Origin: Moniliella sp. 'wahieum'
Lineage: Eukaryota
Assembly (NCBI GenBank): GCA_003971905.1
Contig: RSEE01000021.1
Location: forward strand, 1-64,000
Direction of reading: 5' to 3'
DNA length: 64,000 bases
Part shown: piece by piece, positions 1 through 64,000 of the stretch
Position numbering within the stretch: the stretch's first letter is position 1
How the letters are laid out: every line of letters begins with the position of its first letter
Notes under the pieces: model-generated
The model's database searches: none
Told to the model about the DNA's origin: nothing
Seen by the model: the letters and a program-made list of their open reading frames with translations, nothing else
Program-made: the position numbers and the translations under genes

Positions 1-345
1 CTCCAATAGCGTATATTAAAGTTGTTGCAGTAAAACGCTCGTAGTTGAACTTGGGGCTCGGCGGTTTGTGGTCCGCCTCACGGGTGTACTGCGTGTGTCG
101 GGCTCTGTGGGATGTGTGCTTGCTCTTCCTATGGGAGGGTGAGGGCGGCCCCCGGTTTACTTTGAGGAAATTAGAGTGTTCAAAGCAGGCGCTTGTGCGG
201 AATAGATTAGCATGGAATAATAAAATAGGACGATTGTGGTTCTGTTTTGTGGTTGTGACGGAACTGCCGTAATATGAATAGGGACAGTTGGGGGCATTTG
301 TATTGACACGCTAGAGTGAAATTCTTGGATTGTGTCAAGACAACT

Positions 346-383
<38 letters not shown>

Positions 384-1226
384 GGAACGAAGGTCGGGGG
401 ATCGAAAACGATTAGATACCGTTGTAGTCTCGACAGTAAACGATGCCGGCTCGGGATTGGCCCTTGTACATTTTGTCAACAGGGTCAGCACCGTTTCGAG
501 AAATCAAAGCTTTTGGGTGGGGAGTATGGGTCGCAAGGCTGAAACTTCAAGAAATTGACGGAAGGGCACCACCAGAGTGGAGCCTGCGGCTTAATTTGAC
601 TCAACACGGGGAAACTCACCAGGTCCAGACATGGGAAGGATTGACAGATTGATAGCTCTTTCATGATTCTAGGGTGGTGGTGCATGGCCGTTCTTAGTTG
701 GTGAAGTGATTTGTCTGGTTAATTCCGATAACGAACGAGACCTTCTCCTGCTAACTAGCCCCTCTGGCGCATGTTCGCTGTTGGCTGGCTTCTTAGAGGG
801 ACTGTGCTGCGGTATAAGCGCACGAAGTTGGAGGCAATAACAGGTCTGATGCCCTTAGATGTTCTGGGCCGCAGCGCGCTACACTGACAGAGCCAGCGAG
901 TAGGTTGCCTTGTGCAGACGCTCCTTGTCCGGAAGGGCTGGGTACTCTTGTGAAACTCTGTCGTGCTGGGATAGAGCATTGTAATTGTTGCTCTTCAACG
1001 AGGAATTCCTAGAAGCGCAAGTCATCAGCTTGCGTTGATTACGTCCCTGCCCTTTGTAACACCGCCTGTCGTTACTACCGATTGAATGGCTTAGTGAGCC
1101 CTTGGGACTGGCCGTGCTGTGCCTTTACCGGCGCGGCGCTTGGCTGGAACTTGTGCAAACTTGGTCATTTAGAGGAAGTACAAGTCATAACAAGGTTTCT
1201 GTAGGTGAACCTGCAGAAGGATCATT
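1..1226 (+). rRNA. 18S (SSU) rRNA, 5'-truncated by the window edge
   Basis: Universal SSU motifs: CTCCAATAGCGTATATTAAAGTTGTTGC at the start, GAAATTGACGGAAGGGCACCACCAG, and the 3' end AACAAGGTTTCTGTAGGTGAACCTGCAGAAGGATCATT. Confidence 0.99.
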
Positions 1227-1317
1227 CTGGGAAGGTAACCTTGGGGCTCGCCCCATGGTCCACCTGTGAACACAAACAAACCCACTAGCAGGAGGAAGGA
1301 AGTACTATGATTATTAT
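1227..1317 (+). other. ITS1 (about 90 nt, very short)
   Basis: Spacer between the 18S end (GGATCATT) and the 5.8S start (ACAACTTTT). Confidence 0.9.
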
Positions 1318-1472
1318 ACAACTTTTGGCAATGGATCTCTTGGTTCTCCCATCGATGAAGAACGCAGCGAAACGCGAAAGGTAGTGTGAATTGCAGAACC
1401 GTGAACCATCGAGTCTTTGAACGCATCTTGCGCCAGGGGGCTATTCCCCCCGGCATGCCTGTTTGAGTGTTG
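1318..1472 (+). rRNA. 5.8S rRNA
   Basis: ACAACTTTTGGCAATGGATCTCTTGGTTCTCCCATCGATGAAGAACGCAGCG...GCATGCCTGTTTGAGTG. Confidence 0.98.
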
Positions 1473-1596
1473 TGAATCCTTTCATTCGGTGGAATGGATG
1501 TGGGAGTTTGATCCATCGGGGTCTCTCCTGAAAAGTACGAAGGTACCACTAGGAAGAGACGTTGTAGTGGGAGGCCGATACGAACACCCCCCCGAT
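1473..1596 (+). other. ITS2 (about 125 nt)
   Basis: Spacer between 5.8S and the 28S start GACCTCAGATCAGGTAGG. Confidence 0.88.
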
Positions 1597-1928
1597 TCGA
1601 CCTCAGATCAGGTAGGACTACCCGCTGAACTTAAGCATATCAATAAGCGGAGGAAGAGAAACAAACATGGATTCCCCTAGTAGCGGCGAGCGAAGCGGGA
1701 TGAGCCCAGATTGAAAGCTCCCTTGCGGGCGCATTGTAAGCTGGAGACGTGCCTCGTGCGGTGCGGCTGGACGCCAAGTCTGCTGGAAAGGCATCAGAGA
1801 GCAGCATGAGAATCCCGTGCTTGGTCTGGCCTGGTGCCGTGTTGTGGGGTGCGCTCGACGAGTCGCGTTGTTTGGGAATGCAGCGCAAGAGGGGTGGGTA
1901 AAGGCCATCCAAGGCTAAATATGGGGGA

Positions 1929-1962
<34 letters not shown>

Positions 1963-3739
1963 ATGAAAGCACTTTGGAAAGAGAGTTAAAGAGTACGTGA
2001 AATTGCCAAAAGGAAGCGTGGAAGTCAGTGCCGGAGCGGCGCCGCGTCTGCCCCTCTGGGGGGTGTACTGTGGCGGCGTGGGGCCCATGTCGGTTGTGTG
2101 TGGGGGGAGAAGGCGGCGCGGAAGGTGGCTTTCCCTTTGGGGGGAGTGTTATAGCCGCGCTGTGGATGCCCTGCGGACGACCGAGGACTGCCGTGGTGGT
2201 GGTGGACATGGGCTTAATGGCTTTCAGCGGCCCGTCTTGAAACACGGACCAGGAGTCTAACATGTATGCGAGTATGTGGGTGGCAAACCCGGCGTGCGAA
2301 ATGAAAGTGATGTGGGTACGAACCCTCGGGTGCAGTACCGGCCGGCCCTGCGTGTGCGCACAAGATGGGTCTGAGCAAGAGCATACTGTTGGGACCCGAA
2401 AGATGGTGAACTTTGCCTGGCTAGGATGAAGCCAGGGGAAACCCTGGTGGGGTCCGTCGCGGTTCTGACGTGCAAATCGATCGTTTGAGCTGGGCAAAGG
2501 GGCGAAAGACTAATCGAACCATCTAGTAGCTGGTTCCTGCCGAAGTTTCCCTCAGGATAGCAGAAGCTCGTGTGAGAACAATTTTATGAGGTAAAGCGAA
2601 TGATTAGAGGCCTTGGGGACGAAATGTTCTTAACCTATTCTCAAACTTTAAATGCGTAAGAAGCACTTGCTGCTTGGTTGAGCTTGTGCGTTGAATGTGA
2701 GTTTCTAGTGGGCCTTTTGGTAAGCAGAACTGGCGATGCGGGATGAACCGATCGTGTGGTTAAGGAGCCAGAGTACACGCTCATGAGACACCACAAAAGG
2801 TGTTGGTACATCTAGACAGTTGGACGGTGGCCATGGAAGTCGGAATCCGCTAAGGAGTGTGAACAACTCACCAACCGAATGTACTAGCCCTGAAAATGGA
2901 TGGCGCTGAAGCGTGTTCCCATACCACACCTTTCGTGCCAGAGTTGTGCGAAAGAGTAGGCAGGCGCGGGGGTTTTGTGCCGAAGCGTTGGGCGTGAGCC
3001 TGCGTGGAACGGCCCCTGGTGCAGATCTTGGTGGCAGTAGCAAATATTCAAGCGAGTAACCTTGAAGACTGAAGTGGAGAAAGGTTCCATGGTAACAGCA
3101 GTTGGACATGGGTGAGCCGATCCTAACCGATAGGCTGATGCTGATCCATAGCACCCTTTGGGGGGTGTGGTTCGGGAAAGGGAAGACGGTTAAGATTCCG
3201 TCGCCGGGATGAGGATGTATTGAGCGGTAACGCAAGCAAGCCAGGAGACGCTGGCGAGTACCCCAGGAAGAGTTTTCTTTTCTGCTTAACCATGCTGAGA
3301 ATGCGCCGTGGAATCGGGTTATCCGGAGAGACGGTGCAGGGCGTGGGAAGAGTGCTGGCGCTACGCTGGCATCTGGTGTGTGCTCGACGGCCCGTGAAAA
3401 TCCTGGTGCGTGTCTAGTCTCTCGCCCGGTCGTACTGATCACCGCAGCAGGTCTCCAAGGTGAAGAGCCTCTAGTTGAAACGAGAACGTAGGTAAGGGAA
3501 GTCGGCAAATTTGATCCGTAACTTTGGGAGAAGGATTGGCTCAAGGCTTGGGTGCTGGCCGGGGCGTGCGGGTGGGCGGCCTGGGCTGCCGGGGGCGCAA
3601 GCTCCTGGCGGGGGCGGCGCGCGCTGCGGCGCGGTCCGAAAGGTGCGCTGAACAAGCGACTTGGAACTGGTACGGACGCGGGGAATCTGACTGTCTAATT
3701 AAAACATAGCATTGCGATGGCCATAACGTGGTGTTGACG

Positions 3740-3773
<34 letters not shown>

Positions 3774-3789
3774 AGTGAAGAGATTCAAC

Positions 3790-3851
<62 letters not shown>

Positions 3852-3899
3852 TTAATTCGTGACGCGCATGAATGGATTAACGAGACTCCCACTGTCCCT
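1597..3899 (+). rRNA. 28S (LSU) rRNA, 3'-truncated at ...CCCACTGTCCCT
   Basis: LR0R and ITS4 sites (ACCCGCTGAACTTAAGCATATCAATAAGCGGAGGA), CCCGTCTTGAAACACGGACC, and an intact ACTCTCTTAAGGTAGCCAAA. Similarity to LSU ends at 3899; the peptidyl-transferase region and 3' end are absent. Confidence 0.97.
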
Positions 3900-3948
3900 C
3901 ACTGGTCAAGGTCCCTCGCGGTTCTGATTGAAAAGAAGTATAACGTTC

Positions 3949-3974
3949 CCCCCTCTCTCTTCGGAGAGAGGGGG
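3949..3974 (+). other. Perfect 11-bp hairpin with cUUCGg tetraloop
   Basis: CCCCCTCTCTC-TTCG-GAGAGAGGGGG, 50 nt past the 28S breakpoint. Confidence 0.85.
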
Positions 3975-4342
3975 CTTTGCACCTCGAAAGCTAACCCTAG
4001 AGAACCATACCACAAATTGGCATAGAAACGGGATTGGAATAGGAATCGAATTTGCTGTGTGATATCCCCTCCCTTTCCCTGTTGCGTCTTTGTTACCGAT
4101 CCCCCTGTAAGATTCCGACGTGTGGATATACTGACCTCCTTCCGACTTGTACGTATGCTGATCCCTGCAAATGCTGACTTGTGAATATACTGTTCAGGCA
4201 GGCCACCTGGGCAGAGTGTCTTTCCAACCACGCGCCGGAGTAGTGTACGACCCCCTGTATCCCCCGCACGGGACTGCCTGCCTCACCATCCCCTCATAGA
4301 TCAATGCATGCCCTCATATCCCTCTACTCTAGCACCACCACC

Positions 4343-4476
4343 ATCCGCCACCATATAACTGTGACCACACCGCATCCCGTCCGATCTGCGACGGTCACCA
4401 GTGCATCACCCAGTAAGTGTATATACCGCAATAGAAGATGAGGCCCCCATGAGAATCCTCGATGCCGTCATTTTTT
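4343..4476 (+). pseudogene. Degenerate 5S rRNA copy (5S pseudogene or 5S-derived element)
   Basis: Core CACCGCATCCCGTCCGATCTGCG matches basidiomycete 5S as I recall it. It has a colinear ATCC...CCATA 5' end and GAATCCT.G.TGC.GT 3' end followed by T6 (Pol III terminator). Many substitutions and an insertion of roughly 14 nt near 4418-4432. Confidence 0.8.
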
Positions 4477-5378
4477 CTGCTCCCTCTACTCCAGCTGCAC
4501 CTCCGCGTCTATCGTTCTACCCACACACCCCTTTCCAGATCTCCCTTTCGTTCTATGAGACGCTCCCATCACCCATTCCCCCACTGCAGTCACATGAGCA
4601 GCTACGCCGTATAGTACCTCCCAACTTTGCAACCTCACTCTGCCAAACGATCGAACCCCCCCCCCGCGCCGCCACCCTTCGCCCAGCGGTACACCTATCC
4701 ACCCTCTTCCCTTTGTACTAGCAGAACTTGGACGTAGCACCAACTATACTGGGGCTAAACCGTTTTTCCCTTGGACGTTAATAGTGTGGCTGCGCATCTA
4801 TTCCTAACCCTAGCGCCGCATAAGCCCGTGCGCGTGCGTCGGATAGGGTTGGCATCACAGCTGGTCGGGCCTGTCGCCGCCTGCTTCGTCTGCCCCTCCG
4901 CCGCCACCACCACCACCACCATGCACGCCAAGCCATTGTTCCAGCCAGCACTTTCAGCATGTGCATTGGTCCTGCTGACCTCGGCGGGGCGACCAATGTG
5001 AGGCCTTCGGAGGTATCATGGGTGCAAAACTCAGTCTCGATTCGCCCCAGCCGGTGCTCAATCCCCTGCCACCTCGAACCAAGCGGAGTGGAGGGGTGCC
5101 CACGAGCATGTTCATTTCCAGTGGTGGTGTTGAGCTCTTCCATCCTCCCTGCCGTTACGTTTCCTCGACGCTTGTCTTAACTCGGAGCCAAGCGGGGAGG
5201 CCACCCTGCGTGCCCCCACCCCCTCCCAAGCGCATAAGAGGGGGGCACACTGTGATGCCGAACGCCTGTTGCTCATCGGCTGAGCGCATGCGCTGCTTGA
5301 AGTAAGTCTCCACTATTGCCTTGCTTGCTCGTCGCTGACTTTCGAATATGAACACAAGATGAGCCTTAAGGGATGCAC

Positions 5379-5448
5379 CTGTCCCTATCTATCACGTTGC
5401 GCAACCATCCCTTAGGGAACGGGCTAGGCGACTACAGCTGCGCAAGAA
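5379..5448 (+). pseudogene. Decayed 28S rRNA fragment continuing from the 3899 breakpoint
   Basis: CTGTCCCTATCTA...AGGGAACGGGCT.GGC...CAGC...AAGAA aligns without gaps to the LSU sequence that should follow 3892 (about 50/70 identities by manual comparison with the recalled consensus). Confidence 0.75.
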
Positions 5449-7557
5449 TTGTTGTTTGAAGATGATGCTGAAGGTGATGCGCCCTCGGCAATGCGAGCGA
5501 TACTCCAGCTACTGGCATACGAAGATGGTCTACCAACAGCAGCGGCCGGGGGCAATAAGTGCGGCCTGTGCCGCATCCCTGGCCACACAGACGTGATCGG
5601 GGCCAAGGCTTGATTGACGTGTCGATCCAGTCGTTTGCATGCAAGAAAGGGATAGCCCTGATCAGGTTGAATGCAGCGCAGCGGACATCATGGCGAACGG
5701 GTAGGGGCGAATTGGAACTGCAGCGACAGATGCAGTTTTCCATGGGCCCCGGCGCCAGATTAAATATCTCTCCCGGCAACGACGCCCTCGGATGATGGCG
5801 GGAAACGCGTCCCCCAGACCGGGAGCATTTTACATGAAAACAACGGACGGGTGTCGCAAGAGCTTGAGGACTACTATGAAGACGTGGATCTAGTCCTGGA
5901 CGGCATCTGCTGCGACACGGCGCCGATGAAGAGGCGGGTGCGCACATGCAGATACGTCAATTGCTTTTGCTGTGTACGTTGTTCATATCCTTCTGCAGTA
6001 GTCCATGTTACTGACATTTCGCATTGGTGGTAAGTAGGCGGCTGGCGGCTCGATCCCTCAGGACTGCATTGAAAGCATGTCGGAACCCGGAAATGGTAAG
6101 GCTGAACCAAGGTTGCCCCCATCGCGCCGCAGATTACAGACGCACGGTGGGCGGTAGCCGCCCCGCCGGGTGCGCTGGGACGAAGGCGTATCAAATGTGT
6201 GATGGAGCGGACAGGCGGCAGTGTGTGCTCGTCGTCCACTTGTCTGTGCTGATGTTGGTTGTGGGGCGTTCTTGATTGTGACTCTGGCTTGCGCCTTGAG
6301 TATTTGAATGACGCTCAGTGGCAGCGCTAACGGGTTCCCTGTCGGTTTCTTGGTACGTCCATCCTCCCATGCGGTCGCCATGTAATGCATGAAAACCGCT
6401 TAAACGGCTGCTTTTGTTTGTTCATTCCCAAGGGCCGGGGGGGGGGGGTCAGTTGATGGGTGTGTAGTCATATGGTCCATCCCGTGTCTGGACTGTGGAC
6501 GAGAGGAGGGACCTGGCGGTGGCAGCAGACGCGGCGCGAGACACAAGTCGTCTCTCCAGGCTGCCGAGACCGGAAATGCCGGCACTCGCTTCCCCCACCG
6601 GTGCAGTCCGAGCCGGCGCTAGAGAGTATTCGGTATGTTGACCCTGGCGAGCAGGGGTCCCCCGGCTGTCTCCGGCTGCGGGCCCTGTCACCAGGTCAAG
6701 TGATGGCGATCAGACTTCCGGGAGGCCACTGCCCCGCTACACAGGGAGTCTCCTCAAGAATTCAAAATTGTGGAGCAGAGGCTACACCACCATCACTTAT
6801 TCCCGCGCTCTAACTTATATCTCCAGAGATTTTATAGCCCAGGGGAACCCGGGGGAGCCCGCCGGATCGTACCCCTTCCGACATGAACGAGAGCAAACCC
6901 AGCGTCGTACCCGTTGACGAGTGTCAACTGTTGACATACTCGAGATGTAGCTCCTTTGCCTGGTGTTTCCCAGGCGTTGCGTTCTGGCGCCCGAGATCTC
7001 CTCTCAGGTTACAAGAGTTTCAAACTTCGAGCTCCACCCTTCTGAAGGCCCTCTGAGGCCCTGAACGTTGAACCCCTGAGGCCCGAGGGGAGATCTGAGA
7101 TCTGAGAGGCATCAGACTGAGGTGTAAGGGTCACATCACACAGGACCATCTTTATCTCTTCAGTTCCTATCAGTTGTGCACGGCCAGTACTGAGACTCAC
7201 TGAGGTTCGTAGCTCACATGGTCCGCACGCATTGGGTGCATCATGCATCACATATCACGCATCACGCATCGCCGCCGTCTAATGCAACCAACAGGCAACT
7301 ATTATCGCACGTGGGTACTTAGGCCCCACAAATCAGTGGCGTCTCCACGCAGTGTGTGCGACTTTCCATGTGCATTTGCCACACAGTGTTGGGTACACGT
7401 ATTAGGTGGCCCAATAGCCCTGCCTCCTAGCCTGCATCCACACCTCTGCAATGGCTGACCACCGGATCTCAGATCACCCGCCTGCGGTGTGGTGGTGTGG
7501 CGGAGGTGAGCGGCGGGGCTTTAGATTACCACCCACTTGCCAGCACTGATGCAGCTC

Positions 7558-8798
7558 ATGGGACTCTTCCACTAAGTACTAATACCGCATCCCACTTCAA
7601 GCTTCAACTACCCGGGCGGAAATGCGCTATATGCGTCACAAGCAGCGCCGTTCAACGTTCATTGCTGGGGTTGTTCGCCGGCAACTGCTAACTTACGGCT
7701 GATCCTCTATCAGTCTACCACCGCTTTCCCCAAATGACCAAAGATCAAGGCCAAGCTCGGAGTCATGCGATCGACATGGCGCTCAAGAAGCGCGAAGCAG
7801 AAGGAAAGGTCGTCAAGATGCTGCTCCTGGGCAGCGGCGAAAGTGGCAAGTCAACTGTCCTCAAACAAATGAAGCTGATCCATCGTGGGCCCTACACACC
7901 AGAGGAGCGGGAATCGTTTAAGGCGGTCATCTTTTCCAACACGTTCGAGAGCATGCGGGTTATGCTTGAGGCCATGGAGGTTCTCGCCATTCCCATTCAA
8001 TCGCCTGAAGCAGCCTTGGCAGCTAAACAAGTTATCCAGGCGAAAACTGGCCAGTTTGATTTACTCCACCTCTCCCCGTCCTTAATTCAAGCCATTGGCA
8101 AACTTTGGTTGGATGCAGGGGTGCAGCATGCATTTTCTCGTTCGCATGAGTTCCAGCTGAACGACTCAGCAGCGTACTACTTTGATGCGATCGAGCGGAT
8201 TGGTTTGCCTGGATATATCCCGACGGACCAGGACGTGCTGAGAACTCGGGTCCAGACGACTGTAGTCGTTGAGGAAAGATTTGATATCGACGGGACTTCG
8301 TACCGGATTGTTGATGTCGGTGGGCAACGCTCGGAGAGGCGCAAGTGGATCAGCTGCTTTGAGGGGGTGACTGCTCTTCTTTTTATGGTTGCCCTGTCAG
8401 AATATGATCAGGTACTCTATGAAGACAACACAACCAGCCGCTTGCACGATTCCCTGGCGCTCTTTGACTCAATCTGCAACTCGCAATGGTTTGTCAAATC
8501 GGCCCTCCTCCTCTTCCTCAACAAGACAGACTTATTCCGAGCCAAATTGCCCAAATCTCCATTACAACGCTACTGTCCAGACTATGTTCCGATGGTTCAG
8601 GCTGAGCTCAAGCCCGCAGAGGAGTTTAGACACGCAGCCAGCTTCTTGACCAACAAGTTTGTTTCGTGCTCTCGGACGGAACGGGTCACCTACCCTTACT
8701 TGACGTGCGCCACAGACACGAAACAGATCGCGTTTGTCCTTCAAGCTGTCCGTGACATCATCACGCGCACCAACCTGCGCACGATGGGCCTGCTATGA
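7558..8798 (+). CDS. Heterotrimeric G-protein alpha subunit (class I/Gi-like, divergent)
   Basis: ORF 7734-8798 with GSGESGKST, DVGGQRSER, FLNKTD and TCATD boxes. A probable small first exon MGLFH at 7558, with an intron ending at CAG 7713 (branch GCTAAC), would give a myristoylation-type MGLFHS start if two 1-nt errors are assumed. Confidence 0.95.
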
Positions 8799-10133
8799 CG
8801 TCCATATCTGTATAGCTTCCGCTGTCTTGAATGTCGGACCCCTTCCTTTGTCGCCTGTATTAGTCGCAAGGCTCAAGAGGTTGCCTTAGAGATGAGGTGT
8901 ACAAGCACGTTTGTAGGGGATCTGGAAAAATTCAGCGAGCTTCGTTGGCGCAGTTGGCTAGCGCGCAGGTCTCATACGACTGTATGAGTGGCTTGCTACA
9001 CCTAATCCTGAGGTCGCCAGTTCGAGCCTGGCACGAAGCATTATGTTTTACCTCCCATCTTTTGGCTGGGCATCATTGACGTGAGTGCGCTTGAGGCCTG
9101 GAGGCATGGCCTGCTTTTATGGGAGAGAGAAGTCGCGCGGGAGCGGCCCATCGATTGGTACTTCTGTGGCCAAGTGACCGGCCGGTGACCCTCCCCATCT
9201 AGCCCTTACCTTTTCTGTGCTCCGACTGCTTTGCCTTCCTACTCCAATAGCTTCTTCGATTCCAGCATCCGGGTATCCAGTAACTCCAGCGCTTATGGTA
9301 CAACTGAGGTCCGGGGCGGGCGTAGTACAGGTTAAGCCGGCCGTATCCAGTGTAGAGGCGACGAACGAAATTGGCATAATCATTGTATCTTGCTGCGTCT
9401 CCATCTGGCTCTCCGAATCAGGGACGCTCTGGGATCAGCCTGATCATCCCTTCTCCTGCCTCCTGCTAGATTGGGCGGGCGAGTGTTCTTGACCGTTGTG
9501 CAGTGAAGGCGGGTATACTATGAAAGATTGATAAGGTCCATGATGTCGATGAGGTAGATGAGGTCGATGGGGTCGATGAGGTTGATGAGGCTACATCATG
9601 CCATGACCATCAAGGTCCAGAATCTGTTTATGCATCAACGACATCATCATTGCCTTCCCCCCCCTTCTCCAACTACGAACACGAGAAGCAACGCGATATA
9701 CAAATTACCCAGCGGGCCCACCCTGTATAGTATAGGGCACCAAGAATACGGTGCGTCAGCGAGAGTGGCAGGGGGGGGATCGTGGGAGACTGGGATGAAA
9801 AGAAAAAATGGGGTACTGAACATGACACAAAACAAGGGCCACCCCACTGGTTAGGGGTTGATACGAGGCGGCGCCAAAAACCAAGTGCAAAGCGGGCGAG
9901 AGTCAAGGGTTATAAGGAGACGAACGGGAGCGGGGGAACACAAGAGGACGAACGAGGAGCAGCAACCGTACCCCCAGCCAACCACGTCTAACGAAGTAGG
10001 AAGGCGGGGGGGGGTGCGTTTGGGGGCGCACGGCGTTGCTGTGCAGACAGGGCGAGAAAGAGTGGCGTACTTGACCAGCATGGGAGCATGGTGTCAAAAT
10101 GAAGAAAGGCGGACAAGGCCAACAGAGCGTGAC

Positions 10134-13100
10134 TCAGGTCGTCCGGCCCATGTTCTGGTTCAGGATATCGAGGCGCTTGTGAATCGAATGAACGTCTGTT
10201 GGGGGGGGGGGAGTGTTGGGGGTTAGTCAGGGGTGCCGTGGAGAGATTGAAAGGGAGGAGGAAAGAAAACGGGGGTACGCGTACACTTTTCGATAAACGC
10301 TGTGGTGGCAGGGGACAAGGCCGTGTTGCCTGGTTCGTCGGCCAGGTTGGGCTCGAGCAAGGAGAGTAGCAGCGTCTCCGCTGCATCGTAAGCATCAATA
10401 CAGCCCTGTGCGTTCCACTCGGCCCGCCCAGAGCTGCTCTGCCGAGTTCGGTTCATCTCGTCCGATGCAGCGGCACGCGCAATGTCCACAGCCATGGTGA
10501 GGATGAGATCATTGATGTTGCGCGTCGGGTGCAGCTCATCACTCTCCCCCGTCTTGGCACGCACATACTCGACCGCTCCAGCAGCGCTTGAAAACTGGTT
10601 TGAGCGCAAAAGAGACTGGCATACACATGGGGGTTAGCACGACTCTTTCTTCTTCTTCCGTCATCCGAGGAAAGTGATACGTACGGTCCACCAGATCGGG
10701 GCAGGGCGGGCGGGTCCAGCCATTGGCTTGGCGAGCATCCAGAAACTCGCGCGTAGTCTGCAAGCCGCGTTCAATCAACGCGGCAGCACGGAGGTAGATG
10801 AGCAGGCACTCGGCCGCCACTGCTTCCGAGTCGGCCACCTGTTTGGAGGAGAGGAGAGGCAGAGACAGAAGTGGGGGCCATGCCCAGTACGGTGGCGGGC
10901 AAAAAGGGGGTAGAAGACGGGGTGGTGCCTGGCGTTGCCGACTCATTGGCCAGCACACCTACTTCGTTGGCCACGACCGAGGCAGATGCCAAGCTGAGTG
11001 AGGAGGACGACCGTCCGCCAGGTGGGGGTGCAGCCGTGATAATAGGCGCCAGCATCGGTCGGGAAAATGGGGAGTGTGGCAGGGTCGCGCCAATACGATT
11101 CGGGCGGGAGGCTAGTTGCTCCCTCTGAGTGGGAGGCCGGTGGCAGCGTACCCAATTGATCGGTAAATCTCGAGTCGGCCAATTCGCTCAGCACATGCGC
11201 TTTGTGGAAGTAGTCCAGCATCAGTCCCAACATTGCGTTCCGCCTGGTCCGGCTCCCCGCCCAGCTGACCGCCGACGCGTCTCCAGCCAAGGGAGGGGTA
11301 GTGCCGCTAAGCAAGCTGTGCGTACTCACACCCGGCCCAGCGCCCGAGTAACTCTGACTCCGCCACGTGCGCCCCTGCATGATCGCTTGGGCGTTGCGCA
11401 AGGCCACTACGCTGGGAATACCAAACAGACGGATGGAGGCCTGGCTCATGGCCCGTGTCAGCGAGCTGCTCAGCGCATAGGTGGAGGCGGGTAGGACGAA
11501 GGACTAGGGGAGGGAAACGGATGGCCCCCGAACCATTTGCCCATCCATCATGTTGGACCCAAACGGAGAGATGCATCCCCCCTTCCTCGGCTTCCGGCTC
11601 GAGGGGTCCACCGGGTGTCATTCCTGGAGAGGCACTCAAGGGGGGTAGGCCCCGCCGTTGGAGCCGAGGCGGACACGGACGGAATGGGGTGGGCCGTTGG
11701 AACGGAGCTACTAGAGGGGATGGGGCTAAACTGGCCCCACCTGTGTGTGTGCTAGGGCCTTGGTGCATGCGTGGGGAGAAACTGTGCCCACTATAGAGAA
11801 CGAAGTGGAAGAACGGCGGTGGAAAGAGGCGGGGCGCTGATGCGCCGGCAGCGCAAAAGCGGGCCTCGGGATCGGCAAGGGACGCACTTGAGATGACGTG
11901 CTAATCGGCACAGCCGGGGTCGGTGGAAGATGGGGCTCCGCTCCCGCTCCCGCCCGCTCCCGCTCCCGCTCCCTCCATGGCCGCCGCCAAGGTCGGCCGT
12001 CGCGGTAGCTCCCGTGCTTGACGACGAACCTCTTTCACCTGTCGACCGGCTGGTCGGTAGGGACCCCGCGCTGGAACCGGAGCGTGGGCCACTAATGGGG
12101 GCATCGGGCGAGCGGAAGGGATGTCCGGGGCGTGGGTGGAGGGCGGGAGGGAGGGGGGAGTTGATGAGGGGAAGGGGGCTTGGCCGAGGTGAGGGCGGAT
12201 GCGAGTCCAGCCGGGGCGACGGTTTGCTCTCCCTTCGTGACCGGTCAGGAAGGAGGGCGGGCTGGGCAAATGTGGTAGGACTGCCGGCGGGAGAGGAAGA
12301 TTGGTGGCCTGCTAAGCTGAAGCGCGAAAAGGAAGGGGCACGGATTTGACTAAGGCGACGGATGGAGGTGCGGCCAAAGGCGGCTGCGGCCACCGAGGCA
12401 GCAGCGCTTGCCGCTGCATGCGCCGACGACGGGTAAGAACCAGGAAACGCCAGCAACGGTTTTCTCCCTCCGTTCTTCCTCTGGGCCCGAGACATGGGAA
12501 TCGACCATAGCATACTCTCCATCCAGCAAGCTCCCCGTGTCGCGCGAAGATTGGCGTCCAGGGCTATCGGGTCCGGAGGGGGTTCGGCTTGGGCTGGTGG
12601 ACGAGGATGACAAGCCCGAACTCTGTACCCCCCCGGTCACACCACCCTGGTTAGACCCAGTCGAGGCCGCGGGGGAGGAAATGTGGCAACCGAGGAGAGC
12701 CGGGACTTGTTCTGAACCGGATCGGGCGCACGCGGCCGCGCAGGTTGCTGAGAGCCAGAGACCAAAGTCCGGCTTGTGAGTGGTGGACGAGAAAGGGAGG
12801 AAGGAGTGGCAGTATGAAACCCGATAGTCGTCCTACGTGCAGCGCAAAGCCAGGCCGAGTGGATGAGAGACCACCGGCATCGGGCAGAGAGCTGGGCGTA
12901 AAAGGCTGCTTGACGAACGCGGGCAAGGGCGGAGGTTGTACCAAGCAAGCTTGACGAACCCATCGGTCGTAGCAGGGGGGGGACAGTGTCATCCCCCATG
13001 GGCATCGAATGTGGTTGATCGACTGCCTGAGATGCCTTGGCGCGAGCCTTGGGATGGGCACGGCCCCCGGGATCGGGACTGCGGCAGTGTGAGCAACGTG

Positions 13101-14529
13101 TTGCCGAGGAGGATACGATGAGAGCGGGGCCACGTTCGTAGGCAAAGAAGGAGGGTGATGGCGGCGGCAAAAGTGGCTTGAGGAGGGCGGTGCGGTGACT
13201 GTAGATGCCAAAGGAGGAGGAGGAGAGGAGGCAGGGAGGAACGCTGGGCAGGGGAAGTTGACAGTTGAGTTGGTGGATTGCTGCTCGGAGGACGGCGCGG
13301 CTGAGGACGGGCAGGGCAGGGGGGGGGGGAGGAGCCTGTGGCAACAAGGGGGCAGGAGGGGCAGGAGGGGCAGGAGGGCGGGGAGGGCCGACCAAGGGCA
13401 CGAGCCAGCTCGGCCCCGGATCCGGAAGCGACGACACGAGAGTGGAAGAGCTCCGCAAAGTCGGCACGGGCAACAGAGTGACGTTTGAGGAGGGCGCGGA
13501 TGATCTCCTTGAGGTCGGCTGGGACTCGAGCGGCCGTTCTAGCGGGGGCAAGCCTTCCTCGGCGCGACGAATGTTCTCGCGGGTAAAGCTTCCCTCGGAT
13601 CGCTCGTCAGGAAGCGGATCCGATCGTCGTTCTTCTCGATTCTTCGGAGCAACTCCATGTGATTCGCCGCGCGAAAGGGGGCTTGCCCGACGCCATCTCG
13701 TACGTCACCGCGCCTACGGACCACAAATCAGCTTTGGCATCGTACTTTTCGTGCCGCAAGATCTCGGGGCCATATAGGGGGGCTGCCGCACAGTGTTTCG
13801 GCGAGAGAGGCAGCCGGCAAATGTCGGGCAAACCCAAAATCAGCCACCTTGATTTGCGGGATGCCCAGGGATGACCCGAGGCGAGAAAGGTGGGATCGGC
13901 CGGCTGGAGGAGGAGGAGGTTTTGGGGCTTAATATCGCGGGTGGACAATGTGCTTGTTCCACATAAATTCAAGGGCGATGCAGAGCTGGAAGAGGAAGCT
14001 GCGGACCACCCATGGGTTCAGTCCGCCACCGGGTGGGTGAGGAAGGAAAACGACGCACATCGTCCCAGAGCGCATCAATGGCTTGCTTTTCGTCCTGGGC
14101 CGATGCCATGAGGGCACTGTTGGCCATGACCGAGGCGCCGAGGTCGCGGACGCTGAACACGGGGTCGGTGACCGGGTGCGACGGGAGGGGCGACGAGGGC
14201 AACTGGCCGTGGGACTTGATGTACATACTAGCGTCGCCCCAGGGACAGAAGGGCATGATGAGGTAGATGCGGTCGGAATTCTTGATGCAATCCAGCAGCT
14301 CGACCACATTGGGGTGGGTGATGCTCTGGAGGATGCTGATTTCGGCTCGAGGTTGGCCACGAGCTTGGTGGTGAGGATGGCGCGGGAGACGACTTTGACA
14401 GCAACGGCGGTGCGTGGGGGGGCAGTGTGGTAGGCCTTGCGGACGACGGCAAAGCTGCCCTTGCCGATCTCGGTGGCGAGGGTGTAGGAGCCGATGCGCT
14501 CGGGCGCGGGGGGTGGGGAGGGCAGTCAT
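10134..14529 (-). CDS. ATG1: Autophagy Ser/Thr kinase Atg1 (indel-fragmented, two introns near the 3' end)
   Basis: Pieces read [60 protein letters not shown] and [17 protein letters not shown] long Ser/Pro linker leads to C-terminal MIT-like helices ([29 protein letters not shown]). Confidence 0.92.
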
Positions 14530-14873
14530 GGGGTGCGAGAGGGGGCAGGCGCAGAGCCCAGGCGGGGGGTGGGGGGGGGGGGGTGGTGATGGCGGTGGTG
14601 GCGGTGGTGGCGGTGGGCTGGCAGTGGTGGTGGGGATGGGATGGGGATGGGGCGGCGGTGGCGGCGATGGGGCGGCGGAGGTGGTGCGGGCGGAGGGACG
14701 CGGCGTATCTGATAGCAGCGCACCGGCCAGCGCTGCTCCGCCGAACGCAGCCCGGAGGGTGGCGCTGGCCCACCGCAAACTTTCAAATCTGCGCAGCGCC
14801 TTGGCAGTGCAGCAGGGTGTGCACGTGACCCGCGCCGTCGGAGATCGATGACACGGATGCGACAGTCACACTA

Positions 14874-14883
14874 GTCACGTGAC
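14874..14883. promoter_or_regulatory. Palindromic E-box GTCACGTGAC upstream of ATG1 (second CACGTGAC at 14822-14829)
   Basis: Perfect 10-bp palindrome about 345 bp before the ATG1 start; known bHLH(-ZIP) motif class. Confidence 0.45.
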
Positions 14884-14958
14884 GCGGCGTGGGCTGCTGC
14901 GGGTGTAATTAAACGGGGTGTGTGCATGCCAACGCTATCGGACCAGCTATCATCAATC

Positions 14959-14985
14959 TCTCATCTCATCTCATCTCATCTCATC
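14959..14985. repeat. (TCTCA)n microsatellite
   Basis: About 5 tandem copies. Confidence 0.85.
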
Positions 14986-15052
14986 ACACTCTCCATCCAT
15001 ACGCCAATACATACGTGTGCCACGCCATGCCCATTCCGCTCCACGCCGCCCG

Positions 15053-18000
15053 TCACGCCTCCATCGCCGGCAGCAAGCGCGCCAGGGCGAGGTCGAGCAG
15101 GCCGAGTGCCGAGCGCGCTCGGCACACCCGGGCGTCTCGATCCCCGTCAGCGCGGCGGTCCAGCCCAGGACGGCATGCTGCACCGGCGCGTACACCTTGG
15201 TGCGCACCTGCTCCACCGGCGCGTAGGCCCACCGTGTCGTGCGTATCGGCGGTGAGGGGTAAAAGTAGACCCAGTGCACGGCCTCGGTCAGGCGCCCAGG
15301 CGGGCAGACAGGACCGGGACCAAGGCGGAGGCAGCGGCGGTGCGCGTCGCCTCGGGCGCCTGGGCATCGGGCGCGGAGGCAGCGCCGTGGCCACCAGCGC
15401 CTCGACCGACGGCAGAACGTCTGCCTCACTTCGGGCGACCAGAGCGCGCCATGGGGCACCTGAGCCGCAGCCGCGTCACGGCCAGCGCTAGCGCCAGCGC
15501 CGGTCGCCCACCTGCCTCCTCGGGCTCGCACCAGTCGGCAGGAGGTGAATAGCGAGCGAGCCAGCATGGTGGGCGAGCAGGGTGCGCAGCGCTACGCGTG
15601 CTGGCCAACCGAGGCTGGACCGAGGTAGGCAAACAGGCGTTGGGACAGGGTCAGAACGTGTGTGCTGTCCACTGGGGATGGCTCGGAGCCTTGGTGACGG
15701 CAGCGAGGCACCAGAGGATCCATTGCATGGCCTGCGTCCGGCAACGCATCGCCGCCATGGGGATGGCCCGGCGCCAAGGCGGCCAGCACGACCGCGCGCG
15801 AATCTTGCAGGAGCAAACTTGCCACTTGGCCCGTCCAGGTCGAAGGCGGCGCGACGCCAGCGACCTTGATCCGCCTGGCAAGCAGTGAACCATGAGCAAA
15901 AACGCTGCGATGCGAGCTGCCCGGGCGGCGCGCGGCGCTCGCGTCGGCGGCTCTCCTCTCCTCCGGCGGTTGCAGTGCGGTGGTCAAAAAGGAAATGTGC
16001 AAGGCGTCGGTGTCTGGTCAATGTCGGACCAAATGCCGCCAAGGGATCCAGCGTCGAAGCGGAGCGAGCATGGTGCTGTCCCCTGCGGCACGCTGCCTGG
16101 CACGATGGTGTTTGAGTCGCAGCGGACGAACCGAGGAGGGGAATCTCGTCTCGCTCTTGGGCCGCGGGAGGCGATAGGAAAGAGTGGCACAACTGGCCCG
16201 CATTGGGCAGCATGGTGGTCAAGGTAGCCACCGTCGTCACGTACATATTCGCCAACGTGGTCGAAGCGATGCGAAGGCGAAGGACGAAGGAGCGGTCGTC
16301 TTGCGTGCCGAACTGGGCTCGGCCGAACGCGCATCTCAGCCTCCCATTGGGCCAGGTCGGTGCACACATGGCTCACCGATCAACCAACTGCTTCAGGACC
16401 CACAACGGCTCCGACGACGCAATCGGCGACATGGCTCCTCGGCGCGCAGCAGGGGAAGTGTGGTGGCGAGCGTCTCGGTAAACTTGTGTGGCTTCTTGGA
16501 CATGAGTCGGGGTTAAGACTGCGGGGTGGGGTAACAGAGGGTGGTTAGTACTTGGCTTTATGTGGCTTGCCCAGATCGGATAGCCAAAACCAGGCAGGGG
16601 AAAACGTACGGTTCGGAGAGCAGCTCCAGTAAGCCAGCAATCTCCAGTCCCGCTCCCAATGGGGGTAGGGGCACGGCGGTCGGGCCTGAGGAGGAGGAGA
16701 GGAGGGGGCATCGGGACCCAAGTGGACCTGTTCTGCCACCGGAGCCCCCGAAGCTGGAGCGGAAGAAGCCAGGGCCTCCAACCGTTCCACCACCGCCACA
16801 AACACTTCGCGCGGCGAGGAATGACGCGCGACCAAGGTGAGTACCTGCAATCCTGACGAGCGTAGCGCGCCGGCAGGCAGGCCCGAAGGCAAAGAGGCTA
16901 CAGCTTCGTCTGCCTGGGCCTCCGACACGGCGCCGAGCGCCGGGGTGAGGCGGCAAAGATAACAAACGTGCGGTCGCTGAGCACTTGGCCCAGCTGAGAA
17001 GGTGCCTCGTGGTCCAAGCGTTGGAGGGACTTGTGCAGCTTGTCCATCCGGTCTTCTGCCCTGTGGAGCGCACCCGGATCAAGTGCGGAGCGGGAGCCGG
17101 AGCCGGATCGGTTGCGGGATCGGGATCGGGCCAGTCGCGTCCAAGCGAAGAGCGCGAGCCAGTTCCGATTCGGCACTGCCCAGCTCGGCTTCCAGCGCAT
17201 GCGTGTCCAATTTGACGGCAGGGTCGGCGACTGGCGCAGGCTGCAACGTGGGCACCACCGTGCCCTCTTCGTCTCTGCGTGCCTCGGCGCCTTTGGGCTG
17301 GCGCGGTCGGCCTCGTTCTGGGTCGGGCTCGTCCGAGGTTCGGCTCTGGGTGCGGTCCAACCGAATGGACGTCTTAGTCTTCCTGGGGGTGGAGCGGGGT
17401 ATGACCGCGGCGTGCCAGGACGGACGTTGCCGCGCGCACCGCGCCCGAGTCGGTATCATCCGCATCCGTCGTCGACACGTCGGTCTCCGTAGCGCGAAAG
17501 CCGTCGTGAGCGCGGTGGTGGAGCTGGGTTTGCGTGCCTCCCAAGCTCAGGGCCTCGGCCACCGCCTCGGCTGCGCGCAAGTCGGTAATCTCAACAAACA
17601 CACGCGGCTCGCGCCGACGATAAGCGCCGCAGGGGCCGAGTACGAGACGAGGTACGCGAGCGCGGCATGGCCGGACCCGGACTGGGCAGCGGCCGCCGAG
17701 CGCCCGTGGGCGACGTCATCGGGTTGAGCGACAACGAGTCCGCGCCCCCCGTGGCAGCGGTGACAAAGGCAACAGGTACTTGCTGCGGCGCCGGCGCCTG
17801 CTGTGGCTGCACCGCCCATGCGGCCAGCCCGCTGGGGAGCAGCTGCAGGTCCAGCGTCGACCGGGGTGGCTGCTGGGTCAGCGGGGTAGGACGAATGGAG
17901 CTGATGGTGCGCTGTCTCGGGGCAGGACGCTGGGTGCGCATTCCATAGGCGCTGGTGCTGCGGATGTGCTTGGGACGAGCATGGGGGGTGGGCGTAGGCG

Positions 18001-20187
18001 AGCTCGCATGAGCAGCAGCAGCAGCGCTGGTGGATGGCTGGGGCGAGTGGTGGGGGTGGTGGTCGTGGTGACGGCGGTGGTGGTGGGGGTGGTGATGGTG
18101 CTTGGGAATGCGCACAACCAGGTAGAACTTGAGGCAGCGGATCGGCCCCTCCTTGCCCGACGGTCCCGGGCTGGGTTTGGGCGGGTTGGAGCCTGGGATG
18201 GCAGGGTTCTTGCCGGCCGGGGTGCTGCTGGAGCGCTTACTGCTGTCTTTGGGCTCGGTCCAGGAGGGGCGGCGGCCAAAGGCAGCCATGATGGACTGGA
18301 CAAAGGACAGGGCACCGCTGGGCGACGGGGGGGATCCGGCAGCTCCAGCACGCACTCCAGCACATACACCGCCGCCCACTCGTCCTGGTGTGTCTTGCCA
18401 ATCGTAGACAACGACGACGCAGTATCGCCGGCGGCGGACGACGGCGTGGGAGCACGTGGAGGCGCAGATGCAGGTGCCGACGCAGACGCAGACGAAGACG
18501 CAGGTGCCGACGCAGACGCAGACGCAGGTACAGCTGTCGTGGCATCTTGCTGTGATTCCTCCTTGAGCTGCGCCACCGTCTTGTCCATGGCCTGCGTCGC
18601 GGGTGGCGCGCCGGGGGCTGCTGCGCCCGGATCCGACTGGGGCCAGCCATGGTACAGGATGCCAGCGCAGCGGAGGGAGTACTTGAGGAAACTGAGCACT
18701 TTGGCTGGAGGCTCATTGTCCGGGTTGAGCAAGACAAACATGGAGTGGGCGGGGCCGCGGCGCCCGCGGGCGGGAGGGGCGGGGTGGGCGAGGCGGGGCG
18801 AGAGCTGGACGAGGGGCGGGCACTTCCCGAGGCGGAGGCGGAGGTGGAGGTGATGGAGGTGGAAGAGGAAACGACATGGCTGAGCGAGAGGGTGGAAGAC
18901 GTGCGTCCTGCGCCGCTGCTCGCTAGGCTCGATCCCGACGCCGACGGGGAGACCATGCACGCCTCGCCGCGGGCATCGACCAAAAGGGGAATCTTCATGC
19001 GGTGGGTAGGAACCGAGGGAATGAAGGTCGAGCTCTTAAAGTCTTTGGACCCACGGGGGCTCGCCATGCGCTTGCTCATGTTCAGCGACGAGCTGCTTAA
19101 AGTTCTGCATCCGCTTGATCGAGTCCATCTCCAACAACATTCCGGTCCGGCGGCGCAGCTCGGGGTCGGGGACCAAGTTGAGCGCGCGGTGCGCGCGAAT
19201 GGCCATGCTGCGGAGCGAGGTGTGGGATGCGCCGAGCGGATAGCGGACGCCGGTCAGGACACGCAGCATGGTCACCCCAATTGTCCAGGCATCCCCTCGG
19301 GGCCCCAGTAGGTCACGGCGCCCAGGGCGAGGAGAGGGCATGGACAATCTCAGGGCAGTGGAAGGCGGGGCTGCCACAGCAGGTGCTGAGCTTGGCCTCG
19401 GACTTGGAGTAGTGGGTGGCCAAGCCAAAGTCAAGAAGCTTGAGCTGAAGCGTCTGGGGGTGAACGAGGATGTTTTCGGGCTTGATGTCGCGGTGGCACA
19501 CCTGGAGCGGCGTGTGGATGGCGTCGACGGCGCTGACAAGCTGGGTGAAGACCGAGGCGGCCACGTCGTGCGGGAGCGTGGGCGCGCGGGCGGCGGGTGG
19601 TGCTGGTCATGCCGAGCAGCTTCTCCAGCGTCACATACGCGCCCAAGTACTCCTCGACGAGGTAGAAGTGGCCGGGGGTGCGGATCGTCTCGTACACGGC
19701 GACCAGGTTGGGGTGCGGGGAGCTCGGCGAGGAGGGTGGGCTCGCGCAGCAGGCGGTTGGCAATGAGCATGTGGTGGGGGAAGAGGGGCGTGTGCTTGAT
19801 GGCGTAGAGGGTGCCGTGCTTGGCGGCCAGGAAGACGGTGCTGAACTTGCCGCGGCCGAGGATCTTGGGCAGGAGGGTGTAGTCGCCGATGCCCGTGTCG
19901 AGCATGACATCGGCGCTGGGCACCTCCTCGGGCTCGGCGGCGGGCGCCGCCTCGATGCGGGCGAGGGAGGGGAGCACGTCGGGCGGACCACTGGTCGGGG
20001 GCGGGCGGGGCGTGGCGGCGGAGGGCGGCGGGGCTGTCGAGGAGGGCGAGGACGTTGGTGCCGGCTCCGGGGTGCGCTCCCACTCGGCGCGCTCGGCGTC
20101 GCGTTTGCGCTGCTGCTCGGGGGTGAGCTGGGGGGCGGGGGGGCGGGGGCATGGGCGCCGGCGGGGGGCGGGGGCGGCGCCGGACAT
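15053..20187 (-). CDS. Large CAMK-group Ser/Thr protein kinase with a long C-terminal extension (3' limit uncertain; could be two genes)
   Basis: LGRGKFSTVFLA, YAIK, HRDIKPENIL, LLDFGLA, CCGSPAFHCPE and DAWTIGV at about 19100-19900. Protein-like frames continue through a His-rich tract and an intron (GTACGT at about 16609) to LLPAMEA* at 15053. Confidence 0.8.
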
Positions 20188-21266
20188 GGTCGCCACAGCG
20201 GATGCGGCGGGCGTGCGATCTGAGATGGGGCCGCGCAGCGTTGTGGTTAGACGCACATGCGCGGGACGGGTGAGCGGGGACGGGGACAGTGAGGCCGAGC
20301 GGGATGCACGGAGTGGTGATTAGCCGATTAGGCGTTTCTGGCTCTCCGCCGCCCCGTGGGAGCAGCATAGATAGCGCAGGGCCGCCCACCAAACCACCCA
20401 ACCCTACCCACCCGCCGCCTGGTGAACCGAGCAGGTGCTAGGCACGCCGCTTCTTCCACTCGCGGGCCACTGGCGGCCACAGCCTCCCTGCACTGCGCCT
20501 GCCTGCCTGTGCAACGCATGTGACCGACGGATTGTCCGGCCGCAATCAATAGATACGCTATCTCACATCTCGTCATCCATGTGCATCTCACCCATCCCCA
20601 ACGGGCTCAAGGGGGGGCAGGGCGCACCCGCTCTGTCGCTGCACATGAAACCTGACCTTGGGTGTCGTTGTTGGAGAACCAATCGCGTCCAAGTGCAATC
20701 ATTAATCGGAGAGGTCGTGCTGATATGGTCAAGGTTCCTGAGAGGAGTGGGCGATGAACGCAGTGACAGATGCAGCCGCTGGGGCCGATTGCATGGCCCC
20801 CGTACTCCAGCAAGTGGGTGGGGGATCTGGGAGAGACGGATCAGAGCGGACGGCAGTCATGATAGCAATCGTGGTGGGCACGGTCGAAACGCAAAGCGAG
20901 ATGCGATACAGACAGGGGGTAGAAGCACCTGCCAGCTTCTCCCAGTCTCCACGGCAGTCAAAACAGGGGGCAAAGGAAGATAGAACGGCGCCTGGTCCTA
21001 TTTCCAACCCCATCATGTCCGCGCTTGTCCGCGCTTGTCCGCGCCGCGTCCGTCCCAGACAAAACGTGGTTGTCAGTCGATTTGAAATGTAACATGTACC
21101 CTCCCCCGCGCAGGCCGTTCGGTTGAATTGGTGCACGTGCAACGTGCATGGCCGCAGCGGGGCGGTGCAAGTTTCAATTGCTTGAAACACTGGGGGCGGC
21201 CCATGCGAAAACAGACAAGCGCCGCCCTGCGCAGCCCCCACGCAAGGGTGATGCGTTGCTGCGGCC

Positions 21267-21290
21267 AACCCTAGCTGCTGCCCAACCCTA
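21267..21290 (+). promoter_or_regulatory. Two telobox-like AACCCTA motifs upstream of RPS5 (plus CACGTG at 21134-21139)
   Basis: AACCCTA at 21267 and 21284, 100-125 nt before the ATG. Confidence 0.35.
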
Positions 21291-21391
21291 CTCGCGCGAC
21301 CCAGCCCAGCGGCCGGCGGGAGGGGCCCTGCCCCCCGCGTCTGGCCTCTGGCCCAGACCAGGCCCAACCCAACCCAACCTCCAGCTTGACC

Positions 21392-22011
21392 ATGGCCACC
21401 GTGCAGACGATTCCCAAGGAGGCCGCTGCCGTTGCCGCGCCCAAGGGTGCGGTGCTGCTGTTGGCAAGTACGATGTGCAGGATGTGGAGGTGAAAGACCT
21501 GTCGCTGCAAGACTACATTTCGCTGCGCAACGCGGTCTATGTGCCGCACACGGCCGGGCGGTACGCGAGCAAGGCGTTCAAGAAGGCGTCCATGCCGATT
21601 GTGGAGCGGCTGGTGGATGCGCTGATGATGAACGGACGCAACAATGGCAAGAAGCTCATGGCGGTGCGCATTGTGGCGCATGCATTTGAGATCATCTCGC
21701 TGCTTACGGACCAGAACCCGATCCAAGTCTTGGTGGATGCGATCATCAACACGGGCCCGCGCGAAGACTCGACGCGGATTGGGTCCGGGGGTACGGTGCG
21801 ACGGCAAGCGGTGGATGTGTCGCCGCTGCGCCGCGTCAACCAGGCAATTTCCCTCTTGACGATTGGCACGCGCGAATCGGCGTTCCGCAACGTCAAGTCC
21901 ATCTCCGAGTGTCTCGCCGACGAGCTGATCAATGCGGCCAAGGGCTCATCCAACTCGTATGCCATCAAGAAGAAGGACGAGCTGGAGCGGGTGGCCAAGA
22001 GCAACCGTTAA
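21392..22011 (+). CDS. RPS5: 40S ribosomal protein S5 (uS7), intronless
   Basis: [23 protein letters not shown]...[32 protein letters not shown]...[14 protein letters not shown]. Start [10 protein letters not shown] at 21392, shifted by indels. Confidence 0.97.
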
Positions 22012-23441
22012 GACATGCCGTCCCTGTTCACTATACCATACGTGGCAGTCTGACCGTCTGCTGCGGCTGGGCACGCCGGGCTTGGTGATCCTGGCAACAA
22101 CTGCCCCCCCTGCCCTTCCACCCCTGCTGCTTCGATTTGCTCCGTGTGCGCTGCCCGTGGCGGAGGCGTGTTCGCTGTTGCGGCTAGGGCCGCACGCGCG
22201 CTGCAACCAGCGGCAGGTTGTTCGTGTACTTTAACCCCCCCCCCCCCTCCTACTGTGTACTGGCTTGGGGAGCCAACGCTCACATCGCCCATCGCCATGT
22301 AGAGCCGCGCCCAATGCGCGCGTTGGTTCCGATCTGGACGGCTGTGCTGCGGTGGAGCCATGTGCTGATGGCGCCGTTCTTGAGGATCACTACTGGCCAA
22401 TGGAACCTGAACAAGCTACGTGAAGCTGGACTTGAGTACCCGTAGTACGCGTGCACAGTGTGGGTGGAGAGGTACTCGATTGTTTCCGTCGCGACGAGGG
22501 AAGTCGGGCCGGCGAGTCCAATTGGCGCGCTTATCACCCAGTCGAATGTGCAGGCGGCCGAGATGCAGCGGAGCTGGTTTTGTTGGTTTCATAAAGGCAT
22601 TTTTGAAACTTGATCCAGGACGACTGGGCTGGGTTGACATCATGCATCATGCATCAGAACATCAGAACATCAGAAAGAACCCATGGATCGGGCAGGAGAG
22701 ACGGAGAAGAAAGGCGGGAAGATGGCATGTGCGTGTGACATTCTCCTTCGGGACAAGTGAGCTCGCCACCGGGGTGGATGCAGCATGCAGCAGGTGTGCA
22801 CGGCTCAGCTGGGGCGGCCCATTAGCATTACAGCAGTGGCGCCCCATGCTGCAGGGCCACCATGCTGCATCAACGTATCCACCCGCCCCAGCGCGCTCTC
22901 CGCGGGTGCGGAGGGCCAGCCTGCACCCTGGCGCATGACATGCATGATGCATTGCATGACGCATCATCCATCCGTCCGTCAGCAGCATCGGCCGCCACGG
23001 CGCCAGCCAGACGGCATGCAACCGATCGGTCATCTCACCCGTCTTAGCTCCGGGACAAGATCCGCTCTGCCCGCGTCCGCCGGCGCCGCCACTGCCGCAG
23101 TGTCCGCCCGCCCAGCCCCGCGCAGGCCTGAGGCGTTGAGGCTTTCAGGCATGCAAGCCCCGGTGCCGCTCACCGGCGCCCCTCCATCAACCCTAACGCC
23201 TAAGGCCTAAGGCCTACGGCATACGGCCTGCGGGGGGGCTGACCAGGGGGCTGGAGCGCATCTGCCCGCACGACGCCTGTGTTGCGCCTGGTCGTCGTTA
23301 CTCAGCGCCTCAGCAGTGCGAGCATACCGCAGCCCCTATCCCGCTGCCCAGCCACCTCTTCCCTCCTCCTGCCCCCATCCCCACCATCTCCCCCATCCCC
23401 ACCACACCCACCATCCCCAAGGCCCACCCCCCGTCTGCGCC

Positions 23442-25640
23442 ATGGCCTATCGCGACAGTGGTCCGTCGTTTCTCTGGGGCCTGAACCAGTTCCTGCCTCC
23501 ACGGACGGGTCCTCCAGCTCTGCGCCACCGCCCACCGCACCGTCTGGCCAGCCCGCCGCGAGCCCCAACCCGTCGGCTGTCCGCCCCGCTGCGGCCGCGG
23601 CCGGGATGCCCGGCCGCAAGCGCCTGCCACCAGCCCCACCGCCTTCAACCTCGACACGCTGTCGCCTGACACGGCGTACTTCACCGACCAGCTCGCCCTC
23701 TGGACCAATGCGTCCTTCTCCTTTGACGGCCCCACGGGCCATGCGCTGATTGCGGAGGAGGACAAGGAGAAGGAGAAGGGCGGCAGGAAAAAGAAAAGGA
23801 AGAGGAAGAGGCGACTGCCGCCTCGCTCGTCTCTCCGCCTGGCCTGGGCGCCGACGCAGAGCGCTACGCGGAGCAGGAGCGCCGGCTCCAGCGCGACCGT
23901 TCGCGCTACAACCGCGAACCCTCGCGCCCGGCGCCCGAGCGGGCGCCGGCCGACGCTACGGTGGCCGCGCCGGGGTCGGGGCTGTGGCCGCAGGCGCTTG
24001 CCTCGCTGGTGGGTTCGGCGGCTGGGCAAAGCGGCGGTGCGGTGCCCGTGGCGACGCCCTCGCACGCAGGCCAGGCGGGAGGAGCGCAGCCAGCGCCAGC
24101 GGGCAGCAGCAGCAGCAGCAACAACAACAGCAACAGCAACAGCAGCTGCTGCTCTCTGCGCTGGGCTCGAACCCGCTTGCGCTGCTGCAGCTGAGCCAGC
24201 TGCTGGGCTCGCTCAACGCGCTGGGCGGGCTGTCGAACCTGCCGGGGCTCGGGGGGCTGGCGCTGGGGGGGCTGGGTGGCCTGGCGGGCTGCAGAGCGTG
24301 CCGGCGTTGCAGGGACTCCAAGGGCTGGCCAGCCTGGCTGGCCTGGCAGGGCTGCCGCACGGACAGGCACTGGGCCAGCCCTGCCGCGCAGGTCCCGCCG
24401 CCGCCGCCGCCGCAGCCACAGCCACAGCCAAGCACAGCGCAGCCGCAGCCGCAGCAGCCGCCGCTGCTGTCGCTGCTGCAGGCGCTGCAGAGGGGGCAGG
24501 CGGCCGCAGCGGTGCCGGCCAGTGCCGGGGCATCCAATCCGCTCGCGCAGCTGCTGAGCCAGCTCCAGCCGCCCGCCTCTCCCGCCGCCCCGCCCGCCTC
24601 TCCCGCCGCCCCGCCCGCCCCGCCCGCCAGCGGCCCCGACTGGCTCCAGCGCATGCTCGCCTCCTCCCTCGATGCCCCCTCGGCCGCTCGCGCCACTCCC
24701 ACCCCGCCCGCCGCCCCCCCCCGCCGTCTGTCTCCGCCTCTGCCTCTGCCGCACCACACGCCAGCCCTGCTTCTGACCATCCTCAGGGCCCACCGCAACC
24801 GCAACCGCAACTGCAGCCAGCCCCCCGCCGCTCCTCTTCCACCCGCCCCCTCCTCCTCCGCTTCCCCCACCTCAGTCGGCAACGCCAGCACCGTCCCCAC
24901 CGGTCCGTCGCCCCCCCGACGGAGCGCACCCCAGGCGGCACCGTCCACCCCGGCCCCCGCCACTTCCCGGTCCGGTCCGGCGCCAAGAAGAAGCGGGGCG
25001 CGTCGCGTGCGGTCCCGGTCCCGGCCGGCAGCAGCTCGGATGGCAGTGGCGAAGTCTCAGCTGCGCCTGCGAAGAGCAAGCGCGCGAGCCAAGGGGAGCA
25101 GCAGTGCGACCGCAGCGGCGGCAGCGCGTCGTTAGCGGCAGCGCATCGAGCTGACATGATTCGTCCACCATCCCACCGCTTGTGCTGGTGGACACGGGCA
25201 ATCCCGAAGCGGATGCAGAGGCGAATCGGCTTGCGATTATTGAGGAAGATAAGCGGCGGCGCAACACGGCGGCCAGTGCACGGTTCCGGTTCAAGAAAGA
25301 AGCAGCGTGAGGCGGCGCTGGAAGCGGACCACAAGGAGTTGCGCGACAGGGTGGAAGAGTTGGAGGCGGAGAATGCCAAGTTGCACCGGAGAATGGCTGG
25401 CTTCGCTCGTTCTTCACCTCGTCCGAGCCCGTGCGGCTGGCGACGAGGGCCCGTCGTTGCTGCCCTCGGGACCGGTGGTGGAGAACCCATCCTCGGCGCC
25501 GACTGTGCCGATTGGCACGGCGCGCCCTCCGCCCGGCGCAGGACGGCGCAGCGCTTCGCCCGCTGCTGCGTCGCCCACCGAGCGGAGGGACTCGACCTCC
25601 ACCCGTCTCAGCCAACAAGCGGACACGGGAAGACTGATCC
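23442..25640 (+). CDS. bZIP transcription factor, MetR/Cys-3/Zip1-like sulfur regulator (3' end approximate)
   Basis: N-terminal FTDQLALWTNASFSFD motif, a poly-Q tract, and the basic region EEDKRRRNTAASARFRFKKKQREAALE followed by a leucine zipper (LRDRVEELEAENAKL). Confidence 0.82.
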
Positions 25641-26729
25641 GGAGCACGAGCCAACCTGTGATCGAAAGGTGGAGGTTGGCCTAGGTGGGTGGTCGTGTCG
25701 CCTTGGCTCCGCTTGGCTCTTGACTCGACACCTGTCTCTTTCTCTCTCTATGTTTGTGCTTGTGTGCTTTTTTGTTCTACTGCAGCTCGGTCCTCCAACG
25801 GACCGGCTGAAGCGATACCCCACCCTCCAACAGGGGGGTTCTATCTCGATCGACCTGGTGTTGTGTTGGGCTTGGCTTGGCTTGGCCTGACGCAGGTTCC
25901 TACGCTCCGCGCCCGCCCCATCTTGACTTGGGCTTGGGTTTGGGTCGCGAGGTACAGTGTAACAGTATATTTGAACGAAACGTGTGCTGGATTCAAACGG
26001 TTGGGTGGGTGGGACCGGTTGGGATGGGATGGCCCTGGGGGCATGAAGAACGGCCGAATGCGGGTAGGAATCGTGCGGTAGTCATTCACGGCTGTAGACA
26101 GGTCAGCGACGGGGAGCGTCAACCGTGGACCATGAACCTAACGATCAAAGCAAAGTCGGGTGTACGGGGGCAGATCCTCGGCCATCGTCCTAGCCGTGGT
26201 TGGACACCGAGATGAGAGATGTGGGCCGTGGGTGCACCGACCGACCCCCGTGCGACGTGGTTGTGCCCGCCGCGCGTCTGGAGACCCTGGGCCCCAGCGT
26301 CTCTTTTGTTGCCCCTCCGAGCCGAGGGAGGAGCAACGACGGAGACGCACGCGAGGAAGGAGCAACCCTATCGCTGCTCCTTGCCCCGTCGATCGGCATC
26401 ACAGGCACGGGGCCACTGTTGGTTCAGGCCCGGTGGGGTTTGCCTATAGAGGACCTAGTGCCTACGCTGGGTAGGCTACATGCGCTCCTGCGCTGTACTG
26501 TGTTGCTGCTCGGACGCTCCTCCCAGCGCCCACCACCACCTTCCCCAATGCCAGCCCAGAGACGTGCGGCCCTGCCCCCCCTCGATGCGGGCGTGTGAGC
26601 TAACCCCCCCGTGTGGGACAGAGGCGAATAAAGGTCGCGCCAACCGGAGCGGAGGGACAATGGCTTGGAGCAGTGCCTCGCCTCGGCCACGAGGCCGTTC
26701 GTCAGTTTGACGCCTCGAGCCAGGCCAAG

Positions 26730-27310
26730 ATGGAAACGTGCGGAAGGAGTGGTACGCCGTCTGCGCCTCCCTCCTGCCCAGTCGGGACGTTTGTGTTGAC
26801 GTGCAGCTGTCTGAATCGCAACCACCTGTGGCTATGGGGCATCTGCTAAGCCACAAGGACTATGCTGCCTTTGTACGAGACCACGAGGCGTTAACCGAGC
26901 AGCTGCTGCGCAACGTGGCTGCCTTGCACGACGCATTGCAACAGGTCCGCGTCTCTCCGCTTGCCATCCACCTGCAAGTCGTCCCCTAGCATGTACTGAC
27001 TCCCAACTGGATGCGCAGTTTGCCCGGCCGAGCATGGCGGCCAACCAGGGTGCCAGCACGCAGCTTCCCGAAGCATACCATGTTCACCTGCAAAACCTGG
27101 CACTGCTGGCGCGTGGTGAGTCTGTCGGTCTGCCTCTGGCTCTGCCTGTGCCTCTGCCGCGCCATATCCATGCCGAGCTTCTGACCACTGCCATCAGGTA
27201 TCAACGATGCGTGCAAGGGAGCCGCACGTGCCTAGCCCGTCCCCCGCTTCTATGCATGCTTGGCACCAAGCCAACGAGAATGAGGCTGCCCCGACGTGGG
27301 AACAGATGAG
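26730..27310 (+). CDS. Small multi-exon hypothetical protein
   Basis: Three GT...(CTGAC/TTGAC)...CAG intron-like segments join helical-looking exons (DYAAFVRDHEALTEQLLRNVAALHDALQQ / EAYHVHLQNLALLA). No family recognised. Confidence 0.45.
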
Positions 27311-27377
27311 TGTGCGATATCGGTAGATCCACAGACAGGACCGTACAGGAGCTTAGAGGAAAAGACAGGTGGGCAGG

Positions 27378-28768
27378 TTAAGTAACCAGCACGCTCCACG
27401 GATGGGGGATCTTGCCGTATTGGATGCCCATGATGGTGTTGAGCATGGCCTTGGCCACGGCGCCCAGGCCATCGGGGCCGACGGGAACATGAATGTCTTT
27501 TCCCTGGAATCCAAGCCGGTCCACGGGACTGACAATGGCCGCGGTGCCCGCGCCAAAGATTTCCACCAGACGGCCCTCTTGGCTCGCCTGGAGCACCTCG
27601 CCATATTGATCTCCCGCTCGCTCACCTTGAGCTCCTTGGCAGGCGGAAGCCCCTCCACCTCCATCTCTCCCTTGACGTGGGCCCGGGCCAGGTCGAGGAT
27701 GGAATCGCGCGTGACACCAGCCAAGATCATGCCGTTCAGAGGCGGGGTGACCAGCTCGGTCGCTGGAAAGCAAAACACACACACACACACACACACACAC
27801 GTTAGCTTAGCGCCAGCAGCGTCCCTGGACGAAGGCAAGGTACGTACTTCCATCAGCCTGCTTGAGCACGACAAACAAGTTCATCGTTCCGACCTCGGTG
27901 AGCCAGTGTTCCGGGCCAAAGAGCCAGAGGTTTTGTTGGTAGCCGCGGGCGGCGGCTTGCATCTGTGGCTGTACGCCCGGCGCATAGTTGGCGCCCAACT
28001 TGTACTCGCCCGTGCCGCCGGGCCAGGCGCGCACCTTGGACGGGTCAGCTTCGAGCGCGACGGGCTTGTACCCCGTCTCGTAGTACGGACCCACAGGGCT
28101 CGCAATGACAAAGAGGAGTGCGTCCTTGGGGGGTGCACGCCCAAGGCCGCTTCGGTGCCAATCATCGCAGGCCGGATGTAGAGCGAGGTACCGGGCTTGC
28201 TCGGCACCCAGGCTGCGTCCTTGCGAAGCATCTGCTTGATCAGCTCGGTAAACTGGTCCGCATCGGGCACCTGGCAGGAGAGACGAAAAAAAAATGTCAG
28301 TAAGTCGATCGTCTGGTCGTCGGGGCGGGAGCAACGGCGCTTCGTACCGGAAGAGCAAGCCGAGCGGCACTCTTTTGCAAGCGCGCCATGTTCTTGTCGG
28401 GGCGGAAAAGACGGACATGGCCCTGAGCATCCTTGTAGGCCTTCATGCCCTCAAAGAGCGAGGGCGCATAGTGGAAGATGGTAGCGCTCGGGTCGAGCAC
28501 AAGGGGGCCATACGGCTTGATCTCGGGCGCGTCCCATCCGGTGGTCGCGTTCCACTTGGCACTGACCATGTGGTCGGTAAACTCCTTGCCAAATTTGAGG
28601 TTGTTGGGGTCGGGCAGCGGCTTGGGCGAGGTGGTGGTGGTGACCTTGGTCTGCGATGCGTCGAGCGAGGCGAGCAGGCACGCTGGTGCTGAGCAGCCTG
28701 TGCGGCAGCGCCAGGGGCAGCGAGCGCGGTGCGGCGAGCGCGGCGCGAGGGAGGGAGCGGAGGAGCAT
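27378..28768 (-). CDS. BAT1: Branched-chain amino acid aminotransferase, likely mitochondrial (2 introns)
   Basis: [68 protein letters not shown]; Arg/Ala/Leu-rich presequence [11 protein letters not shown]. Confidence 0.95.
27774..27800. repeat. (AC)n microsatellite in a BCAT intron
   Basis: About 13 AC units. Confidence 0.9.
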
Positions 28769-29520
28769 GGAGGCGGTGGGGGGGATGGCGGGGGGATGGT
28801 GGGTCGGAGGGCGGACAGGGTGCGGCGGAGATGGGGCAGGACGAAGCGCGGTGAAGCTGGTTATGCGCACGAGGCTTCGCCGTTCCATTTGTAGCGCAGC
28901 AGCTGTCCACGCCGAGTCACAGCAGCCACACTGTGCCTGTGCGCATCTCCGGCACGGTCCACTGAACGTCGGATGTACGGATGGCCAACCAGGCCAGAGC
29001 CATGACAGGGCGCCCTGAACATTTCATGTCAAACTGCGCAAGCGGCGGCAGTTCCTAGTGCCGCCCAGCGTGCACTCGTGTGATGTGCATCGCAGGCTGC
29101 GCGTCCCGTGACCCATGTCAGTGACTGCCCCACTCGTTGGGCTCTTTCCCTGGCAGCCTGCGGCGCACCCACCAACCCCATTGCTGGTCGGCTTCGTCTG
29201 CCACCACCGTCACCAGTGCGGTTGCATCACCCTCGGGGGCCATCCGGACGACGAACGTCATCCATGCTTCCAAGAGGGATTGGGGGCCGGGGGAGGCAGT
29301 CAAGGCAGAGAGCCATTCCTGTGTCGCGGTCACCGATCCAGAACCCCGTGCTTGGAAGCGACCACCGGCGGGCCACCTGCAACGTTGAAACGTTGCCTTA
29401 GCTAACCTGGCCCAGTGAGAACGCCGTCCCACTGTGTGAGACTGGCCGGGCCAGCAGGCGCCGAGCGCCGCTGTGGGACCACCACCACATCCCGGCAGCC
29501 CGGCGTGCGATCCCGTCGCA

Positions 29521-30583
29521 ATGGTGAGTTTGTCCTCGGTTGCGCAGCTGCCTGGGCAGGACGAGGAGGTGCGCATTGCCCACGACCCGCACTCGCAGGA
29601 TGCGGGCATCTACATCTCGGGTGTGCTGCGCAAGCAGGCCGCCAGCACCCACACGGCCATCCCGCCCGGAGCGACGGGCCGCAAACGCGTAGCGCTCATC
29701 CTCCACGGCGTCCAAGCGCACAAGAACCAGACCTACCACCGTGCTTTGGCCGGCGCGTTGCCGATTGATTCGCTGCGCATCGACTTTCGTGGGAACGGCG
29801 CGTCGTCCGGCGGGCCGTATGACCCGGCGCCGCACCTGTCGGCCAAGGTCGAGTGGGACTATGGCTCGATGGCGCCCGAGGTGCGCGACGTGCGCCGTGC
29901 GCTCCAATGGCTCGCCACTGAGCGCGGGTACATTGTGGACCTGGTCATTGCCCACTCGCGCGGGTGTGCAGTGATGTGGGAGTACTTTACCGAGCCGGAA
30001 CCGTTGGCGCACCAAGGCTACCTGCCCTTTTATGTGTCGGTCAGCGGTCGCTTTGACCAACGAGCTCAACTGCGTGCGTGTTAGTTGTCCCTGCTGGGTG
30101 GGGGTGGCGCTTGGCTAACGTGCATTTCGTGAAAAACCTGGGTGTGGGATAGAAAATTCAAGACGCTCAAGCCGGGCGGGACGTACGATGGGTGGTACCG
30201 ATTGGCCAGGGCGGCGTGCAGAAGCACATTGTCACGTACGAAAGTGTCCAGCGCGCCGCGCACCAGCCTACGCCGCAACAAGCCGCCCGTTCCCCCTGCA
30301 AAGTACGAGCGTGCTGTTGGTGCATGGTGACCATGACACTGTGGTGCCCCCCCAAGATGCACTGCAGTTTTACGATCTGCTGCGGGAGCGCCAAGCCCGC
30401 CTCGGCGGTGCCGCCGCCGCCGATCCGTCCCGGCTGGCCTTGCACATGGTCAAGCATGCCGACCACAACTTTCTCAACGTTGTCACTGACCAGCCCATCA
30501 CTCTCTTCGATGACCTGATCACCACCATCCTAACCTGGTACACGCAGCGAGCTGGTATCCCATGCGGCCAATCGTCTCTGTAA
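29521..30583 (+). CDS. Alpha/beta hydrolase (esterase-like), one intron
   Basis: ILHG...LRIDFRGNG, nucleophile AHSRG, LLVHGDHDTVV (Asp) and HADHNF (His). Confidence 0.88.
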
Positions 30584-31426
30584 CCCCCGCTCTGCGCTGC
30601 ATCATCCAACCCAGCGCAAGATGGTACGGCATTACGTGCTGGCACCACGTGGCCCTGTCTAGCAGTTGAGGTTAGGCCGACTGGTTGGGCTATGTCAATG
30701 CACTGCATCAATCTTATGGAACGAAGAGGTGGTACCAGCCAAAAGACGTGGGACTGGATGGAAAGGCGGTAGGAGTTCGGGTAAGTTACTATTGATTGTT
30801 CCTGGAATGTAGTTGAAAAGACCAGAGTTGGGGGCGGGATGGGGTCTCGCCTCTCCTCGGATGCGGGGGTAGATGACGAGGGCGAACGGAAGGGGAGGGG
30901 CAAAGGGAACGTCCAATCCATGGTCCCAATCGACCACCCCTGTGTGTTGGACGCGCTCCGTTTCAGGCTAACCAGACTCACCGGGAACCGGGAACCACGG
31001 TAAATGTACATCGCATCAAGCTTCAAGCTTCATGACCCAGGACAGAAAGAACAGCCGGGGAGGAGGGGGGGGGGGGGGGGGCAGTGTTTGACGTGTGGTA
31101 TTGGCCAAAGGGGAGGATGTGCGGACATGATGACAGAGGGCGGGATCGAACAGATGCGATCGACGAGAAGAAACGGGGGCGACAAAGGGAAGAGGAAAGA
31201 AAAAGAAGGGAAGGAAAGAGAAGGGAAGGGAAAGGCAAGCCTAGCTCCCTCGACCGACGTCGCGGAGCGAGTCCGAGTCGGACCTGGTTTGGGGGAACGG
31301 AGGCGGGGCGGGGAACGAGGGTCGTTTGAGAAATGGACGAGACCGAGACGTGCCCTAGAGCAGCCATGGAGGCGACCCAGGGGGGGGAGGGGGGATGGGA
31401 TAGCATTGGTTGACCCCATTTTGGCG

Positions 31427-32074
31427 TTACAAGAACAATACAGCATCCAGAGCTTTCGGACGACCGCGTCCGACCCCTCCCCTTTTCGCCTGACCGAATG
31501 GCCGCGGCAGTGGCTGGGCCTTGTTGAATGTCCTGATCGCGGACAACAATGGCAGCGCGTGTGGCCGCTTCAAACACGGCATCGACACCTTCGTTGTGGA
31601 GCGCCGACGTTTCGAGGTAGACCTTGGCACCGATCGTCTTGGCCATGTCCTGTCCCTGCTTTTTGGTCACGCAGCTGTCGGGTGAAGGAGACTGGTCGCG
31701 CAAGTCGCGCTTGCACCCGACGAGGAGGACGGGGATGCGCGGGCCGCAGATCTGACGCACCTCGTCGTTCCACTTGTACCGCACATTCTCAAGGCTGTCA
31801 GGTGTGTCAAGGGCAAAGGCAATGAGGATGACGTGGGCATGGGAGCTCAAGGGACGCAAGCGCTCATACTCCTCTTGGCCAGCCGTGTCCCAGAGGGCGA
31901 GGAGAATGGGTTTGCCGTCAAGACGGATCTCGGCGACATAGTTCTCGAAGATGGTGGGTTGGTACTGGTGCGGGAACTCGCCCAGGGCAAGACACACAGC
32001 AACGACGTCTTGCCGCACGCACCATCGCCGACGATAACCAGCTTGCGGCGAATGGCAGCGGGCACGGGCGGCAT
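31427..32074 (-). CDS. RHO2: Rho-family small GTPase (Rho2-like)
   Basis: IRRKLVIVGDGACGKTSLL, LGEFP..Y.PTIFENYV, LALWDTAGQEEYERLRPLS, LVGCKRDLR, CCIVL CAAX end. Confidence 0.9.
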
Positions 32075-33854
32075 GGCAGAGACACAAGGCGGCGGGGGGA
32101 GGGGGAGAGGTGGGGCGTTGTGTGCACGAGCGAGGCCGGAGCAGCAGGTGGCGGTGGTGGCCGGGGCGGCGGCGAGGGCGAGGGTGAGGGGAGGGAAGAC
32201 GGTGCTGGGCGTAGGCAACCCACGCCCAACGCCAAGCACCTCGGCGGACACGTTCGAGCCAACGCCACGCAGCGACGGGCCCCACGTCGGGCCGTCTGAT
32301 CTGGCCGGCGCGGGCTCCGCTGGCGGAGCTGCTCTGCTGTGCTCGTCTCTGCGCTGCTCTCGGGTGGGTGATGCACGTGCTGGTGGGCCAGCTGACGCGT
32401 GACGCGTCCGCCCACGCGGCAGACGCAGTGCGGATCACCGGTCACCCAGCACACCCACTCGGCCGGCCACCGGCACGACGCCGCGGTGGAGCGCACTGGG
32501 CCTAACCCTAGCACGGGGATCGTGCGTGCTACGTGCGGCCACCGGGGTCACCGGTCACCGGTCACCCGTCCGTCTGGCCACTTTCGACACGCGGTGGTCC
32601 CCAGGCAGCGCGACCTGTTTTGGGCCGCTCCTCCTCCAGGCCTTGGAGTTCCGTTGTTTTCTCTCTCGCGTTTTCCTTGTTCCGCAGCTGAGCCCCTGGA
32701 GGCGACTTCCTATAGGCGTTGCTACCACCATCAGGGCAATTATCACTTCTACAGTCCTTGCAGATGGACGACGGTTCGTGCAAGGCGATGGCATTGGCAC
32801 TGTGTCTCTGTCTATATCCATACCACGTCCATTTCATTGACAGAGCTTAAGGCTGGGACAGGGGGAACGCTATGTCTAAACCTAACCGTTCATCTTGCGG
32901 GGGTTACTTGGAAGCGCCACCAAGATTAAGGAACTAGGGGAATCGCCAGGATATCAGGACCCTCCGGTTCTCGCCATCCGGTCCCGTACCCTAGGAAGCG
33001 CGTGTGGACACGGATGAACGTGGTTGACATCCGAGCGAGGAACCATTTCCACTGAGATGATATACCTACTATAGTAATACCGCGGCTCTCCCCCATCCGT
33101 TCCACTCCCCAATCCTTCTATTTTGCTTCTTTTCCTTATAACTTGGTAAGTGCGTACCAGCTTTCGATGGCCGGGATGGAGAATTTGGTCGTGGCGTGGG
33201 GTCATGGCACTGGCTAGCGGCTGGACCGCATGGCTGACATTTCTCGCCTTGTTACGGACGCTAATAGTAGCTACAAATTTTTGTCCAACAGTATCAAGCA
33301 TGGCATGCTGTCTCATAATAGCTACCACCTACTAGTACTTAGTAGTAGTACCGTTGCCCCGTGGCTGGCTATGTCTTCTTCAGTTAGCTCTAGTACTCAG
33401 AAAAAAGGGTTTCTCTTCTTCTTGTCGCAACGTCTGTTTTTGCCTTACCACCACCAGGATACCGCTCCCGCTTATACTCGGTACTCCTCTCTCTCTCTCT
33501 CCGCTGTATTCGCTGTCTGCATCGTATATATTGAATAATAGATACTGTTGTGTCTCGCTTGCGTTCTGGCATACTTGCGTCGCTACACTGCGACTAGAAG
33601 AATTCAGTGAATTTCGCTGTAGTTTTCATTGGAATATACCGACTTGGTATCAAGCTACGAGAGTAAATAAGAGAATGTGAAAAAGTTGGGAGTGAAAAGA
33701 GGAAAAGATAAAAGGGGGGTTGAAGAGGAGGGAAAAGTGAGAACCAATAAACATTTGCAATAAATAACCCCAAAGAAAAAGAGTGGTTGGTAGTGCTAGT
33801 AGTGAATCTCGTGCTGAGGTGACCAACAATGAAGGCCGGAAAGTAAAAGGACCA

Positions 33855-36800
33855 TTAGGATTGGAAGATGAAAGATCGTTGTGTTCCTTGTATAGTGTCT
33901 GCTCATCAATGGTTGCACCGTCCGAAGAACGAATGAAGCGGGAGGTGGTGTCACAGTCGGGGCTAAGGCGAGGGAGACCAGGATCGGACTAGGCCAAGGG
34001 GTGTAGCAATCGTTCGTGGGGAAGAAGCAAGAACAGAGGACATGGTGCGAAGTGGAAGGAACAGGGAAGGAGCGAGACGCTCGAGACGAAGAAATTGGAA
34101 ATGGGACGAGATCAGCCAAACTATGACATTGCCCCCTTTCAGACCTCATCTCCCGGCGGCGACGGAGGCGAGAGAGGGCGAGTCGGCGGGCATGGGAGAC
34201 AGGCTTATCGGGGTAGAGGGCGTGGAAACGGATCACTGGCTCGGCGTCATGAGACATGTCCGCAGCGGGTACCCACTCCCGCTCGTGGACAGGATAGCCC
34301 CGGAAGTGAACAAAGTACTCAATGCGGAAGCGGCCACCACGACCCTTGCGGCGAGAGTCGAGGACATGTTCAACCTCGTGATGAACCGCACCATCATCAG
34401 CATACTCGGGAGAGGAGGCGGGGGCTCAATCAAGCGGGCAGGGACCACGTCACCAGGGGTAGGCTCGCAAGCGGGACACATGGAACACGTCATGGAGGTG
34501 TAGGTAGTCGGGGAGGCGGACCTGGTATGCGGCGCGGCCCACGGCGCGGACAATGGGAAAGGGGCCGAGGTAGCGATAGTCGAGGCCGTCAGAAGGCCGC
34601 TGGCTGGCCACATAGCCGTCCCGACGGAGCAAGACAGGCTGGCCAGCAGTGAAGGAAGCCGCCTCGGTGCGCTGCTGATCGGCATAATGCTTGTAGCGGT
34701 CTTGGGCCGCGGCGAGCGTGCGGCGGGCCACCGCCTGGGCCGAGCGCAAGTCCTCCAAATATGACGCAGCATCGGGCACGGGCGAAGTGGAGGGCTCCAA
34801 CTCCCCCCGGGGAGAGTAACCATAGGTGAGGACAAAGGGGGACTGGTGGGTGCTCGAGTGGGGGACGAGTTGTAGGCGAATTCGGCCGTGGGGAGGAGTC
34901 GAACCAGTTGGACTGCTGCTCGTCGAGGTAGCAGCGGAGGTACTGTTCGAGGATCTGGTTGTGAGTCGCTCAGTCTGGCCGTCCGTCTGGGGTGGTACGC
35001 GGTGCTGAGGCTCGACTTGATGCCCAAGTCGGCACACAAGGCTTGCCAGAAGTGGCTTGTGAAGGTCGGTCCCCGATCACTCACCAGATCCCGAGGAAGG
35101 CCATGGTAGCGAAAGACATGGTGTACAAACTGGCGTGCGAGCTGGGGCGCAGTGTCCGTCGTGTGGGCGGGAATGAAGTGACCCATTTTGGTAAAACGAT
35201 CCACCACCACCAGAATCGCGTCGTAACCATTGGATCGGGGAAGCTGGGTAATGTGGTCCATCGTCAAGTGGGTCCAGGGGCCTTGGGGAGGGGAAGGGGC
35301 TGAAGGAGTCCAGCGGGTTGGTGGCGAGGCGCTTTGGTCCGTTGACAGCGGTCGCACGAGCGCACGTAGGCCCACACGTCGGCTGACAGGCGGGGCCACC
35401 AATATTGAGCGCGGACACGGGCCAACGTCTTGTCGCGCCCTTCATGGCCCGCCAATGCCGAGTCGTGGGCTTGGTGGAGAATGGCAGCACGGATCGGCGG
35501 GTCGCTGGGAACGTAGACCTGGTTTCCGTGCCACAAAAGGCCGTCGCGGGCCGTCAAAGCATGGCGGGTGGGCGTGGAGCCGTAGCAAGGGACCAACGAG
35601 GGTCACGAGGCACGAGTTGGCGGATGCGCTGTCGAATCTGTCGGCAGACACTCGCCCCACCACCGGCGTAACGGGGTCCGCCGCCATGAGCTCGAGGGCG
35701 GCGGCAGAACGTTCGGACATGGGCTCCACCAGTACTTGAGGTGCCGCGTCAGCGGGCCGGGACCCCTCCGCGAGGTCGGGACGGCGCGACAACCCGTCGG
35801 CTGCACCATTCTTCTGCCCGGCACGGTACACCATAGCAAGGCGGTAGGGGGACAGGGTCTGGCGCCATCGGCCCTGGGCGGCGGTTCAACAGGCGGGGGC
35901 GGCGGAACGTAGCAATGGCCTCGTGGTCCGTAAGCACTTGGACAGTCTCAACACTTTCGACGTAATGGCGCCACACCTCCACGGCGGCCACGATGGCCAG
36001 CACCTCCTTTTCGGACGTAGTATAGTTCAGCTCGGCCGCGGTGAACTTGCGAGAATGGAAGGCGACCGGCCGCCAACGACCGTGAACATCCTGCTGGGCG
36101 AGCACCGCACCAAGCGCCGCGTCCGACGCGTCAGTCTCGAGGCGAAGGGGCGAGTGGGATCAAAGTGGCAGAGGAGGTGGGGCGAGGCAAAGACGCGCTT
36201 GAGCTCGGCAAATGCCGCTTCGCAGGCTGGGGTCCAAGAAAAGCGCTGGTCCTTGCGTGTCAGGTCGGACAGGGGGCTGAGATACGGGCAAAAGAACGAC
36301 GAAGTGACGGTAGTAGTTGGCGAAGCCGAGGAAGACTTGAACTTGGCGAGAGGTTCTGGGTGTTGGCCACGACCGAATCGACTCAACCTTGGACGGGTCC
36401 ATCCCGATCCCGTCAGGCGAAACGACGTAGCCCAGGTACTCGGTGCGGCGTGTGTGGAACTGACACTTGTCGGGATTGAGGTAGAACTTGGCCAGCTGCA
36501 GACGCCGGAGGACCTCGGCAACGTGGCGCTCGTGCTCCATCTCATTAGTCGAGAAGATGAGGATGTCGTCGAGGTATGCCAGTACCGAGACGTCGAGGAG
36601 ATCGCGGAGGAGGTCGTTCATCACAGCTTGGAAGGTGGCAGGGGCGTTGCAAAGGCCAAACGGCATAACAAGGGATTCAAAGTGTCCGTACCGAGTGCGG
36701 AAGGCAGTCTTACTCTCGTCGCCTTCTCTCACCGCAACAATTATACGCCCCACGGAGGTCAAGCTTGGTGAAGATGCGGGCCCCCGAGAGGCGGTCCAAC

Positions 36801-39800
36801 GAGTCGCTAATCAGAGGCAGAGCCAACCGGTTCTTGATCGTAACCGAGTTGAGCGCACGATAGTCCACGCACAGGCGCAACGAGCCGTCCTTCTTTTTGA
36901 CAAACAGGACGCCCGCGCCGAAGGGGGACTTGGACGGCGGATGAACCCGGCAGCCAGGTTCTCCTTGAGCCACTGGGACAAGGCCTGCATTTCGCCCGTC
37001 GACAAGGGTAGAGGCGAGTGAAGGTGGGGGCGGCGCCGGGGACAAGGTCGATGGCGTGATCGGCGGCACGATGGGCGGGGAGCGTCTTAGCCCCTGACTT
37101 GGAAAAGGCGCTAAGGAAGGAGTGGTAGCGGGGAGGGACTGTCTGGCGGACGTGCTCGAGGTACTCGGGTGTGTCAAACTCGTCGGGAAACATTGGCTCG
37201 GGACCGCCAGCGACCGCGACGGACGAGACGGCCAACTCGGGCTCAGGGGGAAAGGCGACGTTTACCATGGCCTCGGGTTCCTTGACCACCTCGAGCTCAA
37301 ACTGCTCCAGAGAGAGAATGTCAATAGGCGGTCCAGACCGAGAAGGCAAGGAGGGACCCGGGCCAGAGGGCGCCGAGGAAGGGGTGTGGGGAAGAGGCTG
37401 CGTACCGCGCGAAGGGGGGTGGGACGAAGTGGGCAAGGGAGGGGAGGAGGGGACGGGCTGGGAGGGAACCGAGGAGGGAAAAGGAATCGAGTTGACAGAG
37501 GGGGGCGAGATGGGGTTAGGTGGGGAGGTGGACTTGGGCCGGGGCCCGGGCGAGTGCTGGTGCTGGTGCGTAGTCTTGTCTTGGGCTGGTCTTGGTGCTT
37601 GGGCTGGTCTTGGTGCTTGGGCTGGTCTTGGTGCGTGGGCTGGTCTTGGTGCTTGGGCTGGTTCTGGTGCTTGGGCTGGTCTTGGGGCTGAGGCCGGGGT
37701 ACAGTCGTGGAAGGCATATGGTGATCACGGCACTGCACCTTATCAAAGTAAAGGGTGTGCGAGGGGTAGTCGGTGCTGGGGTTGTGAGTTTCCAGAAAAG
37801 GGAGACCGAGGATGAGGGGTGATGGAGGGAAGTGAGGAAAAACTCCTCAGTTGAGACATGGGAGCCGATCACGACAGGCGCCTTCACCGCTTGGGTCACC
37901 AGACCCGAGGAAATGGGACGCCCGTCTACCACCCTGACGACCACGGGCGACGGCAGCGTGCGAGGAACCAGGCCATGCTGGCGGGCAAAACCATGGTCCA
38001 TGAAAATACTGTTCGCACCAGAGTCGACCAAGGCGGTGACCGGGATCGGGGAAAGGGAGACGGAGACGAGGGGCCAGGATGCAGAGCGAGTACCGTGAAA
38101 GACCGAGAGGAGGGGGGACAGGGCCCCACTGCCGCCTCAGACAGAATCAGCGGCGGGGCCGAGGAGGCGGCGGGGAGACCTGGACGTGGGGCACTCGGCA
38201 ATGAGGTGGTCACGGGAACCGCAGTAGAAGCACGCACCTTGAGCGCGGCGCTCGGTGCGCCGTGCCGCCGCTTCGGCGGTGGCGGTGGCTGCGCTGAGGT
38301 CCATGGGCTCGGCTTCGGGCGACGAGGGCCGAAACCAATGATTGCCGCCCGATCCCGGGGAGGTTGCGGTACCACGAGCGCCCAGCGATTGTGATTGGTC
38401 GATGTCAATGGCCGCTGTGCGCAGTTGTTCGAAACTGATCCGTCCAAAGTGAGCCGACTCGCCGCGGGAGGCGATTGCGTCACGCACCCGCGGCTTCAAG
38501 CCGTACAGAAAGTAATAGCGGTCCTCATCCGACGCGTTGGGGTTCCAGCGACGCAGCAGAACCGTGAACGTAGCGGAATAGTCCGCTGCAGATCCTGTCT
38601 GCCGAAGACGACGAAACTCCTCAAACGCCTTCAGCGCCGGGTTGCGCTCGCCCCACTGCTCCAGGAAAGCTGCGCGAAACGCAGGCCAAGACTGGAGGGC
38701 GGGTGTGGTGCGCGCCTCCAGGGGAAGGGCCACCTCCAACCGAACTGCTCGACCCAAGTGAGGGCCTCTCCCTGCAGCAGGCCCATGAAGCGGTCGATCC
38801 ATGCCGCCGCGCCCATATGTGAGGGCGACGCGCGCGTAAATCTCGAAGGAGGTGACGACGTGCTGGGCCTGACCCGGTCACGAGAGTTGGGATTCGCACC
38901 AGACGACGGGCGGAAACGAACGGGCTCGAACATCTTAGGCTCTTCCGACACCGTGTTCGGGATGGCAGTCAGATCACCATAAGGCCCAGGGGCGGGAGCG
39001 GGGGCGGGGGCCGAGGACACCACGCCAGTTTGAGCCTCCCGTACCGAGGCGGCCAACCGGGCCTCTTCCGCGGCAAGCGCCGCCTCCTCCCGCCGCTGAC
39101 GGAGGCGGTGCTCACGGCGCTTCGCCTCTTGCTCATCCTCGAAAGCGCGGCGCTTCGCCTCTTGCTCATCCTCGAAAGCGCGGCGCTGGTCCTCCTGGGC
39201 TGCAAGGTAGGCCTGGTGTTCCCGGGCCTCCGTCAACAGAAGCTGGCGCATTCTGCGGGCCTCATCGACCCGGCGCTGAGCGGCCTCGAGGTCCAGGCCG
39301 GACAAGTCGGAGGCAGGCAATGTATACCCCGGGGGCGCGGGCGCAACAGACGGAGCTGCATGGGGGGGTTCAGAGGGCCCAGCCGGGTGGAACCACTCCG
39401 GGCCATCGTCGTCGAACGGAGCGTCAGAGGGGGGGTCGGACGGGGGTCGGATCGGGCCGCGCCGCGCGATGGGGTGCGGCGCGCTAGGGTTACTGGGGTC
39501 ACGGGGGTTGTCGTGGATCGAGGACATCTCTGGTCGGGCTCGCCTGTTGACGGTTAGACGAACGATAATGTCACAGTCGGGGCTAAGGCGAGGGAGACCA
39601 GGATCGGACTAGGCCAAGGGGTGTAGCAATCGTTCGTGGGGAAGAAGCAAGAACAGAGGACATGGTGCGAAGTGGAAGGAACAGGGAAGGAGCGAGACGC
39701 TCGAGACGAAGAAATTGGAAATGGGAGCGAGATCAGCCAAACTATGACAGGTGGCGTGGGTCCGGTTGTGCACGGTGATCGTAGCAAATGCATAATCATC

Positions 39801-41291
39801 ATCGTTGCCCCACACAAACCCAGTGGGCAAGTTAAGCAACTTAACCAACCCTTCAATGTTGCCTGCGCCACCCGCAACGAGGTAGGCGGTGCCTTGGGGT
39901 TTTGGTACCCAGCTGGGTCGACCTCGTTGGCGTACATGGGCACCAACCGCTGGGAATTGTGCTCGTGACCAAACCAGGCGAGGTCAACTCCGTATTGGTA
40001 GATGATGTCCTCAAATGCGGCCGCGCATGCCTCGCACGGGGGGGTTGGAGACGAAGTGGAGGTGTACCATGGCCGGTGGCCACCAACAAAGAGCCAGGGC
40101 GTCACACTGCGGTCCACACTGGCCAAATCCGCCTTGAGCCAGTCAAGTTGTTGCCCCTGGTACCCAAAGGGACCCGAGGCCAGTTCGGTTCCCGGGCCCT
40201 CTGGGGCACCATCAAAGTCCGTCTCGGTATTGATCATTGCGATATGGGCCAGGCCGTAATCAAATGAGTACCACATCGGCGGGCTGGCCAGCGAGGCTGC
40301 CTTCTCCCGCAACGCCGCCGCTGTTTGGTTGGTGGAGGTCGAAGCAAATGCTGTAGGCATCGTGTTTCCGAATCGGCCACGGAACTCGGTAAAGTTGGCA
40401 TAGCCATCGGGACAGATAAGTTTAGCGTCCAATTCAACGCAATCCGCCTCATGGTTCCCAGGGCCTACCATGTACGGAACTCGACCGGCAATGGGCGCCA
40501 GCTGGTCGTAGAACCGCTCCTCCACCGCATCGTACGAAGGAACGCCCGCTTGCAGATCTTCGATGTTCATGGCCCAGTCATCACTGTAGGCAAGGTCTCC
40601 TGCGTGAGCGACAAAATCCAAACCATTACCCAGGCCGGGGATGTTCCCTTCAAGGGCTTGAGCGAGCGCGTCGATGGTGGTGTGGGTCGCGTTGGGCTCC
40701 AACCAGGGAATGATCTGCTTGGTGAATGCATTCAAGCCTTGTCCGACGACTATACCAAATAGTGGCAGATCAGAGATGAAGGTGTGAGCAATTAAAAAGT
40801 GCGAGGAAAAATGGACACATATGAATGCGGTGACTGAGAAAACGTACCAAATCCTTCCGGACCATAAAGACCCAGGTCGGTTACCAGGGCAAATGTAAAC
40901 TCCCCGCTCGCGCCAGGGGCCTTGGCCGTTGTGAAGGACCAGGTAGAGGAGTTGGTGGACTGGATCTTGTAAAAGTATTGTTGCTCCGTCTGGAGGCCCG
41001 GGAGCCGGATGCTGTGCTGATACTGGCGCGTATTAGGAATCGTGTGTGACTCCCCTCCACAAACATCGAGTTGAGAGCCTGCTCCGTCACGCCATACGCG
41101 ACACACACCTGGTCCAAAGGTGCGTAGGTGGCCCAGGCGACAACCACAGTATCAGGCGCAAAGATGGAAATACGTTGGCCCGACGGGGTTGTCGTGTCGC
41201 TTGGGATAGGAGGAAAGACGGAGTCGGCGTGGACCATCGTAGACACCGCTGCCAATAGGCTTGCAGCCACCAGTACCGTTGGGCGATACAT
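33855..41291 (-). CDS. Secreted purple acid phosphatase copy 1, interrupted about 30 codons before its stop by an LTR retrotransposon
   Basis: Signal peptide [17 protein letters not shown]; metal motifs TDLG, GDLAYSD, GNHE, VGGHRP and GHEH. The last 94 nt ([21 protein letters not shown]...FQS*) lie at 33855-33948, beyond the element. Confidence 0.93.
33949..34128 (-). repeat. 3' LTR (180 bp)
   Basis: Identical to 39569-39749 except for one indel. Confidence 0.97.
34139..38060 (-). CDS. pol: Retrotransposon pol (protease, RT, RNase H, integrase, chromodomain)
   Basis: [64 protein letters not shown]...[26 protein letters not shown], and the chromodomain segment [18 protein letters not shown]. 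Confidence 0.95.
37575..37690. repeat. 18-bp tandem repeat (GGGCTGGTCTTGGTGCTT, about 6 copies) between protease and RT
   Basis: Directly visible; encodes (QDQPKH)n in the frame continuing from the protease. Confidence 0.9.
38137..39527 (-). CDS. gag: Retrotransposon gag
   Basis: [35 protein letters not shown] and the zinc knuckle [14 protein letters not shown]; internal 33-bp duplication ([11 protein letters not shown] x2). Confidence 0.92.
39569..39749 (-). repeat. 5' LTR (181 bp)
   Basis: TGTCACAG...CTATGACA on the plus strand; adjacent to the primer-binding site and gag start. Confidence 0.97.
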
Positions 41292-41387
41292 AATGGTAAG
41301 AGTGTGTACGCGAAACAAGAAGAGGAGAGGGGGATGGGGGGATGGTTATAATGAAGCAGGAAGGAGTTGAGCCTGCGGAAGTTCAAT

Positions 41388-41401
41388 ATATACGTTTCCT
41401 C
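41388..41401 (-). promoter_or_regulatory. Conserved GAGGAAACGTATAT (TATA-like) element upstream of all three phosphatase genes
   Basis: Plus-strand ATATACGTTTCCTC at about 41388, 47419 and 50933, 70-100 nt before each ATG; retained even in the divergent copy 3. Confidence 0.65.
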
Positions 41402-42439
41402 TGTTTCCAGAGGAGTCCTATATAATGTTGCTATAGTATATTGAGTTAGGAAGACAGGCGGCAAACCCACACTGTAAGTGAATGAGTAACCTGTAACCGG
41501 CAACCCCTCCGGCCTCCAGAGAGCGTCTATAGGAGGTATGTGACCAACCCCGTACCACCCTTTGGGCCCATGCCACAAAAAATTTTACCCGGTTAAATCA
41601 GGTCCCGCGTGGGCCGAGGGGCCATGCATGCGGCGCGACAACAGTCGTCCCCCGCACGAGTCCAAGTCGGACGGTCTAAATAAGGCCACCAAGTTTCCGG
41701 TGTGTTTGTTTGCGACGACTGTGTTGCCCCGTCACCGGGTCACCGGCACCGCGTCACCAAACACTTTTCTTTCCTCTGTGGCAACCAACCCCTCCTTTGA
41801 CATGTCTTTCTTTCTTCACCCCTGGTGTATCCACGGGCGGACGTAAACATTGAAACAGAGGTAAATGTGGGGTTGAAACATCGGTGGATCGGCTGGATCC
41901 CAGCGGAGCGGCGGTGGGCAGGCACACGTGCCAGAGACCCGACGCTTGTCGCGACAGCGTTGCTGCACTGAAACCCCACCTTAACGTCTGGCCTCGTCTC
42001 TACTATACTGCAACCTATACCGCAGCCATAGTATCATTGACAGACCTTAAGGCTGAGACAAAGAAACGCTGCGCCTAAACCGACCCGTTCATCCGGCGTG
42101 TGCTGGTTGTGAGCGCCAACCCCGTTTAAGAACCGGGGAATCGCCAGGAGATCAGAACCCTCTGATGCCCTCCATCTGTTCCCATATCCGAGGAAGCGCG
42201 TGTGGATACGGAAGAACTACTTACCCACATAGCTAATCCAAATTTGCGATCACGAAGAGGTTGGGGCGGAGACTTTGCCACAAGCTTAAAGCTTGACTGT
42301 CGTTCCCGCTCCACTATCACCGCCGGCATTGCCACAAACTTGCGACAAGGGAAGCTACTGGCGGCAACATATTCATGTTGGAGTGTGGTGGCATGTGACA
42401 TGTGACATGCATGTTACACCACTTGTGATGGCTTGAATT

Positions 42440-42484
42440 AAGCTTGAAGCTTGAAGCTTGAAGCTTGAAGCTCTTGAAGCTTGA
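42440..42484. repeat. (AAGCTTG)n heptamer tandem repeat
   Basis: Four perfect copies, then one interrupted copy and one further perfect copy. Confidence 0.9.
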
Positions 42485-45400
42485 TCGGCCATGTCGCTCT
42501 GGCAACCGGAACTGGCTACAGATAAGTTCCGCGTCTTGCGCACTCCGGATTGTTGGTTACCGTCGCGCTTCGTTCCCCTCCATTTTCTTCTCCCTGTTTC
42601 ATTCAAGGCCAGACTAGCGTCAGGAGCTTACCAGAAACTATCTCTGACTGTTTTCGTCCTGCACCGTGCTTTCTTCCTTAGCTTTGGTAGCGTAGCTACT
42701 TGTCGGTTAACGGACAATCGCGGTTCTGGACTCTCATTGGTATTAGACAAGGAGAATTAGCCGGAACCGAAGGGCAAAGATCAAGATCCAAGGGCCAAGG
42801 TGCCACAGGCGGATGAAGCATCGTCGCGTTCGAAGAGGGAGAGAGAACTAGCCAGGCGGCCATGCAGTGGACGATCTGTGCGCAAGCCTGTACATGCACC
42901 GTGGTCGTTGCTGCAGCACACTGAGTGCCATCTCCAGTCATCGTAGTCAAAGGCGTTATCAGTGTATGTGGGTGGACCACAGACAAAACACTGGTACTCA
43001 CCGTCGAGGCCCGGCGGGAGCAACCATCACCATCGACCGCCAGCTCGAAGCGCCCTCGTCGTTGACTTTCAACTCGCTGTTGGGAGGAGCAACCGACATC
43101 TTGACGCGACAGATACCAGGCAAGACCATGTCACCAGGCATGTCCGACTCGGTTCCAGGGCTGCGCACAGACGAGTCCGTAACTACCTGGCATCGTACTC
43201 TCCCCTATATGTGTCCACAGGACCTGATTGACAAGACCGTAATTCAGATTTTCATGGTCATCGCTATCATCGATCCGGCCATGCTAGTCCGTCGCGCCAA
43301 GTTCCACCTTTTGACAAGCAGGCGCTGCTGTGTGGGGCCCCCTCAAAAATGCTGACACACATCGTGAGGAGGAGTATGTCCCCGTCATGCGCAAGGCGGG
43401 CACATGTTTATGAACCGTAAAGATATCTGCCGCGACTTGAACTACAAGGTAGCAGCGCAGGAAAATCTGCAAAACCTGCCATGTGGAGAGCGGGCGATCA
43501 ACATGCCCAGACAAAACTCGTAATCCGCGAAACAGCACCTCACAACGAAGGGGAGAGAGTGACTCAGGGCCAGTCGGTGGCAACACCAAGAAATTGTCCG
43601 CAGACGCATGGATAGGGAGGGACCGAGAAGCTGTGCTGTCGAATGTTCCACCGCCTCTGGCTGGAACAACGTTTCATCTCTTTGTCCAAGGACTAGGAAG
43701 GAAGTGTGTGGCAAGTTTCTCCCGCACCCGGTACGAGCCGCAACAGTCATTCGAGCGCTAGATCGTGTCCCGTGTCGATCTGTGATTCAAGGCAAAATCA
43801 ACTCGGTTCATGGCTTCAGGAACCTGTGGCAGCAGAGGCGCGTTAGACAATTTTCCGTGCCCCTGTATTGGTCGAGAGGGTATTGTCGAAATCCCATCCG
43901 TCTGCGTACAGCACCGTCAGCTTTATGTTGCCGAGGGAGACCGGGAGCTTGTTGCCCAAACCGATATTGGCGGGGTCCTCACGGCCGACCACGCTTAGAC
44001 ACTTGATGGCCCACCCTTTTCCATTGGCCGGATCGAACACATTGCAGCCCAACGACCCGAAATAGATGTTGTGTACTGGCACGCACGCCAACGCCGGTCC
44101 GACTCGCGACGTAGGGTCGGGAGCAGCCAGAACTAGTTCCAACCTTGTGCTGCCCGTGCTCTTTAGGTCAAGATCACTTTGGCTCGCATCATGGCTATCG
44201 GATCGGCATACGGCATGGGGACTAGAGCTACCGCGCCCCTCGGCCCGGCACGGCGTAAGTACATTCCTGCTTCATAGATTCACACCATCTTTGGCAACGT
44301 GCAACGTCCAGCACGATTGCGTGAAGGCCAAGCCCTGAGTGTCTCCAACAGTATTTCGGATGCAGCCACGGCTTGACCAATGATGGGGTACAGCGCAACA
44401 ACTGGCTGGGACCTCGGCCGTGCAGTGGAACGTTACTTGGCCAGCATTCCCCCGGCCTGGGCGATTCTGAGCGACAATGCCCATCGGCAGACGACGTTGC
44501 ACGGGCAGGACAATCAGCAATGAACGTTTAGAGGGTTCCGGATGCGGCTACGAATGATGTTATGATAAGTTGTACCTACCCCTGATGCGTACTCTCCACC
44601 ACCACAGTCTATAGAAATTGTATCCTTGACCACTCTTCGGGTGAAATAGGACACACAAATATATCTTCGAATGATCGTTTCATGGTTCTGAGTGCTTCTA
44701 TGGTGTAACCGTGCATGCCTACTACTATCGGCCGGGGAAACCACACTGGGTTTGATTCCGGAGGAGGCCATCCTGTTTAAGATGGAACGAGAGGCTGTCC
44801 GCTATTCATAATGTCGCGAAGGAGGGTGGCGAGCAAGATTGCGGTTAGAATGGCAGGCAAGGTTGTGACGAGTTTTAATAGGCCACAATCTGGCAACACC
44901 CTCGCCGGGCAGCAGTGCCACAATCTGGTACAGGAAGTTTGGGCTAGCCGTGCTCGCGAGATTGCGACAAGATTGTGACCCTCAAATCTTACGGCAAACA
45001 TGTGGCGAGACCCCCAAGACCCGCTAAGTTGTGCCCTAGAAATTTTGAATAGCTATTTCTTCTGGTCCTTTTCGCTTTTCTTTCTCTGCCTTAATCCATG
45101 ACATGTCCTCTTCATCTTCACGAATGACATGGCTATAGGTTCTAACTCAACGTTTGCACTCATCGCCTTTTTATAGCCCCGAAAACAAGGGTGGCAGATA
45201 AGAATAAGTTTTGCTCGCCAAAACAAACCGTCAAAAAGCACTGTCCTGGTACATTACTACCACTATATATCAGTGAATATCCCCACCCATGTAAACGGCT
45301 TCATCGTCGCGAAGTCGACCAATAACAGACCACAAAAGACCGAGGAAACAAGCAGGAACACCAAGAACGCTATCATTTTTAGTACTCTACATCAAGCATG

Positions 45401-45686
45401 GCATGATGGATCATAGCTGCCTATAGGATGATGCAGCCGTGAATTTCTGTATCTCCTTGGAGTATACAGACTTTTGGTATCAAACTAACAATAGGGAGAG
45501 TAAAAAGAGAGAATGTGAAAAAGATGGGAGTGAAAAGGAAAAAGACAAAAGGGAGGTTGAAGAGGAGGAAGGAGAGAATCAAAATAGCTTTTGCAAACAA
45601 CCCAAAGAAACGGGGTGGAGGGTAGTGCTAGTAGTGAATCTCGTGTGGAGGTGACCAAAAATGTAAAACGCAAAGTAAAACGACCG

Positions 45687-47317
45687 TTAGGATTGGAAGA
45701 TGAAAGACTCGGTGTGCTCCTTGTATAGTGTCTGCTCATCGATGGTGGCCCCGTCCGAAGAACGGATGAAGCGGGAGGTTGCGTGGGTCCAGTTGTGGAC
45801 GGTGATCGTAGCAAATGCATAGTCATCATCGTTGCCCCACACAAATCCAGTGGGCAAGTTAAGGGACTTTGCCAACCCTTCAATGTTGCCTGCCCCACCG
45901 GCAACGAGGTAGGCGGGTGCCTTGGGGTTTTGGTACCCAGCTGGGTCGGTCTTGTTGCCGTACATGGGCACGAATCGCTGAGAATTGTGCTCGTGACCAA
46001 ACCAGGCAATGTCGGTGCCGTATTGGTAGACGATCTCCTCAAATGCGGTCTGGCACGGCACACACGGCTGGGCCGGGAGCGAAATGGTGGTGTACCACGG
46101 TGGCCACCAACAAAAAGCCAGGGCGTCACACTGCGGTCCACACTGGCCAAATCCGCCTTGAGCCATTCAAGTTGCTGACCCTGGAACCCAAACGGACCCG
46201 AGGACAGTTCGGTTCCCGGACCATCCGGGGCACCATCAAAGTCCGTCTCGGTATTAATCATTGCAATGTGGGCCAGGCCGTAATCAAACGAGTACCACAT
46301 CGGCGGGTTGGCCAGCGAGGCTGCCTTCGCGCGCAACGCCGCCGCTGTTTTGTTGGTGGAGGTCGAAGCAAATGCTGTAGGCATCGTGTTTCCGAATCGG
46401 CCACGGAACTCGGTAAAGTTGGAATAGCCTTCGGGGCAGACACCCTGCTTGTAGCCCAATTCGATGCAATCCGCCTCGTGGTTCCCGGGACCCACCATGT
46501 AGGGAACTCGGCCGGCGATGGGCGCAAGCTGGTCGTAGAAACGCTCCTCCACCGCATCGTACGAAGGAATCCCGGCTTGCAGATCCTCAATGTTCAAGGC
46601 CCAGTCGTCACTGTAGGCAAGGTCACCCGCGTGAGCGACAAATTCACGCCATTGCTCAGGCCAGGGATGTTCCCATCAATGGCTTGACCGAGTGCGTCGA
46701 TGGTGGTGTGGGTCGCGTTCGGCTCCAACCAGGGAATGTCCCGCTTATTGAATGCGTTCAAGCCTTGTCCGACGACTACCAAACAAACAGGAGCACAACA
46801 GAGACGATGGTGTCAGCAATCAAAAGGTGAGCACTGATGAAAAATAGACACATGTCGGGACTAAATAAACGTACCAAATCCTTCCGGGCCATAAAGACCC
46901 AGGTCGGTTACCAGGGCAAACGTAAACTCCCCGCTCGCGCCAGGAGCCTTGGCCGTTGTGAAGGACCAGGTCGAGGAATTGGTGGACTGGATCTTGTAAA
47001 AGTACTGCTGCTCCGTCTGGAGGCCCGGGAGACGGATGCTGTGCTGATACTGGCGCGTATTAGGAATCGTGTGCGACTCCCCTCCACAAACAGTCGAGTT
47101 GAGAGCCTGCTCCGTCACACCATACGCGACACACATGGTCCAAAGGTGCGTAGGTGGCCCAGGAAACAACCACAGTATCAGGCGCAAAGATGGAGATACG
47201 TTGGCCCGACGGGGTTGTGGGGTCGTTTGGGACAGGAGGAAAGACGGAGTCGGCGTGCACCATCATAGACACCGCTGCCAACAGGCTTGCAGCCACCAGT
47301 ACGGTTGGTCGATACAT
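45687..47317 (-). CDS. Secreted purple acid phosphatase copy 2 (one intron at about 46778-46873)
   Basis: Same signal peptide and metal-binding motifs as copy 1; intact C-terminus [16 protein letters not shown]. Confidence 0.93.
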
Positions 47318-49218
47318 AATGGTAAGAGAGTGTACGCGGAAAAATAAGAGGAGGGGGGAGATGGGCGTGGTGGGAGGGTTCTAATGAGAGGAACGGGAGT
47401 AGCGCCTGCAGACGTTCAATATACGTTTCCTCTGTTTACAGTTAAGTTGCTAGTAGGTCCGGTTATGGCACGGGCCCAATAGGGTGGTAGGGGCTAGGTC
47501 TCCTACAGACGCTCTCTGGAGGGGGGGGTGACAGGTTACTCATTTTTACTTACAGTGTGGGGCTTACCGCTTGTCCTCCTATTGCATTTGCTACGCGCTT
47601 TGTCGAGGGGAGACCGGAGAGCAAGAACCTGTTGACAGTGGATTGCACTGTGTAAAAGAGCTACAGAGGCTAATAGTGAAATCCTTCCCCTTCCGCGGGA
47701 ACAAGGAATATGATCCTTCAGGAAGTCAGCATGCATCAACGGGACAGTAATAACTAAGTAAATAGCGGTAACCGGACCTACGAACAAGCCATGGACAAAC
47801 GAGCGCACGTGCCCATAATAATATTCTTTGTCACACAGTAATAATAGTGACTTCACTTCTGAAGACTTCAGGCCCTCAGGAGCTTCAGGTGTGGCAATAC
47901 AAATTGCATGAAAAGAGACGGAGAAGATCCGCTACGGAAGCCTCTGTGTGCTATGCACTATGCGTCTTTGCGATTCACGGGTTTTCGCTTCAGGCTTCAA
48001 GCTCTAAGCTTAAAAGCTGCAAGTAGGTCAAGAAGTCTTTAGAGCTTTAGGCCTTAGGCCTTATTAGGCCGGATGCTCCACGGAAGGTCTGGGATGTGTC
48101 GATCATCAATCATCGATCATCCACGCAACCATCTCACTGATAGGTATTGCATCCACACGGCTGTGGGGGTGTATATTGCGCGTCGTGTTGCAGACATGCT
48201 GCGTCTTGCCGGTACAGATTGCATGTTGTGACGTGGAGGTGTATACGATTAATGGTAGCTTGACCTAGACGACCCTGTGCGGTGCTGGCACTAGGCCAGT
48301 GCTCTGGCCGCGCGCCTGCGCCTTTTCCTTTCGTGCTCTTGGGTTCGCGGCCCCTCCTGTCTTCTCTCCACGACCGACACCGCGTCCACTCGGTACCTCG
48401 TTCACCTACCATGTTCGTGATCAGCTCCCTAGCTCTTTCAGCCAGTAGGGGCCCTCCGATTGCGGCCAGTTGGTCACGGCGCAACACAGGCATCCATTAA
48501 GTGTGGGGATATACTGCAGACATGATGTTATGGGGATAATGTGAGCATGGTGGTGTCATGCAGCTGGCGGGCCCCAGACTGGCCGATTCACAGTTTAGGG
48601 GTGCTGTCCCTTGGAGGAGGACAAACCACTGACGGTAAATCGAGCTTGAACACTCCCACTTTTCAAGAACACGTAAGTCTCAAAGCCCACACCTATTACA
48701 GGGTTAAGGATAGTTTTTGTGCCACGACCGGCCACGACCGATTATAGGCGAATGGCTACTGTGGAATGGGCACAAGTATGGAGGTCCGGAGACACTTGGC
48801 GACTCTCACACGGCTGGGCTTATCTTCATTAACCTCAATAAAGCTGGTGTCAAGCTTCATCTGACCGCAGCCTATAATATCCGCCACGGTCGATGCTCAC
48901 CGTGATATTTTCTAACCTCTCGCGGTACCTCTCTCTGACATGTCAACACAGGGACGAGAAATGAGGAAAACGGCCCGTTGGTACACGACTTGCACTGTTG
49001 GACTTTCGCCTTCTATACATCACGTCTCCCCAACCAATAGATTTGAATGAAGAATGCAACCAAATGCAGTCGTTTGGATTATACATTCGGTGCCAGCAGC
49101 AGTAGAGAGAGATGGACAAAACAAAAGCCTTGAACACACAAAGAGCACAGGATCAAAAAGATGAAAACAAAAGAATAAAACACAAGCATGCCATGCGTAT
49201 ACCTGATCAGAAAAGCCA

Positions 49219-50861
49219 CTACGATTGGAACACAGAAGACTCCTTGTGCTCCTTGAACAGTGTCTGCTCATCAATCTTGGCTCCGTCCGACGAGCGGAAG
49301 AAGCGGGACGTGACGTGGGTCTTGTTGTGTACGGTGAGCGTGGCAAAGGCATAATCATGATCGTTGCCCCACACAAAGCCGTCGGGGAACGTGAGTGATT
49401 TGGTCAAGCCTTCAATGTTACCGGCAGCACCGGCGACGAGGTAGACGGGGCCGGGGGCTTGGGGTTGTTGTTGTAGCCGGCCTTGTCGGTCTTGTTTCCG
49501 CGCAAGGGGGAGGAACCGCTGGGAATTGTGCTCGTGGCCAACCAGGCAAGGTCGACGCCATGCTGGTACAGAATTTCGTCAAATGCTGCGCCGCACGTCA
49601 CACACGCATCGGTCGCGGAGTTGGTGGTGTACCACGGACGGTGCCCACCAACAAAGATCCAGGGCGTCACGCTACGGTCCACGCTGGCCAGATCGGCCTT
49701 GAGCCAGTCAAGTGTTGGCCCTTGTAGCCAAACGGACGGAGAACAGGTTGGCAGCCTCAATTCCATCGGGTGAATCGGGGAAATCGGTCTCGGTGTTGAT
49801 CATGGCCACATGGGCCAGGCCGTAATCAAACGAGTACCACATGGGCGGGTTGGCCAGCGAAGCCGCCTTCTCTCGCAGTGCCACAGCCGTCTGTTGGTGG
49901 AGGTGGAGGGGAACGCTTTGGGGATCGTAGCCCGAAACGGCCGCGAAATTCGGTAAAGTTGGAGAAGCCCTCGGGACAAAGGCCCACCCAGTAGCCCGAC
50001 TCGGTACAGTCTGCCTCGTGGTTCCCGGGACCTACCATGTAGGGCACCCGTCCCGAGATGGCGCAAGCTGGTCGAAAACCGTTCCTCCACCGCCTCGTAC
50101 GATGAAACGCCCTCCCGGGCATTTGTTCCAGTACCAATCGTCACTGTACGCAAGGTCGCCGCATGCGCAACAAAGTCCAGCCCATTGCTCAGGTCGGGAT
50201 TCCCCCCTCCAATGGCATGGGCGAGCGCGTCGATGGTTGTGTGGGTCAGGTTGGGCTCGATCCAAGGATGTCCCGCTTGGAGAGAGTGTTGAACCCTTGC
50301 CCAATGACTAACGAATACCATGATGGGGAGAAGAGAATATAAAAGGCAACATGATGTGAGTAATTCAAGTTGTGAAGAAAAACGGACGCGTCGCGACCAA
50401 GGAAAAGAACGTACCGAATCCTTCTGACCCATACAGACCCATGTCGGTGACGAGCGCAAACGTAAACTCCCCGTTCGTTGTGCCAGGAGCCTTGGCAGTT
50501 TTGAAGGTCCAAGTCGACGAGTTGGTGGACTGGATCTTGTAAAAGTACTTCCGGTGCGACTCGAGACCCTTGAGGTGGACGCTGTGCTGATACTGGCGCG
50601 TATCAGGGATGGTGTGTGTTCCCCCTCACAAACAGTGGTGTTGAGGGATTGTTCCTCCGTGCCGTACGACAACACACACTTTGTCCAAAGGCTCGTACGT
50701 AGCCCAGGCCACCACCACAGTATGCGGCGCAAACAGGGAGAGCCGTTGGCCTGACGGGGTTGTCTTGTCTTCCGGGATGGGGGGGAAGACAGTGTCGGCG
50801 TGGACCATCATCGACGACGCTGCCAAAGGCTTGCAGCCACCAGCACCTGTGACGGATACAT
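49219..50861 (-). CDS. Secreted purple acid phosphatase copy 3 (more divergent, heavily indel-affected)
   Basis: [62 protein letters not shown]. Confidence 0.88.
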
Positions 50862-51944
50862 GATGTGGGCGGTGAGTGTTGCAGAAGAGAGGGGGGTTGG
50901 GGTTCGTGTATAAGAGCAGGCAAAGGCGGCTTATATACGTTTCCTCTTTGCTGAGATGCGGGCTATGGCATTTTACCAGTATCGGAGGGGGAGAGGAGGG
51001 AGAGGGGGTGTCCCGGGAGAGAGAAAGCAAGGTCGGAAAAAGAATTCCATTACGGTATAGAATCCCGAAGACTGGTTGTATGTGGGAAGAGGATTCGATG
51101 GGCGAGCACGGGCCATTCTATAGCGCCCGTGCCATACTGTCTGCGCGTCTTTTTCGGGTCCCGCGCTCCATCACTGGCTGGGCACGCATATGGATTTGCC
51201 ATCTGCTTGAAATTCTGCTGCTCGTCAACGCAACGTACTGACTTGTTCGCTGCCCCATCCGCCGGGATTCCATATGCTGTTACAAAAGATCTGCCCCAAC
51301 GTCAGCTGCCAGTGGGGGAAGTATAGAACTGATGCTGAGCAACAGGCAACCGGCGCAACCTACAGAGATGGACGAAGGAGCGCACGTGCGTGCTGTGCGA
51401 AGCAGCAGACGCACGACGAGTGCGTTCTGCTACCCCATCAGCTGCTCCACACCTGCTCGCCCGCAAATATCCGGGGCGGGGGGCGAGCTGGTGCAAAGTG
51501 TTATGATTAGCAGCGGATTAGTAACCGCAGGGCGTCTGTGCTCAGCGGATGCACCCCTGTAAGTACGAGATGGATGTGACATGTGATGTGATGTGTGGCA
51601 TGTGGCATGTGGCATGTGGCATGCGAGCTGGTGCCTACGTGCGGGTGCTCGTCGCAACGCGTCACGTGCACATTGCGCTTGAATGTAAAGATCGCTGTGC
51701 TGGCTGAGTTTAAGCTTTCGGCTGGGGACGCCATTTAAGCTTTGGGCAGATGGAAGCCAGGGTGGATGTCTTGTATGTACGCCCGACACCTCCCAGCACG
51801 CCTCAGGCTCATCTCAGGGCGGGGGTCAGCCTGACCCCTCAGGCTTCCTGGGCCCTGAGCAGCCTCCCACGCACGCCCCCCCACGCCCACGCCTCTGCCC
51901 GCTGCCTTCCACCTCCCCTTCCCACCAGCACCGCCTCGTCTGCC

Positions 51945-55424
<3,480 letters not shown>

Positions 55425-55640
55425 GCTCTCGATAGCCTAGCAATCCTCACTGAGAGGAAGCGACGTGAGCTGGAGCACAGCGGCTAAAAACAACTCGCTA
55501 TATCCCAAACGTTACATGACAAAAGTCTTCCCCCTTTGCCTGCCCACAAAATGCTACTTACAAAGTAGAGCGCTGGGTGGGGATCAGGCGATCAGCAGCG
55601 CCAACCACAATGAATTAGCAAGACACAATGTGGCAGTACA

Positions 55641-57293
55641 CTAGATACGTGTGTGCAGTGGCAAGTTATGCGACCGGAGTCCGCTGGGGCAGTGGTGGGG
55701 TCTGCGAAGCCGCTCCGGGGGGCGGCGAGCCGCTGCCAAAGCGACGGGCGGGGGAAGGTCCGACGGCGGTGGGTCGGGGGCATCGTGGCTGGAGGAGCGC
55801 GCGGGTTGTCGCGGTACGCGGCCAACGTCAGGGCCGGGCCAAGCCTCGGGCGGGAGGAAGCGCAGGTTGGGTTGGGCGAGCCAGTGGGCGACGTAGGTAG
55901 GGTCGCGGTTCGGACGTGGGCGTGAGGTGGCGGTACAGCTCCAAGGGACGCAAGTCGGGCTGCGCAGGCCGGTTGGCAGGTAAGGGCGCTGGGGAGGGGG
56001 CTGGTCGGGTCGGGGCTGTGGGTGCGGCGGTAGGAACGAGGCTGGGTGACGCTCGTCTTGCAATAGTTTGGCCTCCAACTCGTCCACCACCTCAACCATT
56101 TCCGTCCGTTGTCTGCCCTGCTTCTCCGGCGGAACTCGGCGTTGCCCAGGCGCGGGCGCAGTTCCGGATGGTGGGCGAGCGCGGCAGAGAGCATGCGGAA
56201 CAAGTGCATACGCACCGCGCCTCCCGGGGCGGGCGTCTTGAGCGTTTCGAGGATGGTCAGGTACTCGCGCACCAACGCGACCACGTGCGGGTGGGTGGGC
56301 ATGGGAGCGGGATGTGAGAGCTGGGTGTTGGCACAGGAAGCGGGTGGCAAAGATGGCTGGGTTGGCCAGGTGCCCTTCAGCGGCCATGATGGCGTCGGCT
56401 CCCGTAGCTTGCAAGGCATCGTCCATGTCCTGGGGGAGGAGTACGTTGCCGTTGGCCACGGCGGGGATGCTCACGCTCTGCTTGACAAGGCGGATCTGGT
56501 CCCAGTCCGCGAGACCGGACAGCTGCGCGCGCATCTCCCTCGTTCGTCCATGCACCGTGAGGATTTGCGCGCCGGCGCGCTCGAGCATGCGCGCATACGC
56601 CACTGTCCGTTTGGGTCGGGGAACACACGCATCTTGACCGTGACGGGACCTTGGCGCGCCGATGCAGTGCGCTGACCAACTGGAAGATCAGGGGCCATTC
56701 GTCCTGCAAAAACGCGCCGTAGTGGCCCTTTTTCGCAATGCCTGAGGACAGCCGAGGTTGAGATCGACAGCATCGCACTTGCCGGCCAGGTCGTTGGCCG
56801 CGCCCACGAGCAGCTCGGGTCGTCGCCACAGAACTGGACCACAAGCGGCCGGTCCGTATCGGGGAGGCGACGGCCGAGGTCGATGTGGGCCGCGCCCTCT
56901 TCGCCGAGGTGCTGGTTAAAGGCACCTTGGCGGAACTTGGCCTTGGCGGGGTTGTGGGCCGCGTACAGGCGGGAGTGGATCATGGGCGTGTAGCACAGGT
57001 CGGCGCCGTGGCGGGGCCAGGACGCGCCAGGCAAGCTCGCTGCCGTCGACCATGGGCGCGACGATCTTCTTGGGCTGGCCGAGGGCACGCCACAGCTGCC
57101 AGGAGGCGAGCTTGGGGTGCTGGGCGCGGCGGGGGGCGGGAAGGCGGAGAGGGGCAGGAGGGGCTGGGGGGGGGGCGGGGCGGTGGTGGGCACCTTGTGC
57201 TTGCGGGCAGCGGCGGGCGTGGTGTGGAGGCAGCGCCGCAGCCCATCGCGGCCGACGGGCAGGAGGCGGGGCGGAGCACGCAGGCCGGCACAT
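55641..57293 (-). CDS. DUS1: tRNA-dihydrouridine synthase 1
   Basis: VAPMVDGSELAWR, CYTPMIHS, DRPLVVQFCGDDP, GIAKKGHYGAFLQDEW, LTVHGRTRE, ANGNV and AEGHLANPAIF; both ends approximate. Confidence 0.9.
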
Positions 57294-57402
57294 GCGCTGC
57301 TCCCGAGCTCGACTGGGGCGGGCAACGCTACTGCCAGAGGTGGTGTCCCGCGCTGGTCGGGAAGAAAATCCGGCACTCAGTCCTCATTAACCACCGCGCC
57401 AC

Positions 57403-60400
57403 ATGAACGTTTCACGAGGCTTTTTCAACCCTACGGCTGTGGCAAAGACCAACATCCATCTAGATGACGTAATGCCCCCCTCCCCCGCCCGGCCGACGCG
57501 ACGCGCTGCCCGAGGCGTTTCCCCCCAGCGCGGCAGACACGCCCACCATCTGCAGGGAGTTGTGCTGCGGGATGGCTGTCTGCGCGTCGCCCGAGCCCTG
57601 GCCTGCCCTCGCCTGCAGCCTGCGTGCGCCGGCTCTCGACGCTGCGCTCCTCGTCCCCGCCGCTGCGCTCCTCGTCCCCGCCGCTGGGCGCTCCTCCCGC
57701 CGCGCCTCAAGCGCACGCGCAAGCGCACGCGCATTGCCGAGCAGGTGCGTCTGGCCCATGCCTCCGCCCTCCGCGCCCCGCCGCCGTCGCTCGTGCTGCC
57801 CGCCCGCCGCAGCCGCAGCATGCAGCCGCCCCCGACGACGACGCGCTCTTCCCGCTCCACCCGCCTCCAGCCCCGTGCCCAACCCTTCGCTTCGCGCCCC
57901 CCGCGCCCCGCCAGCCCCGCCAGCCCCGCCGCCTCTCCGCCCAAGCCCAACCCGCCCAGCAGCACGCCGTCCAAGGCTGCCTCGACGCCCAAGAGCCGGG
58001 TGCGGGGCACGAGGAAGCGCGCGCCGCGCACCGCCCACACCGCCCACACGCGCCCTTGGCCAGCTACTTCGCCCGCCCCCCTCCTGCCCCACCGCCGCTT
58101 CGTCCCTGCGTTCGGCAGCCTCCGCTGCTCCCCTGGCCCCGACGTGCCCGACCCGCCGTCATCGCCCAGCCAGCGAACCCACGCCGCGCGCCGCGACCGC
58201 GCAGCGTCCACGCTCCTGCGTCCTGCTGTCGCGCCCACGGCATCGACCGCAGCCGCCGCTCCCCCATCACCCACGCATCTGCACCTACCGCTTCAACGGC
58301 CCCAGCCGTGGTGTATCGACATGCAGCGATTCCGATGGCGCGGGAGATTCGACAAGTGCCCAGCACACGAGTGGAGCCGAAGACACCATGGCCCTTTCCC
58401 AAGATGCATCGCCAGCTCACAGGTCAGCAGGGTATCAACATGTCCTTGTCACCCGACGAGGAGCACGAGCCCAACCACATGCCCTCGCCGCCGACGAGGA
58501 GCAGGAGCCCACTCCCCTTGGAACCGCTGAGGACGAGGGTCACGTGTTCTGTCCTCCGTTGTCCAACAATCCGAACCAATCCCAACTGAACCCGGTTTAG
58601 GCATGAATCAGGCCGAACCCACGTCGCCCTGTCAGCTCAACGAGCCCACTTTGATGCTGCAGCAACCCACGGATCCTTCCGAGCCGCACCTGACGGACCT
58701 GCCTGCGCTTGACACCACATCAAACTCCTTCCTAGCAGGCCAATCGCCCGCAAGCAGTCTCACCTCCATATCTTCCTCATTCGAGCTTAGCAGTCCCCGC
58801 TCTCACAGGATGAACCTCAAGACGAAGCAGTCAAATCGGTTGGACCTGCGGCCCTCGATGCGCCATTCCTCAAGCATTCAGGGTGGTCCCTCACTATCGG
58901 ATGCCAATACAGAGAAGGACGTCTTGCGCCCTCCCCCCAAGCCTCCCTCCCCTGTCCACAACGGGAACTGACACCCCAATTGGGCAGAGTTGAGCTTTAG
59001 TGACGAGGGTAGTCCCCTCACTGATGCTTTCGAAGCAGAGTCACCGCCTCACCTTTCAAGGAGCCTAGTACGGAAAAACGACACCACGGTTGACTGAGAG
59101 TGACAGTGACAGCGACGACGACGGGTTTGTTCTTCAGCTTCGTTTCTAACCAAGGCACTTTCTCCAGTCCCAGACCCAGTCTCAGCTCCCCCATCGCCGC
59201 CCAGGTCGGGAGAGTCATTCTTGGAAGCTATGCGGGCCCGTGCCGCGGCGCAAACGGCGGCTCAAGTGTCTGCTACTTTGCCCGCCACGGCCGATCCGAC
59301 GAAAGATTTGTTGGCCAAGTTTCGACGCAGGCGGCTGCGCGTGTCGCTGCGCAGGGCAGGTCAGCCCATTCCGATTGCCCCCTCCCAGCGTGCTCGAGTC
59401 TTCCACCGAAGGGGGTGCACGGCGTTCCACCCGGACCCGTATGGCTCCTTCTCAAGCTCCTTCCACCCTGACTCAACCCTCCAAACCGTCCACTTCTCGC
59501 TTTTTGGATCGGCTCTTGGCCAGCGCCAAAAGGAGCGCAGTTCTGGGACCGACTCCTCGGCCATGGACGAGTTTAGTGCCCGCGTCTTGGCAGATGTGAA
59601 GCAGGTCGTCACTTGGAGGACCAGGAGGAACAGGAGCCGCAGCGGCAATCCGAACTGATGGCCCTGCACCAAGAGCAGGCGCACGGTTCCGTGCGAGCTT
59701 CGTATGCTCGGTGGTCCCAGCTGGGCATGTTGGATGAAAGGACCGATGAGGGGGACCAGGCATGTGCCCCCAAGGAGGACTTGCCCGAGGCTGGGGTTGA
59801 ACCCGAATCCAATGAGATGCGCGCGCTGCTGGCGCATGTCAAGCCCACGCATTCTTCCAAGCGCAAGCGTCTGGCTGACTCTTCATCTGACGGGAAACGA
59901 GCAGACGAGTGCGAGCGAAACGTCGTCGCTCCGCCGACGCAGGAAGGCACCACTAAATCTACCAACGAGGGGATGTGGTGAAGCTGGTTCAGCAAGACGC
60001 CAGGACCCGCTCTGGACCGAGTAGCGAGTCAGCCCTAGCAACCTTGTCGAGCCGCATGTTCTTTGGTTCCCATCCTGTCCACTTGCCCGACCAACTCCCA
60101 TCTTTCCCCTTGGTGGAAGTGGATGGAGCCGCTCAAGAAGAGTGGAATCGACTTGGGTCACATGCTTCCGGTACGTGCGATTTCCTATCTTCTCTTTGTG
60201 GGACTACATTCTGACCGCTCTCTTATCTGTTGACAGATCCAGTCTTTCTTGTTGCTTATCTCGAGATGGGCTTCTTGACTGTCGATCGCCTCGCTCTGGC
60301 GAGCAACCTTGGTGCGACGGGCCAATTGGGAAGCTGGCTGTTATCGCTTAGCCTACTGGTCCCAATCCCTTGGCTACAGTGGTGGCCAACGCACTGCGTA

Positions 60401-61500
60401 CACTTACTCTTTCGTCATCAGGCCCTGTACGGGAAGCGCTACTCCAAGGCTCTATTGACGCTCTACCTAGTGCGCTCTTTGCCATGGGAGCAACGGTCGA
60501 GGCCATCCGCGTCGTGTTCCCACAGAGTATGATTGGGAACAGCGCTGCCGCCCACCCCTTCTTCCGGGGACAAGGGAATCGTCCTTACTCGCCCGGAAGG
60601 GCCGTCCGCATGGCACGTGCCTTGGACGTGGTGCAGGATGTAGCCCGGTTCGGTCTCCTGCCTCATTCGAGGGTGGACGTGGCAGTTTTCACCTTGCGTC
60701 TTGGTATGGACCCATTCGAGGGGCCGCTCACCCGCTGCCGCTCTATGCCAAGATTTGGTCGACGGGCCCGAGAGCAAGGGTGCCACCCCGGTGGAGATGA
60801 CCGCCGACCAAGTGGAACAGTTGCTTCACCGCACCTCGCACTTTTTCCGCCAGTTGCCCCTGACCGAAGTCTGTTTCGCTGCGCTGCACCTGCTTCCACT
60901 TAGCTCGGACCAGTGCCGAACGATGACGCGACGACTGAGCGCATTGTGTCTCTTGTCGAACGACATTTCGTGCGATTCGGCGGTGGATCCGGATGCTAGG
61001 CTGTCACGCGGCTTGCTGTTCTGTCGGAGCAGGCGGCACACAATGCGCAACTGCGAGGCAACCCGTACGCACCGCCCACCGCGCAGGACGAGGAACCGGA
61101 TTGGGCTCAGATTCGTGCCGCAGCGCACCTCACCACCTTTGTTGTGGGGGACGTGCGGGCGTTGCGCCCCAGCACCGCCAGCTCGACCCGGCCTAAGTCG
61201 CGCGCGACCCAGCCAAGCGCCACTGCGCCTGCCCTCGTTGGCGCCGGCGAGGATGGAGCGACGACGGAGGCGATAGACGCGATGGAGGCCCAGATGGCGG
61301 CTCTCGTCCGTCTCGAGGCAGCGCTCCGGTTCCACAGCGGAAGCATTACGGATCACAATGGGGCAGTGCTGGAAAAGTCGATGGCGCGCGATGCGCTGCT
61401 GCGAGCCTCGCTGCAGTTGCGCTACCTCTTGCGCGCGTGGGTGCAACCCAAGGGGGATCAACTAAAAGCGTATTGCCCGTTGGATAGGTCACTTGGTCAT
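57403..61500 (+). CDS. Large hypothetical protein (Ser/Pro-rich N-terminus, helical C-terminal part)
   Basis: Chain of protein-like ORFs on the plus strand, divergent from DUS1, with an intron-like GTACGT...CTGAC...CAG at about 60171-60236. No family recognised. Confidence 0.45.
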
Positions 61501-61681
61501 GGTGGCCACTCGGGACGCGATGTCCTTTCTTCTGTAGTCTTTATCTACTCGTCTCATTCTCTTTTGCTTGGCGATGGCAATTGCCTTTGCCTATAGGATG
61601 GACAGCTGTCTGCAAACAATGGGTAGGTAATAAGGAAATGGGAAAGAGGAGATGGATGAGTCGAGTGGCATGTACGATGGG

Positions 61682-62832
61682 TTACTCGAGAATGATGTAC
61701 TTTTGCAAGTGGGCAGGAATGGCGTCCAGCAGGCCCTTGGATTCGAGCCATTTGCGGGAAAAGAGGCGGGTCTGGTACCGGTACGCGCCATCGCACAAGA
61801 TGGTGACGACGATCTTGCCCTTGCCCAATGCCTCGCCCATCTTCTTGGCCGCCACCACATTCAGCGCCGACGACGCACCAATGTAGATCCCTCCTCGTCG
61901 AGGCAACGGTACACCATCTCGATCGTCTCAGCGTCGGGGATGCTGACACTGTTGTCCAGTAGCTCGAGGTCGGGGCGCAAGTTGTCGGTAATGCGACCTT
62001 GGCCAATCCCCTCGGTGATCGAGCCGCCAGTAGGTCCATCAACTTGCCGCCCGATTGGATGTACGAGTGGAGCACGCTGCCGGGAGGATCGGCGAGCCAG
62101 CATTGGACCTTGCCGTTGGAAATGTCCTTGAGGTAGCGCGTTGTGCCAGCCAGCGTGCCGCCCGTGCCGGTCGCCGCGACAAACCCATCGACCTTACCGT
62201 TGGTCTGGGCCCAAATTTCGGGTCCGGTCGAGTCAATGTGCGCCTGGCGGTTGGCCACATTGTCAAACTGGTTGGTCCACACGCATTGTCCAGCGCTTCG
62301 GCGTGCCGACGCGCCTGGTGGTTGTAGTTGTCGGGGTTATCAAACGCCACGGCAGGCACGGGGTGAACTTCGGCGCCCAACATGCGCAGTAGATCAATCT
62401 TTTCCTGGCTGGGTGTTGGGCATGTAAATCACGCACTTGTACCCTTTGCGCGGCACACATGCGCCAATCCGATCCCCGTGTTGCCTGCCGTACCTTCCAC
62501 CACGGTCCCGCCCGGCTGGATCAACCCTTTCTTCTCTGCATCCTCCACGATCCACAACGCCGCTCGGTCCTTGACGCTTCCCCCCGGCTCCATAAACTCG
62601 GCCTTGCCGTAAATCTCCGCGCCCGTTCTTGGCTCAGCTTGGCCAGGCGCATCAACGGCGTGTTGCCCACGGCGCCCACAAAGCCCGGCACAGGCTGGGC
62701 GTACTTGCTCGCCACGTCGGCCGAGCGCACCATAGCCGACGTGGACAGCAGACGCGAGGCAGGCAAGCCCGCCCGCGGCGGAAGCGAAGCGACCCGCGCG
62801 CTGAGTGTACGTCCGAGCACCGAAGCAGCCAT
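61682..62832 (-). CDS. Cysteine synthase (O-acetylserine sulfhydrylase), probable mitochondrial presequence
   Basis: [27 protein letters not shown] (PLP lysine), [44 protein letters not shown]. Confidence 0.95.
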
Positions 62833-63042
62833 CGTCCCCAGCAGGAGTTGGTGGTTGAGTGGTGGCACAACGAGCAGAGGCGAGCAGAGCAACGCCCGAA
62901 TCTTCCGGTGGCTTTGGCGGAGATATTGGTTGGCACCCAGGGACGGTGCCCGTCAATACGCCATCGAAGCCAGCCGCCCGGTACTCCAACGTTGCAAGTT
63001 GCACCAAAGCCCCCGTTTAATACAATCAGTCCCAGACATCCG

Positions 63043-63080
63043 CGTAATCAACGTAATCAACGTAATCATCGTAATCAACC
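63043..63080. repeat. 9-bp tandem repeat (CGTAATCAA, about 4 copies)
   Basis: Directly visible upstream of the cysteine synthase gene. Confidence 0.85.
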
Positions 63081-63490
63081 GGGTGATATGTGAGTCCACT
63101 TTTTTGTAATTTCCCCTCCGGCACGAGATGTGCTCGAACTCCATCTCCCCTCCCGGCCTTGGACACGCCGGACAGCCTGCCCCCCATGCGACACGCGACA
63201 CGGGATCCCGCTCTTTTGGCTCAAATTCCAGCTGCAAAGCCTACCACCCACCTTGCGCAGTGCACCACGCAGAGGCCCCTTTAGAAGAGCTGGGAACTAC
63301 CTGACCAACACAGTAGATACAACATGCAATCATGGCATTGGGAGAAAAATCGATGTGTGGCGAGGATGAAGGAGGGGAGAAGATACGATGTGAGCGTGTA
63401 GAAACACAGGTTATGCAATGTAGAGAGGAGGGGTACCAGGCTTGGAAGAGGAGGGCTGAATGGGGAGATAACATGCGCTGCTCGAGCGGA

Positions 63491-64000
63491 TCAGCTGCTG
63501 AAGGGGACCAGACGCCGCAACAGTTCCGAGCCGGCGAGGTTACGCTCGATCTGGGCTGCGCCCTTGACCTTGTTGCCATTCTCGTCGGTAGAGCCCGACA
63601 TGACCGACTTGTTCTCGATCGAGCGGCGGACAAGGTAAGGCATGACGAGGTTGAGCGGGCCATAGGGTATGTACTTGAGGACCATGTGCGGTCCCGCCCG
63701 CCCGAATACGGGTCAAACGCAAGCTGCAGACGGCGAGTCAGGCCATCGGCCATGCCAAGCAGCTGGCCAAATACGATCCTGCCACGGATGTGCGGCTCAA
63801 GCTGGAGCATGACCAGCTCAGGCTTGTCCGTCGCAGGTACCACCTGCGCGTCCGGCTGCTCGTAGTGGTCTTCCACCTCTTTGAGCCGCTGCGTGTTGGG
63901 GCGAGGCCAAGCCCAGATCGACCATACGACGGGCGACCTTCATGCTGCTCTGCCAGTTGTGCGTGGCGAAAATCACGCTGATCCGAGGCCAGTGGTCATC
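63491..64000 (-). CDS. PUT1: Proline dehydrogenase, 3' portion
   Basis: FGQLLGMAD and KYIPYGPLNLVMPYLVRRSIENKS are PRODH C-terminal signatures. Confidence 0.9.

Follow-up and report, generated by a model that had tools for sequence, protein, structure and literature searches.

At the edges of ribosomal DNA (rDNA) arrays, terminal units can be truncated or rearranged and can carry filler DNA captured where a break was repaired. The locus described here lies in a 64,000-nucleotide stretch of DNA that was analysed as a whole and is referred to below as the window. It resembles such terminal units in its position between array and chromosome, in having an intact inner and a decayed outer part, and in containing what may be filler that looks like the adjacent spacer. 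It departs from them in that its 28S gene is broken exactly at a known retroelement target, with a short duplication flanking the interruption.

That target is the insertion site of the arthropod R1 elements, which nick the bottom strand 60 bp downstream of the R2 site, between CAC and TGTCCC (PMC2718515, PMC1919474). As in R1Bm and Drosophila R1, the insertion point in the 28S gene is the same, the junction lies 0–1 nt from the nick, the duplication starts at the nick, and the insert could be oriented like the rRNA. Unlike R1, the insert has no remnant of ORF1, ORF2, APE or RT, is present in one copy in the window, and resides in a host with fungal-type rDNA and fungus-like genes; the duplication in arthropod R1 measures 14 bp (TGTCCCTATCTACT), whereas here it spans 7–8 nt (TGTCCCT and one ambiguous C). 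The R2/R1 hybrid SIDEs of Drosophila, as described in PMC3414825, resemble the insert in being non-coding, about a kilobase or less in length and located at the R1 site; they carry an R2 ribozyme beside an R1 3′ end together with 14-bp duplications, and the insert gave no match to a ribozyme model at E ≤ 10.

Two other arrangements interrupt or follow a 28S gene in a comparable manner. The linked 35S-5S unit has been called typical of organisms such as yeast (PMC3095306). As in such a unit, what is probably a 5S-type gene with a T-run terminator lies a few hundred bases past the 28S sequence and is preceded by a hairpin and short subrepeats; unlike it, the 28S gene here breaks off after two thirds of its length, the 5S gene is probably dead, and a 28S stub follows behind. 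Introns, for their part, leave no target duplication. Group I introns of LSU rDNA, for example the I-PpoI-site intron of Physarum (PMC10946416, Table 1), are similar in forming a kilobase-scale interruption of the conserved 28S core, and this identity was rejected: the locus has an 8-nt duplication, lacks its downstream exon, and gave no match to Intron_gpI in a cmscan of 3700–9000 and 3900–64000 at E ≤ 10.

Interruption of the 28S gene at the R1 site

The window begins inside an 18S gene, continues through 5.8S and 28S sequence, and passes by way of the insert, an orphan piece of 28S and a non-coding flank into ordinary genes (Table 1). The fungal ITS1F primer site is present at 1160–1181 with 21 of 22 positions matching. 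The upstream 28S sequence has its conserved cores intact in the Rfam LSU alignment, which runs cleanly through CUGUCCCU and collapses directly after it, so that the interruption at 3899 proposed in the preliminary description is borne out. The last 208 nt before this point are near-perfect, and a match spanning the break equates window positions 3700–3907 with model positions 2147–2354 (254.1 bits). Besides the orphan piece, no further rDNA was found in 3900–64000 by nhmmer on both strands or by alignment to 28S, and cmscan of 3700–9000 and 3900–64000 returned no second LSU piece at E ≤ 10.

Table 1. Position and supporting evidence of features along the window
Feature	Position	Strand	Evidence
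18S rRNA gene, 3′ two thirds	1..1227	+	Rfam SSU_rRNA_eukarya, 965.2 bits, model 589–1831, 5′-cut
5.8S rRNA gene	1320..1472	+	Rfam RF00002, 148.6 bits
28S rRNA gene, intact 5′ two thirds	1598..3899	+	Rfam LSU_rRNA_eukarya, 1819.4 bits; final matching base at model position 2346 of 3401
Upstream copy of duplicated word CTGTCCCT; R1-type bottom-strand nick between 3892 and 3893	3892..3899	+	Sequence
Non-coding insert, 1,479 bp	3900..5378	+	No rDNA similarity, Pfam domain or second copy in window
Perfect 11-bp hairpin with TTCG loop, 50 nt past the break	3949..3974	+	Sequence and fold
Three tandem 22-nt subrepeats, spacing 27 and 32 nt	4112..4192	+	Repeat search, 73–82% identity to reference copy
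5S rRNA-like gene, probably decayed, ending in T6 (4471–4476)	4343..4476	+	Rfam 5S_rRNA, 20.1 bits
(CCA)6 microsatellite	4904..4921	+	Tandem Repeats Finder
12-nt inverted repeat straddling the 3′ junction, 11/12 complementary	5364..5417	+	Repeat search
Orphan 28S piece (stub), starting with CTGTCCCTATCTA	5379..5448	+	blastn and nhmmer against L001–L003
Single-copy non-coding flank, stub to first gene	5449..7733	.	No rDNA similarity, Pfam match or credible repeat
G-protein alpha subunit gene, one exon, first ordinary gene past the rDNA	7734..8798	+	Pfam G-alpha, E 5.1e-116

The 28S sequence resumes at 5379 in a short stub, which was recognised with the help of three loci (L001–L003) that a metagenome scan had retrieved through the 28S word preceding the break; these are about 73% identical in 28S and were used solely as 28S references. 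The stub aligns without gaps to the 28S of all three, beginning exactly at their copy of the duplicated word, with an identity of 75.7% (53/70) to L001 and L002 and of 72.9% to L003. Blastn against the metagenomic 28S gave E 1.5e-7, and nhmmer against both strands of the whole window recovered the stub with E values of 1.7e-7 and 9.7e-7. A restart at 5379 that continues gaplessly for 70 nt, as the preliminary description had it, therefore stands, but the statement that it follows the expected 28S overstates a match of 76%. The 17 differences among the 70 nt fall at nearly invariant positions and comprise 5 transitions and 12 transversions (Jukes-Cantor distance 0.29). They are clustered and not evenly spread: successive 10-nt bins hold 10, 5, 8, 6, 9, 8 and 7 matches, and perfect runs of 13 nt (the first 13 nt of the stub) and 12 nt are interspersed with them. 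The stub is not recognised by Infernal, since cmscan of 5250–5650 gave no match at E ≤ 10.

The 5′ edge of the stub is sharp at 5379. When the diagonal of the alignment is extended across the preceding 60 nt, 15 of them agree with 28S (10-nt bins of 1, 4, 4, 0, 3 and 3), which is the random level, as is the ungapped match of 6/30 in the nearest 30 nt; a gapped test gave p values of 0.02–0.24 depending on length and is unconvincing. Similarity to 28S reaching well upstream of 5379, which would have made the piece a separate relic, was looked for, and identity there proved random. The 3′ edge fades from 5448 to about 5459, and a weak extension to about 5459 is possible.

In the window the R2 site falls between G3832 and T3833, and 60 bp downstream lies the step from C3892 to T3893. 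The first base of the resumed 28S sequence is 5379 (C) or 5380 (T), no more than 1 nt from where R1 nicks the bottom strand, albeit in a single instance, and the downstream junction agrees in this respect with the R1 3′ junction, as had been claimed. The duplicated word recurs at the restart, and the two 28S end points, both at model positions 2339–2346, overlap by 8 nt. Since both end points lie at one 28S coordinate, they point to one event in one gene; two unrelated end points would fall within 8 nt of one another in a 3.4-kb gene with a chance of about 0.5%. A random break in such a gene would lie within 1 nt of the R1 nick with a chance of about 0.2%, or about 2% when all known rDNA-element sites are counted. 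One insertion into one 28S gene, accompanied by a 7–8-nt duplication, is well supported on these sequence grounds, because the 28S sequence resumes no more than 1 nt from the R1 nick. The earlier proposal of an insertion with a short target duplication at this site thus agrees with the matching end points and with the random identity upstream of 5379. A candidate for a degenerate second target copy at the start of the insert (CACTG...GTCCCT) was rejected as not significant (p 0.077).

Content of the insert and of the downstream flank

Protein-coding remnants were sought in the insert and the adjoining flank. Ten stop-to-stop ORFs of at least 70 aa overlap the insert and none has a credible Pfam match (E < 0.1), a result in which drift of about 24% and possible frameshifts could hide faint remnants. 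Of the 31 ORFs of at least 70 aa across 3900–7700, 23 went into one Pfam scan and the G-alpha ORF into a separate one, seven overlapping ORFs at 6191–7520 making up the rest; the sole matches among the 23 were noise (E 0.057 and 0.15). The ORF at 4979–5305 had no match by phmmer among 1.84 billion representative proteins. These searches agree with the preliminary description that the insert has no RT or endonuclease ORF.

Other traits of mobile elements were equally elusive. No ribozyme was matched in 3700–9000 or 3900–64000 (cmscan, E ≤ 10). Rfam models give poor coverage of R2-type ribozymes; inspection by eye revealed no HDV-like or convincing P1 pairing around the hairpin at 3949–3974, for which a role as a P4-like stem is conceivable. 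Sequence inspection and a repeat search found no terminal inverted repeats, direct repeats, LTRs, or A- or T-rich tails at the ends of the insert. Elsewhere in the window blastn gave short low-complexity matches only and nhmmer none at E ≤ 10, and the 3′ junction had no match in metagenome contigs. The suggestion of a site-specific mobile element thus finds no support in domains, ribozymes, repeats or an A-tail, and the search for further copies at the same 28S site, which the preliminary description had recommended, yielded none in the 64-kb window and none among metagenome contigs carrying the 3′ junction.

The sequence that the insert does contain looks more like a ribosomal spacer than a transposon, because it combines a 5S-like gene and its T6 terminator with a hairpin and three subrepeats. 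The 5S-like gene, the hairpin and the subrepeats all lie in the orientation of the rRNA. The 5S-like match extends over the full model (positions 1–120) at a score below the gathering score of 38, with E 1.3 across all 4227 Rfam families; it begins 444 nt inside the insert and its helix I is unpaired in the Rfam alignment. Its T6 run is one of only three runs of at least six T on the + strand of the window, and the region is probably a dead 5S gene. Strand asymmetry is strong, the + strand being C-rich at 4050–4950 with a GC skew of -0.28 to -0.43. The surroundings of the hairpin are, as a whole, not unusually stable (z -1.3 to -1.8), and RNA folding of both junctions and the 5S-like region (z -1.26, -1.78, +0.18 and -1.05) revealed nothing beyond the hairpin itself. 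In content, then, the insert points towards the plain alternative that the preliminary description had set beside its own proposal, namely a rearranged and decayed terminal rDNA unit.

In the flank beyond the stub, 13 scanned ORFs had no credible Pfam match, and the best repeat elsewhere in the window was one nhmmer match with E 0.1. Ordinary genes follow from 7.7 kb onwards, and the locus is for this reason regarded as a true transition from array to chromosome. Two protein searches gave no relative above 68% identity; the best named ones, those of the G-alpha protein included, were fungi at 53–57%. The host is GC-rich, intron-poor and fungus-like, and the locus is best explained as the downstream edge of its rDNA array or as a partial unit standing alone.

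Origin of the insert

We favour an old scar of break repair in the terminal 28S gene, to which we assign a probability of roughly one half. The terminal copy would long ago have suffered a staggered break at the position that R1 nicks in arthropods, and the break would have been mended with 1.48 kb of filler DNA, fill-in of the staggered ends producing the 7–8-nt duplication. The filler would be spacer-like, with its strong hairpin, three short subrepeats and a putatively dead 5S gene that ends in a Pol III terminator, each in the orientation of the rRNA. The other units of the array would since have kept the 28S sequence upstream of the insert intact through gene conversion, while the insert and the short 28S stub, cut off from conversion, drifted by about 0.29 substitutions per site and the remaining 28S sequence was lost by deletion. 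One-sided homogenisation had already been put forward in the preliminary description, and an intact upstream 28S against a downstream orphan diverged by about 24% is what it would leave. If the locus is a repair scar, it offers a tidy example of concerted evolution halting at a heterology, in which the 28S is perfect right up to the insert and has drifted by about 24% immediately behind it.

The scar is favoured by the coincident 28S end points, the random identity before the stub, the contrast between intact upstream 28S and diverged stub, the lack of other rDNA in 3900–64000, and an insert that is spacer-like in content, single-copy in the window and devoid of coding or terminal-repeat signatures. 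Against it counts the 3′ junction within 1 nt of the R1 nick, a coincidence that break repair would have to ascribe to chance. The 5S match below the Rfam gathering score also counts against it, the spacer origin of the filler being putative, as do the clustered changes of the stub and a perfect 11-bp hairpin in drifted DNA. At about 24% drift such a hairpin is unexpected; either it has been maintained or it formed at a later time, or else the insert is not as old as the stub implies.

Alternatively, the insert would be the fossil of a 28S-specific non-LTR retroelement, non-autonomous or 5′-truncated, that used the R1 nick by target-primed reverse transcription (TPRT) and was either convergent with R1 or its distant relative; such a fossil would have been kept only in the terminal copy, beyond the reach of concerted evolution. 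We consider this doubtful, but it is the alternative to be taken most seriously. Resumption of the 28S sequence at 5379/5380 agrees with the R1 bottom-strand nick, which lies 60 bp downstream of the R2 site, and the short duplication overlaps the 14-bp duplication of R1, of which PMC2718515 describes 8-bp variants in some D. willistoni copies. A precise 3′ junction with a less tidy 5′ side is likewise as described for TPRT (PMC2718515). The Drosophila SIDEs provide a precedent for a non-coding occupant of the R1 site, and small RNAs (tRNA, U12) have become joined to R2 copies by template jumps (PMC3414825), so that a piece of 5S within a retrotransposed insert is not absurd. Here, however, the 5S-like gene lies 444 nt inside the insert and ends in a genomic-type T6 terminator, which fits capture at the DNA level better than a template jump. 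The single copy in the window, the 3′ junction without a match in metagenome contigs, the lack of an RT or APE remnant in the Pfam and phmmer searches, the absence of a ribozyme model match at E ≤ 10 or of HDV-like pairing by eye, and the missing A-rich tail all argue against a retroelement, as does the fact that the sole transposon in the window unrelated to non-LTR elements is a Ty3/gypsy relic. The review table of PMC10946416 and the literature searched list no fungal retroelement specific to an rDNA site.

The fullest form of this proposal, in which a 28S-specific retroelement of a fungus-like lineage would have cut the gene at the phosphodiester bond that arthropod R1 nicks and left the insert, preserved at the array edge, as its sole remaining fossil, we regard as unlikely, a little more so than the general case. 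Were a retroelement fossil nevertheless the true explanation, a fungal-type genome would join those with rDNA-site-specific retrotransposition at the R1 site, and the insert would constitute the first R1-site element outside animals. Terminal truncated rDNA units might then serve as archives of extinct rDNA parasites, and array edges would be the place to look for them.

It is improbable that nothing was inserted and that the intact partial unit and the 70-nt piece have separate histories, one as a younger, truncated unit and the other as the remnant of an older, decayed one, for instance, with end points that agree by accident. Debris of rDNA would be expected to gather at array edges, and a gapped comparison of the 30–40 nt upstream of 5379 lies slightly above background (p ~0.02), but the end points agree within 8 nt in a 3.4-kb gene, the ungapped identity upstream of 5379 is random, and neither the insert nor the flank contains other decayed rDNA. 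We give still less credence to an assembly artefact in which high-copy rDNA reads were misjoined to a single-copy locus at 3899. The window does begin inside 18S, as do the ends of collapsed rDNA contigs, but a false join need not strike the coordinate from which decayed 28S resumes 1.48 kb further on, and an overlap of eight bases is much too short to deceive an assembler. Comparably remote is a deletion-variant unit, in which the 3′ third of 28S would have been deleted internally, so that the present-day IGS1-5S spacer of normal units, from 3900 onwards, directly follows 28S position 2346: the hairpin, subrepeats and 5S-like gene 444 nt on do follow the layout of a linked 5S spacer, but the restart of 28S from the same coordinate at 5379 is left unexplained, and the 5S-like gene is not a homogenised working copy, because it is degenerate and its helix I unpaired.

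With regard to the changes in the stub, the right arm of the inverted repeat that straddles the 3′ junction covers a cluster of five of them; since chance alone would produce roughly one pair of this kind per 4 kb, the repeat is recorded as a lead only.

A single insertion in a 28S gene

The 28S gene of this rDNA unit follows the eukaryotic LSU model almost letter for letter up to CUGUCCCU, where the cmscan alignment (3700-9000) ends; its last matching base, 3899, is position 2346 of 3401 in the model, and approximately 1,050 model positions, including the peptidyl-transferase centre, are absent from this copy. Just before the break the gene reads GAGACTCCC in place of the GAGAUUCCC of the Rfam consensus, and this 26-nt word is common to only three metagenome contigs. 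Scanning the metagenome contigs with the 26 bases before the break supplied three loci (L001, L002 and L003) as 28S references; these contain the conserved core but, being only about 73% identical overall to the window's 28S, are distant references.

Behind the insert, an orphan piece of 70 nt aligns with all three references without gaps, starting exactly at their CTGTCCCT, with a perfect match over its initial 13 bases and identities of 53/70 to L001 and L002 and 51/70 to L003 (blastn E 1.5e-7; nhmmer E 1.7e-7 and 9.7e-7 across the whole window, both strands). Its homology to 28S is real, but the earlier statement that it 'follows the expected 28S' was too strongly worded for a match of this identity, which Infernal does not recognise even at E<=10. 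The piece has an abrupt 5' edge: along the diagonal of the alignment, the 60 bases before 5379 are identical at 15/60, a random level, against 53/70 within the piece, and right-anchored comparison with the window's own 28S gave 6/20, 6/30, 8/40 and 13/60, so that similarity reaching well upstream of 5379, considered in the preliminary description, was not found. A gapped score that is mildly high over lengths of 30-40 nt (p ~0.02), and not over 20 or 60 nt, was not counted as an extension. At the 3' edge similarity fades between 5448 and about 5459, and nhmmer searches of 3900-64000 with window bases 1-3899 and the 3' parts of L001 and L003 returned no other rDNA-like sequence.

Intact 28S ends at model position 2346 and the orphan piece resumes at 2339, CTGTCCCT being present at both 3892-3899 and 5379-5386. 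Two unrelated end points would lie at most 8 nt apart in a 3.4-kb gene with a probability of about 0.5%, and a false assembly join has no reason to fall there; hence we accept that a single event placed 1,479 bp in one 28S gene and duplicated 7-8 nt. R1 3' junctions, as described in PMC2718515, all lie 60 bp downstream of the R2 site, with 14-bp duplications and 8-bp variants in D. willistoni, and the bottom-strand cut given for R1Bm is ACA!GTG, that is, between CAC and TGTCCC on the top strand (PMC1919474). In the window the R2 site lies between G3832 and T3833, 60 bases before the C3892-T3893 step, and the orphan piece resumes at C5379/T5380. Insertion at the R1 site with a short duplication, as proposed previously, is thus upheld, and its location is correct to within one base.

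Features of the rDNA unit, the insert and the flanking chromosome
Feature	Position	Strand	Details
18S	window start to 1227		Rfam model 589-1831, cut at window start
ITS1	1228-1319		~92 nt, unusually short
5.8S	1320-1472		Rfam
ITS2	1473-1597		~125 nt, unusually short
28S	1598-3899		Rfam LSU, to last matching base
Insert	3900-5378	+	non-coding
Hairpin	3949-3974		perfect 11-bp stem, TTCG loop, fifty bases after break
Subrepeats	4112-4192		three, 22 nt each
5S rRNA-like match	4343-4473		full-length Rfam model alignment
T6 run	4471-4476		at end of 5S alignment
Orphan 28S piece	5379-5448	+	70 nt
G-alpha gene	7734-8798		one exon
Other genes	beyond 7.7 kb		kinase fragment; ribosomal protein uS7; Ras-type GTPase; Dus enzyme; PALP enzyme
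tRNA gene with intron	8939-9040	+	Rfam tRNA 50.1 bits, 102 nt against 71-position model; just downstream of G-alpha gene
Ty3/gypsy chromovirus relic	33796-38877	-	distributed among several ORFs
 chromodomain	33796-34425
 integrase core	34233-35441
 gag with zinc knuckle	38137-38877
Metallophos genes (purple acid phosphatase type)	39554-41032; 45485-46675	-	two, ~4.5 kb apart

Insert contents and drift of the flank

The 5S-like match scores 20.1 bits, below the gathering score (E 1.3 counting all 4,227 families), with a good conserved internal segment and helix I unpaired. Runs of at least six T occur only three times on the + strand of the whole 64 kb, and one of them sits exactly at the place of a Pol III terminator, which independently supports reading the match as a probable dead 5S gene. 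A hairpin followed by subrepeats and a 5S-like gene in rRNA orientation resembles the arrangement of a linked 35S-5S spacer of the yeast type. Such linkage is found in many lineages of fungi other than the filamentous ascomycetes. It is called typical of organisms such as yeast in PMC3095306. The central 900 bases of the insert have a marked excess of C on the + strand, where GC skew falls as low as -0.43.

Of the ten stop-to-stop ORFs of at least 70 aa overlapping the insert, none had a Pfam match below E 0.1, in keeping with the earlier observation that it has no reverse transcriptase or endonuclease ORF, and a search of 1.84 billion representative proteins with one of them, ORF 4979-5305, gave no match. 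A 95-aa ATG ORF (5018-5305, +), whose start, MGAKLS, is myristoylation-like and whose stop-to-stop frame has neither a Pfam match nor a relative among those proteins, we attribute to chance. At E<=10 the 5S model is the only Rfam family that the insert matches, so that neither ribozymes nor group I introns are represented; its ends bear neither terminal repeats, inverted or direct, nor an A- or T-rich stretch, the window holds no further copy, and the 3' junction has 0 matches in the metagenome contigs. An apparent degenerate second target copy in the first 17 bases was not significant (p 0.077).

Compared with a nearly invariant reference, the orphan piece has 17/70 differences (5 transitions and 12 transversions; JC distance 0.29), a spectrum that is not RIP-like, and the upstream 28S has no comparable drift. 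Conversion with the rest of the array, which would keep the 28S intact up to the heterology and let everything behind it drift, would be the simplest account of this contrast. The differences are clustered, not uniform. A 12-nt inverted repeat, the left arm of which is the end of the insert, has five of them in its right arm, so one templated event may explain these five; this is a lead only, as chance would produce about one repeat of this kind per 4 kb. On the conversion account the perfect 11-bp stem of the hairpin is odd within DNA that has drifted; it may be maintained, for example if it halts transcripts from the truncated unit, or be later in origin.

Origin of the insert

The insertion event is common to both main readings. 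At a probability of about 0.5, we favour a scar of break repair filled with spacer-type DNA, which is supported by the spacer-like content and the absence of transposon hallmarks. It is opposed by the position: the R1-site match must then be chance, at approximately 0.2% for that site or 2% across all known rDNA-element sites.

The site-specific mobile element of the preliminary description is the less likely of the two, unproven and in our view doubtful. It would fit the restart within one base of the R1 nick, the short target duplication, and a precise 3' junction beside a looser 5' one; furthermore, Drosophila has non-coding R1-site elements, and template jumps append small RNAs to R2 copies (PMC3414825). 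A 28S-like tail can be part of an element, since some R2 families described in PMC5035012 carry diverged 28S-like sequence in the 3' UTR, although here, by contrast, no true 28S follows the orphan piece. Against this, the insert is known as a single copy, lacks any enzymatic remnant, ribozyme or tail, and has its 5S-like gene 444 nt inside with the genomic terminator kept. Our literature search found no fungal element of this kind, and Table 1 of one review (PMC10946416) lists none, its fungal rows comprising only an Ascobolus spacer LTR element, Ty1 in the yeast spacer and MITEs in Nosema rDNA. With an unknown R1-site element unlikely a priori in a genome of fungal type, we place this reading behind the repair scar. 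Unrelated relics, a deletion variant joined to present-day spacer, and an assembly error, for which a false join lacks reason to hit the same 28S coordinate, jointly share the remaining probability.

Flanking chromosome and host

Ordinary genes run from 7.7 kb on, and the locus is therefore the place where rDNA gives way to single-copy chromosome. The tRNA gene was missed by ARAGORN and by a gathering-threshold Rfam scan of 1-20000. The 50 large window ORFs that were scanned include neither a non-LTR reverse transcriptase nor an APE endonuclease. An 801-aa open frame without a Pfam family (23485-25890, +) lies in 70% GC DNA and may not be a gene, because GC-rich DNA readily gives rise to long open frames on either strand.

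The host lineage is fungus-like, and its own proteins are absent from the collections searched. The fungal ITS1F primer site is present (21/22 matches), GC in the window genes reaches 60-70%, and the G-alpha gene is intronless; the best named relatives of its product come from Mucoromycota, chytrids and basidiomycetes (53-57%), with matches to other contigs at 64-68%. A purple acid phosphatase gives the same picture, the best named relatives for 39554-41032 being in filamentous ascomycetes at about 55% identity.
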